Sequence record: NC_020077.1
Length of the DNA: 64,000 bases
Strand: one strand, 5' to 3'
Part shown: positions 1-64,000 of the stretch, piece by piece
How positions within the stretch are numbered: position 1 is the stretch's first letter
Layout: the number at the start of each line of letters is the position of its first letter
Notes under the pieces: generated by a model
What the model was told of the DNA's origin: nothing
Seen by the model: only the letters and a program-made list of their open reading frames with translations
Database searches by the model: none
Made by a program: the position numbers and the translations under genes

Positions 1-1130
1 CTACCTTTTTCTTAGTCCTGCTATCCTCTTACGTTATACCACCCCTTTTTACGTAAATTTTACGTTTTCCCCTTATTTTGTATTAATAAAGTTTTTGGAA
101 AAATATTTCAAAGACAAATTTTATTTCAATTTTGATCAAAATTCGAATTGACGTGCCGACATTTTCATTTTTTTATACTTCTTCTTTTAAAATTTGGATT
201 AAAAGGAAAAACCTAACGTTAATTTAGGTAAATTTAGAGAAATTGTATTATTAATATTTCACTGAATTTAATTCTCGATTTCATGAGTGATTTCATAAAG
301 TATCTAATATACGATATTATTTCTATTCCTAATAAAAGTTTTTATGATATCAACTTTATATATTCATTTTGAATTTATATATTATCAATACGCTTTTCCT
401 ATTTTTTTATCAATACCTATAGTTTTTTGAATTCAAATAATAAAATTTTTGTGACATATAGTTATTTTCATAAATAATGATATATAGTTATTATTGAAAA
501 TAAGAATATCAATTATAAAAAGTTTTCATGATAATTATTATATCTATTTGATTTTGTAATTAATGATGATATCATTATTTCTAAAAATAGTTGATATAAT
601 AATTTTTATATTTAATTTTTTAAGTGAATAAGTTATAAAATTGTTTTCAAAAATTTTTACATTTTGTTTTTATAGTAATTATTATATCTAGTTTTTATTA
701 TAAATATATATAATTATGATATTATAATTTTTATAATAATTATTTTTTATTGTAAATATGATAATCATGAAATTAACTGATTTGAAAATATATCTCATTT
801 ATAATAAAAAATTCAAATTATATAATTTGAGTGAAATTGAAATTAAAATATGTATAAATGATAAAATTGAATTTTTATAATATCGATATTAAATTTTTTA
901 TCTTAACTTATATGAAAAAGTTTATATCAACTTAAATATGAAAATTCAATTTTCATATTTCAGATTATCAATATAGTTTCAATTTCACATATATTAAATA
1001 AATTCAAAGGTATAAATGTTATCAGATAAGTTTATACTTTTGTATTTATGTTTAATCATATCATTATCATGATATAAATAGTTTATAATATCACTTATTT
1101 TATAATGATAAATAAAAACTCGAAATTCCT
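1..1130. other. Very AT-rich non-coding region, candidate replication origin
   Basis: No ORF in the track; long A/T runs; perfect 16-bp palindrome AATTTTGATCAAAATT at 128-143; precedes about 35 kb of co-oriented plus-strand genes. Origin role is inference. Confidence 0.4.
1063..1121 (+). repeat. 59-bp upstream repeat, copy 1
   Basis: ATTATCATGATATAAATAGTTTATAATATCACTTATTTTATAATGATAAATAAAAACTC; recurs at 2388, 3450 and 4430. Confidence 0.9.
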
Positions 1131-1184
1131 ATCCCTTATTTACTTTCAAGTTAATCTAATGATCTATTGACTTAATCACGTAAA

Positions 1185-1208
1185 TTTCACGATGATAATA
1201 CCGTAAAT
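1185..1208 (+). promoter_or_regulatory. Class I operator palindrome, copy 1 (consensus TTTTACGG-N8-CCGTAAAA)
   Basis: TTTCACGA-TGATAATA-CCGTAAAT; TATA box TTTAAATA at 1222, 13 nt downstream. Confidence 0.8.
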
Positions 1209-1263
1209 GATTAGAAAAAGATTTAAATATCCCTTTTCATAAAAGATATATTAGGAGTAAAAT

Positions 1264-1749
1264 ATGGCCGCACCCGAATTAGAAAACCCCGCCCAGAATA
1301 ATGCGGGGGAAAATTCGAATGAAGTAAATCTTGAAGAAATAATAAAAATAATATACGAAATGCGTAAAATCAGGGAGACGCTAGAACAATTAAAGCAAGA
1401 AGATCTTAATAGCGTTAAAAAACTAATTGTAAAAATTGATAATCAAGTAAAAAAATTAAAACAATTAATTGATGAGCGTGATGATTTACCAGTCATGAAA
1501 ATGGATATTAGCAGTTTAGCTAATTTAACGCAAACTTTAGTTAATAAAATTGTTAATCAAGAAATTAAAATAGAAACTTTATTTTTATTAATTACAGATT
1601 TAGTAAAATTAGTAACTGAAATAAAAACTAAACTAGAAATTAAATACAATATCGATATGAGCGCGGAAGAGATATACAAACTAGCAAGAGATATAGCATA
1701 CGACGTGGATGATTTTATATATTTCTTATATTCTTATTTAAATAATTAA
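1264..1749 (+). CDS. Hypothetical coiled-coil protein with shared N-terminal leader
   Basis: 161 aa; GGAG RBS; heptad-like L/I/K/E pattern; leader MAAPELENPAQNNAG. Confidence 0.75.
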   Translation: MAAPELENPAQNNAGENSNEVNLEEIIKIIYEMRKIRETLEQLKQEDLNSVKKLIVKIDNQVKKLKQLIDERDDLPVMKMDISSLANLTQTLVNKIVNQEIKIETLFLLITDLVKLVTEIKTKLEIKYNIDMSAEEIYKLARDIAYDVDDFIYFLYSYLNN

Positions 1750-1750
1750 A

Positions 1751-1803
1751 CTTTTTTTTTATTTTTGTTTTATACTTTTTCTAAACTTTTTATTATGTTA
1801 TTT
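1751..1803 (+). terminator. T-rich terminator-like repeat, also at about 2984-3041
   Basis: TTTTATTTTTGTTTTATACTTTTTCTAAACTTTTTATT follows both ORF1264 and ORF2589. Confidence 0.6.
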
Positions 1804-1825
1804 TAATTTTATTATGTTATTATAA

Positions 1826-2300
1826 TGTAATGCCGCCCGGCCATTATATCATTATTATATATTGTAATTTTGCCGCAGGCCCATCGCCGCATTTTACATT
1901 ATTATTATATTATACGGGCCCGCCGCCCCGCCATTATTCATTATATAATATTATAATTGCCGCCCCCGCCGCCTATAATTCATTATAATAATATATAATA
2001 ATGAATATGCCGCCGCCTAATCATTATTATAATGTAATGCTGGCCCGCCGCATTTAACATATATTATAATATAATAATGAATATGCCGCAGGCCGGCCCA
2101 TTATTCATTATTATATTATAATTGCCGCAGGCCTTTATCATTATTATAATAATGCCGCCGCCGGCCTGCCGCCGCATTAATCATTATATTATAATAATAA
2201 AATGTATAACTAATATTCATTATTATATATTATATATTGAATATGCCGCCGCGCCTATGCCGCAGGCCCGCCGCCGCCCTAATTACATTATTATAATATA
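1826..2300 (+). repeat. AT/GC mosaic satellite, block 1
   Basis: About 10 GC-rich islands (GCCGC, GCCGCAGGCC) separated by nearly pure A/T spacers such as CATTATTATAAT. Confidence 0.85.
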
Positions 2301-2387
2301 ATGAATAACTAATCTACAATATTCATTATATCAATTATAAAATTACATATATACACTTAATTCTTTTACTTATACTTTTTGTATAAT

Positions 2388-2446
2388 ATTATCATGATAT
2401 AAATAGTTTATAATATCACTTATTCTATAATGATAAATAAAAACTC
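2388..2446 (+). repeat. 59-bp upstream repeat, copy 2
   Basis: One mismatch to copy 1. Confidence 0.9.
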
Positions 2447-2509
2447 AAATCTAGTATTGATTTGAATTCCCTTAATTCTTTTAATTTACGCTATTGATAA
2501 TCACGTAAA

Positions 2510-2533
2510 CTTTACGGTGATAATACCGTTAAT
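2510..2533 (+). promoter_or_regulatory. Class I operator, copy 2
   Basis: CTTTACGG-TGATAATA-CCGTTAAT; TTTAAATA at 2547. Confidence 0.85.
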
Positions 2534-2588
2534 CATTAACAAAAGCTTTAAATACCCCTTTTCATAAATAGGTATTTAGGGGTAAAAA

Positions 2589-2981
2589 ATGGCCGCACAA
2601 CCCTTAACTCAAATCCCCGCGTCAAATGCGGGGGTAAAAGTTGATGAATTTTTTGATGAAAAAGAATTAATTAAAATCGCGAGCAGATTAGGGCCTGTAC
2701 AGAAAAAAGTACTAAAAGCACTAGCGCAGAGCGGCGGGAAAATGATGATGCAACATGACTTTAGGACCTGGGGGCAAAAAACTATAGCAGGCATCGTGGG
2801 CGGCGTAAATGCGGAATACCGCGCCTTAAACACGAGAAAACTATGCGAAGCGCTGGAGAGGAAGGGGCTAGTGACAATAACGATTGAAAAATGCCCTAAC
2901 CACCCTAAATATAATAAAAAATTTGTATATTTAACACCAAAAGGATATAAAATAGTAGAAATAATTTCTCAAAACGAATAA
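2589..2981 (+). CDS. Winged helix-turn-helix (MarR-like) protein with shared leader
   Basis: LGPVQKKVLKAL ... LCEALERKGLV ... FVYLTPKG pattern is typical of wHTH proteins. Confidence 0.7.
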   Translation: MAAQPLTQIPASNAGVKVDEFFDEKELIKIASRLGPVQKKVLKALAQSGGKMMMQHDFRTWGQKTIAGIVGGVNAEYRALNTRKLCEALERKGLVTITIEKCPNHPKYNKKFVYLTPKGYKIVEIISQNE

Positions 2982-3044
2982 AGTTTTTTTTTTAATTTTA
3001 TTTTTGTTTTATACTTTTTCTAAACTTTTTATTTTGTTATTATA

Positions 3045-3330
3045 CTTATGCCGCCGGCCGCCTTTATCATTATTATATTATAATATAATGATAATGGCCG
3101 CGCCCCCGCCGCCGGCCTGCCGCCGCACTTTACATTATATATAATATGCCGCCGGCCTTTATCATTATTATTTATTATATATAATGTATAACTAATATTC
3201 ATCATTATTATAATATGCCGCAGGCCCGCCGCCGCCCTAATTACATTATTATAATAATATATGCCGCAGGCCGGCATTTAATTATTATAATATATGCCGC
3301 GCCTATGCCGCCATCGCCGCACTTAACATT
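3045..3330 (+). repeat. AT/GC mosaic satellite, block 2
   Basis: Shares blocks with block 1, e.g. ATGCCGCAGGCCCGCCGCCGCCCTAATTACATTATTATAAT and AATGTATAACTAATATTCAT. Confidence 0.85.
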
Positions 3331-3449
3331 ATTATAATGAATATAATAATTAATAATTAATATACATTATATATTATATTTTATAAATATGATAAATACG
3401 CGTTTTACCCCCTAATACTTATACTTTTGTAAATTACTTTATGCATATC

Positions 3450-3508
3450 ATTATCATGATATAAATAGTTTATAACTACATTTATTCTATAATGATAAAT
3501 AAAAACTC
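3450..3508 (+). repeat. 59-bp upstream repeat, copy 3
   Basis: About 4 mismatches to copy 2. Confidence 0.9.
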
Positions 3509-3581
3509 AAATCTAGTATTGATTTGAATTCCCTTAACTATTTCAATTCACTCTATTGATTCATTTCCTTAACTACGTAAA

Positions 3582-3605
3582 TTTTACGGTAATAATGCCG
3601 TAAAA
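3582..3605 (+). promoter_or_regulatory. Class I operator, copy 3 (perfect arms)
   Basis: TTTTACGG-TAATAATG-CCGTAAAA; TTTAAATA at 3619. Confidence 0.9.
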
Positions 3606-3662
3606 GTTAAACAAAAGATTTAAATACCTCTTTTTACTAAAATTATACTTGAGGGTTAAGAA

Positions 3663-4103
3663 ATGGCCGCACCCCTTAACCCAACCCCCGCGGCAAATGC
3701 GGGGGATAAAATTGAAAAAATAAAACAAATCGCAAAAATAATATATCCATATATATATACTAGCGATAATGAATTTAGCGAAACGGATGCAGAAGATTTA
3801 GAAAGAGAGTTACAATATTTACCAAAAATTATAAACTTATTGGAATGGGCATTAAAGAATGTAAATAAGGTCGAAATAAGCGCAAGTGATGAGTTAAAGT
3901 TTTACGATAAAAAAACGGGCTATGCATTGTATATAACGTTAGCTAAAGGGCGCGGAGCGCAAACGGAAGTAGTAGTTTACCCTGACGCAAATACGATATA
4001 CGTTTTAGTATTTAAAGCGCCCGTATTGAAAATATTGAAAAGGGCTAAAAAGGCACTAGAGGATGCGCTAAAAAGATATACAAAAGCGCAACAAATCTTA
4101 TAA
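3663..4103 (+). CDS. Hypothetical protein with shared leader
   Basis: 146 aa; GAGGG RBS; leader MAAPLNPTPAANAG. Confidence 0.75.
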   Translation: MAAPLNPTPAANAGDKIEKIKQIAKIIYPYIYTSDNEFSETDAEDLERELQYLPKIINLLEWALKNVNKVEISASDELKFYDKKTGYALYITLAKGRGAQTEVVVYPDANTIYVLVFKAPVLKILKRAKKALEDALKRYTKAQQIL

Positions 4104-4124
4104 GATATAACATTTTTTTATTTA

Positions 4125-4350
4125 ATATATGCCGCAGGCCGCGGCATAAACAAACAAATAGTTATAAAAATACCGCCGCTTGCGGCCCGGCGGCGGGCGG
4201 GTTAACAAAAACAAATAATTGATAAACAAATACCGCCCGCCGGCTTATTCTTTTATTTATTAGTTATATAATATTATTATCCCATTTTTTAATGCGCTTT
4301 TATCCCCCATTTTTTATATACTTTAATTATGAATATGCCGCAGGCCGCCC
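4125..4350 (+). repeat. AT/GC mosaic satellite, block 3 (degenerate)
   Basis: AATATGCCGCAGGCC twice; GC hairpin CCGCCG-N9-CGGCGG. Confidence 0.7.
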
Positions 4351-4429
4351 TTTACATTGTATAATATAATGAATAATGCGCTTAATCCCCCGTTTTACTT
4401 ATACTTTTGTATTTAAATTTAAGTATAAC

Positions 4430-4488
4430 GTTATACTGATATAATCACTTTATAACTACATTTATTTTATAATGATTAATAAAAACTC
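4430..4488 (+). repeat. 59-bp upstream repeat, copy 4 (degenerate)
   Basis: 3' half TTTATAACTACATTTATTTTATAATGATTAATAAAAACTC is conserved. Confidence 0.8.
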
Positions 4489-4550
4489 AAAACTACTATT
4501 GGCCAAATCGCCCTTAACTATTTCAATTAGTATATTGATAATCACGTAAA

Positions 4551-4574
4551 TTTCACGGGGATAATGCCGTAAAA
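4551..4574 (+). promoter_or_regulatory. Class I operator, copy 4
   Basis: TTTCACGG-GGATAATG-CCGTAAAA; TTTAAATA at 4588. Confidence 0.85.
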
Positions 4575-4628
4575 AAGGACAGAAAGCTTTAAATACTTCT
4601 TTTAACAAAAGTATATTTGTGGGTAAAA

Positions 4629-5564
4629 ATGTCACAACCCCTAAACCAAACCCCTGCCCAAATGGAGGGGGAAATTAAAAAACAACACATAAAAATATAC
4701 GAGTTTACAAAACAATTGAAAGGGCTAGTAATTGAAAGAGTAAAGTCAAAGCTAGGAGTTATTATTAATGATAATACAGAAGAAATTAATGAATTAATAG
4801 ATATTAATACTGAAGAACTAACGGACACTATAACTAAGTACATAGTACTATTACAAGATCACGTGGAGGATTACGAGACCTGGAGATGGGTTGAGCCAGT
4901 GGATCACCTATTATATTTATCTCAAATGAAGGCAAAACTTGAAGTAAATACTATATTAAGCAAAAATGAAACGAGAAAGGTAAGGCAGAAATTAGCTAAA
5001 TTAGAAGAAAAGATATATAAAACTATAGGCTTAATATATGCCGTAATTTGTAGTGAGAAAAGCGGCAGATTAAATATAATACAGGAGATAATTAATAATA
5101 ACGTAGAGACACGTTTTAACAACGTTATTAGCGATATTGACGCGTTATTAACCAAGCTAGAAAATGTAAATATAAGTGATGAAGCTACAAAAATGCTTAT
5201 TAATAATATAATTAGCACAGCTAAGCAACTTAAAGAAGAAGTAGTAAAGTTAAGAAGTGAAGGAGTAAAAATAGCAAGTATTAACGAAATAGTACTATTT
5301 ATAAAGAAGCTTAACGAATTATTAGCACAAAGCGCATTAATTTCTACTCTAGCTAATTTGATTTACGTAAAAGATAAACAGGTATATGAGCAGTTATTTG
5401 GGCAGCGAAGTTTACTGAATTCGGCGGACAATGCTTATCACTCTTTATTTAAAGTTTTAAAAGATATTAGTAGCAGTTATATTGAAGGATATGAACATAT
5501 AAAGCAAGCTTGCGCAGATAAAACATACGCAGAATATTACACAACAGTATGCAGTGATGAATGA
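4629..5564 (+). CDS. Hypothetical all-alpha protein with shared leader (start moved to ATG 4629)
   Basis: GTGGGT RBS before the ATG; leader MSQPLNQTPAQMEG. Confidence 0.8.
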   Translation: MSQPLNQTPAQMEGEIKKQHIKIYEFTKQLKGLVIERVKSKLGVIINDNTEEINELIDINTEELTDTITKYIVLLQDHVEDYETWRWVEPVDHLLYLSQMKAKLEVNTILSKNETRKVRQKLAKLEEKIYKTIGLIYAVICSEKSGRLNIIQEIINNNVETRFNNVISDIDALLTKLENVNISDEATKMLINNIISTAKQLKEEVVKLRSEGVKIASINEIVLFIKKLNELLAQSALISTLANLIYVKDKQVYEQLFGQRSLLNSADNAYHSLFKVLKDISSSYIEGYEHIKQACADKTYAEYYTTVCSDE

Positions 5565-5923
5565 TGAAAGAAATGAAAAAAGAAGTAAAACTACTTAAAA
5601 AATTAGATAAACAAGCATTTAAGATAGTACTATTATTATATAAAGCAGAGCCTGGTAATCAAAAGCGGCGTGAACTATTGTCGCACTATTATAACGCGCA
5701 TTTAGCTGTAATGCATAGTGACGAGCTTATTTGTAAAAAAATATACGATAACTTATTTATTTACAGCGTTCTGGGGAACGTTATAAAAGCGTTAGAAGGG
5801 GCACTATACTATGCTAACGATATACAAAATTATCATGCGGAGATATTAGCAAAAATTCTAAAGGAAATGTTAGACATTTTACAAAAAATACAAACAATAA
5901 AACTAGAGATTATCGCGGAATAA
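5561..5923 (+). CDS. Hypothetical helical protein
   Basis: 120 aa; ATGA overlap with the upstream stop suggests translational coupling. Confidence 0.7.
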   Translation: MMKEMKKEVKLLKKLDKQAFKIVLLLYKAEPGNQKRRELLSHYYNAHLAVMHSDELICKKIYDNLFIYSVLGNVIKALEGALYYANDIQNYHAEILAKILKEMLDILQKIQTIKLEIIAE

Positions 5924-6058
5924 CGCGTTACTTTAGTAGCAGATTTTTACATGCTTATTTTTTACATTCTTATGCTTTTTGATACGAAATTATTTATAAT
6001 CTATTAATATAATACTGACCTTAATTTAGACAGGGGATTTCTGCCCTTAACGCCCTTA

Positions 6059-6082
6059 TTTTACGGCTATATTACCGTAAAA
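6059..6082 (+). promoter_or_regulatory. Class I operator, copy 5 (perfect arms)
   Basis: TTTTACGG-CTATATTA-CCGTAAAA; TTTAAATA at 6096. Confidence 0.9.
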
Positions 6083-6143
6083 ATCGAGAGAAAGCTTTAA
6101 ATATCTCTTTTACTAATATATAATTAGGGGGTGAAAATCAAAA

Positions 6144-6689
6144 ATGATCGAACCTTTACGTGAATTATTTAAACATTTTAAGGAAGAAAGTGAAAAAATA
6201 AGGGAAGAGTTGGCAAGGGAGAGCGAAGAAGTTAACGTACTGATGAAAACTGATGATGAAAAAATTAAAGAAAAAATAACAGAATTATACAATACAATTG
6301 TTACGCAGGACGCATTACAGCCTGGCTTAACTAAGCTGTATGATACAATAATTGATTATGCGAGGCAACTTGACGATAAAAAGGCGTCATTTATACTTAA
6401 CGCGTTTCACAATAAAATTTACATTACGAAAGCAGATATACAAGAAACGCTAAAGGAAATGTATAATGTCGTTAATGGCAAAACGAAAAAGAAGGATAGC
6501 AAAAACGAGTTATTAATGTTGACTATTAACTTGTTTAAACATTATGCGGCGATGAAATCGCTAACGTTAATTTTATGCGACATTAAAGACTTACGCGAGA
6601 GTGAAGCCTGCAGAATTAACGCGGAGAGTAATAATAAGCTAAAGGATAATATACAGTATTTGCTAGATTTATTGCTGCACAAAAGTTAA
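6144..6689 (+). CDS. Helical protein, paralog of ORF6710
   Basis: IKEKITELYN ... TLKEMYNVVNGK ... LTINLFKHY aligns with ORF6710. Confidence 0.8.
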   Translation: MIEPLRELFKHFKEESEKIREELARESEEVNVLMKTDDEKIKEKITELYNTIVTQDALQPGLTKLYDTIIDYARQLDDKKASFILNAFHNKIYITKADIQETLKEMYNVVNGKTKKKDSKNELLMLTINLFKHYAAMKSLTLILCDIKDLRESEACRINAESNNKLKDNIQYLLDLLLHKS

Positions 6690-6709
6690 ATTTAATTAGG
6701 TGGGTCAAA

Positions 6710-7267
6710 ATGTCTGATCCCATAAATCAAATGATTGAATATCTTGAGCAGGAAATAAGAGGAATGCAAGAGAGGCGAAAACAAGAAGAGAAAGAAGAAC
6801 GTAAAAGAATAAGGCAAGAGAGGCAGGAAGAAATTAAAGAAAAAATAACGAAATTGTATAATATAATTGTAAAAGAAGATTTACTAGGAGTCAATTTAAA
6901 TAAGCTGTATAATGTAGTTGAAGACTACGCTAAAGAGATTGATAGTGAGACGGCAAGTAAAGCGTTTATGAATCTGATAGCGGCGATGGAAACTGCGCGA
7001 GAGAATATGCAAAAAACGCTAAAGGAAATGTATGATATTGCGAATGGTAAAAAGAAGAATAGCAAAAATAAACTATTAGTACTAACTATTAACTTGTTTA
7101 AGCAGTATGGCATAATAAGGGCATTATATGATTCCCTGGACCGTTTTAGCAAAATACGCAAAAGTGAGGTTTATAATGATACGGGAGATAAAAGCCTGAG
7201 GACGTTGTTACATATCACACTAAATAGTAGTTTAAAGTTCTTGCTAGAGTTACTAATCGAAAGGTAA
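6710..7267 (+). CDS. Helical protein, paralog of ORF6144
   Basis: IKEKITKLYN ... TLKEMYDIANGK ... LTINLFKQY; GGTGG RBS. Confidence 0.8.
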   Translation: MSDPINQMIEYLEQEIRGMQERRKQEEKEERKRIRQERQEEIKEKITKLYNIIVKEDLLGVNLNKLYNVVEDYAKEIDSETASKAFMNLIAAMETARENMQKTLKEMYDIANGKKKNSKNKLLVLTINLFKQYGIIRALYDSLDRFSKIRKSEVYNDTGDKSLRTLLHITLNSSLKFLLELLIER

Positions 7268-7461
7268 GGAGGTGAGAGAATGGAAGGGGGTTTCAGTCAC
7301 AAATATGTTAACACCTGCTTATGAGGCATTAATTGTGGACTCGGCCCCTTACTTTATGCTTTTTTGGTTCGGTTTCTATATTATGGTTATGTAATTATTC
7401 TTAACTTATTTCCATAATATCTGACGATTTTTAGGAAATGGTTTGTCTTTTTATGACCTTA

Positions 7462-7485
7462 TTTTACGGGGATACTACCGTGAAA
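7462..7485 (+). promoter_or_regulatory. Class I operator, copy 6
   Basis: TTTTACGG-GGATACTA-CCGTGAAA; TTTAAATA at 7499. Confidence 0.85.
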
Positions 7486-7538
7486 AAGGACAGAAAACTT
7501 TAAATACATCTTTTACTAATATTTAATTGTGGGTAAAA

Positions 7539-8492
7539 ATGTCACAACCCCTAAACCAAACCCCCGCTCCACAAGATGCGGGGGATAAATTGGATGAATT
7601 AAAAGAAAAAATAAAAGAATATATAGAAGATTTGGAAGATCTATCACATGAGTACGACCTACCCGATTTCGCTGCTGATGACTTGCGCGCAGAGCTAGAA
7701 TACATAAGTAAAGAAGCAAATAACGCAGATCTGGCAAAAAGCGTTAAAGAAGTAGTAGAATTAATGGCAAATGCGCTAGATGAGCAAGTAGAGAAAGCGC
7801 TAGAGAATGGCAAGGCATTACGGAACTCTTATGATAATAACAAAATTAGCGATATGTTTAAGAGCGCAGTAAAAATTTACGCAAACTTAAAAACAATAAA
7901 TACAATAGTAGAATATCTAAAGCAATATGTTAAGGTATTAGGCATTACGGAGGCAAATTTAGAAAGGTTTACACAAGAGGCTGGAAGCATTATAGCTATA
8001 CTAGCAAATCACATAGCGCAACATGTTAAACTTAGCGAAGACGATGCAAGAGATTTAGAAAACGACCTGATATATTACCACGATCTAGCAGAAAACTGGA
8101 CTGATATTGAGGATGCTCTTGAGGAAATTGAGTATGATTTAGAAAACGACACAGAGTTTAAGCGTGGAACGTATAAGGCCTTGATGAAGGTTTTGAATGC
8201 AATGCGGGAGCACCATGATAAAGGAGTAGGTTATGGGAACGGCGCGGATGAAATAGTATATGACGCATACGATTCGGACGAAGATGAATATAAGCCTGAC
8301 GAAATAGACACGGAAACACTATTACTAAACCTGGCGGAAACTTACGCACACTTTATAGCACTACAAGCACTTTACGACAACATAATGAGCGAGTATATAA
8401 GTAATGAAAAATTAGAAGATGCAACGAAAAAAGCAATAAATAGGGCAAAAGATGCACAAGAAATCATTTTAAGCAGCTATAATAGCAACTAA
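7539..8492 (+). CDS. Acidic helical protein, paralog family with 8718 and 12468 (start moved to ATG 7539)
   Basis: Leader MSQPLNQTPAPQDAG; motifs AVKIYANL and LAETYAHFIALQALYD. Confidence 0.85.
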   Translation: MSQPLNQTPAPQDAGDKLDELKEKIKEYIEDLEDLSHEYDLPDFAADDLRAELEYISKEANNADLAKSVKEVVELMANALDEQVEKALENGKALRNSYDNNKISDMFKSAVKIYANLKTINTIVEYLKQYVKVLGITEANLERFTQEAGSIIAILANHIAQHVKLSEDDARDLENDLIYYHDLAENWTDIEDALEEIEYDLENDTEFKRGTYKALMKVLNAMREHHDKGVGYGNGADEIVYDAYDSDEDEYKPDEIDTETLLLNLAETYAHFIALQALYDNIMSEYISNEKLEDATKKAINRAKDAQEIILSSYNSN

Positions 8493-8636
8493 ACGTTTTT
8501 TCTTTTTTAGTACCCTTTTTAAAGTTTTTATTGTTAATATTATAACGGCCTACTACTTAACATATCATTATTTTTAAATTAGGGCCATGATAGTTTACGG
8601 TTTTTAGCTAAGGGATTCTGGCCTTTAACGCCCTTA

Positions 8637-8660
8637 TTTTACGGGGATACTGCCGTTAAA
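8637..8660 (+). promoter_or_regulatory. Class I operator, copy 7
   Basis: TTTTACGG-GGATACTG-CCGTTAAA; TTTAAATA at 8674. Confidence 0.85.
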
Positions 8661-8717
8661 AATGAGAGAAAACTTTAAATACCTCTTTTACCTATAGTTA
8701 TATTGAGGGTGAAAAAA

Positions 8718-9617
8718 ATGTCTCAACCCTTAAATCAAACCCCTGCCCCAGCCGCGGGGGCAAATCCAGATAAATTAAGAGAAAAAATAGGAAAATATAT
8801 AAAAGATTTAGAAGATCTGAAGCTGGGTTATGATATAAACGATATACAAGAAGAGATAGAAGAAAGTTACAGTATAACGAAGGGCGTTAAAGAGGCACTA
8901 AAAGTAACATATGTTATCTTAACGGACTACTATAATGACGCCAAGGAAAAAAGCAAGTTGCTAAGTGATGCGTATAATAAAAATGCAATTAAAAGCATGT
9001 TTGATAATGCTATAGAGCTTTATGCAGATTTAGCAGCAACTAATGCATTATTAAGATTAATGCGCTCGTTTAAGATAGAGCCCGAACCGACGCTCACAAC
9101 GCCCTTATTTATAGATTTTACTAGTAAGGCCAAAGACACAGTAATACTATTAATAGGCAGGTACGTAAAGGACGTTAAAAAAGATGATCGGAAAACAGTA
9201 ATTAATAAAATAACTGAAGAGCTAAGCTGGACTATTTCGTATCAAAACAAACTCGAAAGTGACTTCAAAGAATATGAAGAAGAATTTGAAGAGAAAGATG
9301 ATATATCAGCAGGAGAATACAAGGTTCTAAAGAGAGCGCTAAAGTTAATAAAATATTATTACTTGTCTGGAATAAGACTCATAAAAGAAACTAGAGCGAT
9401 GATAAAGCGAGATGGCAAAAATGTTAACATGAGAAAAATAGCCTGGAAATTGACAGAAACGTATGCCACGATGACTATACCATTGGCGCTATACGATATT
9501 TTATGTAGCGACAAATACGACATATGCTATAAATGGTGTGATTATGCCTTGCTATTCCCTACCAAGGATGTTAAAGATGCGATAGAGGTGATTAAGGAGA
9601 ATGCGCTAGGAGACTAA
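8718..9617 (+). CDS. Helical protein, paralog family with 7539 and 12468 (start moved to ATG 8718)
   Basis: Leader MSQPLNQTPAPAAG; motifs AIELYADL and LTETYATMTIPLALYDILC. Confidence 0.85.
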   Translation: MSQPLNQTPAPAAGANPDKLREKIGKYIKDLEDLKLGYDINDIQEEIEESYSITKGVKEALKVTYVILTDYYNDAKEKSKLLSDAYNKNAIKSMFDNAIELYADLAATNALLRLMRSFKIEPEPTLTTPLFIDFTSKAKDTVILLIGRYVKDVKKDDRKTVINKITEELSWTISYQNKLESDFKEYEEEFEEKDDISAGEYKVLKRALKLIKYYYLSGIRLIKETRAMIKRDGKNVNMRKIAWKLTETYATMTIPLALYDILCSDKYDICYKWCDYALLFPTKDVKDAIEVIKENALGD

Positions 9618-9632
9618 ATATTTTTAAGTTTT

Positions 9633-11882
9633 TTGTTTTATAACTTTAGTGAAAAGACAGTGTACGCCATTAGACGCAATCGCATAGAAAGCCAAGATTA
9701 TATTAGGCTGATCGAAACGGATAAATTTCCATCTGGCCTGATTAACGAGGCCTCAGCCAGAGAAAAAAGTAGGGGTGGAATGCCACCAATATGGGAAATG
9801 GTTTTTTGGTGGACTAGGAAACCCTTAATAGGGGCTAGAGCAATTATCGCAGCCTCACTACTGCCAGAGTCTGTCGATAAAAGCAAGTTTTTGCGCTTGA
9901 TTAGGCTAGATAGTAATGGATCGGTTGTTTACCATAAATATAATCCAGCTGATATACCCTCGTTAAAGAAGTACTTTAAAAATGCTAAGCTTTTAGACCC
10001 TTTTGCGGGCTTTGGTTCAATACCTTTAGAAGCTATACGGCTAGGCGTAGGGGAAGTTGTGGCCTCTGACCTTTTGCCTACGGCCTACATTTTCCTTAAA
10101 GCCATTTTGGAAATACCTAAATGGGCCAGAGATAATGACCTTCATGAGACACTTATTAAAGATGTTGAGAAATGGGGCAATTGGATAATAGATGAGTTAA
10201 GAAAGGATCCAGAAATTCAGGAACTGTACGATGATGATGCTGATGGTTACATTGGTACATGGGAAATAAGATGCCCACATTGTGGTAATTATACACCGCT
10301 AGTAGGGAGTTGGTGGTTAGCGAGAAAGGTAAATGGGAAAAGAAATAAGAAAGAGAAGGACAATTTTAAAAGACTTGCCTGGATGGTTCCAATTATCGTT
10401 AATAATAAGGTTGATATAGATGTAATTGACCTTAATAAAGAATTATCTAGAGATAAAATAAATGCTAAAGTTGACGCTGGACAAGGGCTTATAGAAGTTT
10501 ATAAAGAAGTAAACGGGATACTTCAGCTTGAAAAAACGTATCAGGTGCAGCAAGCTAACGTAGACATAAAAAGAAATACTGCAAAATGCTTAGTATGCAA
10601 TACTACGATAAAAGGGGGGAGACAATTTTATGTTAAGGATGCGGTGAGGGATTGGAATGAAAACTTAGAAAAATACTTAGCAGGGGAGATAAGTAAAGAG
10701 CAATTATTAAATAGTAAGGCAAGGCCAAGGATAATAGTCAAAATAAAAAAGGGCATAGTTTTTGAGAAGGTAGAAGATCAAGAGAAGTTATGGAAGGCTT
10801 TAGAGATGCTTAAACAAATATGGGGAGATCTTGATATACCTACGGAGCTCGCGCAGAATTATGAAAGTCGTCATATGCCTACTAATTTTGGTGTCGATAA
10901 ATTTTTCAAATTCTTTAACCCACGCCAGCTTTTAACTGCTGTTAAGGTTGTTAAATTACTACGTGAGGTTGGGAAGAGAGTTGAGGAAGAGAAATTAAAA
11001 GTATGGAATAAAGATAAGGCGAGGAAATACGCTGAAGCAATAGTTACTTATTTAACAATGTTATTAGTTAAATATATGTATTATAGTTCGATCGGGACCG
11101 CCTGGGACGCTACTACTGTTAAAAGTTTTGATAGTTTCTCGATGCGTGGACTAAGGGTGATGTGGAATTGGGTAGATATTACTCCTTACAGTAAGCTGAG
11201 CGGATCTTTTGTGAAATCACTGCGCAGTGTATTAAGAGGCCTTCAATACCTTGTTGACGCAATTTCGGACAGCCCTACCAGAGTTAGGGTTTTGTTGGAT
11301 GACGCTACTAAACTAAATAAGATTACAGAGGACTTCGATTTAATAGTTACTGACCCACCATACTGGGATGATGTTGCTTATACAGAGCTTAGTGATTTAT
11401 ATTATGTATGGTTAAAAAGGGCTTTAAGTGATGTTAAGGAAGTTAATGGGGTTTTAATGAGGGTTCCTAAATTTTATCCAGAGGCATTCTTTGATAATGC
11501 TGGGAATGAAATAGAAACTCAATGGAAGAAATTTGCAATTAGAGAAATTAGCAAGTATAGGGGAAGAGTTAAGTACTTTTATAAAAATGGTAATGCTTCT
11601 GAGCATTTAAAATGGTTATTGTCAGAAGCTTTTAAGACAATTGCAGATAGACTAAAGGAAAATGGAATTTTAGTAACGTATTACGCTCACACAATTCCAG
11701 AAGCCTGGAATGCATTTCTAGAAGCTGGCTGGAGTAAGGCAGGTTTAAAGATAACTAAAACGCATTTATTTGTAACAGAATCCAAAACGCGAATTACGGC
11801 GCAAGACAAAATTACAGTAAATACTTCGTTGGTCATAATATGGCGCAAGAGAAAGACGATGGAGAAACTTTTAAAAACATAA
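9633..11882 (+). CDS. DUF1156/COG1743-type adenine-specific DNA methyltransferase with Zn ribbon
   Basis: N-terminal RLIE ... EASAREK ... FWWTRKPL; motif I DPFAGFGSIPLEA; CPHC and CLVC; motif IV TDPPY. Start codon uncertain. Confidence 0.9.
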   Translation: MFYNFSEKTVYAIRRNRIESQDYIRLIETDKFPSGLINEASAREKSRGGMPPIWEMVFWWTRKPLIGARAIIAASLLPESVDKSKFLRLIRLDSNGSVVYHKYNPADIPSLKKYFKNAKLLDPFAGFGSIPLEAIRLGVGEVVASDLLPTAYIFLKAILEIPKWARDNDLHETLIKDVEKWGNWIIDELRKDPEIQELYDDDADGYIGTWEIRCPHCGNYTPLVGSWWLARKVNGKRNKKEKDNFKRLAWMVPIIVNNKVDIDVIDLNKELSRDKINAKVDAGQGLIEVYKEVNGILQLEKTYQVQQANVDIKRNTAKCLVCNTTIKGGRQFYVKDAVRDWNENLEKYLAGEISKEQLLNSKARPRIIVKIKKGIVFEKVEDQEKLWKALEMLKQIWGDLDIPTELAQNYESRHMPTNFGVDKFFKFFNPRQLLTAVKVVKLLREVGKRVEEEKLKVWNKDKARKYAEAIVTYLTMLLVKYMYYSSIGTAWDATTVKSFDSFSMRGLRVMWNWVDITPYSKLSGSFVKSLRSVLRGLQYLVDAISDSPTRVRVLLDDATKLNKITEDFDLIVTDPPYWDDVAYTELSDLYYVWLKRALSDVKEVNGVLMRVPKFYPEAFFDNAGNEIETQWKKFAIREISKYRGRVKYFYKNGNASEHLKWLLSEAFKTIADRLKENGILVTYYAHTIPEAWNAFLEAGWSKAGLKITKTHLFVTESKTRITAQDKITVNTSLVIIWRKRKTMEKLLKT

Positions 11883-11906
11883 ACGATAAACGATAAGGGG
11901 GGATAA

Positions 11907-12275
11907 ATAATTTCTGCGCAGAGTGTAATTTCGGAACAATTAAAAAAAGAATTCATTGAATTATTTACTTGGGCAAGAAATAAAGTCTTTGATACAAAAA
12001 AATATAAGACGTCAAAATGTGACGGCTTCTTGTACAGGCAAAAAAACGTGGCGCTTTATATCTGCGATCTGCCAGAAATGCCTGATGTTGACGTTTACGT
12101 TCACGTTTACCCTGGCAAAACCCCACGTGACGTACTAGTATTAGTATTCGTGTATAATCCATTTAAGAAAAAGACTGATCACGAGATTGTTTCGAGGGCC
12201 TCAGATCACCTTTACAGGGCAATGGATGAGTTACGAAAAGATAATATCATCTTTGATTCCAACATTTTCCACTGA
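11907..12275 (+). CDS. Hypothetical protein, possible non-AUG start
   Basis: Frame is open 41 codons upstream of the TTG in the track, back to ATA-ATT just after AAGGGGGGA. Confidence 0.55.
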   Translation: MISAQSVISEQLKKEFIELFTWARNKVFDTKKYKTSKCDGFLYRQKNVALYICDLPEMPDVDVYVHVYPGKTPRDVLVLVFVYNPFKKKTDHEIVSRASDHLYRAMDELRKDNIIFDSNIFH

Positions 12276-12286
12276 CAGGCTAGGTC

Positions 12287-12336
12287 GTTCTGTAAATCTA
12301 CCAAATTGTTATGACAATTCTATAATTTTACCAAAG
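12287..12336. repeat. Dispersed intergenic palindrome (core AATTGTTATGACAATT, 12304-12319)
   Basis: Related cores at 14385, 20867, 22654, 28233, 39537, 52401 and 60917. Confidence 0.75.
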
Positions 12337-12386
12337 CCCGTTTTTCCCTTGGGTTTTTATGACTATAATGCTATGTTTATATACGA

Positions 12387-12431
12387 TTTTACGTTTTTGG
12401 CTATGTAGCTCATGGTAGAAAGTTTTATAAG
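12387..12431 (+). promoter_or_regulatory. Class II promoter TTTTACGT-N21-TAGAAAGTTTTATAAG
   Basis: The exact 16-mer is also at 16009, 20980, 22767 and 26545; variants at 58497 and 58832. Confidence 0.85.
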
Positions 12432-12467
12432 CTTCAATAACAAAGTATAAAATCGGTGGTTTAAAAT

Positions 12468-13466
12468 TTGTCACAAATAAAGATAAATAATAAGGCTGAA
12501 CTTATTTCGAAAATACAACAGGATATTGAAGAGCTAACTCAAGTTGAGGGTACTTTTGGAATATATCACAGAATTGACAGTATAGAGGTAGATCTTAAAT
12601 TTGCACAGAAAGAGATTGAGGAGAAAAGTTTTACATCGAAAAGTGTGCAAAGAGCAATAGAACTGATACTTAGCATTTTAGAAGGCGTCTACTATGATGA
12701 AATAAGAGAGTATTCCGTAATACTAAGTAACATTTTTAATAAGGCTTTTGATAAGGAGAAAGGCATAATAGTAACAGAGAAGTTTGATGCTAAAAATACG
12801 TTTATGTATGTTTTAGAAATTTACGCAAATTTATGGGCAATGAGCGCATTATACTGGCTTATAAAAGACAGCAGAGATATAGATCTACTAGATGAACTAA
12901 AAATAAATTTAGATGGATCTATGATGAGAGCAGTTTATATACTTAATAATATTACGAATTACTATATACAGTATGACAAAATTAGCACAGACAAAAGGCA
13001 AGTCTTGGTAGAAGTGCTAGGTAAGTATCTCTCGAAGTATTATGACATGGTAGAAAATTATCATGAGCATCTTGAGGGAGACATGGATAAGATTGCCGCG
13101 ATGCTTAAGGCAAATGAGGATATTGCTAGAGGAACTTACAGCATACTAAGCGCAGCTATTGATGAAATGTGGGAGTATTATAATGTAGCAATCACAGCTG
13201 CTAATCAGGCTAGATTAATGTTAGAAAAAGAAGCCTTAAACGAAGAGGAGCAAAGGGTAGGTGAAGAAAAAGTTGATTTTAACGTGATTACACAAAACTT
13301 GAGAGAGGCATATATAGGGTTTAAGGCATTACAAGCGTTTTATGACGTACTGTGTAATGATACGTATGAGCTATGCCTCGATGATTTCCAAAAGCATCTT
13401 GATGAGGCCCTAAAGAACGCTAAAGAGGCCTTACACTTAATCGCAGAGCTTTGCATAACATTCTGA
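12468..13466 (+). CDS. Helical protein, paralog family with 7539 and 8718 (no leader)
   Basis: TTG start after GGTGGT; motifs VLEIYANL and [19 protein letters not shown]. Confidence 0.85.
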
Positions 13467-13476
13467 AGAGGTAAAA

Positions 13477-14253
13477 GTGATGATAGTCAGACTAGTGTCA
13501 TATTCACCTGATGGTGAAAAGGTAGTAGCTATTGCGGCTAAAATGAGTAGGAGTAGGAAAGGTTGGGATTATCATGAAAAAGAAATGACTGATGAAGAGA
13601 TTGAGACATGGATTAGGGATGCAATTCTACATGGGTATTGGTCTGTGTTAGAGCATTCAGTTTATACTTTTTCTATTGAGGGAATTTCTAGGGTTGCGTC
13701 TCATCAGCTTGTTAGGCATAGAATAGCCTCTTATACGCAAATGTCTCATAGGTTTGCTAGGCCAATAGATGAATATTATAAACCAATAATACCTACTAAC
13801 ATTAAAAAGAGGGATGTTCATGAGCTAGTTAACAAAGCTTACAATAATGCTTATGAAATTTATTATGAATTGTTGAAGAGCGGAATACCCGAAGAGGATG
13901 CACGTTATGTTTTACCAAACGCTGTTAATACAAACATCGTAGTAACTATGAATGCTAGGGAATTATATAATTTCTTTTCCCTAAGGCTCTGTTCAAGAGC
14001 TCAATGGGAAATTAGAGCAATTGCATGGAGAATGCTAGAGGAAGTAAAGAAAGTTCACCCAAGATTATTTAGATATGCTGGGCCAAATTGCATAATACAT
14101 GAGAATTTCATAAGAAATGAGTATATAACTTTAGATGATGTGCTTAAAAATCACAATATAGAGTTTATATCTCAAAGATGTATTGAAGGAGTTAATAGGG
14201 ATGGAATTATAAAATGCATCATTAACTCACGTGGAGTTATTGACTCGAGGTGA
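13477..14253 (+). CDS. thyX: Flavin-dependent thymidylate synthase
   Basis: [27 protein letters not shown] (RHRx7S motif), [14 protein letters not shown]. Confidence 0.97.
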
Positions 14254-14272
14254 AGTGATGAAAACATATTTA

Positions 14273-14312
14273 CGAATTTCGAACTTGTGCTATATACAGG
14301 GACTTCGAACTT
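14273..14312 (+). repeat. 40-bp dispersed element, copy 1
   Basis: CGAATTTCGAACTTGTGCTATATACAGGGACTTCGAACTT. Confidence 0.9.
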
Positions 14313-14484
14313 TTATTGCTAAAATTTTCCCTTTCTTAAATCTCATGAGGACGAGAAAAATTCGTGACGGTAGCAAATTTGCAGAAATGTCATGCCAGTT
14401 CTACAATTTTACCAAATCCCCCTTTTCCCCCTTTTTAAGTCTAGATAAGTCTAAAAGGGAAAAGATGAATAGAGGTAAGAAGAG

Positions 14485-15360
14485 ATGGCAGACACAATGA
14501 AGATCGTTTTAGGACTTTCTGATAACAGAGTGAAGTTATGGGAGTTAGGTGTGCCATTAATGATTAATCAGTTGGTGTGGGACAGTGTAGAATGGGAAAA
14601 TGAAACGTGGGTAGATTCTGGTGGCTATCAAATAATGGTTAAAAAAATGCAGATTAGTGTAGATGCCGTATTGGATAAATACAAGAGGCTTGATGCAGAC
14701 TATTACATTAGCCTCGATATACCTGCAACACCTTGCGAAAAGCCTTCAGAGCTTAATTTCAAGCATTTTGAGTACCTATACACGAGACTGGATAAGAATA
14801 TAATACCAGTCATTCACGCTTATGATGTTGAAAGTATTAAAAAGGCTATTGATTTCTACTCTCAATATACGGATTATATCGCATTTGGTGGGATAGTTCC
14901 ACCATCTCTTAATAAGGTAGCTAGCCAAAAGCTAGCAGTTGCAATGTACCGCCTTGTTAGGAAAGAATGGAAGGGTAAAATTCACGTTTTAGGTGCTGGT
15001 TCTCCTTTCATGAGAAAGGTTTTTTATGATGCTGATAGTGTTGATACATCAACTTATAGAGTAAAGGCAATACATGGTATGGTGTTATTGCCTGGAAAAG
15101 GAGAAAGGTATGTTGGAGAGAGAAAAATAAGTTGGGGGGCTAGACGAATTAGTGAAGATGAACTTGAATCGCTAAAGGCTTTTCTAGAGAAAACTCACTA
15201 TCCATTTCCTATTAGGTTTGATAATTGGATGGATAGATCACTTGTTAACGCATGGGTTTTGTTACACAGTGAGTATGAGGAAGATAATCCTCTTATCAGA
15301 TATGCACACAACATAACAGACCCAGAGGCTGAGATAAATGAGTTATGTAGAAAGCTGTGA
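14485..15360 (+). CDS. dpdA: DpdA-like DNA-guanine transglycosylase (7-deazaguanine insertion)
   Basis: TGT-fold motifs DSGGYQ, LDIP, PVIH, FGG, HVLG and DSVDTST; lacks the CxCxxC zinc site of tRNA TGTs. Confidence 0.85.
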   Translation: MADTMKIVLGLSDNRVKLWELGVPLMINQLVWDSVEWENETWVDSGGYQIMVKKMQISVDAVLDKYKRLDADYYISLDIPATPCEKPSELNFKHFEYLYTRLDKNIIPVIHAYDVESIKKAIDFYSQYTDYIAFGGIVPPSLNKVASQKLAVAMYRLVRKEWKGKIHVLGAGSPFMRKVFYDADSVDTSTYRVKAIHGMVLLPGKGERYVGERKISWGARRISEDELESLKAFLEKTHYPFPIRFDNWMDRSLVNAWVLLHSEYEEDNPLIRYAHNITDPEAEINELCRKL

Positions 15361-15895
15361 ACACTTAGAGAAATATCTTGGCTCAAATAATGAACCAATA
15401 ATAAAAAAGCCCGGCTTTGACCCATTCCAACACCCTGTCGTAAGGAAATGGCATGAGTACTTTCTCAATAACTGGCATTCCAAAAAAGAAATAGCGCTTT
15501 TACTGCCCTGCACATCAGTTAAGCCTTATAATAGGTCAGCTACTCATAAATTAGCATACTCGTTATTGAGAAAGTATAAACTTGAGGATAAGGTTCAGGT
15601 TTACTCTGTCTCCGAGCCGATGTTGTTAGTCCCTAGAGAGTTAGAGAACTGTTACCCTTTCAATTCTTATGATTATCCTCCTTCTTTAATGACTGAAGAA
15701 GAAAAACAAGAGTTCATCAGCCTACTTTCCATTGCACTCTCTCATGTCCACAATATCCATAAGAGAATAATCGCAGTTTTGCCTAAACATCATTACAAGA
15801 TAGTTTATGAGGCTTCTAAAAACATCCCAATCGAACTTTATCCTTATGGCAAATTAGCTTTTAAAACGATAGCAAATGTTATAATGAAGATATGA
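15338..15895 (+). CDS. DUF5591 / ArcS-like (archaeosine synthase-type) protein
   Basis: LLLPCTSVKPYNRSATH and SEPMLLVPRELENCYPFNSYDYP match the PCxxxKPYxxSxxH and VPRELE..YP..YD motifs; overlaps dpdA by 23 nt. Confidence 0.8.
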   Translation: MSYVESCEHLEKYLGSNNEPIIKKPGFDPFQHPVVRKWHEYFLNNWHSKKEIALLLPCTSVKPYNRSATHKLAYSLLRKYKLEDKVQVYSVSEPMLLVPRELENCYPFNSYDYPPSLMTEEEKQEFISLLSIALSHVHNIHKRIIAVLPKHHYKIVYEASKNIPIELYPYGKLAFKTIANVIMKI

Positions 15896-15979
15896 ACAAC
15901 TATAGACAATTCACCAATTTTACCAAAGCCCCTTTTTTCCCTTGTGTCTTTTCTTACTACCGTTTATGAAGTTACGTTA

Positions 15980-16024
15980 TTTTACGTGTTTGGTTATGAA
16001 GCTCATTATAGAAAGTTTTATAAG
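15980..16024 (+). promoter_or_regulatory. Class II promoter
   Basis: TTTTACGT at 15980, TAGAAAGTTTTATAAG at 16009. Confidence 0.85.
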
Positions 16025-16056
16025 TTTAAAGTGTAACAGAGATAATCGGTGGGAAA

Positions 16057-16377
16057 ATGTCAGAGGTGGAGCGCCTAAAACCTGTAACCTTTAAGTGTGA
16101 AGATAGTCTGTTTTTAAAGCTAGAGGAAGAGGCTAAAAAAGCTAACGTCGCTAAAACTAAAATTATAAGAGAGGCATTAGCGAAGCTTTTACAACATGAC
16201 ATTGAGGAAATAAGGGAGTTAAGTAGAGGAACTCCTCCCTATTCAGGCAAGCGTGTAGTTTCAATAAGGCTTCCCGAAAGCCTTAATACTCAGTTAGAGA
16301 TTGCTGCAGAAAAAATAAGGTCTAACAAGAGTGACCTGATAAGGGCTGCTTTAGCAGCCTACTTCAGGTTAGTGTAA
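16057..16377 (+). CDS. Two-RHH protein
   Basis: VTFKCEDSLFLKLEEEAKKANVAKTKIIREAL and VSIRLPESLNTQLEIAAEKIRSNKSDLIRAAL. Confidence 0.85.
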   Translation: MSEVERLKPVTFKCEDSLFLKLEEEAKKANVAKTKIIREALAKLLQHDIEEIRELSRGTPPYSGKRVVSIRLPESLNTQLEIAAEKIRSNKSDLIRAALAAYFRLV

Positions 16378-16379
16378 GG

Positions 16380-17450
16380 GTGATGAAAATGGCGTATTTA
16401 TACTTGCAGCTACATAAATCTTTATTAAAGAAAGTAAAGAAAGAAGCGTCACGTTTAAATGTAAAACGAAAACTTTTGATGAGTGCTGCAATTCAAGCGT
16501 TTGTCGAAAACCCGCCAGAAACCATAAATCTACCGCCAGACTTGAATAACGGATTTGAACTGACAATTGGCGTTACCTTAGAACTGCCTAAAGATGTTAT
16601 AGAAAAGATTTATTCTTACACTATATCAAAAGCTCTTTCGGTAAAAAAAGTAGCGGAGATAGCGATAACTACTTTTCTTAGCCTTTCTGATGAACAGAAA
16701 ATGATCTATATAGATAAGGAGATAAAAAGACTTGAAGAGAAGAGAAAGAGAAAACTAAGCGAAGAGCGTATGTTTCAATTTCTGGAAAGTATTGCTTCAA
16801 AAGATCCTTCTCGATCAGTTCGAATAAGTTTTAAATGTGTAGATGACTTACATAAACTACTTGAAAACGAAGCACGTGAAAGGGGAACAACAGCGAGTGA
16901 GCTTATAAGAGGTGCTGTTGAAGAATTTTTACAAAACTACTATAAGGGCAAGATAAAAATAAGAAAGCTGTATGAGGCTGCTAAAGACTCGCATTATAGC
17001 AAAGCTGGGGACAAAGTATATGACCTAAAAGTACCTACATATATTCTATTACATTTAATGGAAATAGCTGATAATGTGAAGTTGTCTGTGGCTATGCTTA
17101 TTCGTCTTGCCATAATGAGATACTTGAAGCTGGTTGACATGCAGCCGCGAAAACGAGTCAGATTCGCATGTGCGGCTAGTCTTATTTTAATGATAGAGGA
17201 GGAGGTTAAAAAAACTAACACCGCAAAAGACGCAATTATAAAGGAGGCAGTGAAACAACTTTTACAGCATAGTGTCGATGAGATAAGGGAGTTAAGCAGA
17301 AAAACTTCTCCCTATTCGGGCAGCTATGAAGTTTTCATAAAGCTTCCTGAGAGCCTTGTCGTACAACTAGATGCTATTGTAAGAAAAGTAAGGACTAGTA
17401 GAAGCAATCTCATACGGACTGCATTGGCAGCTTATTTCAAGTTAGTGTAA
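16380..17450 (+). CDS. Six-RHH protein
   Basis: Six strand-helix-helix units; the last two are paralogous to ORF16057 and ORF21029. Confidence 0.85.
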   Translation: MMKMAYLYLQLHKSLLKKVKKEASRLNVKRKLLMSAAIQAFVENPPETINLPPDLNNGFELTIGVTLELPKDVIEKIYSYTISKALSVKKVAEIAITTFLSLSDEQKMIYIDKEIKRLEEKRKRKLSEERMFQFLESIASKDPSRSVRISFKCVDDLHKLLENEARERGTTASELIRGAVEEFLQNYYKGKIKIRKLYEAAKDSHYSKAGDKVYDLKVPTYILLHLMEIADNVKLSVAMLIRLAIMRYLKLVDMQPRKRVRFACAASLILMIEEEVKKTNTAKDAIIKEAVKQLLQHSVDEIRELSRKTSPYSGSYEVFIKLPESLVVQLDAIVRKVRTSRSNLIRTALAAYFKLV

Positions 17451-17452
17451 GG

Positions 17453-18547
17453 GTGGCAAAGATGGCATATTTACACTTTATAATGCGCAACTCTCTACTT
17501 AAAAAGGTAAACGAAGAAGCTACCCGCTTAAATGTAAAACGAACACTTTTAATGAAAGCTGCAATTCGGGCGTTTATTGAAAACCCTCCAGAAACCATAC
17601 AACCGTTACCAAATGCAATCGGCGGATTTGGACGAAAAGAAACAACACAAATTTTCTTAACACTGCCAGAAGACACTTTAGAAAAGATTTATTCTTACGC
17701 CACTGCAAAAGGACTATCAATAAGAAAGGTAGCGGAGAAGGCAGTAGCTGATTTCCTTAACTTGTCTGATGAACAGAAACTAATTTATATAAATAAGGAG
17801 ATGGAAAGACTTATAGAGAAGAGAAAGGGAAAACTAGACAAAGAGTCTACACTACAATTGCTAGAGCCCGAGGCTTCAAAAGATCCTTCTCTGCTGGTTC
17901 CAATAAGTTTTAAATGTATAGATGATTTACGTAAACTACTTGCAAAAGAAGCACATGAAAGAGGAACAACGGCGAGTGAACTTGTAAGAAGAGCTGTTGA
18001 AGAATTTTTACGAAAACATGGTGATAACCTTGAGGAAATCAAAAAGCTGCATGAGGCTACTAAAGACTTGTATTATAGCGAAGTTGAGGACAAAATATGT
18101 ACTTTAAAAATGCCAGCGTATATGGCAGTACAATTGGCAAAAATAGCTAATAAGATGAATGTGTCTAAGTCTGCGTTAATTCGCCTTGCGATCGTGAAAT
18201 ATCTGAACCTGAGTGACACAAAGCCACAAAAACAAACAGAGCCACAAAAACACATAAGCTTCGGGTGTGCGGCTAGCCTTGTTTCAATGTTAGAAGAAGA
18301 GTCTAAAAAAGCTAACACCGCAAAAGCTGCAATTGTAAGGGAGGCAGTAACGAGGCTTTTACAGCATAGTGTTGATGAGATAAGAGAGTTAAGTAGAAGA
18401 AATCCGGCTTGTTCAGCCGACTATACAGTTTCCGTAATGCTTCCTGAGAGTCTTAATACTCAGCTAGATATTATTGCAGAAAAAGTAAGGACTACTAAGA
18501 ACGATCTGATGAGGACTGCATTAGCAGTTTATTTCTGGTTGGTATAA
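17453..18547 (+). CDS. Six-RHH protein
   Basis: Colinear paralog of ORF16380. Confidence 0.85.
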   Translation: MAKMAYLHFIMRNSLLKKVNEEATRLNVKRTLLMKAAIRAFIENPPETIQPLPNAIGGFGRKETTQIFLTLPEDTLEKIYSYATAKGLSIRKVAEKAVADFLNLSDEQKLIYINKEMERLIEKRKGKLDKESTLQLLEPEASKDPSLLVPISFKCIDDLRKLLAKEAHERGTTASELVRRAVEEFLRKHGDNLEEIKKLHEATKDLYYSEVEDKICTLKMPAYMAVQLAKIANKMNVSKSALIRLAIVKYLNLSDTKPQKQTEPQKHISFGCAASLVSMLEEESKKANTAKAAIVREAVTRLLQHSVDEIRELSRRNPACSADYTVSVMLPESLNTQLDIIAEKVRTTKNDLMRTALAVYFWLV

Positions 18548-18558
18548 GGGTGATATAA

Positions 18559-19770
18559 ATGGCATCTATCGAGTTCATTATCCCTGAAACATTATTAGAT
18601 AAAGTAAAGGAAGAGGCAAAACGATTTTATGTTAGTGACAAACTTCTGATGAAGGCTGCTATTATTGCATTTATTGAAAATTCTACTGATGCTATAAAAC
18701 CATTACCACTTAATTATAATAAAAAAGAAGAAGAGTTGAAACTTATTCGCTTAGACTTACCAGAAGATATTGCGCAAAAGGTTCATCTTTACAGCAAGAT
18801 AAAAGGATTTCCGATTCGAAGGATCATTAGTAGTATGGTAGATAACTTCCTTAATCTTAATGATGAACGGAAAAAGTTCTATATAGATGAATTAAAAACA
18901 ATACTACCTAGCCTTAAAGTTGGTGCTTGGCGTATAATAAAACTGAAAGAAGCTTTAGCTTCAGGAAATCTTGATTCGCTAATTCAAGTAAGCTTTAAGT
19001 GTAATAAAGAGTTATACGTACTGCTTAAGGACGAGGCATTGAGAAAACATATAATGATAAATGTACTTGTAAGGCAGGTTGTTGATGATTTTGTGCAAAA
19101 GTATGGTGATAATCATGAGGTAATAAAAAAGATGCATAAAGTTGCTAATCACCTCTTTTATGGAAAGATTAACGATAGGGCTCTCGATGTAGAGTTGTCC
19201 GCACGTGTCTTACTGCAATTGGAAAAAATTTCGAGACAGACGCTAGTTTCTAAAAACGATATTATTCGCCTTGCGATTATGAGTCATTTGAATTTACTGA
19301 ACGAGAGCGTCCTTGAACGGCCAATTTTTATAAAAAACGATCTACCACAACAAAATAATAAAGACAACCAGGCACAGACAGATAGTTTTATTAATATACT
19401 GTTGCCAAATAAACTTTACAATTTATTAAAGAGATATGTAATGCCTAACTACGAAGCCAATAAGGAAAGAGAGATTAAGTCTGTAGTCAGTAATGTTGTG
19501 ACAGAAGTAATAACACAGTGGGCAAAAGAGCGTTTTTCCGAAAGCGGCGATGTTGAAACTTACGTAGTATGGCAAATAATTTTGGGCGATTTAAAAATGA
19601 GCTTTTACCCTAGCCTAAAAAGAGGCACAATAGTAAAGAAGCAAGATATCCTAGATGCGATGAAGAATATAAAATATGTATTAGATGAAACAAGGTTATT
19701 TAAAACCTTTAAGGAACGCGGTTATCTAGAGGAGATCGATAATGATAATGTTAAGATTCTACTTCTGTGA
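18559..19770 (+). CDS. Five-RHH protein with C-terminal winged-helix-like domain
   Basis: Four RHH units, an extended fifth (FINILLPNKLYNLLKRYV), and a C-terminus ending FKERGYLEEIDNDNVKILLL. Confidence 0.8.
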   Translation: MASIEFIIPETLLDKVKEEAKRFYVSDKLLMKAAIIAFIENSTDAIKPLPLNYNKKEEELKLIRLDLPEDIAQKVHLYSKIKGFPIRRIISSMVDNFLNLNDERKKFYIDELKTILPSLKVGAWRIIKLKEALASGNLDSLIQVSFKCNKELYVLLKDEALRKHIMINVLVRQVVDDFVQKYGDNHEVIKKMHKVANHLFYGKINDRALDVELSARVLLQLEKISRQTLVSKNDIIRLAIMSHLNLLNESVLERPIFIKNDLPQQNNKDNQAQTDSFINILLPNKLYNLLKRYVMPNYEANKEREIKSVVSNVVTEVITQWAKERFSESGDVETYVVWQIILGDLKMSFYPSLKRGTIVKKQDILDAMKNIKYVLDETRLFKTFKERGYLEEIDNDNVKILLL

Positions 19771-19785
19771 GTTTTTCGCCAACTT

Positions 19786-20865
19786 TTGGTGATGAAGATG
19801 GCATATTTAGACTTTTATATGCATAATTCTTTATTAAATAAAGTAAAGGAAGAAGCAAAACGGCTTAATGTAAGTGACAAACTTCTGATGAAGGCCGCTA
19901 TTATTGCATTTGTTGAAAATCCTACCGATTCTATAAAACCATTACCAGATGGTAATCATAACAACGGAAAGGTAGTAAGAGTTATCATAAAGCTTTCAGA
20001 AGACATTATCAATAAATTTATACTTTATGCGAAGTCCAAAAATGCTACAATTAAAGAAGTTGCTGAAAATGCGATAGCTAACTTCCTTACTCTAGGCGAT
20101 GAGCAGAAAAGGCCCTATATAGAAGAAGAAAAAAGGCAGTTAGCCGAAGCTAGGAAAAAATTAGCTGAACTTAATAAAAAGGAAATGCAAAAGAAGTCTT
20201 CAACACAGCTGCAAGCTGATATAGGGCCAAACAGCCTTATTATAATGTCCTTTAAATGCAATCCTAACTTATACAAACTACTTGAAAATGAGGCAATGAA
20301 AAGACGCGTAGCAGTTGCAGAGCTCATAAGAAATGCTGTTGCGGATTTTCTACAGAAATATGGGAATAATTATGATGAAATTATTAGATTATATTTTGCG
20401 GTCGATCTCTTCTTTTCTAAAAATAATACGAGTAATATTGGTACTAAAATATGTATCGTAAAAATGCCAGCATATATGGCATCAGAATTAGAAAAAATTG
20501 CAAGACAAACATCAGTCACAAAAAGTGGTGTTATTCGCCTTGCGATTATGAACCATTTGAATTTGTTAAATGGAAGTGTCACAGAACAACAGAAGATTAC
20601 ACAAAATGAGGCAGCAAATGATCCGCCTAATGATCCGCCACAACAAAATAATAAAGATGAACTCTTACGAGCAAGTCGTTTTATTAGTGTGTCTTTACCA
20701 GAACCACTTTATAATTTACTAAAGAAATATGTAATGCTTAAGTATAATGTTAATAAGGAAAGAGAGATTAAGTCTATAGTCAGTAACATTATAGCAGAAG
20801 TATTGGCACAGTGGTCACAAGAGCATTTCTCCAAAAGCGGCGATGTTGAAACTCGTGTTCGGTAA
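19786..20865 (+). CDS. Five-RHH protein, C-terminal domain missing
   Basis: Matches 18559 and 21351 up to GDVET, then stops (GDVETRVR*). Confidence 0.8.
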   Translation: MVMKMAYLDFYMHNSLLNKVKEEAKRLNVSDKLLMKAAIIAFVENPTDSIKPLPDGNHNNGKVVRVIIKLSEDIINKFILYAKSKNATIKEVAENAIANFLTLGDEQKRPYIEEEKRQLAEARKKLAELNKKEMQKKSSTQLQADIGPNSLIIMSFKCNPNLYKLLENEAMKRRVAVAELIRNAVADFLQKYGNNYDEIIRLYFAVDLFFSKNNTSNIGTKICIVKMPAYMASELEKIARQTSVTKSGVIRLAIMNHLNLLNGSVTEQQKITQNEAANDPPNDPPQQNNKDELLRASRFISVSLPEPLYNLLKKYVMLKYNVNKEREIKSIVSNIIAEVLAQWSQEHFSKSGDVETRVR

Positions 20866-20950
20866 ACCTTGTCATGTCAGTTCTGCAAATTTACCAAAGT
20901 CCCTTTTTCCCCTTGTGTCTTTTCTTACTACCGTTTATGATTTTGCGTAA

Positions 20951-20995
20951 TTTTACGTATTTGACTATGAAGCTCATGGTAGAAAGTTTTATAAG
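20951..20995 (+). promoter_or_regulatory. Class II promoter; 20890-21028 duplicates 15920-16056
   Basis: TTTTACGT at 20951, TAGAAAGTTTTATAAG at 20980. Confidence 0.85.
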
Positions 20996-21028
20996 CTTAA
21001 ATGGTCACAGTAATAGTCGGTAGGAAAA

Positions 21029-21349
21029 ATGTCAAGTAAAGAGTATTTAAAACAAACAAGCTTTAAGTGTGAGGATAGTCTGTTTTTAAAGACTGAGGAA
21101 GAGTCTAAAAAAACTAATACTACAAAAGCCACAATTGTAAGGGAGGCAGTGAAACAACTTTTACAGCATAGGGTCGATGAAATAAGGGAGTTAAGTAAAA
21201 AAACTTCTCCCTATTCAGGTGGCTATATAGTTTCCATAATACTTCCTGAGAGTCTCAACGCCCAACTAGATGCTATTGCAGGAAAAGTAAGGACTAGTAG
21301 AAGCAATCTCATACGGACTGCATTAGCAGCCTATTTCAGGCTAGTTTAG
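21029..21349 (+). CDS. Two-RHH protein
   Basis: 106-aa paralog of ORF16057; its 3' part is nearly identical in DNA to the end of ORF16380. Confidence 0.85.
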   Translation: MSSKEYLKQTSFKCEDSLFLKTEEESKKTNTTKATIVREAVKQLLQHRVDEIRELSKKTSPYSGGYIVSIILPESLNAQLDAIAGKVRTSRSNLIRTALAAYFRLV

Positions 21350-21350
21350 C

Positions 21351-22634
21351 GTGATGAGAATGAAGTCTCTGATCTTCATCATCCCTAACGCCTTGTTAGA
21401 TAAAGTAGTAGAAGAGGCAGAACGGCTTGGTGTATCTGGTGCGCTTTTGATGAGGGCGGCTATTATTGCATTTGCCGAAAATCCTATCTACTTTATAGAA
21501 CCACTGCCACCCAATTATAATAAAGAGGAGTTAAAAGGAATTTCTTTAAAATTACCCGAAGATATTATAAAGAAGATTCATCTTTATGCCAACTCAAGAG
21601 GATTTTCGATCAGGAGAATAGTTTGGAGCATGATAGATCACTTTCTTACTCTTGATGATGAGCAGAAAATGTTTTATATAAAAAAAGTAAAAGAAATATT
21701 ATCTAGAACTAGGATTGGGCGAAAACGCAAAACAAAACTACAAGAGACTATTGTTTTTGGAGATCTTAACGCGTTAGTTGGGACAAGCTTTGCGTGTAGT
21801 AACGAGTTGCACAACCTCATTGAGAATGAAGCAATAAAAAAACACATAACAATAAGTGAGCTTATAAGAGAGACTATTAATGAGTTTTTGAAAAAATATA
21901 GTAATAATTTTGAGGAAATCAGAAAGCTGCATGAGACTGCTAGCAATTTATTTTCTGGAGAGGATCCTCAAAGAGTGATCACTGTAAAGTTACCTGCACA
22001 TGTTTTACTGCAATTGGAAAAAATTTCGGGAAAGACACTAGTTCCTAAAGGCATTATTATTCGTCTCGCAATTATGAACCATTTTAATTTACTGAATAGA
22101 ATCGTCACAAAACAACGGAAGGCCACACAAAATGAAGCAGCAAATGATCCGCCTGATGATCCGCCACCACAAAATTATAAACCCAAACCTAGATGGGCAG
22201 GAGGTTTTGTCAGTGTGTTGTTACCAGAACCACTTTATGACTTACTGAAAGAGTATGTAATGCTTAAGTATCATCGCGGTTTTATACTAAGCATTAATGA
22301 AGTCATTAGTGAAGTTACGATTAAGTTTGAAGTTAGCGAAATTGCAACAAAAATATTGAAACAGTGGGCAAAGAGACGATTCTCTGGAAAGTCTGACGTT
22401 CAAACTTACGTAGTATGGCAAATAATTTTGGGCGATTTAAAAATGAGCTTTTACCCTGGCCTAAAAAGAGGCACAATAGTAAAGAAGCAAGATATTCTAG
22501 ATGCGATGAAGAATATAAAATTAAAATCTGTCATAAACAAAACGGAGTTGTTTGAGGAGTTGTTTGAGATATTTAAGGAACGCGGTTACCTAAAGGAGAT
22601 CGATAATGATAATGTCAAGATTTTACTTCTGTGA
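21351..22634 (+). CDS. Five-RHH protein with C-terminal winged-helix-like domain
   Basis: Paralog of 18559; 3' DNA (about 22404-22634) is nearly identical to about 19560-19770. Confidence 0.8.
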   Translation: MMRMKSLIFIIPNALLDKVVEEAERLGVSGALLMRAAIIAFAENPIYFIEPLPPNYNKEELKGISLKLPEDIIKKIHLYANSRGFSIRRIVWSMIDHFLTLDDEQKMFYIKKVKEILSRTRIGRKRKTKLQETIVFGDLNALVGTSFACSNELHNLIENEAIKKHITISELIRETINEFLKKYSNNFEEIRKLHETASNLFSGEDPQRVITVKLPAHVLLQLEKISGKTLVPKGIIIRLAIMNHFNLLNRIVTKQRKATQNEAANDPPDDPPPQNYKPKPRWAGGFVSVLLPEPLYDLLKEYVMLKYHRGFILSINEVISEVTIKFEVSEIATKILKQWAKRRFSGKSDVQTYVVWQIILGDLKMSFYPGLKRGTIVKKQDILDAMKNIKLKSVINKTELFEELFEIFKERGYLKEIDNDNVKILLL

Positions 22635-22737
22635 GTTTTTGGTAAATCTACAAAATTATCATGGCAATTTGGTAATTTTGGTGAAGTCCCTTTTTTCCCT
22701 TATGTTTTTGTGAGTATCGTGTTAAATTAACATGTGA

Positions 22738-22782
22738 TTTTACGTTTTTCACTATTGAGTTCATGATAGAAAGTTTTATAAG
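22738..22782 (+). promoter_or_regulatory. Class II promoter
   Basis: TTTTACGT at 22738, TAGAAAGTTTTATAAG at 22767. Confidence 0.85.
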
Positions 22783-22814
22783 CTTAAATGAACACAATAA
22801 TAATTGGTGGTAAA

Positions 22815-23621
22815 ATGTTTGAGATCCAATCCGAATCCGAAAGAACACAACTCCATTTAAAGGTGAAAGAAAAGACTTTAGAAGACTTAGTATATTACAC
22901 GTTAAGAAACAGCGTTACGTTATATAAGAAAGGCCTATTGCCTTTCGCATTTTACAACTACAAAATAGATAGGATAAAGAAAGATATGACAAAGATTTAT
23001 CAAACAACATATGCAATAACTTTAAGCGTTAGACTATATAACACTGCCAGCAAAGAAAAACTAAAAATAATGTTCACTTTCATTTTCGAAATAAATGTCG
23101 ATCATAGCAGCGAGTACTTGTTTGACCCAGATGCGTCTGAAGATAGATTATTGATAATAACAATGCCAGGCTTATCTCCACTAATTTATGACTTCGCTGA
23201 CTTTATCGAAAGGGCTGACTTTACCTATGATCCTCTAGCTTATGTTGAATCAAATAAAGAAGTTAAGGAGAATATGATAAATATAGCAATGAAGAAGCTA
23301 AAAAGATACACTATACCTATAGGCGATGAGGCCTTTATTGAGGCTGATGTGTTTTATGCAGATAGAAAAATAGACTTAGATGCTGCTAGTATGTTAGGGA
23401 GTAATAATTGGACACTTACAGAGAAAAAAGTTAATTTGGCTGATTACAATGATGATATACAGGCTGTGATAAAGGCTTATGCTGAAGAGTTAAATAAAAT
23501 GTTTCATGACTTGATACGAAACGGAGAAACTAAAATATTTGCTGTAAAGTATAAGGATAAATTGACCATGCATCTTATAGCACCTGTCTCTAAAAAGGAA
23601 AATTACCTATTCGCCACGTAG
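22815..23621 (+). CDS. Hypothetical protein (start moved to ATG 22815)
   Basis: GGTGGT RBS before the ATG; long ORF. Confidence 0.75.
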   Translation: MFEIQSESERTQLHLKVKEKTLEDLVYYTLRNSVTLYKKGLLPFAFYNYKIDRIKKDMTKIYQTTYAITLSVRLYNTASKEKLKIMFTFIFEINVDHSSEYLFDPDASEDRLLIITMPGLSPLIYDFADFIERADFTYDPLAYVESNKEVKENMINIAMKKLKRYTIPIGDEAFIEADVFYADRKIDLDAASMLGSNNWTLTEKKVNLADYNDDIQAVIKAYAEELNKMFHDLIRNGETKIFAVKYKDKLTMHLIAPVSKKENYLFAT

Positions 23622-23631
23622 GTGACCCATC

Positions 23632-24615
23632 ATGCCTTATTTAACGTTTAGAATCCCACGAGGTTTGATAGAGATAATGAAAACACTTCAAGAGGAGCGA
23701 AAAGAAACTCAAGACCTAATAGTCACTAGGGCCCTGGAGAGATTTTTTGAAAAGTACAAAAATGAAAGCTTCGGAATTGCGCATCGAGAAGTAAAGAAAA
23801 TAGAGCCAAAGCTGATTACTGGCCCACTGCGACTTGAGAATCTAGTTACTGTTTCATTACCAGATGATATGGTAAAGAGGCTAAACGAGTACATGAAACA
23901 GAATAAAGTGAGCTCTAGAGATTTAGTTGTTTCTACCGCGCTTACTGATTACCTTTATGATCTTACCATGAGAAAAAGTGAGAAGGTGGAATTTTCTTTT
24001 TACATCAACAGTGAGCTTTATAGAAAGCTTAAGGATATAGTACGATTTACTACTAAGGGCGTTAAGGATATTATACCAGACATAGTAAAATGGTTTTTAG
24101 ATAATTACGGAGACCGTGACCTTGCTCAGATAATTAAGGATAAGATAGAAAATAAGGATGAAATATACAAGGGTAATACGGCTGTCTACACAGTGATACC
24201 ACGGGGCCTTAAGAGACGTTTATATAATTATGCGCATAAGCATGGATTTTCGCTGTTAACTGCTCTTCGTGTTGCGATAATTCTGTACTTAAAAAAGGTT
24301 GAAGAGGGTAAGATAAAGCTTAATGAGACTAAGATTGAAGAAGTAAATCAAGATACGCAAAAGGAAAAACAGATAAACGAGATTGTTGAATCACTTGATA
24401 AATTGCAAAAAGAGCTTAAAGAACTAAAGGAGAAAAAAGAAGGAAATGATTCACATGCTCGTCTCGTTAATACTAAACTAGAGGTCATAAAGTTAGGCAT
24501 TAAAAGCGGTGCCGATGCTGATGAGATTATGAATGTAGTAAAGACAATTGATAAAATGAAGGATGAAGCAAAGGAAAAGAAGGAGAAATTGGAAAAGGAT
24601 AATAATTTGACATAA
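23632..24615 (+). CDS. Four-RHH protein with C-terminal coiled coil
   Basis: YLTFRIPRGL, VTVSLPDDM, FSFYINSEL and VYTVIPRGL units. Confidence 0.8.
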   Translation: MPYLTFRIPRGLIEIMKTLQEERKETQDLIVTRALERFFEKYKNESFGIAHREVKKIEPKLITGPLRLENLVTVSLPDDMVKRLNEYMKQNKVSSRDLVVSTALTDYLYDLTMRKSEKVEFSFYINSELYRKLKDIVRFTTKGVKDIIPDIVKWFLDNYGDRDLAQIIKDKIENKDEIYKGNTAVYTVIPRGLKRRLYNYAHKHGFSLLTALRVAIILYLKKVEEGKIKLNETKIEEVNQDTQKEKQINEIVESLDKLQKELKELKEKKEGNDSHARLVNTKLEVIKLGIKSGADADEIMNVVKTIDKMKDEAKEKKEKLEKDNNLT

Positions 24616-24627
24616 TAGCTTATTCTG

Positions 24628-26034
24628 ATGAACCCAATCTTAAATTTCCTGAAGAACGCTAACATTCCTATTGTTTCCATTATATCATCATTCATCTTCT
24701 TTGTTGTCGCTGCAAAGCTTTCAACCCCGGCATTTTTTGGACAAGTAGCTATAATTCAGCTGTTTTCCACTGCGGTCTCATTGCTTGAACTAGTCAATAC
24801 TTCTATTGTCTCGCGAGAAATCGCATATCAACTTGCCAAGAACGAGCTAGACAAGAAGTTCATAAGTACTGCCATTATCACATCATTTTTAATCTCGCCG
24901 CTCTTTCTCGCCTTATTGGCCTTTTCTAACTATCTCAGATTTTTAATTCCTTATTTAATTCTCTTTTTGCTATATCATTATCTAACTGCCATTCTAATAG
25001 GCTTGAATAAATTTACTGAAAACATGATTTCATGGAGCATATTTTTCGTAATACGCTGGGGCGTATCAGTAATTGCAGTAATTTTTAACAGTATTTTACT
25101 CTTCATCGCAATCTGGACTCTCGCGGCGTTAATATGTGACATTTATTCGCTTCTAGTAGTGATAAAGAGCATTTCCGGTTTGCCTTTCGCCTTTGACAAG
25201 ACTCTTTTCAAAAGATTAGTTAAAGAGAGTTATGCGCTTAACCTAAAGAGCATTGCTAGCTTTTTCAGTACACAAGGCGATAGGCTAATAGTTGTCTCAC
25301 TCCTAGGTACTTATTTTTTGGCCATTTACCAATTCGCTGCGTTATTGGCAGATGTGCCGGGAATGATCTTAAGGGCTGTTAACGATTCAGTTCTTGTTTC
25401 TTCTTCTTATTTCAAGGCTAAAGGCGCTGATGAGTTGCGAATGAGTAGGTTAACGTTTAAGGCAGTGGCAATTCTAACATTCGTGACCGCAATAGTGTTT
25501 TTAGCATTAGTGCGCTTTTTAGTGCCCACATTTTTCCCTGCATACAAGGCCAGCTTAGATGCGCTTTCCATCCTTTCGCTTTCTTTTATTTTTTCAATAC
25601 CATTTCTTGTTCTCACACAATTCATCATTTCGTACAAGAGAGATCTTAGGCTATTTACGTTAATTTCTCTGATTGATGCTGTATTAGTTGTATTAACATC
25701 CATTGCATTAGTTCCAAGGTTAGGAATCTTAGGCGCTGCCATTTCGCAATTGATTGTCGCAGTGGTCAATAACGTTTTGAATCTTCTCTATTCTCTGCAT
25801 GTAAAGGTGTTTAAAGTTGGAAAGAAAGAGTTATTGCTGATGATCATGATGCCAGTCATCTTTGTTTATGAGTTGTTTTTTGACAAAGCTTATTTCAGCG
25901 TGTTGCTATTATTTGTGCTGTTTGTCTTGTTCAAGCTAACCAAAATTTTCAATAAGCATGAGAAGGATGTAATTACCTATTTTATTGAGAAAAAACTTAG
26001 TTTTACTAAAAGATTTTTTGAAGTGATTTTTTGA
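24628..26034 (+). CDS. Wzx/MOP-family oligosaccharide flippase-like membrane protein
   Basis: 468 aa, about 12-14 hydrophobic segments; LSTPAFFGQVAI, GDRLIVVSLLGTYFLAIYQFA and PRLGILGAAISQ are typical of PST exporters. Confidence 0.8.
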   Translation: MNPILNFLKNANIPIVSIISSFIFFVVAAKLSTPAFFGQVAIIQLFSTAVSLLELVNTSIVSREIAYQLAKNELDKKFISTAIITSFLISPLFLALLAFSNYLRFLIPYLILFLLYHYLTAILIGLNKFTENMISWSIFFVIRWGVSVIAVIFNSILLFIAIWTLAALICDIYSLLVVIKSISGLPFAFDKTLFKRLVKESYALNLKSIASFFSTQGDRLIVVSLLGTYFLAIYQFAALLADVPGMILRAVNDSVLVSSSYFKAKGADELRMSRLTFKAVAILTFVTAIVFLALVRFLVPTFFPAYKASLDALSILSLSFIFSIPFLVLTQFIISYKRDLRLFTLISLIDAVLVVLTSIALVPRLGILGAAISQLIVAVVNNVLNLLYSLHVKVFKVGKKELLLMIMMPVIFVYELFFDKAYFSVLLLFVLFVLFKLTKIFNKHEKDVITYFIEKKLSFTKRFFEVIF

Positions 26035-26229
26035 TTAAAGTTTATTTCTCCCAAAGGAAGGAAATTTTGTTATCATACGGCCCCAAGATAACAGAAGATC
26101 CGGTTACGAAGTTATCTTTTGATCGATTTTAGTGAAGAAAGATAACAAAGAACGAATAAGCAAAAATCCCCTTAGTTTAGAATATTTTAAGCACAATAAT
26201 TTTTTAATCGCGTTTTGCAATTTTACCAT

Positions 26230-26547
26230 ATGAGTGGGCACACATTAGAACTTATACTAAAACCGATTGATTTTCGTAAAGTTACAACAAAAGAAGAAAA
26301 AGAAGCTATAAAAAAATATGTTAATAGAAATTATGAGATAATAGAAGTTAATAAAAATGAGCAAGAAATAGAAATAAAAATCACATATAATAAGCTACCA
26401 GATACTGTTTTAATCAAAGATAGCTTAATAAATGATTGTGTATTAAATTACAAGATTGGTAGACTCGTAGTCAGACGTAAAGCAATGTATATTAAACTTG
26501 TTCCTGGAAAGCTTGTGGAACGTAAATCAGTCTCTACTTCATTATAG
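26230..26547 (+). CDS. Hypothetical protein (probable ATG 26230)
   Basis: ORF with an upstream TATA-like sequence. Confidence 0.6.
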   Translation: MSGHTLELILKPIDFRKVTTKEEKEAIKKYVNRNYEIIEVNKNEQEIEIKITYNKLPDTVLIKDSLINDCVLNYKIGRLVVRRKAMYIKLVPGKLVERKSVSTSL

Positions 26548-26592
26548 AAAGTTTTATAAGTTTAAATGTTGATCATATTTATGGTGGGAAAA

Positions 26593-26895
26593 ATGTTGAA
26601 GGCAATTCCTTTTGAAATAAACTACAAAATGCTCTTTCTAGACCTCGATGAAGAGACTAATGACGTGTATGCCTACTTGACAGACCCAAAGCTAAAGCTA
26701 GAAAGGCGTGAAAAATTTAGAGAATTCACTGAGTTCAAAAACTTCATCGATGAGTTAAGTAGAGACTACATCATAAAGCCTGTAGCTGGCTATGTCAATC
26801 AAAATGGTAATGAGCCTCAACTATCATTTTTGATAGTTGTACTATTCAAAAAGCTTGTAGCTGCTGACGTTCAATATACAACAACAGTGAATTAA
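26593..26895 (+). CDS. Hypothetical protein (probable ATG 26593)
   Basis: Class II 16-mer at 26545; GGTGGG RBS. Confidence 0.75.
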   Translation: MLKAIPFEINYKMLFLDLDEETNDVYAYLTDPKLKLERREKFREFTEFKNFIDELSRDYIIKPVAGYVNQNGNEPQLSFLIVVLFKKLVAADVQYTTTVN

Positions 26896-26910
26896 CTGGG
26901 GGGTTAAAAG

Positions 26911-27666
26911 ATGGCAGAAGAGGCTGAGAAATTAAAACTCCTAGTTGGTCATTTTAAGGATTTGGCATTAGCAAAAGAGTTCTTAATGCAAGTTACGCCC
27001 CAAAAGCTTGGCACGATTAAGTATTCATATACAGTGGCCATTTCACAAAACACTGGACTAGAGTTCATTCCAACTGAAGCTAAAATAAATCCAATCGTCA
27101 TAGGGGATGCACAACGTAAATATGTGAAAAAACTCGTAACAGAAAAAACAACAGCCCTTTCACAAAACATGCTAACAGCACCAAAAAACTTGAACAATCG
27201 TACGATTTCCAGCCTTTACACACGTGCCGAAACTTATGGCGACCTCTTGTTTGGAATGCGTAAATTGCTTTGGAAAATGCAAGATGATATAAGAGAAGCT
27301 GGAAAAGAGGCAAACCTCTTACCTAGCTTAAAAGTAATGCAAATAAACACGTTAAGATTGCTTTTCAACGTATGTATGGAATTTATGCTCAGAAGAGGGA
27401 ATATAGTTACATTTGATTACGATAAAGGATCAGTTCTTCTTTATAGATTAGCAGATCAAAATGGTGTTTTGACTTTCGCCAACTACAGTGAAATAGTGTA
27501 TGCGAATGATCTCGCGTTTGATTTTCCAGCGCAAAAGCTAGTAGAAATAGAGTCACATTTAAGGGCAAGGGAAATGGTCCCACTCGTTAACACAGTAATG
27601 AAATTGGTACATTGGGTGTTTGACTTTACTTATGATTATTTGAATGGTAGAAAACATATTTTATAA
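26911..27666 (+). CDS. Hypothetical protein
   Basis: 251 aa; GGGGG RBS. Confidence 0.75.
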
Positions 27667-27692
27667 GGTTCTTCATTAGAGAGGGTTCCAAA

Positions 27693-28211
27693 ATGATTTT
27701 CAGTGATAGAGATTTAAAATATTACCTGGAAAAGGGATGGATAAAGATTGAGCCATTAAGAGAAGACACTATTAGGGAAAATGGGGTAGATTTAAGGATT
27801 GGTAACGAGATTGCTAGATTCAAGAAAAATAGGATTTTTGATCCTGACAAAGATTCCATAGATGATTTTATAGAGAAAGAGGTGGGGAATGAGTTTATAA
27901 TAAATCCCCATGAGCATGCATTATTAACTACAGAAGAATATGTAAGATTGCCTAATGATGTAATGGCATTCGTAAATCTTAGATCAACATTTGCTAGGTT
28001 AGGTCTTTTCATTCCTCCAACTATCGTAGATGCAGGATTTGAAGGGCAATTAACTATAGAGTTAGTAGGATCAGAATTCCCAATAAAACTAAAATATGGA
28101 ATGAGATTTATCCACCTAATCTTCGCAAAAACACTAACACCAGTTGAAAAGCCATATAATGGAAAATATCAGAAACAAATGGGTGTGACGCCGGCCAAGC
28201 TCTCAAGTTGA
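27693..28211 (+). CDS. dcd: dCTP deaminase / dUTPase family protein
   Basis: [46 protein letters not shown]. Confidence 0.92.
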
Positions 28212-28341
28212 TGTTTTTCTACCAATTTACCAAATTGTAATGACAATTCTGTAGATTTGGTGAATTCTGATCTTTTGTTCATATTTCAGTAACCAAGGTT
28301 ATGGAATCTTTTTAACTTATATTTTGTGAATAATATTTAGA

Positions 28342-31300
28342 ATGAGTGTCACATCGCCAACTACACAACAGTTATATGCTTATGCTCAATACACATCTCT
28401 CCAGCAAAAATTATCTAGCTTACTAAATGAACTTCAACAAATTCCAAACCCTCCAACACCACCACAGGTATCAACTACAAATACTCCAGACGCACTAGCT
28501 AACTATTACTCTGGCCTAGCAGAATATTATCAAAACTTACAATCCTATTCTCAGAATTATGGAAATACAATAGCGCAAAATCTACAAATCTTACAACAAG
28601 CAATGCAAATAGTCAACCAAATGGAAGGATTATTGAAGATTTTAGGAGTGACAGATCCTAACTTACAACAAGTTGCAAACCAAATAAGCCAAAACATAAA
28701 TTATTACCAGCAATTACAAAATGCTACTCAAACAAACTATTCGACATACATTGCCTTTTTCAATAACCTAGCAAATGCCTATAATCAAATAAGTCAGTAT
28801 CAACAACTACCAAGCCTTCCACAGGCGCCTAGTGGTTCCGTATCATTGTCTGATGCTGCTCAATACTACTCAAACTTATCGAACTGGTTAACACAAAACT
28901 CATCTACTGTCCAACAAAACATAAGCGCTTTACAAGGGGCAATACAAGCGTTACAAGCAGCTTTAAACAATGTACCCCCAGGTTATAATGCTTCTCAACT
29001 GCAACAACAGTTACAGCAATGGCAGCAATCTTTAGCACAATTACAAAGTTTAACAAATCTAAATCCACAGCAATTACAAAATACAGCAACTGCTTATTCA
29101 TTATGGGCTCAAGGAATTTCAGCATTTAACCAAGGTGATTACCAAGATGCTGTAAACGATTTTAATCAAGCATTACAAGCTGTTGGTTTAAGTCCACCAT
29201 CATCACCGACACAAAAAGCTCCTTCTTCACAATGGGCTTCACTATTCTACCTTTCTGGATTAGCAAATGCATTATTAAATGCACAAAATATACAAAATCA
29301 ATATCAGCCACAGTTAAACCAGTTAGGTCAACAAATTTCATCTCAACAAGGAGGAAACATTTCGCCACAGCTTCTACAAACCATCTCACAATTCTACACA
29401 GCTTTGCCTCAAGAATTGGCACAAGTAAAACCATACTTCGAACAAGCCTCACAATATGGAGCAAACGTAGGCATTCAGATTAACGTGGAAGGATATAATA
29501 GAGCATCAAAACTTGCAGCTGATTTAGCAAAACTAGCAAGTGACATGGCAAATGCGTTACAGCAATTGAATAATAGTAATACACAGAATCCTAATCCAGC
29601 TAATCAGGCATCGCAAATACTTATGGGCGATCAAGGCCTAGTTAATGAAATAAATTCCCTTGCCTCCTCCTTACCTTCAACCTTTAGCAGTTTAGTAACA
29701 GACGCACAATCCCTAGTTAATGGTTACAATGAACTTACTAAGTCTTCTGTAAACGCATATACGTTTTATAGTGGTGTTAATCAAATTCAACAGTATTTAA
29801 ATCAACAGGATTATCAAGATGCTTATAACGCTGCAGTAAATCTAGCAAAATCGCTTGGTATATCAGTCTCAATTAATGATCTAACACAACAGTCTTATCA
29901 GCCGCCATCTAACGATCAAGAAACTGAAACTGTGTATTACCTACTTTTATTATCGAAGTGGGGTGTAACATATCAGAGTATTACAAATCAATACCAACAA
30001 CAGATTAACTCACTCGCATCTAGCATTAGCTCCTCAAGCTCTATGGAACAAACTTTCAGCACTTATGCACAAATCTTTAAGCTAATGTATGAGATGTATA
30101 GCAATCTCCAACAAATCACCCCTGCTGCTAACGCTGCATTTTCATATTTTGGCGAGACAACTTTCCCGCAAAACTACTTTGCTACAGCTGCAGAGTTAAT
30201 GAAAAAAGCATCAGATATAGCATCACAGATCGCAAATGACCTAGCAAATGGTAATTATGATGATATAGAGAAGATGCAACTGAACTTTAGTGAATTAACA
30301 CAACTACAAAGCATGAACAACAGTCTAACACAAGGCATGACTTCTAGCATACAACAAAACATAGCTAATTTCGCTATTGCTGTTGCAAACTTACAATACA
30401 ATATCGCATTTACAAATTCAATAAACAAAGCATTACAACAAGTAAATAACCAGCAAAACCAGACTACTACTGTTAACCAAAACAGTATAGCCGCGAATCG
30501 TTTCTTCAGAGGTAGATTCGGTAATGCATACGAAGCTTCTAGCAATTCATCAGCACAAACATACCAACAATTATCACAAACATATGCACAAGTAGCACAA
30601 CAAATTACGACAGTTACACAACAACAAGCTGCTGGGAGCGTACAGATACCTGGAATAGGTACAGTAAATGTCCGCGTACCAAATAATCTAGTCAATTCTG
30701 CAAACCAAACCGCACAGCAGATGAAATTATTAAGCCAAGCTTATAATGCATTAGCACAAGCTTCACAGAATTCTAACGACCCACAAACTGCGTTACAGTA
30801 CTATCAAACAGCTTATAATGATTTTACACAAGCTGGCGTTAGTCAAGATAAATTAAGCAACTTACAGAGTGTAATTTCATTTTATCAATATTTAGTAAAT
30901 AATCAAAGCACATTACAAAGCATACAAAGCCAGTTACAAGAAATAGGCAATTTAACACCACAAGTAAATGGTAATTCTGTAAAAATAGGCTCAGCAGCAC
31001 TTGTTGCATCAGCCGCTACAATGCCCTTATCACAAATGAGAAGTACAGTAGAACAAGCAACTGGTTTAGACCAAATAAAGCAACAAATTGATAATTATTA
31101 TGATAATTTCCCATCTTTACCTCAAAACCTACAACAACAAGTTAATAACATGCATACAATTGCAGACACTACAGTTGATTTATATGCAAATAATTTAGTA
31201 GCAAGAGCTTATATAAGTGTAACACAATTACCTAACGTTTCAGCAGACCAACAAATACAAGCATTACAAAATGCGAAACAAGCGCTAGAAAATGCAAAAC

Positions 31301-34300
31301 AAGATACTCAAACATTACAAAGCTTAGGAATAGATATTGATCCATCACAAATCCAGCAGACTATAGATAATATCAACCAAAGCATAAATGAAATACAAGC
31401 AATACAAGGTTCCTCTCAGCAATTACAAAACATATTGAAGCAAATACAAAATCAATTGCAAACGCCTCAAAGTGCAGAAACATTAACATTAAACTTAATG
31501 AATCTATCGAGTCAAGGTTTACAAATAATCAATAATATAATGGCAACATATCAAAAATATGGACAAAGCCCAGACCAAAGCATTTTATCATTGCAAAAGA
31601 AACTACAGAAGATTTATGATAATGCGCAGAGCGAATACCAGTTATTAACTGCGCAACAAGCTTCTCAATCATTTACACAATCAGCAGGCGATATTGCTAC
31701 TGGAAACATAGGTGGGGCTATTATAAGTGGTCTCGCTGGTATTGGTGAATCTGTCTTATCCGGTTTAGCAAATATAGGCGCCAATTTCGTAAGCGTTGTT
31801 GGCACAGCAATAAACGATGGTTTAAACGATCTAAGCAACTTCATAACTCATGCCATTCCTGGTATAGCTGGCCAAATAATCGCTGGAATTGTAATAGGCG
31901 CATTATTTACAATCGTACAATTCATACCTGGAGTTGATGTAGCAGTTGATACAGCAATTGGAGCTTCTATAATGGCTGCAACAATAGGTGATGCAATACA
32001 ACAATATTATTTATCCGGAATTTCTAATCCGCTAACAATAGCAACAGATATAGGAAAATCGTTTATAACACCAGAAGGATTAGCTGCGCTGTTTGCCGGT
32101 GTAGGTTTTTCAATAGGATTGCCACGAGTTGTTGATAATGTAGGCGATTTATTCAAATCAACTGATGATGTAAAAGTATCTGAAGTAGTAAAAAGCCTAG
32201 ATAAGGCAAAAGTTGACTTAGATAATGTACGAGCAAAGGTAGGAGACCTATTAGACAGACTAAATCTCGATAAGAACAAAATTAATGTCTCAGATGTTGC
32301 CAAAAACTTAGATTTAAATAATCTACTTAAGATAAAGGGGGTATTAGAAGGTATTAAAGATGAACTTGATAACCTAGAAGAGCGACTGAATGGAATTGTA
32401 AAAATAGATGCAGAAGTAAAAGTTGGACCAAAAGGTGCAGAAGTTTATACAACAGACATCACATTACTTGGTGAAAAAATTGCTAGCTTAACCGCAGAAA
32501 TAGAAAAAATACAACAAGCTGTTGATGTTACAATTGAAAAACTAAACCCAGCAATCAAGATAACTAAAGAAGGAACAGTAAAAATAGAAGGTGGTGGTAA
32601 TTCTGCATCAATAATAGCTAAGATGAGTAATGAAGGAAAAGTAGACTTATATGAAAATTTACCAAACAATACATTCGAAAAACTTGAAGTTCCTCCTGAA
32701 AACGAAATAGGTTTACCAACATCTAAAAGAGTTGAGATAAATAATGGGGGGTTTCATGGCACTACGCTTTCGCCAGACATATTAAACCTAAAACAAGCTG
32801 ATCTAAACGAAATTAATCCAGAAAAAGCAGTTAATGAATTTTCACAAATCCCAGAAGAGATTAGTAGATTAGAGGCACAATTTGAAAATAAGGAAACAAC
32901 CGCAATATCTATAAGTAAAGATTTCGCAAATTATTTACAAGCAAAATTTGATGCTTTGAGATCACAAATTGAGCAAATCACATCAACAATGAATGAAATA
33001 CATCAAAATAACCCAGATTTTGAAGCAGCAGAGGAAGAAATAGCTCAGCTGGGTTTAGTAAAGCAATTAAAGTCCACTGAAGATCAGCTAAAGACGTTGT
33101 ATCAAAAATTAAGTGCATTGAGACAGATAAGTGGGTTATTAAAAGATGCCACAGAGAAAGCAAAGATAGATATTGAACCACTATTGAAAGATTATGTTGA
33201 TGGTAAGATAGATAATATATATGAGCTAGCAAATATATTAAATGAAAAACTTTATGATTATTATAAACCACAAATCGATTCTTTAGAAAATGATATCTTA
33301 AATGATTTACAGAAGAAGGGCGCAACGCCAGATCAAATTGCAGAGATAAAGGGTAAAATTGATGAAGCATCAAAACAACTTGATGAGATTATTAATCCAA
33401 CAGAATCGACCAATATAACACAAATACTTGATAATGTTAGCAAGCTTGTTGATCAGCTAAATGAAATTGAAGAGCTTGCAAAGAATGCATCTAATGCAAA
33501 TGATATGATTAACATAATAGATGAGCGCCTCGGTGGAGGTTCCGGTACACAATACGAAATACAACTGAAGGCTGAAACGGAGAACCAACCGTTAGGTTCA
33601 AATAACATTAGTCAACCAAAGACCCCTCAAAATACTTCTAGTACCACTAGCCAAACTCCTGGTACTACTGCCTCTGGCGGTATTGAGAGTCAGACTGGTA
33701 GCGGACAGTCTTTAATTGCAGTACAAGTGCCAAAAGAAGCAGTAAACGGCGCAGAAAGTAATGTGATAAACTTATCGCTAAGGTATAGCCTCTCTGATAT
33801 TATTAATACCGCTAGACAAATACTTGGAGAAGACTTTGATAGAGAATTATACGCATTTTCGCAGTTGTTTGGACAAGATTCTATAAACCAAGCAATTTTA
33901 GATGCTGTGAATAAGTCCCCAACACCAGATCTAGACACCATAGCAAGAACCTTAGGCGATGTTATAGAGAGTAAAGTTGATGAGGTTTTACGGACTTCCC
34001 CAGATAAAGCAGTTGCAACTATTGAAGATATGCTGAAAATCAATAATAATTTAGTAAAAAGCAAGCTCACAACAGATTTACTTGACTTTATAAAGAACAA
34101 TCCAAAAGCAACATTTAATGATTTATTGACATTTACAGAGAAAGATCTACCAAAAATTGTTAATGATGTTAAGGATACATTAACAAATACGATTTTAGAT
34201 CAATTGAGTAAAGGGTTTGGTGATTTAACCAACATAATTGGGAAAGATTCGCTAAAGACATTCCTTGAAAACGAGATACAGAATGGTGTATTTGATGTAA

Positions 34301-35409
34301 ATAAGTTGTTAAGTGATGCTAAAGCATTTGTAGATTCCAGGCTGACAGAATTATTGAAAACCAATCCGGAGCAGGTACTCTCAACGATACTAGATTCTGC
34401 AAAGATTGGGAATAAGCTGATTAGAGACAAACTGTTGACAGATACATTAGACTTTGTAAAACGTTTTGGCGGTAATGTGACATTACAAGATATTGCGGAA
34501 TTTATAGCAAAGGACGCTTCTGATCTAAAAACGCAACTTACAAGTGCATTAAAGAGTGGTAACTTACAAGAACTGGCAAATACACTCCCTGCTTTGAAAA
34601 ACGTTCTAGAGGAACTAAAGAAGGACCCAGTAATAGGGTTAAGACAGTACTTTAAGTCAATAAATCCAACACTTGCTGATGCCTTAAATAGGATAACACC
34701 AGATAATGCACTAGATATTCTTGACGCACTAAAGAGTAATAACTTAACTAAGATCGCACAAATACTTGACTTATCAGTAGACGAACTAGAAAGGCCAGAA
34801 GTCAAGTTATCAATAATCAGTGAGCTATTAGACGATTTAATAAAGAAGCTAAAGGTGAAACAAATAACTGAAGAAGACTTCGAAAGCGCTATAGAAAGTT
34901 TGAAAGAAACAATAAATGAAATATTGCCAGAGTACAGAAGTGTGTTAGGTGATTATGCTGAGAGACTGCAAGAACAAGTACAAGAAGTTGAGGATTATGT
35001 AAAACAAAAAAGATTGCCTAAAGTAGTTGAACTTTATGATGTATTGGTTCCATCTACTGCTGAATTACCAGTGATCTTGTCAATAGCAAGCGACAGTGAC
35101 ATTAATTATTTATTAGACTACGTAGAACAGTTAGCCGCTGAAGAACAAACACCACAAGTTAGCCAAGAAATTCCACAACAAGGAGCACAAGAAGAACAGA
35201 GTACAACAGTTTTATCAACACCAGCTGAACCAGAAACACCTATACTTGGAGAACCTTTACCCACACCACCAAACAATGAACCAAACCAACAAGAGCAACC
35301 AGAATACCCAATGCCAACGGGACCTAATGCACCAGCATTGCCAAGCAGAAATACTAGATCTGTCAGCGGTGAAATACAACAACAAGAACTATACTTCCCA
35401 ATTTCATGA
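28342..35409 (+). CDS. Giant 2355-aa virion-associated protein
   Basis: Q/N-rich helical N-half, hydrophobic Gly-rich core (aa about 1120-1265), charged helical C-half; late-type promoter at 28304. Confidence 0.85.
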   Translation: MSVTSPTTQQLYAYAQYTSLQQKLSSLLNELQQIPNPPTPPQVSTTNTPDALANYYSGLAEYYQNLQSYSQNYGNTIAQNLQILQQAMQIVNQMEGLLKILGVTDPNLQQVANQISQNINYYQQLQNATQTNYSTYIAFFNNLANAYNQISQYQQLPSLPQAPSGSVSLSDAAQYYSNLSNWLTQNSSTVQQNISALQGAIQALQAALNNVPPGYNASQLQQQLQQWQQSLAQLQSLTNLNPQQLQNTATAYSLWAQGISAFNQGDYQDAVNDFNQALQAVGLSPPSSPTQKAPSSQWASLFYLSGLANALLNAQNIQNQYQPQLNQLGQQISSQQGGNISPQLLQTISQFYTALPQELAQVKPYFEQASQYGANVGIQINVEGYNRASKLAADLAKLASDMANALQQLNNSNTQNPNPANQASQILMGDQGLVNEINSLASSLPSTFSSLVTDAQSLVNGYNELTKSSVNAYTFYSGVNQIQQYLNQQDYQDAYNAAVNLAKSLGISVSINDLTQQSYQPPSNDQETETVYYLLLLSKWGVTYQSITNQYQQQINSLASSISSSSSMEQTFSTYAQIFKLMYEMYSNLQQITPAANAAFSYFGETTFPQNYFATAAELMKKASDIASQIANDLANGNYDDIEKMQLNFSELTQLQSMNNSLTQGMTSSIQQNIANFAIAVANLQYNIAFTNSINKALQQVNNQQNQTTTVNQNSIAANRFFRGRFGNAYEASSNSSAQTYQQLSQTYAQVAQQITTVTQQQAAGSVQIPGIGTVNVRVPNNLVNSANQTAQQMKLLSQAYNALAQASQNSNDPQTALQYYQTAYNDFTQAGVSQDKLSNLQSVISFYQYLVNNQSTLQSIQSQLQEIGNLTPQVNGNSVKIGSAALVASAATMPLSQMRSTVEQATGLDQIKQQIDNYYDNFPSLPQNLQQQVNNMHTIADTTVDLYANNLVARAYISVTQLPNVSADQQIQALQNAKQALENAKQDTQTLQSLGIDIDPSQIQQTIDNINQSINEIQAIQGSSQQLQNILKQIQNQLQTPQSAETLTLNLMNLSSQGLQIINNIMATYQKYGQSPDQSILSLQKKLQKIYDNAQSEYQLLTAQQASQSFTQSAGDIATGNIGGAIISGLAGIGESVLSGLANIGANFVSVVGTAINDGLNDLSNFITHAIPGIAGQIIAGIVIGALFTIVQFIPGVDVAVDTAIGASIMAATIGDAIQQYYLSGISNPLTIATDIGKSFITPEGLAALFAGVGFSIGLPRVVDNVGDLFKSTDDVKVSEVVKSLDKAKVDLDNVRAKVGDLLDRLNLDKNKINVSDVAKNLDLNNLLKIKGVLEGIKDELDNLEERLNGIVKIDAEVKVGPKGAEVYTTDITLLGEKIASLTAEIEKIQQAVDVTIEKLNPAIKITKEGTVKIEGGGNSASIIAKMSNEGKVDLYENLPNNTFEKLEVPPENEIGLPTSKRVEINNGGFHGTTLSPDILNLKQADLNEINPEKAVNEFSQIPEEISRLEAQFENKETTAISISKDFANYLQAKFDALRSQIEQITSTMNEIHQNNPDFEAAEEEIAQLGLVKQLKSTEDQLKTLYQKLSALRQISGLLKDATEKAKIDIEPLLKDYVDGKIDNIYELANILNEKLYDYYKPQIDSLENDILNDLQKKGATPDQIAEIKGKIDEASKQLDEIINPTESTNITQILDNVSKLVDQLNEIEELAKNASNANDMINIIDERLGGGSGTQYEIQLKAETENQPLGSNNISQPKTPQNTSSTTSQTPGTTASGGIESQTGSGQSLIAVQVPKEAVNGAESNVINLSLRYSLSDIINTARQILGEDFDRELYAFSQLFGQDSINQAILDAVNKSPTPDLDTIARTLGDVIESKVDEVLRTSPDKAVATIEDMLKINNNLVKSKLTTDLLDFIKNNPKATFNDLLTFTEKDLPKIVNDVKDTLTNTILDQLSKGFGDLTNIIGKDSLKTFLENEIQNGVFDVNKLLSDAKAFVDSRLTELLKTNPEQVLSTILDSAKIGNKLIRDKLLTDTLDFVKRFGGNVTLQDIAEFIAKDASDLKTQLTSALKSGNLQELANTLPALKNVLEELKKDPVIGLRQYFKSINPTLADALNRITPDNALDILDALKSNNLTKIAQILDLSVDELERPEVKLSIISELLDDLIKKLKVKQITEEDFESAIESLKETINEILPEYRSVLGDYAERLQEQVQEVEDYVKQKRLPKVVELYDVLVPSTAELPVILSIASDSDINYLLDYVEQLAAEEQTPQVSQEIPQQGAQEEQSTTVLSTPAEPETPILGEPLPTPPNNEPNQQEQPEYPMPTGPNAPALPSRNTRSVSGEIQQQELYFPIS

Positions 35410-36402
35410 AGATACAAAAATTTTTTCTAATTCCTTTATTAACTCTTTTTGAACTTCTTCTCTCACTTTCTTTTTTCTTTCCAACTCAGCTCTTATTTCA
35501 TCTTTTACTTTCTTCAACAAACCAGTCTTTACATAATAATCATATACTATCATCCATTTTTCCCTCGCTTTATTACGTAGTTCGAATAGATATGCAATAA
35601 TATCCCTCATGTTAATCTGAGGAGGCTGTCTATCTATCTCATCCTTATAGGCTTCTATAGTCTTCTCAAGCCTATCAGAAAAGATCCACATCATATAATA
35701 ATAGTACTTACGAAGAGAAGATTCACTTGTAAATGCTTTTTCATCAATCTTATCACCATTAATTGGCACATAATCTCCTGCTAAGAGTTCTTCAAGCTCG
35801 GTCTGATTCAGAAAATGAAAGCTTAACTCACCAATTAGCTTACTCCTTCCACCGTTACCACATAAGCCGTTTTCAGTAACTTCATTTAAATAATTATTAA
35901 TTTTCTCCCTAAGATTTTTAATTGCTGGCATTATTTCATCTACTGCTTTCTCTAAACGCTCTGCCTTTTCTTTCTCACCTTTCTGTTTAAGAGCTCCAAG
36001 ATGTATATAAAAGGCAAAATCCTTCATAGACAGATGAGAAGGAAGGTTTATAAGATTAATTTTTCTAGGTAGAACTTCATAAAAATATGACCAGAGTTTA
36101 AAACAATATCTGGCCGCTCCCTCAAGTGCTTTCTTTATTTCTTCAAGTACCACATGAGGATCATCGTTTTTGTGTGCTTCAAGGTACTCCTTTACGCTTT
36201 TATATCCTTGTGGAATGTATAATAAATCCTTGCTAAACTCTTTTTCATCCATTATTTGAACATTTAGGCTTTTTTCAAACTCTTCTTCTTCTAGTCTTTT
36301 CATTATCCAGGGATCATTTATGCCTTTATAGTACTCGATTATCTTTTTCGCTTCTGTTATAATCTCATTTAACCTTTCAACATAGTCCGAATAACTTCTC
36401 AT
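35404..36402 (-). CDS. Hypothetical charged helical protein
   Basis: 332-aa ORF. Confidence 0.75.
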   Translation of the reverse strand: MRSYSDYVERLNEIITEAKKIIEYYKGINDPWIMKRLEEEEFEKSLNVQIMDEKEFSKDLLYIPQGYKSVKEYLEAHKNDDPHVVLEEIKKALEGAARYCFKLWSYFYEVLPRKINLINLPSHLSMKDFAFYIHLGALKQKGEKEKAERLEKAVDEIMPAIKNLREKINNYLNEVTENGLCGNGGRSKLIGELSFHFLNQTELEELLAGDYVPINGDKIDEKAFTSESSLRKYYYYMMWIFSDRLEKTIEAYKDEIDRQPPQINMRDIIAYLFELRNKAREKWMIVYDYYVKTGLLKKVKDEIRAELERKKKVREEVQKELIKELEKIFVSS

Positions 36403-36445
36403 CTAAAAAATATATAGAGAGAAAGGTAAAAAATATTTTTATCTT

Positions 36446-36889
36446 TTATACGCCTTGTGGGAGATAACCTAATGCCATCAGTATGTATAAAACTTCTGAT
36501 ATTGAAAATGCGCTTGTTACAACATCGTCAAATACCAGAACAACTGGCGCTACTAATGAACCTTGAACCATTAGTGGAATCCAATGGACAAAGAAGAAAA
36601 TCGCATTAGTGTAGATATACGTAACATATGCTACTATAAACACAGTTTGCGCGTAAGTTTGTGTTGAAGAGGAAAGGTTTGATAGTACTGATATTCCAGA
36701 TATTGCTCCTAGTGCTGCTACACCGTTTGCTATAGCTCCAAAAAATGGATTATTTGTCAATCCAGCTAGGAATGAGATAATGCTTATCCCAGAAATGTAA
36801 GATAGTAACTGAGATGCTTGCCCAAAAACGGAGTTTGGTGCCGCTGCCATAATTGCATCAAACAAGATGTTTAATACTGCTGCGCCCAT
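36446..36889 (-). CDS. Hydrophobic membrane/virion protein
   Basis: 147 aa with about 4 hydrophobic segments. Confidence 0.7.
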   Translation of the reverse strand: MGAAVLNILFDAIMAAAPNSVFGQASQLLSYISGISIISFLAGLTNNPFFGAIANGVAALGAISGISVLSNLSSSTQTYAQTVFIVAYVTYIYTNAIFFFVHWIPLMVQGSLVAPVVLVFDDVVTSAFSISEVLYILMALGYLPQGV

Positions 36890-36988
36890 TACTATTCCAA
36901 ATGCTGCGTTAAATGTTGCTTGTAAGAAATTTGTTAGGAATCCCGTATTCTCTCACCTTTTGTATATAATTATTCTATTTCATTCACC

Positions 36989-39238
36989 TTATAAGAGTTG
37001 TGTCTGTGCTCTTTGTGTTGTTGTGCTAGAAGAAAGTACTGATGGTGCTACTGCTACTGCCGCATCGCCTACTACGTTTATTACTGCGTTTAAAGCATTA
37101 ACTGCATTAGTATACATTGGTTCTTGCGTGAAGTTTTGACCAGTTATCGTGTTTAGCGCGTTGAGGAGATTTAGATAATATTTTGCTTGTTCTTTATACT
37201 GTATTGCAGAATTAGTATCTCCATTTTTTAAAGCGTTATATGCCTTTGCAGCATAATCATATAAAGAGGCGAGTAATCCATTCATCTTCATTGTAAATGT
37301 GCTTCCTGGCTCTTGTGCTAAAGCTATGATGTAAGGTGCGTATTGTGGTGCTGCAGCTATTGCATCTGCATAATCATTATTCAGTAAGTAATTTGCAACT
37401 GTTTGATTATATTCTATTTGTACTGCTTGTGATGAATTGCTTGGTGAGAATGCGGATACAATGTTATTAATGTAAGTGCTCAATCCATTGAGATATGGAT
37501 TATTAGTATTCGCTAAGGCTGAAAGTTGGTTAACAATGAACTGTGGATTTTGTCCTTGTGCAAATGCCGTGTCAAAATCTTGTAACAAATTCTGGAGTTG
37601 ATTAATTGTATTTATTGCCTGATTGACCTCAGCTGTATTATTAGTATCTGATTTTAACTGATTCAATATCTGAAGGGCCTCATTTAGATTACCGCTTTGT
37701 AGTGCGTTTTGGAGATTTGTAGTTAGATTCTGCGCGTTTGTACCTACTTGCTGTTGTGCGGTTTGTAATAATTGTGCTACAGTATTTGCCTCATTATTTA
37801 GATAATTAGCCAAATACGAAGTGATTGGATTACTGCCCACTTGATTTGCGATTTGTTGCAATTGATTTGCGATTTGTTGCAATGTGTTAACATCTGATGA
37901 AGTGTATTGCCCTTTATTTTGTTCTTGCTGTATTGTACTAACGGCATTATTGAACTGCTGCTGTATACTGCTCAATATCTGAATTGCTTGTGAGATTGTG
38001 TTTGCAGCCTGCGTATAACCAATTTGATTTGCGAGTTGGTCACCACTCTGCAAGGCAGAAAGAGCGTTACTTATGTTACCACTCTGTAGGTTATTCTCAG
38101 CCTGAGAAACATAGTTTTGTACTTCTTGCTGTAAGTAGTTTTGTATGTTAGTTTGTACTTGTTGCGCAGTACTCGCTAAATTGCTTATATAGCTAGATAA
38201 GTAAGAGGTAATAGAATTGTTGCCTATACTATTATTTATACTGTTTAGTGCACTAATGGCATTTTGAATAGCTTGCAAATCACTAGGTGTATAACTACTC
38301 TTATTCTGTTCTTGCTGTATTGTACTGATAGCATTATTGAGCTGTTGTTGAATGTTATCTAGTATTTGCGTTGCCTGTGAGATTGTGTTTGCATCTTGAC
38401 TATCGCCTATTTGGTTAGCAATTTGCTCACCACTCTGTAAGGCAGAAAGAGCACCACTTATGTTACCGCTTTGTAAATCATTTTCAGCTTGAGAAATGTA
38501 GTTCTGTACTTGCTGTGTATTTGGTCCAGAACTGCCTCCACCACCACCTGAACCACCAGAACCACCGCTTGAACCACCACCGCTTCCAGAGCCACCACCA
38601 CCAGAGCCTGGCGGACTGGAACTACCCCCGCCACCGCCAGAGCCACCGCCGCCGGAGTTTGGATTAGAACTTCCACCGCCGCCTCCAGAACCAGGGCCCG
38701 AGCTGTTTGGTGAGCTATTAGGACTGCTTGATTGGTTATTAAGGTATTTTTGTATTTGTTGTTGAACTGACTGTGCTTGTTGATATAGACTGTTTAAATA
38801 ATTTGCAAGAGGACCAGCATATGGATTATTATTGTTTGCTTCTGCGTCTAAGCCATTAACAACATTCTCCAAATTATTTACAATTGTGTTAATTGTATTC
38901 AAATCGTTTTGTGTATATGAACTTTGTTGTTGTAATTGAAGTATTGTGTTTCTGTATTGATTATAGTTATATGCAGTAAGAGCATTTAGGACTGACTGCG
39001 CATTATAAGCATCGCCTTGATTACCAGTTTGCTTATCATATTGTATTATTCCATTTAGAATATCTTGCGCATCAGCAGGAGAAGCACCAGCACTAACAAC
39101 TTGCCCATTTTGAACTGTTTGTGTGCATTCAGCAGGACCATATCCATTACTGTATAGCGGAGGGGGATTAATAGAAAATACACTTTGGTAAGCCATTAAC
39201 CACCCTTGATTTGTGCATGGTTGCGAATTTGACGACAT
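36989..39238 (-). CDS. Q/N-rich helical repeat protein with Gly/Ser linker
   Basis: 129-aa tandem repeat starting QQVQNYISQAEND and QEVQNYVSQAENN; poly-GS linker at about 38530-38730. Confidence 0.85.
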   Translation of the reverse strand: MSSNSQPCTNQGWLMAYQSVFSINPPPLYSNGYGPAECTQTVQNGQVVSAGASPADAQDILNGIIQYDKQTGNQGDAYNAQSVLNALTAYNYNQYRNTILQLQQQSSYTQNDLNTINTIVNNLENVVNGLDAEANNNNPYAGPLANYLNSLYQQAQSVQQQIQKYLNNQSSSPNSSPNSSGPGSGGGGGSSNPNSGGGGSGGGGGSSSPPGSGGGGSGSGGGSSGGSGGSGGGGGSSGPNTQQVQNYISQAENDLQSGNISGALSALQSGEQIANQIGDSQDANTISQATQILDNIQQQLNNAISTIQQEQNKSSYTPSDLQAIQNAISALNSINNSIGNNSITSYLSSYISNLASTAQQVQTNIQNYLQQEVQNYVSQAENNLQSGNISNALSALQSGDQLANQIGYTQAANTISQAIQILSSIQQQFNNAVSTIQQEQNKGQYTSSDVNTLQQIANQLQQIANQVGSNPITSYLANYLNNEANTVAQLLQTAQQQVGTNAQNLTTNLQNALQSGNLNEALQILNQLKSDTNNTAEVNQAINTINQLQNLLQDFDTAFAQGQNPQFIVNQLSALANTNNPYLNGLSTYINNIVSAFSPSNSSQAVQIEYNQTVANYLLNNDYADAIAAAPQYAPYIIALAQEPGSTFTMKMNGLLASLYDYAAKAYNALKNGDTNSAIQYKEQAKYYLNLLNALNTITGQNFTQEPMYTNAVNALNAVINVVGDAAVAVAPSVLSSSTTTQRAQTQLL

Positions 39239-39382
39239 TTCACTCTCCTCTCTCTAAAAATAATAAAACAAAGTTAAAAAGAGTCACTCAGAAGGCTTTT
39301 TGGCAAATTTACCAAAAACTGTCTGAGTGTTCATAATTCTCCAGATTTGTAGAAGGGTTTTTCCTCATGTAGTCTTACTTTC

Positions 39383-39422
39383 GAATTTCGAACTTTTGCT
39401 ATATACTGGGACTTCGAACTTG
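39383..39422 (+). repeat. 40-bp dispersed element, copy 2
   Basis: CGAATTTCGAACTTTTGCTATATACTGGGACTTCGAACTT, 38/40 identical to copy 1. Confidence 0.9.
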
Positions 39423-39607
39423 TAACGTTAAAAATTGGGCGTCAAATGGTTTCACAAGTTTGAAAAAAATACAGAACATTTTTTCGTTAAATTTACCAAA
39501 TTCTTACTAGTAAAACATATTTTGGTAAATCTAGCGAATTATCATGACAATTCTGTAGATTTGGAGAAAAAGCTAGTCTTTTTAATTCATTATGTTTACT
39601 TAAGATT

Positions 39608-40108
39608 ATGAGTGAAATAACTCCATCAGACCCACTACAACGTATCTCATCTAATTTTATAATAATATTGAATAGTTTACCGCCTACATATCAGTCTGAG
39701 ACAGTACAATACATTAAGACAACTCTACTCAACAACGGCCTACAGCAAATTGTACCACAATCTTTTAGCCAATTAGTTCCCTCTACTACTCCAGCAGCTA
39801 TTCTTTCATCTATCCAAAAAGAAATAACTACTGGACAAGGTGAGAAAATACAAATACAGCAGTTGCCAGCATTAGTAGAGCAAACACAAAACCTAATTGA
39901 GCAACTGCCTTCAGTAATTGCAAGAACTCAACTGAGTGTTGAAGAAGCGCCTACAGTGCTTGCAGCGATTATTGCTGTACCATATATTAAACAAAATATT
40001 TTACCAAAAGTGATTCAAACATCATCTAGTTCAATAAAGCAACTGCCTAGTGTGCTTGGTAATACTGAATCTGAAGTTTTAATATCACCATTAGTAGTAA
40101 ACCAATAA
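39608..40108 (+). CDS. Hypothetical low-charge protein with QLPxV/L repeats
   Basis: QQLPALV, EQLPSVI, KQLPSVL; late-type promoter at 39574. Confidence 0.75.
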   Translation: MSEITPSDPLQRISSNFIIILNSLPPTYQSETVQYIKTTLLNNGLQQIVPQSFSQLVPSTTPAAILSSIQKEITTGQGEKIQIQQLPALVEQTQNLIEQLPSVIARTQLSVEEAPTVLAAIIAVPYIKQNILPKVIQTSSSSIKQLPSVLGNTESEVLISPLVVNQ

Positions 40109-40164
40109 AAGAAGAAGTAGAAGAAAAGAATTTTAAAAAAATCAAAAATATCTTATTTTATTGT

Positions 40165-40524
40165 TTATGATTTGAAGTAGCCTAGTAGATACTTTATTGC
40201 TACACCGATTGATGCTATTATTAATACTATCATTACAATCTCAAAGACTGTAGATGATAAGCCAAGTGTGTAGTTAATACCGCCTGTAACTTTCGTAGTT
40301 ATGTTATTATTTTGTGGTAATGATGGGATTAATGTTCCTCCAAGTATACCTACTATGAAATATGCTACTATAATTAGAACTATAACAAATACTGCAGCCT
40401 TTGCAAGATTTATGAAAACATCTGTACTAAAGTCTCCGCCACCTGCTGATTTATAGAACCTTCCTAGCTTCTTTGCTACCTTTGCTCTTGCGTTATTATT
40501 GGCAGTTATGAGCCATCCCGCCAT
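40165..40524 (-). CDS. Two-helix hydrophobic protein, candidate spindle-virus major capsid protein
   Basis: Basic N-terminal segment, two long hydrophobic helices and an NIT sequon in the loop; this is the architecture of SSV VP1/SMV1-type capsid proteins. Confidence 0.65.
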   Translation of the reverse strand: MAGWLITANNNARAKVAKKLGRFYKSAGGGDFSTDVFINLAKAAVFVIVLIIVAYFIVGILGGTLIPSLPQNNNITTKVTGGINYTLGLSSTVFEIVMIVLIIASIGVAIKYLLGYFKS

Positions 40525-40555
40525 CTTTTCTCGTTACTTTTTATATGGATTGGAG

Positions 40556-40607
40556 TATAAAAAGACTCCTTAAACATATTAACAATGGCTTAACGAGTCT
40601 TTTTATA
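40556..40607. promoter_or_regulatory. Back-to-back late promoters forming a perfect 13-bp inverted repeat
   Basis: TATAAAAAGACTC (40556-68), N26, GAGTCTTTTTATA (40595-607); each TATA is about 32 nt from a start codon. Confidence 0.85.
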
Positions 40608-40638
40608 TCTCATTTTGAAAAAAGGTTATTGAGCAAAA

Positions 40639-41076
40639 ATGGCAAGAGACGAACCATACAAAGGCGACTACGTAGGAGGAGTAGGGAAGATATTACAAGG
40701 CTATTTTGAAAACTACTATGGATATCCAGAAGTTTCATTGAAGCTAGCTGGTGAGGAAGCAAATCTTAGCAGAACTGGGCATGTAAATGCGAAAGCAATA
40801 GTTCATGAAATGATAAAAACAATTAGAGAAGCTTCAGATCCAGTAAGAAGAGGAAAAGGCTTCAAAGATGCATGGGTATATTTCAGTAGAGTACCAGACA
40901 ATGCCCCACCTAACAGTACAGCATTACCACCAAATATTGCTCAAGCTGTACAACAAAGAATACAAGCGTTATATCAACAGTTAATGTCTACAGGAGCTGC
41001 TGCCAGTGCTGCAGCAAAAGCCCCATCTACTTTCACTAATCCCACTTCAAATCTGACTATGCAAACTACTGCATAA
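40639..41076 (+). CDS. Abundant bicaudavirus structural protein (ATV p131/p145, STSV ORF40-like)
   Basis: [15 protein letters not shown] ... [16 protein letters not shown] matches the family as recalled; 145 aa. Confidence 0.85.
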
Positions 41077-41154
41077 AAGTAAAGCTAAACTAATTTTTTT
41101 ATATCTTCTCCTCCTTAAGGAGACTTTTTTACCTTTGTTATATTAAATTAACAT

Positions 41155-43377
41155 ATGAGATTCAGAATAAGATACTTATTCATGTTAGCCTTTCTAATCT
41201 TTACGTTCACAATGATTGTATCTGCAGCTATTCAACAGATAAATGTCCTAGTCAACATTCCACCATCTCTAACTGGAAACAATTTGTTCTTCGTTATTCC
41301 ATTGAAAACTAATAATAACATAATAACCAATAATAACTTTTACGTTATCAATAATTATGGCTATTATGAATACGCTTATCTTTTCTCATCAACCCCACCA
41401 TTATTAACAGTATATCAGGCGCAGGCTACAAACACAACGTATTATGTTACGTTTGGAAATGGAATAACACCACAGTACGTTTCAACTAATATATACTCGA
41501 ACCTTTTCACATTTTATCTGATAAATACTACAATTTTTAATGTAAGTGGCGTTACAGCAAGCGCTGGAATTGCGACCTTTGCAAACAATAGTCACCTTTG
41601 GTTCCAACCATCTACGGTACGTTATGTTCCATCATCCGTCCTATTCCTTTACAACATTTTACCATCAGCAACCTTATCCGTTAGCCCATTAATATACTCT
41701 GGCCAACCATTACAAGCTGGTGCTGCAGTATTCTTTAATCTATTTCAATCATCAACAACATACACATTCTCAGCACAATACTTGAACGTACCTTACCTTT
41801 TCCTAAATTATCTACAATATCCTACCCTACAAATAACTAACAATCATGTATCAATCAATAATTTCCCACCAGTTCCAGTAAAGCCAGTTTCCGAAGTGAT
41901 AGTAACTCAAAATCAAACCATCGTGTCAAACGTTACCTTCCACACTACTCCAATTATCACTCCTTCATCGTCATTCTCAACGACTTATATAGCAACCTTC
42001 ACATCAATCTATTCTCAAACTGGTTCATTCGTATATGGTTTAGCCCCACTCATCTTCACTCAATCAATGATAAATGGTTCTAATCTCTATGCATTAGAAA
42101 ATGGAAAGTTTGTAACTGTGGGTACGGCACCTTCATCCTTATCCTTAGTCAACAATCCGCAAATGTTTGTAGTAAACTTAGGCAATAATCCAAAGAACGT
42201 AACATTATATGGAGTTCCCATAAGTTCTACAATTGCTGTAACATATTCGAACGGTACAACTAAAACGTTTATTGCACAAGGACAAGTAGTTAACAATGTT
42301 GGACCATTGAAGTTAACTAACTATGGCATTCCAGCTGGTAGTGGAATTACTACGATGGTAATTACTCTGCCAGGCTCTCAAGAAATCTACACTGCACAAA
42401 TAGGCTTTACCGATTTCGTTCATACCTTTTATGTGAATCTAACAAATGGTTTTGCAAGTATAGATATTAATGGTACACAATTAGTTACACTTGGGCAAGT
42501 AGTTTTACCAGCAAATATTGTCATCGGAACACAGCAAGTTGGTTCAAACACTTACCTTCTTGGTCTTGTGCAATCATACACTGGGCAAGTTTATAACTTC
42601 TTAGTACCGCTAAACTATCCAGTCTATGACGTTGTACCTTATGTAAAATATGTTACATATACTGGCCAACCATTATTATTAACGGAAATAGGCGTTTATC
42701 CAGCAAATGGCCTATTCTATACTCTAAGTGGACAAATTAAGCTTAGTATTTCTACACCTTATCCAATTACTGCTACGGTGGAAACAATAGTCACATCGCC
42801 TGGCTTAACGCTTTCGATTAATAATGGTAAAGTAAACGTTTATACTAATTCTTCTGCATCTTCTTCAAACTTGGTAATAGAAGGGGCAAATGGTTACCAG
42901 TTACAGTTGATTTATCAAAACGTACAAACTACTACACCAATAACATCAAACTATTACTCTGTTCAGATACCTTCAAATATGCCGGCCTTAGTTTCAATTG
43001 ATCCATCGTCAAGAGTAATAGTAGTTAATGCTAATGCTATTCAGCAGCAACAAGCACAATATATTAGCCAAAAAGTAACTCTAAACCAACCATTAAATGT
43101 TACAATAACTCAATTACAAATTACGCCAATGAAAATACAACTACCAAAAACTAATACTAACGACGTAATTCAAGTTGGTGCGTATTATCTATTTGCGGCA
43201 TTTGGAATTTACTTGATAAGTAGAAATCTTGAAATCACTAACACAATATGGTATGGATCATTGCTGTTAAGTTTATTTGGTATTGTTATAGCTGCAATCA
43301 CTTTTAATGTAGCATATGTGATTTCCTCGGTTTTCATGTTTGTAGCTAGCTTTGGTTTAAGGCAACTTGGAAAATGA
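41155..43377 (+). CDS. Secreted beta-rich membrane-anchored glycoprotein
   Basis: N-terminal signal-like segment, many NxS/T sequons, C-terminal TM helices. Confidence 0.8.
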   Translation: MRFRIRYLFMLAFLIFTFTMIVSAAIQQINVLVNIPPSLTGNNLFFVIPLKTNNNIITNNNFYVINNYGYYEYAYLFSSTPPLLTVYQAQATNTTYYVTFGNGITPQYVSTNIYSNLFTFYLINTTIFNVSGVTASAGIATFANNSHLWFQPSTVRYVPSSVLFLYNILPSATLSVSPLIYSGQPLQAGAAVFFNLFQSSTTYTFSAQYLNVPYLFLNYLQYPTLQITNNHVSINNFPPVPVKPVSEVIVTQNQTIVSNVTFHTTPIITPSSSFSTTYIATFTSIYSQTGSFVYGLAPLIFTQSMINGSNLYALENGKFVTVGTAPSSLSLVNNPQMFVVNLGNNPKNVTLYGVPISSTIAVTYSNGTTKTFIAQGQVVNNVGPLKLTNYGIPAGSGITTMVITLPGSQEIYTAQIGFTDFVHTFYVNLTNGFASIDINGTQLVTLGQVVLPANIVIGTQQVGSNTYLLGLVQSYTGQVYNFLVPLNYPVYDVVPYVKYVTYTGQPLLLTEIGVYPANGLFYTLSGQIKLSISTPYPITATVETIVTSPGLTLSINNGKVNVYTNSSASSSNLVIEGANGYQLQLIYQNVQTTTPITSNYYSVQIPSNMPALVSIDPSSRVIVVNANAIQQQQAQYISQKVTLNQPLNVTITQLQITPMKIQLPKTNTNDVIQVGAYYLFAAFGIYLISRNLEITNTIWYGSLLLSLFGIVIAAITFNVAYVISSVFMFVASFGLRQLGK

Positions 43378-43971
43378 TCAGAAAAATACTGGCCTTGCGC
43401 CAAATAATGGTGCCCTATATAAGAAGAATGCTTTTGGTGCTAACAATATTAATTCAGCATCTCTTGTTGTTGGATCCATATACGCATAACCAAAAACTTC
43501 ATACTTTAACTTCCATTTTTCATTATTATCTGGAGTGAAATAGTTTTCCATTGAAAATTGTGATGCTGGTGAGGCTGCTTCAGTTAGCACACAATGCTGG
43601 CTTTGTACTTCATCGCAAAGCGTAAAGAGTTTGCGTAGTATTCTTGGTCTTTTATCTTTCCGTCTAAGTTTTTCTAATTTTCCTAGTGCAATATCTGAGA
43701 GATTGGCATGTATATAAACCAAAACCTTTGCTGGTTCATAGTTTGCCAGAGTGTTAATAAATACTGAAAGATTCATTGGTGTTTGCATACGCATTTTATA
43801 CACACGTTTTAGTTCTCCAGTCAAGATAAAGCCAAAAGGTCTGGCCTCTTTTACTAATGGCTTTAGTAAATATAGCTTAGGCTTCTTGTAGGACTTTAAA
43901 ATATCAACTGTGTAAGGCAAGTATGAGAGTTTAGGCGTTAAGGCTGGTTTTGGTTTTTTTGAAAAAATCAT
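43378..43971 (-). CDS. Hypothetical protein (probable ATG 43971)
   Basis: ATG lies 2 nt after the stop of ORF44458. Confidence 0.65.
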   Translation of the reverse strand: MIFSKKPKPALTPKLSYLPYTVDILKSYKKPKLYLLKPLVKEARPFGFILTGELKRVYKMRMQTPMNLSVFINTLANYEPAKVLVYIHANLSDIALGKLEKLRRKDKRPRILRKLFTLCDEVQSQHCVLTEAASPASQFSMENYFTPDNNEKWKLKYEVFGYAYMDPTTRDAELILLAPKAFFLYRAPLFGARPVFF

Positions 43972-43972
43972 G

Positions 43973-44458
43973 TTACCCATGCTCCAAAATTGTATATTTT
44001 GGAGGAGATTTAGGTATTTTTTCACATGGAATCACGTAAATATGTAAGAGATCTTCTAGTCTTGCATCGCTAGTGGTTACTTTTGCGGTTTGCTCAACTT
44101 CAATGCACGTTTCCCCTTCTTTTTTATCACTATTAGTAACATATGTAATTTCGATTATAGTATGATATGTATCATTATAAGGATATGATTTTACAGAATT
44201 AACTATAGCATCTTTTGGGACAGGGTAAAGTGAACTAAGCCTACTAACAAGGCCACTGACTATCGTGAACTTGATAAGTTCACGGCTTTTTGGATCATCA
44301 AAAGCTTGTAAAAACAAGTTTAAATCTTCTGGAAACGCCCTCTCAGGGTTTTTGTCTAGTAGCAGCACGTTTTTAAAAATTTTAACAATAAGAGTAATAT
44401 CGTATGGAGGCTCTTTATTTTGACTACTAGATTTCCGTTCACTTGCGGTAGCTGACAT
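43973..44458 (-). CDS. Hypothetical protein
   Basis: 161-aa ORF in a minus-strand operon. Confidence 0.7.
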   Translation of the reverse strand: MSATASERKSSSQNKEPPYDITLIVKIFKNVLLLDKNPERAFPEDLNLFLQAFDDPKSRELIKFTIVSGLVSRLSSLYPVPKDAIVNSVKSYPYNDTYHTIIEITYVTNSDKKEGETCIEVEQTAKVTTSDARLEDLLHIYVIPCEKIPKSPPKYTILEHG

Positions 44459-44490
44459 ATTTATTGATTATACCGTTGAGTTTATATTTG

Positions 44491-44814
44491 TTATGATTCT
44501 TGCCTTCTTATTGCAGTGACTAAAGCCAGTACGAATAAGACAACGAAGAAAAGGGCAAGTACAAATATTACTATATTTAATGTTGTACTTCCTTGTGCTG
44601 CTATTGCTTGCTGTTGTTGTATTGCTTTGCTGTAGTATTGTTCCCCTTCTGCCGAAACATTGCTAGTAATTTGGTATCCAAACACATCAAGCTTTGTCAC
44701 TTGCGAAAGTATGATATCAGCCGCAAAATATAGCGTGGGGATGATAATAATCAGAATTATCAGTACTCTTATGTAAATAGCTGGTACCTTTAGCGGAGAA
44801 TCATCTCTTGCCAT
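44491..44814 (-). CDS. Two-TM hairpin protein
   Basis: Two hydrophobic helices flanking a polar loop with an NVS sequon. Confidence 0.7.
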   Translation of the reverse strand: MARDDSPLKVPAIYIRVLIILIIIIPTLYFAADIILSQVTKLDVFGYQITSNVSAEGEQYYSKAIQQQQAIAAQGSTTLNIVIFVLALFFVVLFVLALVTAIRRQES

Positions 44815-44845
44815 AGTTTAAAAATATGCATTCATATTATTAAAT

Positions 44846-45211
44846 ATGCGACTAAAAGCTAACGGATCAACTCCGCCATTTTCAATAACAACATATCTAC
44901 TCATCCTTCTCTTAGGCCCAATAGTCACACTGCTGCTTTACTTCTTCTTCTCTACTATGGTTCCACAACTCCTTAAAGCCAATAACCAAATAGCGGTATT
45001 ATTATCAAACGTGACAAATATGAAGGTAGAGAATTATAGTGTTGAAAACGTGACTGTTCAATATTTGAATGGAAGTTATAACAATGCAGTAGGTCCAGTA
45101 GCAGCAACAGTAGCATATTTTTCATACTTACTAACTAATCCATATTCAATAGCAATAATGTTTGGTATTGCGCTAATTTTCTACGCACTATTCTCAATCA
45201 AGAAAAGATGA
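44846..45211 (+). CDS. Two-TM hairpin protein
   Basis: Two hydrophobic helices; loop with several sequons. Confidence 0.7.
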   Translation: MRLKANGSTPPFSITTYLLILLLGPIVTLLLYFFFSTMVPQLLKANNQIAVLLSNVTNMKVENYSVENVTVQYLNGSYNNAVGPVAATVAYFSYLLTNPYSIAIMFGIALIFYALFSIKKR

Positions 45212-45247
45212 TAAAGCTTAATTATTTTTTCTTTCCTACTTTTAAAT

Positions 45248-45361
45248 ATGGCGAAAAAGGATAACAAAAAACAACAAGCCACAAGAAGAACTGAGAATGT
45301 GGTTATCGCAAGAGTAGATCCTCTAATGGTTACTAAAAGTCTAGAACAAGCAAAAGACTAA
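45248..45361 (+). CDS. 37-aa mini-paralog of the ORF45394 N-terminus (missed by the ORF track)
   Basis: MAKKDNKKQQATRRTENVVIARVDPLMVTKSLEQAKD*; upstream sequence is duplicated too. Confidence 0.55.
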   Translation: MAKKDNKKQQATRRTENVVIARVDPLMVTKSLEQAKD

Positions 45362-45393
45362 AGATTTATTATTTTTCTTTCCTATTTTTAATT

Positions 45394-45942
45394 ATGGCCA
45401 AAAAGGATAAGGAAGAAGAGCAAACCGCAAAAGCGTCTGATAGACCTATTGTTGCAAGACTAGATCCGCCACTGGTTATTAGGAATCTTGAACAGGCAAC
45501 TGCAACAACAAGGGTACCTATAGACAACATGACAGAAAAGGATTTACAAACTGCTAACCAGCTTGTGGCAACAGTTGCAAAGGATATCGAAGAATTGGTA
45601 AGGTCTGTTTATCTTGAAGGTTGGCAGAGATTCTCAATATCTGCATCAACACTAGAAGCAGACTTTAGCAGAATACTTACATCGATTCTCGAGGTATTAG
45701 AATCATACCTCATCGAAATAAGGAAGTACATTCAAGCTAGACTAAAAGAGGCACTAGAGGCAAGAGATGTTGAAAAACTAAGGCAATATGGCTATATGCT
45801 AACTATTTTACAAAGGGCTATCGTCATCGCAATTTATAACATATTACAATCTATCGTGGGTAAAATAAAGGTCAACTTGCCTCTAACATATAACTCGCAA
45901 GAATATAACCATACTGTGCTTGGAATTGCACACCTAGATTAA
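45394..45942 (+). CDS. Hypothetical helical protein
   Basis: 182-aa ORF. Confidence 0.75.
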   Translation: MAKKDKEEEQTAKASDRPIVARLDPPLVIRNLEQATATTRVPIDNMTEKDLQTANQLVATVAKDIEELVRSVYLEGWQRFSISASTLEADFSRILTSILEVLESYLIEIRKYIQARLKEALEARDVEKLRQYGYMLTILQRAIVIAIYNILQSIVGKIKVNLPLTYNSQEYNHTVLGIAHLD

Positions 45943-46175
45943 CGGTTTTTCTCATACAGTACAAACACTATATAGATTATGATGAATCCCAAAATGATAA
46001 ATATAATAGCCCAATAGAAATAAGTACTTATCGATGCATTGAATGCTGAGGTAGAACTGCCAGTCAATGTTAAAACTGTTGAATACAAATTTTGTATTAT
46101 AACAGAAATATCTAAGACGATAAGTACAACTATTCCAAGCAAAAACATAGCTAAAACAACATAAATAATGTTCAT
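45939..46175 (-). CDS. Small two-TM hairpin protein
   Basis: 78 aa, two hydrophobic helices, NAS sequon. Confidence 0.7.
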   Translation of the reverse strand: MNIIYVVLAMFLLGIVVLIVLDISVIIQNLYSTVLTLTGSSTSAFNASISTYFYWAIIFIILGFIIIYIVFVLYEKNR

Positions 46176-46798
46176 ATTTTTTTATTATTCATCTGCAGTT
46201 TTATTGCTTTCGCTCCAAACCTATACTTTGCAAGTATTATGGATAGCATGAAAAGGTTTTCTGGAATCCCATCAGGATACATAAATGGGAAGAATGGTAT
46301 GTGTTGGATATCATATCTTGGTTTATGTATAGGTCCTTCATCTACTGGGCAAATAGTACGATATTGTTTATGTTTAATGAGAAAGTGAGTGATGAGATCG
46401 CTCAATTTTCTGACTGAATAATTACAAGCTGGACAGAAATAAGCTTCTGGGTTTATGTTAAGCAGCTCATCAAGGTTCAGGCTTGACACTGTTCCAGCAT
46501 AGTTCCTTTTCACCCAAACTACTAAACTTTTGTATGAAAATGCTGGGATGTAGGCCTCATCAAACAAATACGTTAGGATGGCTTCCATGATAAAACGTTT
46601 ATATTTTTTGTATTCGCCAAAATCTGTTGTAAGCTCTTTTTCTATCCTTGTAAAATCTGGCGCTGAGTTATTTGAAATGTAGTATTTCAGTTTGTCTTCA
46701 AGATTCTTATCTGCCTTGCGGTGCGTCTCAATCAATATGTAATTATACTTTTTGCTGTACCTAACAATTGCTGGTATGTGCAGCTTCTTTAAGAACAT
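46172..46798 (-). CDS. C2H2 zinc-finger protein
   Basis: YFCPACNYSVRKLSDLITHFLIKH. Confidence 0.7.
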   Translation of the reverse strand: MFLKKLHIPAIVRYSKKYNYILIETHRKADKNLEDKLKYYISNNSAPDFTRIEKELTTDFGEYKKYKRFIMEAILTYLFDEAYIPAFSYKSLVVWVKRNYAGTVSSLNLDELLNINPEAYFCPACNYSVRKLSDLITHFLIKHKQYRTICPVDEGPIHKPRYDIQHIPFFPFMYPDGIPENLFMLSIILAKYRFGAKAIKLQMNNKKI

Positions 46799-46839
46799 GT
46801 ATGCTAGTAGCTCACTTTCCTCTTTATCAGTTTTAAGTG

Positions 46840-47463
46840 TTATTTGAAATGTGCCTTGATGAATTCCAACACACCCCCTACAACTTTAAGCATCTTAAGC
46901 GAATAATCAAAAAAGTACTCTGCATGTAGAGCTTCTTCAAGGTTTTTCTCGTTCACATTAAATAGTGTCATTATCTCTTGATAAAGCATCGTGCCCCTAA
47001 TACGTAGTAAAAGGGCCTTAGTCTTCTCGATTATTACCTGGTATGCCTTCAGTTTTGTCAAGTATTCAGACTTCTCCTTGTAAACTGTTTCCAGGTGTGA
47101 TAAGATGTTCGAGGCTTCATTAACAACTGCCTCAATGTTATAATCACTCGTATCTACAGTATCAATCACTAAATTTGTAATTGCTGGATTATTAGAAAAT
47201 AAGGCAACACATAATTTTATAACATGAGCGCGCTGTACAGCTTTGTCATTAGTGCTCTCAAGAACCTTCTTAGTTTTTTCAAATAATGGCCTTAAATGTG
47301 GGTATGTTGATAAGAATAGTAATAGGCTGTTGTAAACTGATATTGGGTGAGAAGATATTGTTAAGCTATTACACATGTTTAGTGCGAGAGAGATAGCGTC
47401 TTTTCGTTTATCAAGATCTTGTGGTGCTGCTTCAGGCAAAAGATAATCTAGTTCGTCACTCAT
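46840..47463 (-). CDS. Hypothetical helical protein
   Basis: 207 aa, overlaps the stop of the ParB-like gene. Confidence 0.75.
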   Translation of the reverse strand: MSDELDYLLPEAAPQDLDKRKDAISLALNMCNSLTISSHPISVYNSLLLFLSTYPHLRPLFEKTKKVLESTNDKAVQRAHVIKLCVALFSNNPAITNLVIDTVDTSDYNIEAVVNEASNILSHLETVYKEKSEYLTKLKAYQVIIEKTKALLLRIRGTMLYQEIMTLFNVNEKNLEEALHAEYFFDYSLKMLKVVGGVLEFIKAHFK

Positions 47464-48443
47464 CTTTGATCATCATCATGACTTCTAATATTCTTCAAAA
47501 CTTTCTTAGGTAATTCAGCTTCAAACACAGGCAGAAGTGCATCATAAAGTTGTTTTGGCAATACTACAATAGCGCCGTTCTTTGCCCTTTCTTCAATGCT
47601 ACTAATGTAATCATCAAGCTTTGTGATATTAATCAATCTTGTTCTTTTCTTAAACTTCTTTACCTTTTCACGCAACTTATTTTCCATTAGTTCCTTCACA
47701 GTTTTCATATATTCGTCTTTATCCTTGATCTGTGAGAGAAGTAGTTTATATTTAGAAAAGAAAGATGGGCCATTCTGCAGAAGTAAGTCTACATCTTCTT
47801 TTGTTAACCTCTCGCGTACGGGTATAGGGATTGCTTTGGCCATCGCTGAAACGTTAGTAGGGTAGAGGTTGTGGTATTTCAGATACTCGCTTAGCTTTCT
47901 GAAGAGAACTGGATATTTTTTGAAGTGTTTTATTATTAAATCAAAAGTTCTTACGCTTAAGTCAACATTAGTCTCTTCAAGTAGCTCTAGAGTGTTATGA
48001 TATGAGAGATTCACCCTTTCTCTCAACTCTTGTAATTTAGAATAGTATTCAAGCAATTGGCCCCTATCTATTGCCTTCCTAACGAAATTGACTGCGTAAG
48101 CTATTAGTTCTAGCTGATCTTCTGAACCATACACTATTCTGACTGGAATCATTACTTTATCCCATTTTCCATCATAAAGCTCACGTAATGCATAATATCT
48201 AACGTAACCATCAATCAATAGAAAACGATCTTTGCTTGTCTTATCTTCTGTTACGATGAGGGGTTGAAGAAGTGATTCGTTCTGTATGCTTTCTTTCATT
48301 TTTTGGATTTCATCTTCTCTTCTCGGGAAAAGCGTTGCAAACTTAGGATGCTCAAAAATGTACGATAAGGGAACGTTTGTTGAAACTGTGTTAGAAAGTA
48401 TGTTAAGCTCTCTGAGTTTATCTAGCAATTCTACTGTTGCCAC
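47460..48443 (-). CDS. ParB/Srx-domain protein
   Basis: SIQNESLLQPLIVT ... LLIDGYVRYYALREL ... N is a ParB N-terminal motif set. Confidence 0.85.
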   Translation of the reverse strand: MATVELLDKLRELNILSNTVSTNVPLSYIFEHPKFATLFPRREDEIQKMKESIQNESLLQPLIVTEDKTSKDRFLLIDGYVRYYALRELYDGKWDKVMIPVRIVYGSEDQLELIAYAVNFVRKAIDRGQLLEYYSKLQELRERVNLSYHNTLELLEETNVDLSVRTFDLIIKHFKKYPVLFRKLSEYLKYHNLYPTNVSAMAKAIPIPVRERLTKEDVDLLLQNGPSFFSKYKLLLSQIKDKDEYMKTVKELMENKLREKVKKFKKRTRLINITKLDDYISSIEERAKNGAIVVLPKQLYDALLPVFEAELPKKVLKNIRSHDDDQR

Positions 48444-48531
48444 GTGATGTTATTATGCTTTAAATGCTTAAATATTTGCCTCTGAAAAAAATGCGAAATA
48501 TAAAGAAAAATTGTGAATTGAATTCACAAAA

Positions 48532-50121
48532 TTATGAAATAAGCTTTGAATTAATTGTATCTATAAAATCTCTAAAACCTTGCTCGTCACTAATTATTGT
48601 TGGTGGGGGTTTTAAATCTTTCGCCAACTTCGTGTATTGTATCATATCTTGTTTACAATTTGTTTCCGCTGGGAAGCATATCTTTCCAGCATCAAAAGGT
48701 AAATCAAGCGTATTTGCCAAAATCGCTAAGAATGTTCTATAAACACTGTAAGGATCATAAGGATTTTCTGCAATAAGGCTTGCAATTGTTGATTGCAGTT
48801 TTGCTCTTAGCAAATCGTCGTAAAACGTGGTTGTTGAGATTTGCGCTATTTTCATCAATTCAACAGCCATATCACCAATTATCAACACAAACTTACTACT
48901 CTCTGTTTGCAATAAATGATCTAATACTTCAAGGTAGTATTGAGTGAATTTAGGCAGTGTGATTACACTAAGTGCATCTCTGAATAGCTCTACGGTGTTG
49001 AAATAGTCCAGCGGAGTAGCGCCAATTGTTGGAGTGAAAAGCGGCTTATTACAAACTTCGCTGAAGTATGCAACTACAAGTGTTTTATATAATGGGACAT
49101 ACCTTGTTACAAAGGAAATACGTAAGGGTGTAGAATCACACTTTATTCCTAAATTTTCTTGGAAGAAGCGAGTTAATAGTCTCTTTCCTTCATCTGGTAT
49201 AGGCTTTTGTGTAATTAGCCTTGATACTCCCCTCGTGTTTTCCATACTTCCAGTGTATGCTCCAAGTATAAGGATTTGCTCAATCATCCTAAAGGAAAGG
49301 CCTCGATTTACTGCTAATCTAGCAAACTCGTCAATTCCTAATTCCATGCCTTTGAATTTCACAGTCTTAATGCCTTTGAGATTAAGATAAGCTTGTATCG
49401 CTTCGTAGTCTGGCAATGGAAATGGCACTTGAATGTTGAAACGTGAAACAATTGCTTGATCTAGGGTATCAAGCTTCACGTTTGTTGTTGCAATTATTGA
49501 AATATGCTGTTTAGTTCTTTTCCATAAATTAAGCCTCTCTAAAACTTGGTTTATCAAATTTAAAGTAAGTGTTCCATATCCTTCTTCAGCACTCGTTGGC
49601 CTAGTACGTAAAAGCCATTCGCCATCATCAAAAACGACGATTGAAGGTTGTTCGCTCTCAGCTTTAATAAAAAGTTCTTCTAAGTTCTTTTCCGATTCGC
49701 CTACAAATTTACTCAAGAATGAATAAGGCCTTATCCAGACTGTTGTGAAACCATAGTACTTTGAAAGAATTTCGGCAATACTTGTTTTTCCAGTTCCTGG
49801 CGCGCCATACAAAAGAACTGATTGGAAAGGCTTCTTTAGGAGAATATCGATTACATCTCCTATTTCCTTTGGGAAAATATAGTAATCAACATTTTCTGGG
49901 CTGACTACTCTATAAATATGATTAAAGCGCAAGTTCTCTCTATCAATCTTAACATCAGAAATTAACTTTATGTTGCCTGGATTAGCAGCAAACCACGTTT
50001 GGTTGAAAACGCAAGGGTCTGGCTCAACAAAACGTACACCTTCAGTTTCAGAAGAAATTACTTGCCCATCTTTAATACTCCTAGTGGTGATAAGCTTTTC
50101 GCAAATCTCCATCCTTACCAC
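48532..50121 (-). CDS. AAA+ ATPase (ATV p529-like)
   Basis: Walker A GAPGTGKT, SKFVGESEK, Walker B VVFDDGE, sensor TTN, arginine finger SRF. Confidence 0.92.
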   Translation of the reverse strand: MVRMEICEKLITTRSIKDGQVISSETEGVRFVEPDPCVFNQTWFAANPGNIKLISDVKIDRENLRFNHIYRVVSPENVDYYIFPKEIGDVIDILLKKPFQSVLLYGAPGTGKTSIAEILSKYYGFTTVWIRPYSFLSKFVGESEKNLEELFIKAESEQPSIVVFDDGEWLLRTRPTSAEEGYGTLTLNLINQVLERLNLWKRTKQHISIIATTNVKLDTLDQAIVSRFNIQVPFPLPDYEAIQAYLNLKGIKTVKFKGMELGIDEFARLAVNRGLSFRMIEQILILGAYTGSMENTRGVSRLITQKPIPDEGKRLLTRFFQENLGIKCDSTPLRISFVTRYVPLYKTLVVAYFSEVCNKPLFTPTIGATPLDYFNTVELFRDALSVITLPKFTQYYLEVLDHLLQTESSKFVLIIGDMAVELMKIAQISTTTFYDDLLRAKLQSTIASLIAENPYDPYSVYRTFLAILANTLDLPFDAGKICFPAETNCKQDMIQYTKLAKDLKPPPTIISDEQGFRDFIDTINSKLIS

Positions 50122-50124
50122 TCT

Positions 50125-50967
50125 CTACAAGTGGACTGGTATGAGATGCTGTCCGGCTAGCAGTAAAATTATAATCAATATACCAGCGCCTAACATTACA
50201 AATGTAAGTATACTCTGCCATCTTTGTGAAGATTGCATTAATCTTAATTTCTCAATTCTTTGCGCTATTTTCGACCATTCTCTAATATCATTTCCAATAG
50301 CGACTAATGTCCTCGTCATTGCTGTTGTGGCATCTATAGGGAAGGCTAACATTTCATCCGTTATAACAGTTTTAGGATCAACAGTGAATGCGAAAGCGTA
50401 ATTATTAGCAATTGGAATATAACCAGCTATTTCCTTATTTGTTGTAATTATATCAACTATAACATCAAGGATAGTCTTTTTCCCAGTAGCAGCCTTGAGG
50501 AGATCTAGCTTTGCAATAGTGCCAAAATCGAATGCAGAAAACATAGGTATATCACCAACAGCAAAATAAACTGGCTTATTGTAGTTCTTTACACCAAACC
50601 TATAAGGCCTAGCGTATGGACTAACGAGAATTAAGTATAACGCGCCATTTTCAGTAGCATGAAGAAGACCTTGCCTAACATATCTCGCCGGCAAAATCTT
50701 TAATTCATCAAGTTTAGAGTTGATTAAAACAACAATAGCATCAGCGTTTTTATGGTTAACTGAAAGGTAAGGTATTCTATTTGTAGAACGAGAGATAATA
50801 ATAGCAATAAAAGCAATTGCAAGAGTTGCGACAAGAATTATTGGCAGCAAGTTCGCTAAGTTAGCAAATAGTGGAGGTGCTTGAATAGAAATATGAGAAC
50901 TTGTTGCTGCTGGCGGTGGGGCTACAGTACTAGATGTAGAAGGTGGTGGAGTAGGAGATGCTGTCAT
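50125..50967 (-). CDS. Membrane protein with N- and C-terminal TM helices (start moved to ATG 50967)
   Basis: P/S/T-rich N-terminus, two TM segments; TTTAAATA promoter upstream. Confidence 0.75.
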   Translation of the reverse strand: MTASPTPPPSTSSTVAPPPAATSSHISIQAPPLFANLANLLPIILVATLAIAFIAIIISRSTNRIPYLSVNHKNADAIVVLINSKLDELKILPARYVRQGLLHATENGALYLILVSPYARPYRFGVKNYNKPVYFAVGDIPMFSAFDFGTIAKLDLLKAATGKKTILDVIVDIITTNKEIAGYIPIANNYAFAFTVDPKTVITDEMLAFPIDATTAMTRTLVAIGNDIREWSKIAQRIEKLRLMQSSQRWQSILTFVMLGAGILIIILLLAGQHLIPVHL

Positions 50968-51014
50968 TCTATATATATTTAAACTACTTATATTTAAAAA
51001 TACATTATACCTTG

Positions 51015-51135
51015 TCACCCCACAGTTAGGAGGGGGTGTTGAGCCTCAACCTTACGATTCACTGTGGTTACCAACCACTCCACGTGAGGGTCATGGGCCC
51101 CCTTCGAGCCCCAAGGCATGAGGCTCACATCTAAT
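51015..51135 (-). ncRNA. Candidate omega-RNA scaffold overlapping the tnpB 3' end
   Basis: GC-rich hairpin series GAGCC/GGCTC, GTGGTT/AACCAC, GTTGAG/CTCAAC, CACCCC/GGGGTG; the location is typical for TnpB omega-RNA. Confidence 0.55.
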
Positions 51136-52268
51136 TTTTTAGCTATATTCCACGCTGCTATAACGTCCCTATCATGCGTAAAGCCACACTTCTTGCATTT
51201 TAGAACCCTAGGTTGCCAGCCTCTCCTCTGGGCATTGTTTGTCATAATATTTAGGCTAGAACCACACTTAGGGCATGTCCTAGAGGTATTTTTAGGGTTT
51301 ACAAATTCCACTTTTATACCGTATTCTAATGCCTTTTCTGTAATACGTTTCTGTATTCCTCTTATTGCTGATTGTTTAAGTCTATGTGCATCAAATGATT
51401 TAAGTCCATCTTTCTTAAGCGCCTTATCCTGGAAATTTTTAGGAAGCTTTTCCAATACAAGAGCAGCATTCTCCTTCTTAACTATCTTTGCTACGAAAGA
51501 AGCAACCTTATCTCTCAGTGCTTTTTTAACACTCTTCTCTCTTAACTTTCTTAAAGCAATACGAAGTGATCTCTTATCATGCGCATGTCTTTCCTGGATA
51601 GATTTTCTTCTGTATGCATAGCCTAACACTACCTTACTGTGATTAGTTACGAGTGTGATTGCTTTATGGTCTGGTAGTGTGAAGAGTGTCACATTATTCT
51701 CATTCACATCAATGCCAATTACTCTGTTGTAGTTTGTGTTTGGTTCGACGGTTTTACGAAAAAATACATATAACGTCAGCTTTCTGTCTTCGATTTTCCA
51801 TCTACAAGAGTCTCTAAGAGTCCAGCCGCCATTGTAGTGTATGTAAAACTGTTTGTGGAAAAGTAATGGTATTCTTATCCATCCCTTGTGGGTAGAGATT
51901 TCAACGCCTTGGAAAGACAGTTTCCAAGACATATTGCCACAGCTGACAGTCCATTGTTTAACTTCTGGTTTTTCAGTGTAAGCAAGGCCTTTCTTTTTCA
52001 GCTTTCTGAAGGATTCCAGTCTAGATGCTGCATCGCGTATTGCCTGTTGAACATATTGTGATGGTAAGTCTGGGTACTTCTCTCTAAAGTACTTGTATAA
52101 TTCTTTAATCCCTCTTAGCCAAGATGTTGTGCCTTTTTGATACATTACATTTACTGCTTCTTTTACCATTTCACCATATACCTTATAAACATAAGAAAGA
52201 GCTTCGGCCTTTTTTGCCGTTAGCCTTAGTGAGACAAGTTCAACCGTTTTTGTAACCTTTTCGCTCAT
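51015..52268 (-). CDS. tnpB: TnpB RNA-guided nuclease
   Basis: RuvC-I GIDVN, RuvC-II VLEKL, Zn finger TSRTCPKCG ... CKKCG, RuvC-III DRDVIAAWNI; ATG after GGTGGT. Confidence 0.95.
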   Translation of the reverse strand: MSEKVTKTVELVSLRLTAKKAEALSYVYKVYGEMVKEAVNVMYQKGTTSWLRGIKELYKYFREKYPDLPSQYVQQAIRDAASRLESFRKLKKKGLAYTEKPEVKQWTVSCGNMSWKLSFQGVEISTHKGWIRIPLLFHKQFYIHYNGGWTLRDSCRWKIEDRKLTLYVFFRKTVEPNTNYNRVIGIDVNENNVTLFTLPDHKAITLVTNHSKVVLGYAYRRKSIQERHAHDKRSLRIALRKLREKSVKKALRDKVASFVAKIVKKENAALVLEKLPKNFQDKALKKDGLKSFDAHRLKQSAIRGIQKRITEKALEYGIKVEFVNPKNTSRTCPKCGSSLNIMTNNAQRRGWQPRVLKCKKCGFTHDRDVIAAWNIAKKLDVSLMPWGSKGAHDPHVEWLVTTVNRKVEAQHPLLTVG

Positions 52269-52453
52269 TACGTACCACCAACCCCTCCCTGGAATCACCA
52301 GGCATTGGGGGCTATCATAAGCAGCGAAGTGAAAATTAATAAACTTTACTTTTTATCTCGTAAGCCAGGTATGAATAAAAACCCTTCTCCAAAACTGGAG
52401 AATTGTAATGACAGTTCTGCAAATTTGGTAAAAAAACAGTTAAAATAAATCTT

Positions 52454-52702
52454 CTAGAACTCTGCATAATTCTTTTCTCTAATCTGCCTCATAACCTCAT
52501 TATACATTCTGCGGAATAATTGTTTCATCTCCTCAGCCTTCATCTGGAATAGCTCAGCTGCGCTCAGTTGATCTGCGATATATGTCTTTATGATATTATG
52601 TATCATAGGTTCAAGGTCCTTCCTTTCTATGACTAAGAGCGTATTACAACAAACTATCTCACAAAGCACATCGTCACATTCGACCTTAAACATTGTTCTC
52701 AT
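52454..52702 (-). CDS. Small hypothetical protein
   Basis: 82 aa; late-type promoter GAGTCTTTTTAT at 52738-52727. Confidence 0.65.
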   Translation of the reverse strand: MRTMFKVECDDVLCEIVCCNTLLVIERKDLEPMIHNIIKTYIADQLSAAELFQMKAEEMKQLFRRMYNEVMRQIREKNYAEF

Positions 52703-52782
52703 GTGGTAAGAAAAGAAAAATAAAAAATAAAAAGACTCGCTAAGTATAAGTCTTTAAAATTCCAACAACGTATTTATAAATT

Positions 52783-55700
52783 ATGAAGAGTGGTGAGTTA
52801 ATAATCCGTCTTCTCCTCCTTAATTTACTCCTAACTAGCATCATATTAGTTGCGACAGGAATAAAAGCAGATTCAAGTGTCTCAGCACAGCCAATTGGGC
52901 AAGCAACAGTGTACACAGCACCTTACACATCAACAAGCTTCGTACTTAACACCACAGTAAATCCAATAAACCCAATAGCAAGTAATATAAGACTATTCAA
53001 GTACCCAAACCTAACTGGGCCAATACAGGCTTTCGTATCACAAGGCTGGTCATCGATATCATCTGGATCATACCCAACGTCAAGAGTAATAAAAGTAGTG
53101 CCGGGCAGTGGAGTTAGTGGCGTGTACCCAGATTACTTGTTTAATGGATCGATGTTCAGAGTAGGAAGTGTAGTAGAATCAACTGCGTGGAGTCCAGCAC
53201 CTAAACCTTATTATCAAGGGAATTTACTAGTGATAAATTCGACTGGTTCAACAGCTGGGCAATACATAGGATGGGCTTTTTCACCTTCAACAACAACACT
53301 TAATGTTACGATACACGTAGTATCATTCCCAGAGCGTTATGCTAATCCAGGCATTGATCTTCTTAGTCCGAATGTAGGAAACCAGACAAATGATGGACAG
53401 GCTGGATATTATTTACTTCTTGTTGATCTTTATGGTAGTTCAATATACTACCATGGACCATCTGTTAACTGGCAACAGTTATATACTTCACTGCCACAAC
53501 CTAATCCAAGCTATCCATTTACTTTTAGTATTATATACACGGAGAATAGTGCTGGTAATGTAACAGTTGCTGAAATAGGAATAAACGGTACGTATACAAC
53601 AATCAATGTAAATACGCCATTTCCTTGGACACAGATTGGTTATGTAGCAATAAGAGAAGATCCAAATAATTTAATCTACGTCTCCTATTTGGCAGCATCT
53701 AGCGGTTCAGTATTTGTGCAATTCCTCCCAACATCTTCGATAGGTGAAGCAGTGAAATATCCATCTTTAATAGAGTCAACTACTTGGAGTCCATCACCTA
53801 CACCTTATTATCAAGGGAATTTGTTAGTGGTAAATACAAGTAATGATGCAAATCTGCAATATATAGGATGGGCTTTTTCACCTTCAACAACAACACTTAA
53901 TGTTACGATACACGTAGTATCATTCCCAGAGCGTAATAATAACCCAGGCATTACAATTTATAGCCCAAATATAGGAAACCAAACAACCGATAGTAATAAT
54001 GGATTTTATGTACTTCTTGTTGATTTTTATGGTGATACAGTATGGTATCATGGGCTATCTACTGGCTGGCAACCGTTATATGGATCATTCCCGCAACCTA
54101 ATCCAAACTATCCGTTTACTTTCTCTGTCATATATACAGAAAATAGTGCTGGGAATGTAACAGTGGCAGAAATAGGGATAAACGGTACGTACACGACAGT
54201 GAACTATAACACACCATTCCCATGGTCACAAATAGGTTATGTAGCAATACATGGGGATCATACTGATTTATTCTACGTCTCTTATTTCGCAGCATCCAGC
54301 GGCCCAATATTTGCGCAATTCGTCCCACCACGAGAATTACAATATCCACCTTTCGTAGAGTCAACTGCCTGGAGTCCAGCACCTAAACCTTATTATCAAG
54401 GGAATTTGTTAGTGATAAATTCGACCGGTTCAGTAGCCGGGCAATATATAGGATGGGCTTTTTCACCTTCAACAACAACACTTAATGTTACGATACACGT
54501 AGTATCATTCCCAGAGCGTTATGCTAATCCAGGCATTGATCTTCTTAGTCCGAATGTAGGAAACCAGACAAATGATGGACAGGCTGGATATTATTTACTT
54601 CTTGTTGATCTTTATGGTAGTTCAATATACTACCATGGACCATCTGTTAACTGGCAACAGTTATATACTTCACTGCCACAACCTAATCCAAGCTATCCAT
54701 TTACTTTTAGTATTATATACACGGAGAATAGTGCTGGTAATGTAACAGTTGCTGAAATAGGAATAAACGGTACGTATACAACAATCAATGTAAATACGCC
54801 ATTTCCTTGGACACAGATTGGTTATGTAGCAATAAGAGAAGATCCAAATAATTTAATCTACGTCTCCTATTTGGCAGCCTCAAGTGGCCAACCAGGTACT
54901 TATCCAGTTGTCTTTGTTCCATCATACACTGTTAACGCTAATCCTTTCCCAATCTTTCGTTTCCCATCAACTATTACTCAAGCTTACCTAGTGTATAATA
55001 ATAACACCGTGTTCTTGTCATCGATAGATGCTGGTGGCCAATTCTTCTTGAATATTCCATTAAAAATGCAATGGGAGCCATTCACCTACTTTGGCCTAAG
55101 TGCATATCAGCTTCTAACTGTTGTTAATGCACCAACTACTGGTTACCTTGCCGCTTTCCCATATCCTTTAACGTATAATTACTTTACTTCGCCTGGGCCT
55201 TTCACTTCTGTTCCATCGACTGTAATAACTCCAACGTTTAGTAAAACTACGTATCAATTAACTAACGTTTCAATACAACAGCTGACATTATTCACCTCTG
55301 CTGGTAGTGTCACAACTTCAACGCAAGCTTACGTTTTGCCCAACATAGGGGCGTGGACTTATGCTTCAGTGCAATACCCAACTTCAGTGAGTGTAATAGT
55401 GAATAATACTGTGCAAAAGCTTAGTGTGAGTGGCGCATCTGTAACTGTCACAGCATCATACCCAACGACAGTAATAGCCCCAGACAATTTAATACCCCCA
55501 CCAAATGCACAAGTAAGTGTATACAATGCTACTTTTAACAAAATAGTTATATCTTCAACGTCAACCTTCACATTTAGTACACAGATAGTACAGTCTGGAT
55601 TGCCAACGTTTGGGCTGGTGCTGCCAGTGTGGTATTATGTTTCGCTAGGGACTGGAACGATTGGCGTACCATTAGAACAAGTGCCTATGATATTGGGTAA

Positions 55701-57426
55701 TAAACTATTTGCATTCTTGCCAGAAGTTGTGTCAACTACCTGGAGTCCATCACCTACACCTTATTATCAAGGGAATTTGTTAGTTATAAATACAAGTAAT
55801 GTTGCACATCTGGAATATATAGGATGGGCTTTTATGCCTTCAACAACAACACTAAATGTCACAATACACGTAGTATCATTCCCAGAGCGTAATAATAACC
55901 CAGGCATTACAATTTATAGCCCAAATATAGGAAACCAAAGTGATGATAGTAATGGCGGATTTTATGTACTTCTTGTTGATTTTTATGGTGATACAGTATG
56001 GTACCATGGACCATCTACTGGCTGGCAACCGTTATACGGTTCATTCCCGCAACCTAATCCAAACTATCCGTTTACTTTCACTGTCATCTTTACGGAAAAT
56101 AGTGCTGGGAATGTAACAGTGGCAGAAATAGGGATAAACGGTACGTACACGACAGTGAACTATAACACACCATTCCCATGGTCACAAATAGGTTATGTAG
56201 CAATACATGGGGATCATTCTAATTTATTCTACGTCTCCTATTTCTCAGCATCTAGCGGCCCAACTTCCATCACTTTCGTTTCTCCCTCCTACATCTTCTT
56301 AAACAGTTGGGTATCTTCTTATGTTGTACCTAGCTATCTAAACACGCCCTATGCTTTACCTTACTCTGTATCACAAACTAGCGCTCAAGTTGGCCAATAC
56401 ACCCTTTCGCAAGGTTTGAACTACGTTTCCTATTCATTTACGCCGGGTTACGTTGCTACTGCTATATTATACTATAACTCTACTCCAGTCCTAGCAAATC
56501 TACTATCACCCTACATTTCTTACAAGTTCTCTTCACTAACTTTATCATTCTCTACTGCAACAGCTGCAATGTTTTCTAACTTCCCTATTCCAGCTCCTCA
56601 GCTACTAAGTAGTTATATTCCAGCTGGTTCTGTTCTTTATCAAGACCCTATCATATACTACATTTCTCCAACTACAGTTACAATGTATAATACTACGACA
56701 CTAGCTAGTTTGCAAAGTTCTAACGCTAGTTCTAGCAGTGCGACTACTACTACTCCACCGCCTTCATCATCTACAAATACTACTACACAATCTATTTCCC
56801 CTGGCCAAATGCAGATAGTGTATAATGGTACAACTGTAATAAGGATAAACCTTGTTACTTTTCCATCAATTACAGTGTCTGAGATTGGCCAAATTATAGC
56901 TATGCCTATTGTTAACTCATCTGGCGCTTATCTATACCTCTACAACTATAATCAGTCTGCCAATTTCAATGTAACTGTCGCTTATGAATTTAGTAATGGT
57001 AGTGTGGAAACAGTGAATGTTCGTGTTAATTCGATAATTCCAATTCCAGTGCCATATCTGGATTTGCCAGTTAAGGTTAATATAACTGTGTTAAACAAAT
57101 CTATTACTTTTAACATAACGCCAATTCAATTGGGTAGTTCACGATTAGCTCAAAATCTGTACAATGAGATTGCAAATGGCTTGCCTTATCCTTTCAGTCT
57201 CTTTGGTACTCTTCTTGCTAATCTATTCTTCTCTGTATTTGGCATATCAGCGATATTAAGGAATAATTTGAGATTACTTGGAATAGGCGGAATTGCGTAT
57301 GGTGCATTTATAGCCCCAGGCTTGCTAGACTTAGGCTTCCCGTTGTTTCCTACTGTTATGAGTGCGTTAGTAGCGATTGGTGTAGGTCTTGTTGCAATAT
57401 GGGCAAGTACGAGAAGTACTAGTTAA
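52783..57426 (+). CDS. 1547-aa adhesin-like surface glycoprotein with four about 175-aa repeats
   Basis: Signal peptide; repeats at 53173, 53770, 54355 and 55726; C-terminal TM helices. Confidence 0.88.
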   Translation: MKSGELIIRLLLLNLLLTSIILVATGIKADSSVSAQPIGQATVYTAPYTSTSFVLNTTVNPINPIASNIRLFKYPNLTGPIQAFVSQGWSSISSGSYPTSRVIKVVPGSGVSGVYPDYLFNGSMFRVGSVVESTAWSPAPKPYYQGNLLVINSTGSTAGQYIGWAFSPSTTTLNVTIHVVSFPERYANPGIDLLSPNVGNQTNDGQAGYYLLLVDLYGSSIYYHGPSVNWQQLYTSLPQPNPSYPFTFSIIYTENSAGNVTVAEIGINGTYTTINVNTPFPWTQIGYVAIREDPNNLIYVSYLAASSGSVFVQFLPTSSIGEAVKYPSLIESTTWSPSPTPYYQGNLLVVNTSNDANLQYIGWAFSPSTTTLNVTIHVVSFPERNNNPGITIYSPNIGNQTTDSNNGFYVLLVDFYGDTVWYHGLSTGWQPLYGSFPQPNPNYPFTFSVIYTENSAGNVTVAEIGINGTYTTVNYNTPFPWSQIGYVAIHGDHTDLFYVSYFAASSGPIFAQFVPPRELQYPPFVESTAWSPAPKPYYQGNLLVINSTGSVAGQYIGWAFSPSTTTLNVTIHVVSFPERYANPGIDLLSPNVGNQTNDGQAGYYLLLVDLYGSSIYYHGPSVNWQQLYTSLPQPNPSYPFTFSIIYTENSAGNVTVAEIGINGTYTTINVNTPFPWTQIGYVAIREDPNNLIYVSYLAASSGQPGTYPVVFVPSYTVNANPFPIFRFPSTITQAYLVYNNNTVFLSSIDAGGQFFLNIPLKMQWEPFTYFGLSAYQLLTVVNAPTTGYLAAFPYPLTYNYFTSPGPFTSVPSTVITPTFSKTTYQLTNVSIQQLTLFTSAGSVTTSTQAYVLPNIGAWTYASVQYPTSVSVIVNNTVQKLSVSGASVTVTASYPTTVIAPDNLIPPPNAQVSVYNATFNKIVISSTSTFTFSTQIVQSGLPTFGLVLPVWYYVSLGTGTIGVPLEQVPMILGNKLFAFLPEVVSTTWSPSPTPYYQGNLLVINTSNVAHLEYIGWAFMPSTTTLNVTIHVVSFPERNNNPGITIYSPNIGNQSDDSNGGFYVLLVDFYGDTVWYHGPSTGWQPLYGSFPQPNPNYPFTFTVIFTENSAGNVTVAEIGINGTYTTVNYNTPFPWSQIGYVAIHGDHSNLFYVSYFSASSGPTSITFVSPSYIFLNSWVSSYVVPSYLNTPYALPYSVSQTSAQVGQYTLSQGLNYVSYSFTPGYVATAILYYNSTPVLANLLSPYISYKFSSLTLSFSTATAAMFSNFPIPAPQLLSSYIPAGSVLYQDPIIYYISPTTVTMYNTTTLASLQSSNASSSSATTTTPPPSSSTNTTTQSISPGQMQIVYNGTTVIRINLVTFPSITVSEIGQIIAMPIVNSSGAYLYLYNYNQSANFNVTVAYEFSNGSVETVNVRVNSIIPIPVPYLDLPVKVNITVLNKSITFNITPIQLGSSRLAQNLYNEIANGLPYPFSLFGTLLANLFFSVFGISAILRNNLRLLGIGGIAYGAFIAPGLLDLGFPLFPTVMSALVAIGVGLVAIWASTRSTS
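53173..56258 (+). repeat. Intragenic repeats A (53173-53705), B (53770-54303), A' (54355-54887), B' (55726-56258)
   Basis: A vs A' and B vs B' are near-identical in DNA by eye. Confidence 0.9.
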
Positions 57427-57435
57427 TTTTTTTAT

Positions 57436-57786
57436 TTATTGTGAAGAAGTTTGAGAAGGTTTTTCTATTACCTCCTTGTAAAAAACATTTAACCACTTGT
57501 CTACATAAAGTGCTATAGCTGTTTTTATGATGATGGCTGGCGTAACGTTTCTCCTCTTTGCTAGCTCTTCTATTGCTTCGACCAGATTGCGATCTAATTT
57601 CATAACCTTTATATGCCTTTTTCCTGGCTTAATGTAATACTTGTCGATTGGGTTTTGCAGGTACTCTATCAATGCCTCATTTATTAGCTGTGCCTGATCC
57701 TTCTTAAGAAAGTTTGACACTTTTTGGAGGCTGTCAAATAGGTGATTATCTAAGGGAAATCTAACTTGAACTCTCTGCCCTGCCAT
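57436..57786 (-). CDS. Two-RHH protein
   Basis: VQVRFPLDNHLFDSL ... LINEALIEYL and IKVMKLDRNLVEAI ... IIKTAIALYV. Confidence 0.8.
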   Translation of the reverse strand: MAGQRVQVRFPLDNHLFDSLQKVSNFLKKDQAQLINEALIEYLQNPIDKYYIKPGKRHIKVMKLDRNLVEAIEELAKRRNVTPAIIIKTAIALYVDKWLNVFYKEVIEKPSQTSSQ

Positions 57787-57838
57787 ACGTTTTTGCTCTT
57801 CATTCTAGTATTTAAATCTTTCTGACCTAATGAAGATA

Positions 57839-58390
57839 CTACGAATTTACGATACGCGCTAAGTAATCTTCCGCCTCCTTCGTTTGAACATAAGTCAGAA
57901 TGTGGCGCAAGCTCTTATGCCCAGTTATTTTTGCAACCACTTCAGCCGGTAATCCATCTTTTATTGCTTTTGTTATAAAAGCATAACGGAAAGAATGCGT
58001 ATTTACACCATAACGCCTTTTACAAAACATCTTAACTGCTGCAATCATTTTCCTTTCACTTTTTGTAAGGATGATGGAATAATACTTTTTGTAAGTGATT
58101 ATTTTGGGGATGATGATTTTTCTTTCATTCCCGCCTTTTTCAGCCTTTAAGATGATTGTTCTTTCTTTGCCACCAACCTCTACAAATTGGTAGAAAGCCT
58201 TAACTGCTTCGCCTATTCGTGTACCATTTGTAAGTTGTGTAAGTAAAATTGCAACGTAAATCTCTTTGTCAAAATCTTCAGCGGAGTTTTGCGAGAATTG
58301 CTTATAGTCTTTTTCTAAGGTTTTTCTCATCTTGTCAAAGTCAACTCCCTTGTCCCACTTGAATATTGTCTTCCCTTCTTCTATTGCCAC
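57839..58390 (-). CDS. Tyrosine recombinase, catalytic domain only
   Basis: GTRIGEA (R), KGG, HSFR (HxxR), TGH, LTY (catalytic Tyr); 183 aa. Confidence 0.92.
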   Translation of the reverse strand: MAIEEGKTIFKWDKGVDFDKMRKTLEKDYKQFSQNSAEDFDKEIYVAILLTQLTNGTRIGEAVKAFYQFVEVGGKERTIILKAEKGGNERKIIIPKIITYKKYYSIILTKSERKMIAAVKMFCKRRYGVNTHSFRYAFITKAIKDGLPAEVVAKITGHKSLRHILTYVQTKEAEDYLARIVNS

Positions 58391-58534
58391 ACTTTCATTT
58401 TAGATTAAGCAGTTAAAAATATTCTTTCTGTAAAATTGGAGAAGTAAAGGGAACTAAAAGAGGTCAAAAGTAACGTGTTTATGACGTTGCTGATTATAGA
58501 AAGTTTTAAATATTAGAAAAACAGAACCTAAAAT

Positions 58535-58687
58535 ATGCCATTCAAATGTCCGGTCTGCGGTGAATTCGGAACGCTATATGTTAAAAAAGTAGAAAAAAGA
58601 AGATGCCATTATTATATAAATCATTATAATAAAAAGCACTGCTACATAGGGCCAGTAAATGATTGTAGTGGTTTTGTAGAGATTTAG
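58535..58687 (+). CDS. 50-aa zinc-finger mini-paralog of ORF58870 (missed by the ORF track)
   Basis: MPFKCPVCGEFGTLYVKKVEKRRCHYYINHYNKKHCYIGPVNDCSGFVEI*; own promoter at 58497. Confidence 0.65.
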   Translation: MPFKCPVCGEFGTLYVKKVEKRRCHYYINHYNKKHCYIGPVNDCSGFVEI

Positions 58688-58869
58688 AGAAGCATTCATA
58701 ACTTATGTATACATAAGTAAGGTAAATCTTTTTTTTCCAAAATTACCGCTCTTATCTTCTTTCTATAAAATTGTAGAAACAAAGGGCAGTGAAAGACGTA
58801 AAAAATGACGAGTTCATAACGTTAGTGATTATAGAAAGTTTTAAATACAAGAAAAACAGATCCTAACAT

Positions 58870-59310
58870 ATGTCAACCAAATGCCCAATTTGTGGTGAAA
58901 ATGGAACCCTATACATCAAAAAGTCAGGAAAAAGAAAATATTATTATATAAACCATAATAATAAAAAGCACTGCTACCTAGGGCCGGTAGATGAGTATGT
59001 ACATGTCGTAATGAATTATTTAAAAGTTTTTGGCAAACTCCATTTAACAAATGTGAGAGATGCTGATCTAATTGCTGTAATGATGGAGATACTCGATGTA
59101 CTTGAAGAGAGATATAAGGGATCAAAAGACTTGAAACTGAAGGCAGATCTAAGGATGATAAGGGACAGGATAGGCAAGATACTAGAGGAAAGCGATACTC
59201 AAGCTGGCCAAGATGAGAAGCAAGAACAAAAAGTAGTGGAAATAATAGAAGGAGATGGCAAAGATGGGAAAGTAGAAAAACCAGTGGAAATAGAGGTACA
59301 ACATCTTTAA
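58870..59310 (+). CDS. Zinc-finger (CPICG ... H ... HC) protein with helical C-terminus
   Basis: KCPICGENGTLYIKKSGKRKYYYINHNNKKHCYLGP; promoter at 58832. Confidence 0.8.
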   Translation: MSTKCPICGENGTLYIKKSGKRKYYYINHNNKKHCYLGPVDEYVHVVMNYLKVFGKLHLTNVRDADLIAVMMEILDVLEERYKGSKDLKLKADLRMIRDRIGKILEESDTQAGQDEKQEQKVVEIIEGDGKDGKVEKPVEIEVQHL

Positions 59311-59337
59311 ATTATCTTTCTTTTTCTTTTATTTAAT

Positions 59338-59766
59338 ATGTATAATGAAGTTTTGCTTAGATTTGTTGAAGATCTCGGCGATGCGCTTGACATGTACGAT
59401 ATAAGCGCGCGCAAAATAGCCCCTCACATTGGGCCTTTCGTCTTAAATGAACTGAAAAGAACGATAAGAGAGTACTTGAACACAACTGATATCATAAATT
59501 ATGTTGATTTAAGGCAACTCAACGAGGCAAAAAATGCTAAAGCGCTGCTAATGGCCTTTATACAGGTTTTGGATGTTGGTTTGGCGAAAAGCTATCAATT
59601 TGCTGGATTTGGCTATCAAACTACACTGGCTAGAACGCAAGCAATAATGACAATAATAAAAAACATCGTGCTTGAAGTTTCAAAAGATTTGGGACTTCCG
59701 GAAATTGAAGAAAAATTGAATGCACTAGAAAAGATACAATTGCAAAGCGGTAATGCTACTTCTTAG
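59338..59766 (+). CDS. Hypothetical protein
   Basis: 142-aa ORF. Confidence 0.7.
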   Translation: MYNEVLLRFVEDLGDALDMYDISARKIAPHIGPFVLNELKRTIREYLNTTDIINYVDLRQLNEAKNAKALLMAFIQVLDVGLAKSYQFAGFGYQTTLARTQAIMTIIKNIVLEVSKDLGLPEIEEKLNALEKIQLQSGNATS

Positions 59767-60101
59767 CTTATCCTCTGTATCAATCTCGCGAGCAATACGA
59801 TAGTGCTTATGCCCATGAAGACGATATATATTGCGTTAAGCGTATCTGCATAACCTACTGTTACGTAAACTGTTGTATTCGTTGCGGAAGTTGTCATATT
59901 AATGCCAGGCGTTGAAAGGATATATTGATCTGAAGAAAGATACAAAATTGTGGCGTAAATCATACCTAATACTATCAAAACGTCATAGCGAAAACTACCG
60001 CTAAAACGATAAAGCATAAAGCCAGTGATTGCTATAAAAATGCTGACTATAACAATAAATATTATGTATTGCGTAAGTGTTGGAAGGACTACATAACCCA
60101 T
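59763..60101 (-). CDS. Small multi-TM protein
   Basis: 112 aa, about 3 hydrophobic helices. Confidence 0.7.
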   Translation of the reverse strand: MGYVVLPTLTQYIIFIVIVSIFIAITGFMLYRFSGSFRYDVLIVLGMIYATILYLSSDQYILSTPGINMTTSATNTTVYVTVGYADTLNAIYIVFMGISTIVLLARLIQRIS

Positions 60102-60363
60102 TTTGGGTCACTATCAAAGAAAGGAAAAAAATAGATCAGCTTAAGCGTGATTTAATAACTTCTGCAGAGCTTTGTCTTCTTCCTCTTCTTCCCTTTTCTC
60201 TTTCTCTGTCTCTTCTTGGTTATCAAGTACTCTCTTATGCTCCTTCTTCATTTTTTCGAGGACTTCCTTATAACTGCTCATCTCATTAGTAATCTCTTTA
60301 TACACATTTTTAAACTTTTGCTTGGTGCGAAAGGTTTAAAATAAAAAGATAGAAAAAATAAAA

Positions 60364-60789
60364 ATGATGACAACGATCAATGTATTTCAACTACATGGAT
60401 TAAAGACAAGGCTATACTACGAGGCCTTTGCCGCTGGAATGCAATCAATAATAAATGAGTTTTACAAAAAAGGTATCTCACCTATTCAAATTAGCGATGA
60501 ATACGTTCTTGATAACAACTACTTCGATCAACAAGTTACATTTGGTGATGATGGTACATTTAAGATAATAAGTACAATAAGGCATTACGGCCTAAATAGT
60601 AAAAAAGAAATCTTGATTGATTTTGTCTATACGCAGAGTGTGGATAAAAAGACAATGCAAATAAAGGCAAGGATTGATGATGACATACTTGCTGGCCCAG
60701 AGATTGATTATCAAAAATACCTAGAGATCTATTACGATGTGGTAGATAAGCTGGCCTCTGAGCTTGACTCTAAACTTGAAAAGGAATAA
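60364..60789 (+). CDS. Hypothetical protein
   Basis: 141-aa ORF; TTTAAAAT promoter. Confidence 0.7.
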   Translation: MMTTINVFQLHGLKTRLYYEAFAAGMQSIINEFYKKGISPIQISDEYVLDNNYFDQQVTFGDDGTFKIISTIRHYGLNSKKEILIDFVYTQSVDKKTMQIKARIDDDILAGPEIDYQKYLEIYYDVVDKLASELDSKLEKE

Positions 60790-60836
60790 TTTTTTCGAAC
60801 TTGTGAAACTGCTTAACGCTTTATTTTTTACGTCAT

Positions 60837-60876
60837 AAGTTCGAAGTTCCTGTATATAGCAGAAGTTCGAAGTTCG
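60837..60876 (-). repeat. 40-bp dispersed element, copy 3 (inverted)
   Basis: Minus strand CGAACTTCGAACTTCTGCTATATACAGGAACTTCGAACTT, 37/40 identical to copy 1. Confidence 0.9.
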
Positions 60877-60932
60877 AAAGTGAAAGTAGATGAGGAAAAA
60901 CCTTTGGTAAATTTACAGAAGTCATGACAAAT

Positions 60933-62171
60933 CTATCTAACCTTTTTCAACACCACCAGATGCTCGGTTTTGATTCTACTATCTTCTAGCCCAGTGGCCG
61001 GATTTACATCTGCTTCGAACATTACGCGAGAAACTATTTTATCAACATAGGTAACTTCATGTTTCCAACCAAACTCTCTTAGGTGCTCAGCAATTATATC
61101 ATCTATTTGAATAGGTACATTTCGTATCTTAGCTGGGCCAACAAAGATGAACATGTAATCTGCCACTCTTTCACCTAACGTAGCGAATACCTGCAAAATT
61201 GCATTAAAGTAATTGTCATAAAGTGCCCTAAGATGGTTTTCCTCTATTTTTTCTCTGAGGGTGTAATACGTTTCTGAAAAAATGTTTGTGCTTCTTACTT
61301 GTCTATAAGGAATCTCTCTTTTGCTCAGTGATTGTATGTACTGCTCATCATAGCCCAACCAAAATAGCTCAAGTTTAGTAGACCTAATATACTCTTGTGC
61401 TTGCAAGTAAGGTGGAGACGTGATAAGGACATTAACTTCTTTATCTAGCTTGGTTTCCAACGTGTCAATACCGGCTTTTAACTCATACTCCACTGCTTTT
61501 GGATTAAGATGATTGTACTCTTCTATTTTTGTAATAAGCGTAAGTATCTCATTCTTTAACATGTTATAAAATTTGGCTTTCCAATTTGTTTTAAGAAGTT
61601 CTTCTACCTTTTGTTTAGAGTACTTTGACTTAAATAGTTTGTGTACTTTTTCATCGCTGTACGAAAAATATCGCGTAACCTTGAGTAACGGTATTAATAG
61701 TAAGTATTTTGTATCATCTGTCAGTGAGTGTACAAAACCCCATGCATTTGAAAGAAAAGTTAGAAACTCCTCCGGGAACCAATAGTTTAAGTTAGACCAC
61801 TTGGGGAGGAATTCCTCTCGTGAGTTCATCAAATCTTTCATTATCTTTTCAACATCTATCTCTGCTCTTGACATGATAGCTGTATTATGAGTCACGTTTA
61901 TTATTGGATTTAATTCCCACAATATATAACTATAGCCATACACTCTTGCCACTACACCAACTGTGCCGTAGCCAGCAAAAGGGTCAAAGACCGTCATGTC
62001 TGGCTTACAATAAGCCTTTAGCGCGTAGGCAACAACTTGCGGAATGAATTTAGCAGGGTAACGATAGATAGCAAATGTGGCATATGTAGTTGTTGGAATT
62101 TCCGGGATCATGTTCCTAAAAACTACGGGAACCCTTTGAGACCCTTCAGACGATACCGTCATAATTATCAT
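60933..62171 (-). CDS. Amino-DNA methyltransferase, probably N4-cytosine
   Basis: YRYPAKF, motif I DPFAGYGT, motif IV ITSPPY. Confidence 0.88.
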   Translation of the reverse strand: MIIMTVSSEGSQRVPVVFRNMIPEIPTTTYATFAIYRYPAKFIPQVVAYALKAYCKPDMTVFDPFAGYGTVGVVARVYGYSYILWELNPIINVTHNTAIMSRAEIDVEKIMKDLMNSREEFLPKWSNLNYWFPEEFLTFLSNAWGFVHSLTDDTKYLLLIPLLKVTRYFSYSDEKVHKLFKSKYSKQKVEELLKTNWKAKFYNMLKNEILTLITKIEEYNHLNPKAVEYELKAGIDTLETKLDKEVNVLITSPPYLQAQEYIRSTKLELFWLGYDEQYIQSLSKREIPYRQVRSTNIFSETYYTLREKIEENHLRALYDNYFNAILQVFATLGERVADYMFIFVGPAKIRNVPIQIDDIIAEHLREFGWKHEVTYVDKIVSRVMFEADVNPATGLEDSRIKTEHLVVLKKVR

Positions 62172-62183
62172 TTAATGAAATCT

Positions 62184-62567
62184 TTATTGGGATCTTATTA
62201 CCTTTATTACTTTTTCATTTTCATCATAGATAAATTTAGTAATATCTCCAGGCCTTACTCGAAAATGTATTAATAATTTTGCGGGTATCTTCAACCTATA
62301 ATTTATGGAAACTATGGCAAAATCTTCAAACTCGAGTTGTAGTGGATTTTCTGCATTCTGTGAATCAACAGGCAACATCCTAGTTGGTGAGACTCTAGTA
62401 TATGCTTTAACTAACCTTAGCATTGGTTCATTGCCATTTTTGACAACGCTCACTCTCATAATGTCGCCTAAAGCTATCGGGTAAACCTTCCTTATTGCTA
62501 TTGGTATCGTTACTACGTAATTCGTAGTAACTTTTGAATACGATTCGACTACCATTTTTTCCACCAT
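62184..62567 (-). CDS. Tandem AbrB/SpoVT-type DNA-binding protein
   Basis: KVTTNYVVTIPIAIRKVYPIALGD and IVSINYRLKIPAKLLIHFRVRPGD. Confidence 0.75.
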   Translation of the reverse strand: MVEKMVVESYSKVTTNYVVTIPIAIRKVYPIALGDIMRVSVVKNGNEPMLRLVKAYTRVSPTRMLPVDSQNAENPLQLEFEDFAIVSINYRLKIPAKLLIHFRVRPGDITKFIYDENEKVIKVIRSQ

Positions 62568-62653
62568 TCCTTCACATTACGTTTTTTGTAATTTACCAAT
62601 ATATAAATCTTTCTATAATAGTGATGAAAACAAACTTCGGAAAAATGAACTAC

Positions 62654-63646
62654 TTAACCAAAAACCTTCCTAAAAACTTCTTCGTGTTCTCTTATCACTC
62701 TTTCTATCCTGAAATAGTCCGGCAATGTAACTCTAATCTCTTGAGCCTCCTTTATTTTCTCTACTGCTTCTTCATCGCTGCTGTAGAAGAACATCTTCAA
62801 ATGTTTGCCAAGTTCTTTATGCACTGGAATATCTGTCACAACCGCTGGGAGGCCATGTGCTGCTGCTTCAGCTAGTGGTAATTCAAACCCCTCTTCTTGT
62901 GATGTACTAAGATAAACGTCACTCCCAGCATAAAGGAGTGAAAGTTCGGCGTCTGAAATAGTTCCTATGCTTTTATCGCCGTAAATATTTCCTTTCCCTA
63001 CTGTAATGAGATAATAATCATCACCTAGTTTTTCCCTTATTCGCTTCAATCGTGGTAAGTCTTTCCGCGGATGATAGTTTGTAACGTTGAGTATTATCTT
63101 TTTATTGGGCGGGATGCCATACATTTCTCTTACTTTGCGTACTGCCTCTTCACGTGTATAAGCAATGTTAAGGTAATTCCCGTGGTGAATAACCCTAATA
63201 GGAGGTAAATCGAGGCCTTTCTTATCCGCATATTGTTCTAACTCTGATAATGTATGATAAGTTGGAACAATAACGTATGCAGCCTCTGTGAGATGTTTAA
63301 GCATGAAGTACATGTATGGCGTGTAGGTGTAGTGTTTCCATTTTAAGAAAACTAAATCTTGTAGTCCCGTAACTATTGTCTTATGTTTAGCGTGATTCAA
63401 GAAATCGATGTTTGGAAAAAACACGTTTTGTTCTGGAACAAATTTACAGAAGATGTCGTAGAAAAACGCGTCGATTATAATATTTAGCCTATTTCTGAAA
63501 ACGTTTATTACCTTATCATAACCAGAGGGTGCTTCAGTGTTAACTCGGATAAAATAGAACTTAGAATTAAGGCCAAAGGCAATAACTGCTGCGTATCGAC
63601 CTAGGCCAGTGTATGGCGGAGATCGCGTAACAGTAGCGAAATTCAC
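62654..63646 (-). CDS. GT4-family (GT-B) glycosyltransferase
   Basis: HPRKD, and SQEEGFELPLAEAAAHGLPAVVTDIP (EX7E motif). Confidence 0.92.
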   Translation of the reverse strand: MNFATVTRSPPYTGLGRYAAVIAFGLNSKFYFIRVNTEAPSGYDKVINVFRNRLNIIIDAFFYDIFCKFVPEQNVFFPNIDFLNHAKHKTIVTGLQDLVFLKWKHYTYTPYMYFMLKHLTEAAYVIVPTYHTLSELEQYADKKGLDLPPIRVIHHGNYLNIAYTREEAVRKVREMYGIPPNKKIILNVTNYHPRKDLPRLKRIREKLGDDYYLITVGKGNIYGDKSIGTISDAELSLLYAGSDVYLSTSQEEGFELPLAEAAAHGLPAVVTDIPVHKELGKHLKMFFYSSDEEAVEKIKEAQEIRVTLPDYFRIERVIREHEEVFRKVFG

Positions 63647-63685
63647 AAAAAAACTTTTACCTTTACGGAATTATAAAGATTATTG

Positions 63686-64000
63686 TTAAAGTAAACTCTT
63701 TAGAGTGAGAACGCCATTATTCCCTACAACGTTGTAATAGCCAAACGCTTCAACAGTATTATTAGTAACACCAAGAATCTTAGCGTTTATTGCCGTATAT
63801 ATACCAGGTATTAAGAATAGTTTAGTTGTACCATTTACGCTAAATGATGGTGGCTTAAACAGAACTGGAGGGCCAGTATAGTTGTACTTCATCACAACAA
63901 ACCAGTAGTAAACTGCATAAATTCCATACCCATTCTTGTAAAATAGGTTAAGCACCGCAATTGATTGATTATTGAAGTTACTCGTTATGTCAATGACAAT
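63686..64000 (-). CDS. 3' end of a beta-rich surface-type protein, truncated by the window edge
   Basis: Frame stays open to 64000 (IVIDITSNFNNQSIAVLNLFYKNG...). Confidence 0.65.
   Translation of the reverse strand: MVIDITSNFNNQSIAVLNLFYKNGYGIYAVYYWFVVMKYNYTGPPVLFKPPSFSVNGTTKLFLIPGIYTAINAKILGVTNNTVEAFGYYNVVGNNGVLTLKSLL

Follow-up and report, generated by a model that had tools for sequence, protein, structure and literature searches.

Which base an overlapping pair of genes places in the DNA of an archaeal virus, one gene encoding a transglycosylase of the TGT fold and the other a stand-alone ArcS core domain (DUF5591), and where that base is obtained, are the questions raised by this locus. 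The window, i.e. the whole stretch of 64,000 nucleotides analysed (from record NC_020077.1), was found to derive from Sulfolobus virus STSV2, with 100% identity. The viral pair, STSV2_15 and STSV2_16, and its assignment to DNA modification are already known, since the genes were catalogued as a DpdA/ArcS pair in 2019 (Hutinet 2019) and the virion DNA was analysed by LC-MS/MS in 2023 (PMC10516641). The original prediction, which had been made from the letters alone, cautioned that a similar pair had been noted for STSV2, and this was right, the window being STSV2 itself. The pair is an acknowledged puzzle as regards both the source of the deazaguanine and the reason for its dCDG product. The starting point of this puzzle is changed by the fact that close homologues of both viral genes are encoded by S. 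tengchongensis, the natural host, and by S. islandicus, used as host in the laboratory, while according to the 2023 paper the host has no related genes (PMC10516641). The features of the locus are given in Table 1.

Table 1. Features of the STSV2 thyX-dpdA-DUF5591 locus (positions within the 64,000-nucleotide window)
Feature	Position	Strand	Description
thyX (STSV2_13)	13477-14253	+	258 aa; FAD-dependent thymidylate synthase
Spacer between thyX and the TGT-like gene	14254-14484	+	231 nt; holds annotated ORF STSV2_14
STSV2_14	14258-14500	+	annotated 80-aa ORF
TATA-like TTTTTAAG	14432-14439	+	sequence reading
GAGGT preceding ATG	14472-14476	+	sequence reading
STSV2_15 (TGT-like)	14485-15360	+	291 aa; TIM barrel and C-terminal helical region
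Overlap of STSV2_15 and STSV2_16	15338-15360	+	exactly 23 nt
STSV2_16 ("ArcS2", DUF5591)	15338-15895	+	185 aa; stand-alone ArcS C1 catalytic domain

A family profile was required to place STSV2_15, as a single-sequence phmmer search against the PDB returned spurious WD40 matches only. The protein matches PHROG 887, "queuine tRNA-ribosyltransferase" (E=6e-56), the same family that contains the genetically validated DpdA of phage CAjan (E=8e-96), and hhalign related both proteins with a probability of 95% over 219 columns (E=3e-8), which is nearer than the relation to ArcTGT (E=7e-4). The AF2 model (pLDDT 91.2) had as top Foldseek matches ArcTGT (1j2b/1iq8) and bacterial TGTs, with a probability of 1.0. 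The motifs DSGGYQ, PVIH, HVLG and DSVD lie at residues 44, 108, 167 and 184, and D44, D78, H111 and D187, invariant across 27 viral and host homologues, align with D95, D130, Q169 and D249 of the P. horikoshii ArcTGT (1iq8). H111, in PVIH, stands opposite Gln169 of the IQGS motif in the tRNA enzyme, and opposite PCFH in CAjan DpdA. DpdA proteins are recognised by three Asp residues and one His (D95, D130, D256 and H181 in S. Montevideo DpdA numbering), the His occupying the place where tRNA TGTs have Gln; STSV2_15 shows this combination together with the TGT fold and the profile kinship to CAjan DpdA. The zinc site of bacterial DpdA (CXCX2CX22H) is absent, the two sole Cys residues being 84 and 288, with no Cys column conserved. 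Since the validated CAjan enzyme is likewise devoid of it, this site defines the bacterial bDpdA and not the phage type. With the TgtA model TIGR00432, whose cut-off is 350 bits, STSV2_15 scored just 20, and neither the PUA nor the C-terminal (C1-C3) tRNA-binding domains are present in its 291 residues. All this supports the prediction of a DNA-type, zinc-less guanine transglycosylase of the DpdA type. A dN/dS of about 0.1 among STSV1, STSV2 and STSV4 indicates purifying selection. The gene most likely starts at the second ATG, at position 14497, because homology with STSV1 begins there and all the host homologues start with MK(I/V). The possibility that an ArcS has been split, with STSV2_15 as its N-terminal domain, was considered and rejected, given that all the catalytic Asp residues are kept and that the ArcS model is not matched, whereas that of TgtA is, if weakly.

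In the case of STSV2_16, matches were obtained with DUF5591 (PF17884, E=8e-20) and with PDB entry 2q07 (AF0587, E=4e-8), while only positions 273-403 of the 575 in the NCBIfam ArcS model are covered (73 bits, the cut-off being 440). The motif PC-X3-KPY-X2-S-X2-H, which together with PF17884 characterises ArcS2, is intact at residues 57-70, as PCTSVKPYNRSATH, and is kept in every Sulfolobales host copy; Cys58, within the PCTSVKPY at residue 57, is the candidate catalytic residue. The attributes of a canonical ArcS (N-terminal TGT-like domain, C2, PUA, a RaSEA partner and a G+ product) were not found for this protein. Its dN/dS is 0.07-0.10, that of the STSV pair overall being 0.07-0.11. An overlap between the genes is likewise found in STSV1 and, with a length of 20-44 nt, in the chromosomal pairs of the hosts, and suggests that the translation of both proteins is coupled. 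The family matches, well outside what chance would produce, and the motifs support the reading of the overlapping genes as encoding a transglycosylase of the DpdA type and an ArcS core domain that stands alone. The four transglycosylase motifs, the missing CxCxxC and the overlap are all located where the original prediction had put them.

The same cannot be said of thyX, which had been included in a three-gene module. The product is a ThyX, as judged from the profile searches (Thy1 PF02511, E=1e-67; TIGR02170, 207 bits, the cut-off being 88) and from the RHR-X7-S motif at residues 80-90. However, in STSV1 and STSV4 one or two additional ORFs separate thyX from dpdA, an interval which in STSV1 also holds an annotated TATA box, and thyX occurs without dpdA in the archaeal viruses ARV1, SRV, SMV3 and ATSV. 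The enzyme has no role in deazaguanine chemistry and would only provide dTMP; thyX is a mere neighbour and not a functional member of the pair. Within the spacer, the TATA-like TTTTTAAG may act as the promoter of the TGT-like gene. When compared by blastn with STSV1 and STSV4, the segment 14431-14496 was found in STSV2 alone, in place of ORF17 of STSV1.

As for the base itself, archaeosine had been considered likely and LC-MS/MS of the virion nucleosides had been proposed as the check, but the published measurement contradicts the expectation: STSV2 virion DNA contains dCDG, at 149 per 10^6 nt (0.04% of G), and no dG+ was found (PMC10516641), the dCDG being indirect evidence that STSV2_15 exchanges guanine in DNA. 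This amount of dCDG corresponds to roughly 10-25 bases per STSV2 genome, a very low level which could reflect a rare target motif, or else a side reaction or partial activity. The premise that ArcS-type enzymes turn preQ0 into archaeosine is outdated as well, since the T. kodakarensis ArcS transfers lysine, and G+ is formed only with the radical-SAM partner RaSEA (PMC11298593). The same enzyme accepts a bare preQ0 nucleotide (PMC11298593), so that tRNA is dispensable for it.

[quoted passage not shown] Neither a radical-SAM gene nor RaSEA was found in STSV2, and the 64-kb window contains no tRNA genes. Since the virus makes no precursor, the base would have to come from the cell. The 2023 authors stated, as data not shown, that S. 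tengchongensis is devoid of the Q/G+ pathway (PMC10516641), in which case the source would stay unexplained. Host supply is plausible in S. islandicus, because this species is entered with FolE, QueD, QueE, Gat-QueC and Arc-TGT (Hutinet 2019); STSV2 propagates on S. islandicus REY15A.

The explanation which best accommodates these observations, and to which a probability of roughly 70% is assigned, is that STSV2_15 and STSV2_16 constitute a two-gene unit captured from the host for the post-replicative modification of DNA bases, with a cell-derived base, dCDG as the end product and mimicry of a self-mark as the benefit. By analogy with TGT and DpdA, Asp187 of STSV2_15 would attack C1' of the target deoxyguanosine, with departure of guanine, and Asp44 would next activate the incoming 7-deazaguanine base, for which Asp78 and His111, together with the GGIVP loop, would form an ArcTGT-like pocket of the preQ0 type. 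Cys58 of STSV2_16 would subsequently attack the nitrile of the DNA-bound preQ0, giving a thioimidate. Because the end product measured is the carboxylate dCDG, this thioimidate would most likely be resolved by water, in a nitrilase-like manner, or an amidine product would hydrolyse at about 75-80 C. Targeting would be site-specific, and the virus would probably apply the host's own mark to its DNA, passing as self and being thereby protected. To our knowledge, no restriction activity keyed to a deazaguanine mark has been described in Sulfolobales. In support of the step given to ArcS2, that of phage nt-1 works on DNA downstream of DpdA2 in E. coli (PMC10516641). Counting against this explanation, the T. 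kodakarensis ArcS shows no activity unless RaSEA is present, and RaSEA is absent from the virus.

Other routes to the measured product have to be weighed. DpdA might insert free CDG, the product of QueE, directly, with ArcS2 having another role or none in dCDG formation. In fact, dCDG is the sole species detected (PMC10516641), QueE and Gat-QueC, rather than plain QueC, are entered for the hosts (Hutinet 2019), so that CDG should be available there, and promiscuity has been suggested for the DpdA2 of phage nt-1. Nevertheless, the GGIVP loop of STSV2_15 resembles the preQ0-type GGVVP pocket of ArcTGT (PMC5699537), and the fact that ArcS2 is under purifying selection and overlaps dpdA in all the STSV and host genomes argues for a coupled two-step reaction. 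This shortcut is rather unlikely. A somewhat poorer prospect is that the pair does make dG+ in DNA, with DpdA inserting preQ0 and ArcS2 amidating it, dCDG being a breakdown product or a host-dependent outcome. The ArcS motif is fully conserved in STSV2_16, and in E. coli dG+ was obtained with the nt-1 ArcS2 and DpdA2, an activity which the 2023 authors continued to favour for the STSV2 ArcS2 (PMC10516641). Nevertheless, LC-MS/MS revealed no dG+ in STSV2 DNA and the yield with nt-1 was just 4-7 per 10^6 nt (PMC10516641), and the ArcS enzymes studied give preQ0-Lys and need RaSEA for G+ (PMC11298593), while STSV2 has no radical-SAM gene. Least likely of all, the pair would act on tRNA as a minimal ArcTGT/ArcS boosting or altering host archaeosine, with dCDG in DNA as a side reaction, as the database name, the best solved-structure match of STSV2_15 (ArcTGT), the status of ArcS as a tRNA enzyme and the very low level of DNA modification might suggest, but this is opposed by the missing zinc site and C1-C3/PUA domains, the His in place of Gln169, the closer kinship to CAjan DpdA than to ArcTGT, the canonical Arc-TGT and Gat-QueC already listed for S. 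islandicus (Hutinet 2019), the association of the host copy, in several orders, with HerA and NurA, which are DNA enzymes, and the presence of the deazaguanine in virion DNA (PMC10516641).

Returning to the proposed DNA-modifying unit, comparison with known systems shows what is shared and what is not. CAjan gp35 (DpdA1 type, Hutinet 2019) resembles STSV2_15 in its size of about 300 aa, TIM barrel, three Asp residues plus His, C-terminal region, PHROG family and lack of the CxCxxC zinc site. [quoted passage not shown] The sole DpdA and ArcS2 pair tested experimentally, that of Vibrio phage nt-1 (Cui 2023, PMC10516641), likewise combines a DNA transglycosylase (DpdA2) with a stand-alone DUF5591 ArcS core, but it has its own preQ0 genes and a degenerate ArcS motif, which in STSV2 is intact, and it produces dPreQ0 with a small amount of dG+ instead of dCDG. 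With the archaeal ArcTGT and ArcS/RaSEA, the viral pair has in common the transglycosylase fold, the catalytic residues and the ArcS C1 motif, the differences being its lack of the zinc site, of the PUA/C-terminal domains and of RaSEA, the His for Gln169, and DNA rather than tRNA as the modified substrate found.

The origin of the pair was evident from the host chromosomes. Overlapping dpdA-like/DUF5591 pairs, 61-71% identical to the viral ones, occupy syntenic chromosomal sites in S. tengchongensis, S. islandicus, S. caldissimus and Sulfuracidifex, and the STSV clade is nested in the tree within the Sulfolobales clade. The STSV pair is, then, a recently captured copy of a pair which is conserved and syntenic in Sulfolobales chromosomes, taken from a Saccharolobus/Sulfolobus-like host. 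In Sulfolobales this host pair adjoins HerA-like, AAA+ and NurA-like genes in a cluster which is a conserved core locus and not a variable island, and the linkage recurs, with the genes arranged differently, in Caldivirga, in Thermoproteaceae-type MAGs and in one MAG of the Desulfurococcales. The scan of contigs used the single pattern WVDSGGYQ and failed to return some known carriers, S. tengchongensis among them, and so does not represent a census. In the literature searched, no paper was found on the presence of the pair in the Sulfolobus host chromosomes, on the host origin of the viral pair or on the linkage of the host pair to HerA-like, AAA+ and NurA-like genes.

The proximity to this cluster, recurring in other orders, suggests a host DNA-marking system which the virus mimics. 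A more specific version can be put forward only tentatively: an unrecognised Sulfolobales DNA 7-deazaguanine system would comprise the DpdA-like protein, ArcS2, a HerA-like ATPase, an AAA+ protein of ~1000 aa, a 229-aa protein and a NurA-like nuclease, marking the host DNA while the nuclease half acts on unmarked DNA; the STSV-type viruses would have taken the whole marking half, and rudiviruses the transglycosylase only, as a disguise for their genomes. It is also possible that the true DNA base is a lysine-amidine adduct, preQ0-Lys, which ArcS is known to yield when RaSEA is lacking; it would have been missed by the targeted LC-MS, dCDG being its hydrolysis remnant. The host system would be the archaeal counterpart of the Dpd island of bacteria (dpdA-dpdK, Salmonella Montevideo), where a chromosomal DpdA is accompanied by DpdC, which converts DNA-bound preQ0 to the amide, and by adjoining ATPase, helicase and nuclease genes (PMC10164549). 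The Sulfolobales cluster would follow the same logic, although the bacterial DpdA contains a zinc site of structural type and depends on DpdB, a ParB-like ATPase, and the archaeal HerA-like, AAA+ and NurA-like neighbours are not homologous to DpdD-K.

If the host does mark its own DNA with a 7-deazaguanine, it would represent the first system of this kind among archaeal cells, and it would explain the capture of the transglycosylase by two unrelated virus families. This lead is worth testing, and directly testable, since S. islandicus is amenable to genetic manipulation and allows STSV2 to propagate. None of the PADLOC models matches the viral or the host pair, nor do any match the 1011-aa and NurA-like proteins; the weak matches include no Dpd model. 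A radical-SAM gene syntenic with the host pair was not counted as RaSEA; its product belongs to the radical SAM/SPASM family TIGR04084 (AF0577 family), and no archaeosine-synthase model appears among the best 25 of its 76 matches. No homologues of HerA, NurA or the large AAA+ protein were found in STSV2. For the 1011-aa protein of the host, AlphaFold gave a model of low confidence (pLDDT 63), in which only an N-terminal AAA+ domain, of the ORC/Cdc6/DnaA-like kind, can be interpreted. On the viral side, STSV2_48 is a classical AAA+ ATPase.

The 2.4-kb stretch carrying these genes matches Sulfolobus virus STSV2 (JQ287645 / NC_020077) with 100% identity at the same coordinates; identity is 96% with STSV1 and 93% with an STSV4 fragment. 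The caveat that a similar pair had been noted for STSV2 was well founded, since the stretch is STSV2 itself and its DpdA/ArcS2 gene pair is an already known feature. In fact, Hutinet et al. 2019 included STSV1 (YP_077211/YP_077212) and STSV2 (YP_007348259/YP_007348260) among the DpdA/ArcS carriers; their count of viruses with deazaguanine genes comprised two Bicaudaviridae and twelve Ligamenvirales. Furthermore, LC-UV-MS/MS of STSV2 DNA has given dCDG, the carboxy-deazaguanine deoxynucleoside, at 149 per 10^6 nt (0.04% of G), while dG+, that of archaeosine, was not detected (Cui et al. 2023, PMC10516641), contrary to the original prediction of archaeosine as the likely base. By our own arithmetic this amounts to ~23 modified bases per 152-knt genome, a number that a rare sequence motif could account for.

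As regards gene content, STSV2_13 is an unambiguous thyX (PF02511, E=1e-67; TIGR02170, 207 bits against a cut-off of 88), and the 185-aa STSV2_16 is a DUF5591 protein (E=8e-20) matched by the NCBIfam ArcS models in its central part only, with the PCTSVKPY already noted located at residue 57. STSV2_15 was assigned to PHROG 887 (E=6e-56); its Pfam search gave no match, and the match to the model of TgtA, the archaeal tRNA enzyme, was weak (20 bits, cut-off 350). The motifs from which a TGT-fold protein had been proposed, DSGGYQ, PVIH, HVLG and DSVD, were found at residues 44, 108, 167 and 184 of the 291-aa protein, whose two cysteines lie outside any CxCxxC, so that the lack of a zinc site was borne out, as was the 23-nt overlap of the two genes. 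The start codon of dpdA is ambiguous (ATG 14485 or the second ATG 14497), the second being most likely, as the homology shared with STSV1 and with every host protein starts at that codon.

Features of STSV2, and of one host locus, with their coordinates
Feature	Location	Strand	Annotation or remark
Record start	1-2000		
DNA methyltransferase	9633-11882	+	
STSV2_13	13477-14253	+	thyX; annotated start ATG 13480, not GTG 13477
STSV2_14			80-aa hypothetical
STSV2_15	14485-15360	+	queuine tRNA-ribosyltransferase
STSV2_16	15338-15895	+	hypothetical
STSV2_17 to _23	16057-22634	+	seven paralogous genes
STSV2_30	27693-28211	+	dCTP deaminase-like
STSV2_47/STSV2_48	47460-50112	-	
DNA methyltransferase	60933-62171	-	
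TIGR04084 radical SAM/SPASM	L002:1530-2582	-	host locus; also L003, L006, L085

In an alignment of 27 viral and cellular homologues of STSV2_15, D44, S45, G46, G47, Q49, D78, P108, H111, G135, H167, G170, S185 and D187 are invariant. The profile of this alignment found P. horikoshii ArcTGT as its sole relative among solved structures (E=7e-4), D44, D78 and D187 corresponding to D95, D130 and D249 and H111 to Gln169, and the GGIVP loop of STSV2_15 aligning with the preQ0-type GGVVP; the AlphaFold model is confident (pLDDT 91) and has a TGT fold. The family is nearer to the DpdA of Escherichia phage CAjan, a proven DNA enzyme, than to ArcTGT: hhalign gave a probability of 95% (E=3e-8), the alignment takes in the C-terminal region past the part aligning with ArcTGT, and PHROG 887 is common to CAjan DpdA, STSV2_15 and the S. 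tengchongensis homologue. Although the zinc site is conserved in bacterial DpdA (PMC10164549), CAjan DpdA also has no CxCxxC, so its absence from STSV2_15 is normal for the phage type.

Transglycosylation by STSV2_15 would follow established TGT/DpdA chemistry, as its conserved residues suggest. The stand-alone DUF5591 enzyme, renamed ArcS2, keeps the motif PC-X3-KPY-X2-S-X2-H intact (Cui et al. 2023, PMC10516641). In T. kodakarensis, ArcS puts lysine on the nitrile, even of the preQ0 nucleotide, and the radical-SAM partner RaSEA is required for G+ (PMC11298593). In STSV2, a thioimidate at Cys58 of ArcS2 may be resolved by hydrolysis, or an amidine product may be hydrolysed thermally, these two routes being favoured because the virus has no RaSEA and dCDG is the measured product. 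Direct insertion of the CDG base and dG+ as end product are the rival readings. Cui et al. 2023 (PMC10516641) settled neither the base source nor where dCDG comes from.

The conserved unit is the overlapping dpdA/arcS2 pair, thyX being only a neighbour. ORF17, with its own annotated TATA box, stands between thyX and dpdA in STSV1, two ORF17 paralogues do so in STSV4, 66 unique bases take their place in STSV2, and thyX is found in other archaeal viruses that lack dpdA; dN/dS values of 0.07-0.11 among STSV1/2/4 show purifying selection on both dpdA and arcS2. Therefore, the proposed three-gene module was not sustained, and what stood of the interpretation was DpdA plus ArcS2 without precursor genes. 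Indeed, neither folE, queD, queE, queC nor a radical-SAM gene was found in STSV2, as already noted of the first four in the window, among the annotated proteins (methyltransferases, dCTP deaminase, sugar enzymes, integrase) and the 47 hypothetical ones, whose Pfam matches were limited to RHH, MazE-like and one sub-threshold ParB_N domain; nor were tRNA genes found in the 64-kb window.

As for base supply, S. islandicus is listed with FolE, QueD, QueE, Gat-QueC and Arc-TGT (WP_012711831; Hutinet et al. 2019, Supplementary Table 2), and its strain REY15A, which supports STSV2 growth, can, judging from these genes, supply 7-deazaguanine bases. According to Cui et al. 2023 (PMC10516641; data not shown), none of the Q/G+ pathway proteins is encoded by the S. 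tengchongensis host.

Homologues of STSV2_15 (50-71% identity) are present on megabase chromosomes, among them those of Sulfolobus tengchongensis, Saccharolobus caldissimus, S. islandicus, S. solfataricus and S. shibatae, and of Sulfuracidifex, Sulfurisphaera, Acidianus and Stygiolobus, with corresponding homologues of STSV2_16 (55-67%). The viral overlap of the two genes recurs in S. tengchongensis, S. tepidarius, S. caldissimus and S. islandicus, where the pair is preceded by genes for a DsbH-like thioredoxin, a short-chain dehydrogenase and TENA and followed by those for a DUF87/HerA-like ATPase, two proteins of ~1010 and 229 aa and a NurA-domain protein; the locus is core chromosomal, not a provirus. 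In the maximum-likelihood tree, the STSV clade lies inside that of the Sulfolobales, with Saccharolobus, S. tengchongensis and Aramenus as neighbours, and the rudiviruses, which have the transglycosylase gene alone, nest apart on a long branch, which implies host-to-virus transfer at least twice. Rudivirus-type DpdA genes (SIRV-like, 40% identity) also occur on contigs of culture-collection bacterial assemblies (L029, L030, L049, L051: Streptomyces gamaensis, Planomonospora alba, Paenochrobactrum glaciei, Nocardioides koreensis), almost certainly as contaminating archaeal-virus DNA.

Since S. islandicus is listed with an Arc-TGT, and archaea with G+, found in tRNA of S. acidocaldarius and S. 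tokodaii (PMC11298593), possess the pathway up to ArcTGT, the host pair appears to be an extra and not the tRNA pathway; WP_012711831 is not among the accessions listed for the 294-aa host protein. The simplest reading is that the pair acts on DNA. When 48 further genomic loci were scanned with HMMs made from the host genes, the colinear six-gene cluster was present in most Sulfolobales loci having enough flank. The linkage recurs in other gene arrangements: DpdA-ArcS2-NurA-HerA-AAA in a Desulfurococcales MAG, HerA-DpdA in Thermoproteaceae-type MAGs, a convergent HerA adjoining DpdA in Caldivirga, and the archaeal order ArcS2-DpdA-HerA-large ATPase in a contig labelled Thermogutta sp. MAG23 (L014, planctomycete bin), probably mis-binned; the scan found no such linkage at the Ignisphaera, Pyrobaculum and Thermoproteus loci. 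Pfam bore out the NurA, DUF87 and AAA_22 assignments, and Walker A and B motifs occur in the large protein, which also has, in a low-confidence model, a putative ORC/Cdc6/DnaA-like AAA+ N-terminus. The host's HerA-like protein is distinct from the canonical repair HerA, scoring 103 bits for a cut-off of 800. In the literature searched, no paper tied deazaguanine to HerA/NurA, or DpdA to Sulfolobales chromosomes, and the host cluster with this linkage is, with modest probability, a testable new lead beyond it.

Four genera share, in synteny ~8 kb upstream of the host pair, the gene of a TIGR04084 radical SAM/SPASM protein ('AF0577 family'), and the sole solved DUF5591 structure, A. fulgidus AF0587, is ten locus numbers from AF0577; a functional link, perhaps as RaSEA substitute, is possible.

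Regarding the rest of the virus, STSV2_30 and thyX give the virus a route of its own towards dTTP, which fits the genome GC of 35%. STSV2 stacks several DNA-modification systems, as it has three DNA methyltransferases (the third outside the window) besides the deazaguanine pair, one being a large DUF1156-type enzyme (PADLOC MTase_II, 618 bits) 2.6 kb upstream of that pair. STSV2_47, with the sub-threshold ParB_N (22.3 bits, cut-off 26.3), adjoins STSV2_48, a classical AAA+ ATPase with GAPGTGKT; as bacterial DpdA requires the ParB-like ATPase DpdB, the two could be a distant functional analogue of it or, just as well, an ordinary pair for partition or packaging. Directly downstream of ArcS2, three of the seven paralogues were scanned or translated and carry repeated ribbon-helix-helix modules, and at the record start GC is very low (21% against ~35% elsewhere).

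Follow-up and report, generated by a model that had tools for sequence, protein, structure and literature searches.

Organization of the RHH gene locus

Eight genes of Sulfolobus virus STSV2, annotated in the databases as hypothetical proteins, raise the question of what is built, and what might be read on DNA, when several ribbon-helix-helix (RHH) units are strung together in one polypeptide. The window analyzed here comprised the first 64 kb of the viral genome (NC_020077.1; GenBank JQ287645, same coordinates). The genes, STSV2_17-23 and STSV2_25, lie exactly where a preliminary description of this DNA had placed them. In four of the eight, the GenBank start is a few codons downstream of the one given there. 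Three tight gene runs with intergenic gaps of 10-27 nt were identified, each behind a copy of a promoter cassette, the first of which also harbors two blocks, CCCTTTTTTCCCTT and the invariant ATTTTACGT. STSV2_24 was not recognized as an RHH protein by Pfam and PHROG searches, though it lies inside the interval 16057-24615, and relative L006 lacks it. The features of the locus are as follows.

Promoter cassette copy 1: 15880..16056, plus strand; about 170 bp, ahead of STSV2_17-21
BRE/TATA core TAGAAAGTTTTATAAGTTTAAA: 16009-16030, plus strand; within cassette copy 1
STSV2_17: 16057..16377, plus strand; 106 aa, one two-unit RHH module (residues 8-48 and 66-106)
STSV2_18: 16389..17450, plus strand; 353 aa, six RHH units in three modules (AlphaFold2, Foldseek, Pfam)
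STSV2_18 module 1: 16389-16688, plus strand; followed by an ER/K-rich 38-aa helix
STSV2_18 module 2: 16812-17135, plus strand; RHH units 3-4
STSV2_18 module 3: 17145-17447, plus strand; RHH units 5-6
STSV2_19: 17462..18547, plus strand; 361 aa, six RHH units (homology to STSV2_18, Pfam)
STSV2_20: 18559..19770, plus strand; 403 aa, four RHH units (two modules), RHH-like segment (residues 275-326, low confidence), C-terminal winged-helix domain (homology to STSV2_23 and alignment)
STSV2_21: 19798..20865, plus strand; 355 aa, four RHH units and RHH-like segment, without winged-helix domain (Pfam RHH_1 7.3e-9)
Promoter cassette copy 2: 20866..21028, plus strand; ahead of STSV2_22-23
STSV2_22: 21029..21349, plus strand; 106 aa, single two-unit RHH module (Pfam RHH_1 5.4e-9)
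STSV2_23: 21360..22634, plus strand; 424 aa, four RHH units, disordered Pro/Asn-rich linker, RHH-like two-helix segment (residues 281-341), winged-helix domain (residues ~344-421; AlphaFold2)
Promoter cassette copy 3: 22638..22814, plus strand; ahead of STSV2_24-25
STSV2_24: 22815..23621, plus strand; 268 aa, acidic (pI 5.7), 10 nt upstream of STSV2_25
STSV2_25: 23632..24615, plus strand; 327 aa, four RHH units (two modules, residues 1-223) and a K/E-rich, coiled-coil-like C-terminal tail

A family built from a two-unit module

STSV2_17-23 are clear paralogs in which a two-unit module of about 105 aa recurs (module against module blastp, E 1e-12 to 1e-46), and STSV2_25 resembles the first four units of STSV2_18 (blastp E 2e-8). 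All 16 modules could be aligned colinearly. This block occurs once per polypeptide in STSV2_17 and STSV2_22, twice in STSV2_20, 21, 23 and 25, and three times in STSV2_18 and STSV2_19. The latter two are 58% identical over their full length (Pfam RHH_1 1.9e-14 for STSV2_19), with an 18-nt repeat at 18218-18252 (TRF) lengthening the linker that joins module 2 to module 3 in STSV2_19. STSV2_17, the counterpart of module 3 in the six-unit proteins, was detected by Pfam (RHH_1 2e-10, RHH_3 2.9e-10) and matches phrog_876, a 'transcriptional repressor' (1.8e-27). The BFVD model K9MCE0 (106 aa, 57% identical) fits this protein and not STSV2_22, which shares 64% identity with STSV2_17 and 74% with STSV2_18 module 3. 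STSV2_20 is 54% identical to STSV2_23, from whose model its domain layout was read by homology, while the short form represented by STSV2_21 is kept in relatives L012 and P0029. STSV2_25 matches phrog_9615, and the BFVD model Q684E8 (326 aa, the same length as STSV1 ORF26) matches the STSV2_18 model (E 3.7e-10). The RHH proteins are basic (pI 9.1-9.6), and five to seven paralogs are retained per genome, with gain and loss between strains.

The preliminary description had counted about 35 units, distributed over the eight proteins as 2, 6, 6, 5, 5, 2, 5 and 4. Their multi-unit RHH nature was confirmed, but Pfam, BLAST and AlphaFold2 support 2, 6, 6, 4, 4, 2, 4 and 4 units (32), and the fifth units of STSV2_20, 21 and 23 are unconfirmed. 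Six of the eight proteins scored above the Pfam RHH_1/RHH_3 cut-offs, whereas scans with single units gave weak support for STSV2_25 as well as for units 1 and 2. The module profile matched CopG (1b01, E 2.8e-5), pRN1 ORF56 and SvtR, all in register. Segments formerly taken for fifth units do contain an RHH-like strand/helix-A motif, but no strand was predicted there, pLDDT was low and the unit-5 profile matched no RHH. Dimerization of five-unit members through an unpaired unit is likewise unsupported. The C-termini of STSV2_20 and STSV2_23 instead form a winged-helix domain, for which the STSV2_23 C-terminus gave Foldseek matches to cullin WHB and ORC winged helices.

Adjacent units form single-chain dimers in the models

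AlphaFold2 modelled STSV2_18 (pLDDT 85) with exactly six strand-helix-helix units, the strands comprising residues 2-9, 59-66, 143-150, 209-216, 254-261 and 313-320, and STSV2_23 (pLDDT 73) with four. Since pTM was only 0.34-0.45, these models do not define how the modules are placed relative to one another. Strand pairing was deduced from superpositions and linker lengths, not from contacts in the coordinates. The best PDB matches of the modules by Foldseek were chains E, F and G of the F relaxosome (probability 1.0, TM 0.62-0.76, rmsd 2.3-3.5 Å, about 100 columns), which we take to be TraY, judging from chain length, chain number and the accompanying paper; DndE, VirC2, single-chain Arc and AvtR ranked lower. 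This superposition supports pairing within one chain, and the earlier proposal that adjacent odd and even units pair intramolecularly agrees with the compact single-chain RHH dimers seen in the models. Module 3 of STSV2_18 and the independently modelled 106-aa paralog (K9MCE0) superpose with an rmsd of 0.9 Å. The sequences repeat with a period of one two-unit module, odd units resembling odd and even units even ones (hhalign probability 87% for units 3 and 5, 89.5% for units 4 and 6). Units 4 and 5 of STSV2_18 are separated by only 8 residues, a spacing too short for these two to pair, judging from single-chain Arc.

The predicted base-contacting residues change fastest

It had also been claimed that the strands vary while the helices are conserved, and every strand string quoted in support was found exactly as written. 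The claim held quantitatively for STSV2_17-23 and their relatives but failed for STSV2_25, whose strands are conserved among relatives and not hypervariable in the entropy test. The CopG register was used to fix the DNA-facing positions beforehand, 18 of them in the six-unit proteins, strand positions -2/-4/-6 aligning with CopG T8/T6/R4 in the in-register profile alignment. In seven of the eight proteins, these predicted base-contact residues are the fastest-changing positions. Within the six-unit proteins their entropy is 1.37 bits compared to 0.34-0.65 in the other classes, about 2.5 times that of every other class, linkers included (Mann-Whitney p about 1e-5), and the three columns with the highest variability along the entire protein are contact sites. 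Accordingly placed residues of STSV2_19 and STSV2_18 are 22% identical, as against about 60% elsewhere. Several residues on the outward face of the strands (I, F, M, L, E, D) are hydrophobic or acidic and hence less typical RHH base contacts than R/K/N/Q/T/S.

Positive selection on strand codons had been suggested as a check. With parsimony counting on one tree, which ignores recombination among paralogs, dN/dS at the contact positions of the six-unit proteins was 1.30 compared to 0.32-0.47 elsewhere (permutation p 0.005); the bootstrap interval of this ratio (0.80-2.98) includes 1, so that relaxed constraint and positive selection are not separable. The result was replicated for units 1-4 in 31 genes (1.28 versus 0.38-0.47, inter-helix loop 0.79; p 0.002). 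For module 3, dN was raised (p 0.0003) while dN/dS (0.85) showed no significant rise (p 0.089). Strands of the two-unit protein and the variable portion of the promoter cassette belonging to it showed no co-variation.

Relationship to known RHH proteins and proposed mode of binding

The strand-helix-helix unit of the STSV2 modules is that of CopG, Arc, MetJ, SvtR and pRN1 ORF56. However, the chains of canonical RHH repressors carry a single unit each and pair as symmetric homodimers on palindromic or repeated subsites, whereas the STSV2 dimers would be covalent and asymmetric. Closest in structure is TraY of the F plasmid (PDB 9f0x-9f12), a bacterial conjugation accessory factor in which two RHH units per chain make up a complete dimer, even though its sequence identity to the STSV2 modules is only 11-17%. 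As a monomer containing a whole RHH dimer, TraY lines up in three copies, forming a train that covers about 30 bp of oriT (PMC12117103). This trio, side by side on oriT, corresponds to a three-module STSV2 protein without the covalent links, but each TraY chain has one module and the train is held by protein-protein contacts.

Among crenarchaeal viruses, AvtR (gp29 of the lipothrixvirus Acidianus filamentous virus 6; PDB 4hv0) likewise has a single chain with two RHH motifs in tandem, and its size and layout are those of STSV2_17 and STSV2_22. To our knowledge, hypervariable strands have not been reported for it, and it does not occur as four- or six-unit chains like STSV2_18-21, 23 and 25. 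Monomeric AvtR binds DNA and regulates its own and a neighboring promoter (PMC5569661). It was not recovered by phmmer of STSV2_17 against PDB, and Foldseek matches to 4hv0 were weak (probability 0.47-0.60, rmsd 9-11 Å). Many viral proteins of ~95-120 aa match the STSV2 module structurally, and the module profile retrieved 410 proteins at E<=1e-3, which, among the matches listed, mostly have one or two units. The aCcr1/SIRV2 gp21 clade, too, comprises small RHH transcription factors, encoded by Sulfolobales and by their viruses. Its viral members arrest host division, a phenotype also caused by STSV2 infection, but aCcr1 is a single unit of the 58-aa class, and its authors found no member of this clade in STSV2, whose RHH proteins fall on other branches. 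In the literature searched, no description of chained one, two or three double-RHH modules with fast-changing base-contact residues was found.

We propose that the building block is a single-chain RHH dimer of ~105 residues, in which an odd and an even unit, joined by a 17-24-residue linker, would fold back on each other so that their strands form an antiparallel ribbon, as in TraY and AvtR. The asymmetric ribbon of each module would insert into one major groove. RHH dimers normally assemble on operators cooperatively, as trains; chained modules may be the covalent counterpart of such trains. A three-module protein could read up to three subsites over roughly 30 bp, their spacing being set by the rigid ER/K-type helix between modules 1 and 2 and the variable 8-26-residue linker between modules 2 and 3. 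Each protein would read one long asymmetric site. Polydactyl C2H2 zinc-finger arrays, by analogy only, also string small DNA-reading modules together covalently, keep the scaffold conserved while a few recognition positions are hypervariable, and expand as tandem paralogs. Their fold is unrelated, however, and in STSV2 the reading unit is a unit pair within position-specific modules separated by long linkers. A TALE-like code of one unit per base is not supported by units that are position-specific paralogs, not interchangeable, two strands of which would read one groove jointly. The earlier suggestion that host defence promoters or viral repeat elements may be the targets is unsupported as well.

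Alternative explanations

The proteins might be ordinary autoregulators of the shared cassette and a few viral operators, chaining merely replacing cooperative dimer assembly and strand variation reflecting relaxed constraint or drift with the operators. Autoregulation is common among RHH regulators such as AvtR and SvtR (PMC5569661), a highly conserved cassette precedes every gene run, and both the dN/dS interval and the conserved strands of STSV2_25 fit this explanation. Relaxation alone, however, would not predict outward strand positions that vary more than disordered linkers, with dN/dS about three times the background. Moreover, the cassette core is the same across strains while strand residues differ, and the retention of several paralogs per genome, with gain and loss between strains, also speaks against it. 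We regard this explanation as unlikely.

Even less probable, in our opinion, are two further explanations. RHH partition proteins bind iterated repeats, and multivalent, basic proteins, one with a coiled-coil-like tail, could, like omega or ParG, cover or bridge viral DNA that is repeated or AT-rich, such as the AT-rich repeat region at genome positions 1-2000, for replication, segregation or packaging. Such centromere- or chromatin-like binding would involve little base specificity, though, whereas the focus of variation on presumed base-contacting residues argues for specificity; besides, no partition ATPase gene adjoins the RHH genes and TRF found no periodic repeat of module spacing. Just as improbable is an anti-defence or antitoxin-like function in which the variable ribbon face of an RHH scaffold engages rapidly evolving proteins of the host as part of an arms race. 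A dN/dS of ~1.3 on one surface patch recalls host-virus interfaces, part of the ribbon-face residues are hydrophobic and copy number turns over between strains. Yet the variable positions are those of the canonical CopG base-contact register, the proteins are basic, no toxin or defence partner gene adjoins and the RHH genes do not figure among the predicted STSV2 anti-defence candidates.

It is therefore the reading as sequence-specific, covalently chained AvtR/TraY-like DNA binders that we hold to be rather likely, although we infer binding, site length and differences in specificity from sequences and models. Fast change of three outward residues per strand on a conserved scaffold indicates that, in the STSV2_17-23 lineage, DNA specificity most likely varies from paralog to paralog and from strain to strain. 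Taken as a whole (chained single-chain RHH dimers, diversifying contact residues, probable regulators), it is fairly probable that STSV2_17-23 and STSV2_25 constitute a virus-specific family of predicted DNA-binding proteins. On our best reading, all eight genes would be expressed from the repeated promoter cassette, the recognition residues of STSV2_17-23 diversify, and the encoded proteins, predicted transcription regulators, probably act on viral genes and possibly also on genes of the host.

Locus and gene organization

By megablast, the interval was assigned to STSV2 (JQ287645 / NC_020077, 76,107 bp, Bicaudaviridae), whose coordinates are the same as those of the window. The eight array genes, STSV2_17 to STSV2_23 and STSV2_25, are annotated as hypothetical and all carry the deposited remark 'PHA02938 superfamily'. 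Their open reading frames and all recognition-strand strings quoted in the preliminary description were recovered from the sequence exactly as given. Within each run, the genes are separated by 10-27 nt. STSV2_24 (window 22815-23621), located between the ribbon-helix-helix (RHH) genes, is unrelated to them and encodes an acidic protein of 268 aa without family. It is constantly found just 5′ of the STSV2_25 homolog, the sole exception being the relative contig L006, where it is missing.

In the PHROGs database, STSV2_17 matched phrog_876 'transcriptional repressor' (1.8e-27), while the STSV proteins are grouped in phrog_9615, which bears a function-less label. The genes do not resemble type II antitoxin genes, since beside the array only RHH paralogs, STSV2_24 and, downstream, a gene for a polysaccharide-synthesis membrane protein were detected, and no cognate toxin. 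CopG_antitoxin matches in Pfam were weak and span the RHH part only. Directly upstream of the array (window 13480-15895) lie genes for ThyX, a TGT-like protein (queuine tRNA-ribosyltransferase) and a DUF5591 protein, which could form a nucleotide or deazaguanine modification module. Elsewhere, window 1-2000 is AT-rich (21% GC) and contains several tandem repeats, among them one at 1885-1999 whose 42-bp unit has GC-rich ends. Another tandem repeat, of 146 bp, is located apart from these at window 45212-45499.

Two-unit modules and domain assignment

All-against-all BLASTP revealed STSV2_17 to STSV2_23 to be paralogs; what recurs in them is a module of approximately 105 residues comprising two units, one odd and one even. 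STSV2_17 matched residues 250-353 of STSV2_18 (56% identity, E 5e-35), residues 146-249 of the same protein (30%, E 2.5e-10) and residues 6-99 of STSV2_21 (E 8e-7), and the match of STSV2_25 was to the N-terminal ~210 residues of STSV2_18 (E 2e-8). The 16 modules present in the window are all colinear over 121 columns and share a small conserved motif in the inter-unit linker. RHH_1 or RHH_3 exceeded the curated Pfam cut-off in STSV2_17, 18, 19, 21, 22 and 23 and remained under it in STSV2_20 and STSV2_25. Taken singly, 22 weaker units (41 aa) were mostly sub-threshold, units 1 and 2 and those of STSV2_25 being weak, and nearly all of their matches were RHH-type. A PDB search with the module profile yielded CopG, ORF56 and SvtR. 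Taking an RHH unit as a profile-recognizable strand-helix-helix element of ~40-45 residues, the repeat is of this type, with units 1 and 2 and those of STSV2_25 assigned through paralogy and structure models. The module is moreover a single-chain tandem RHH, since STSV2_17 and STSV2_22 are 106-aa proteins of two units and the same block recurs 16 times.

AlphaFold2 models were calculated for STSV2_18 and STSV2_23 as monomers, the STSV2_18 alignment comprising 16 sequences. STSV2_18 (mean pLDDT 85) showed exactly six strand-helix-helix units. STSV2_23 (pLDDT 73) showed four units, a disordered linker, two helices at the place of the supposed fifth unit and a C-terminal domain. As pTM amounted to 0.34-0.45 in both models, the modules resemble beads on a string whose mutual orientation is undefined. 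Of the about 35 units initially counted, 32 were supported, namely 2, 6, 6, 4, 4, 2, 4 and 4 in gene order. The fifth units of STSV2_20, 21 and 23 were left out of this count because their profile gave no RHH match in the PDB; nor did it resemble the profiles of the other units, and the corresponding segment of the STSV2_23 model consists of two helices.

The C-terminal domain of STSV2_20 and STSV2_23 is a winged helix according to the STSV2_23 model, in which it has the order helix-strand-helix-helix-strand-strand (pLDDT 82-90) and, by Foldseek, resembles cullin WHB and ORC winged-helix domains (prob 0.97-1.0, TM 0.57-0.61). No sequence match to this domain was obtained in Pfam or PDB, and pentatricopeptide matches were rejected as repeat artefacts. 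STSV2_21 has no winged helix, a short form that is kept in two other sequences. A 38-residue helix rich in Glu, Lys and Arg, which the STSV2_18 model places between units 2 and 3, parts modules 1 and 2 in every four- and six-unit protein and has the appearance of a rigid spacer formed by one alpha-helix. The K/E-rich tail of STSV2_25 (window 23632-24615) looks coiled-coil. In the six-unit proteins, modules 2 and 3 are joined by a linker whose length, 8 to 26 residues, changes with copies of an 18-nt (6-aa) repeat.

Features within the encoded proteins (window coordinates)
16689-16811: Glu/Lys/Arg-rich helix, STSV2_18 residues 101-138
18218-18252: 18-nt linker repeat, columns 253-276 of alignment A1
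19537-19767: winged helix, C-terminal ~80 residues of STSV2_20 (Foldseek)
22389-22631: winged helix, C-terminal ~80 residues of STSV2_23 (Foldseek)

Predicted pairing of adjacent units

For both models, the top PDB matches in Foldseek were chains E, F and G of the F-plasmid relaxosome (prob 1.0), on which they superimposed over ~100 columns with a TM of 0.62-0.76 on the target and an rmsd of 2.3-3.5 Å. Number and length of these chains fit three TraY molecules. TraY is a monomer holding an entire RHH dimer in one polypeptide, and three copies form a train on ~30 bp of oriT (PMC12117103). The lower-ranked matches DndE, VirC2, permuted single-chain Arc and AvtR are all single-chain RHH dimers as well. 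In a comparison with predicted structures of viral proteins, STSV2_18 module 3 superimposed on the own model of the 106-aa paralog at 0.9 Å (TM 0.93); further matches were a four-unit STSV1 protein and a model having the length of the STSV2_25 ortholog.

Profile comparison paired odd units with odd and even with even (units 3 and 5, 87%; units 4 and 6, 89.5%), though global per-unit hhalign has little power on 40-residue profiles and is informative for the odd/even pattern only. Stand-alone proteins invariably consist of one odd and one even unit. Judging by the linkers of single-chain Arc, the gap of 8 residues separating units 4 and 5 is too short for a pairing of these two. Together, the superpositions on single-chain RHH dimers and the linker lengths indicate that units are paired within the module in the predicted structures.

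Variability of the recognition strands

In CopG, the bases are contacted by R4, T6 and T8, i.e. by residues 6, 4 and 2 positions before the helix-A N-cap, and the alignment of the module profile with CopG keeps precisely this register. From it, 18 strand positions per six-unit protein were fixed before testing. Coding DNA was taken from STSV1, STSV4 and ten STSV-like contigs of hot-spring MAG assemblies. Among 15 distinct six-unit genes, the predefined positions had a mean entropy of 1.37 bits, compared to 0.51 in core-facing strand residues, 0.58 and 0.53 in the two helices and 0.65 in the linkers (Mann-Whitney p ~1e-5, predefined versus other positions). Over the full protein length, variability was highest in three columns, residues 7, 260 and 314 of STSV2_18, all of them predefined positions. 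Between STSV2_18 and STSV2_19, identity was 22% at these positions and ~60% elsewhere.

The same 15 genes gave a dN/dS of 1.30 (bootstrap 0.80-2.98) at the predefined positions against 0.32-0.47 in all other classes, dS being similar (permutation p 0.005). For units 1-4 of 31 genes of the six-, four- and five-type, the ratio was 1.28 against 0.38-0.47 (p 0.002), the inter-helix loop reaching 0.79. In module 3 (23 genes), entropy was 1.94 against 0.44-0.80 and dN was raised (p 0.0003), but dN/dS, at 0.85, showed no significant increase (p 0.089). The positive selection on strand codons considered in the preliminary description is not proven by these ratios, since counting by parsimony on one tree without a recombination screen is crude and the bootstrap interval spans 1. 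The contrast of conserved helices and varying strands described earlier holds in quantitative terms for the STSV2_17 to STSV2_23 family. It does not extend to STSV2_25, whose strands are near-invariant across six relatives and which may be a conserved, housekeeping member of the family.

Promoter cassette

A cassette of ~170 bp precedes four genes of the window. It contains a 22-nt BRE/TATA core, TAGAAAGTTTTATAAGYTTAAA, of which the window has five copies, against a chance expectation of none, and which is identical across all STSV-like loci fetched. Near-invariant in these loci is also the block ATTTTACGT, situated ~45 nt upstream of the core. Two cassette subtypes can be distinguished, one ahead of the two-unit gene and one ahead of STSV2_24. 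A sigma-70 promoter and terminator scan was discarded as inapplicable to an archaeal virus.

Cassette and core copies (window coordinates)
12290-12467: ~170-bp cassette before STSV2_12
15880-16056: ~170-bp cassette before STSV2_17
20866-21028: ~170-bp cassette before STSV2_22
22638-22814: ~170-bp cassette before STSV2_24
26545-26566: further copy of the 22-nt core, preceding STSV2_28

Distribution and turnover of the array

The unit composition of the array is 2-6-6-4-(4+winged helix) in STSV1, where ORF25 and ORF26 follow, 2-4-(4+winged helix) in STSV4 and 2-6-4-(4+winged helix) in L006, which has no STSV2_24 homolog; the array of another relative contig, L012, is like that of STSV2. In the collections searched, the full-length family was confined to STSV-like sequences. 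IMG/VR contained STSV1 and STSV2 only, the JGI metagenome search gave no relative, and 185,579 species-representative genomes held none of the STSV family nor of that of the metagenomic protein P0037; as a seed for such a scan, the alignment of modules was too divergent. Searching 1.84 billion representative proteins with the two-unit module profile resulted in 410 matches at E<=1e-3, and among those listed and detected by the unit model most have one or two units. Two top matches, P0034 and P0064, were rejected as false positives, being repetitive surface proteins.

Longer RHH chains are rare yet present. The 10.6-kb contig L016, from a 'Pyrobaculum sp.' MAG bin, carries four adjacent multi-RHH genes (226, 226, 114 and 244 aa) and probably belongs to another archaeal virus or plasmid. 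P0037, P0041 and P0046 constitute a separate, unrelated metagenomic family with six RHH units per chain as judged by eye, and more than two units were apparent in P0044, P0051 and P0059. The L016 array and the metagenomic six-unit proteins suggest that the chaining principle is not unique to STSV.

Multi-RHH loci outside STSV
L016 6524-9588: second, divergent RHH array
L017 515-1732: P0037, six RHH-like units judged by eye

Discussion

RHH proteins are normally small homodimers. To our knowledge, the covalent RHH proteins described so far, i.e. TraY, AvtR, the knotted VirC2, DndE and MJ0366, hold a single dimer only. In architecture and fold, but not beyond these, the STSV2 module corresponds to the single-chain RHH dimers TraY and AvtR: neither protein was found by a phmmer search of STSV2_17 against the PDB, and the PDB matches of the module profile are single-unit RHH proteins. 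In the literature searched, the closest statement ascribes to STSV2 'several divergent members' within a viral family of RHH proteins, and there was no description of two or three chained dimers, of a variable multi-gene block or of change focused on the contact register. New are chains with two to three RHH dimers, encoded in a block of five to seven genes that differs between virus strains, and the finding that the presumed base-reading residues are the fastest-evolving sites. The earlier comparison with zinc fingers is valid as a description of principle, while that with TALE arrays, implying a one-repeat-one-base code, found no support.

Beyond the architecture, predicted fold, evolutionary pattern and gene organization established here, a mode of action can be proposed. 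Like TraY and AvtR, each module would place an asymmetric ribbon in a single major groove, so that proteins with one, two or three modules would read ~10, 20 and 30 bp, with the linkers setting the spacing. If the modules bind DNA, variation of the linker repeat would alter the spacing of subsites. The residues at -2, -4 and -6 relative to the helix-A N-cap would give paralogs and strains differing specificity, and the array proteins would regulate transcription.

As to the targets, the shared cassette is an obvious candidate for autoregulation, but inspected by eye, the strands of the two-unit proteins did not co-vary with the variable stretch of their own cassette. Plain autoregulators with drifting strands are a rather unlikely explanation of the array. 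The array proteins are basic (pI 9.1-9.6), which was counted in support of the DNA-binding reading, as indirect evidence together with the variability at the CopG contact register. That they are architectural or centromere-like binders is very unlikely. Little probability is likewise given to protein-binding anti-defence factors, and the array genes are absent from the published anti-defence gene lists for STSV2.

Host promoters are possible targets as well. Infection with STSV2 represses cdvA, ESCRT-III and vps4 and makes giant cells, the responsible factor having been declared unknown. In other bicaudaviruses, the same genes are repressed by viral RHH proteins of the aCcr1 type; STSV2 is published to be without aCcr1 homologs, its RHH proteins falling outside the aCcr1/gp21 clade. 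Transcript timing for STSV2 was not found in the literature searched. It is conceivable, albeit unlikely, that STSV2_17 to STSV2_23 are naturally evolved 'polydactyl' RHH proteins, covalent chains of asymmetric dimers in which diversifying selection on the recognition residues retargets paralogs to different long composite sites, at least one of them in host promoters (cdvA / ESCRT-III). If this were true, the factor behind the cell-cycle arrest and gigantism caused by STSV2 would be identified, and designed DNA binders could be built on a new, thermostable scaffold. Already the confirmation of DNA binding would mean that concatenation can turn the RHH fold, as it does zinc fingers, into readers of long sites. 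It would also offer a hyperthermostable modular scaffold and, for STSV2, which lacks aCcr1, provide candidates for the repressor of the host division genes.
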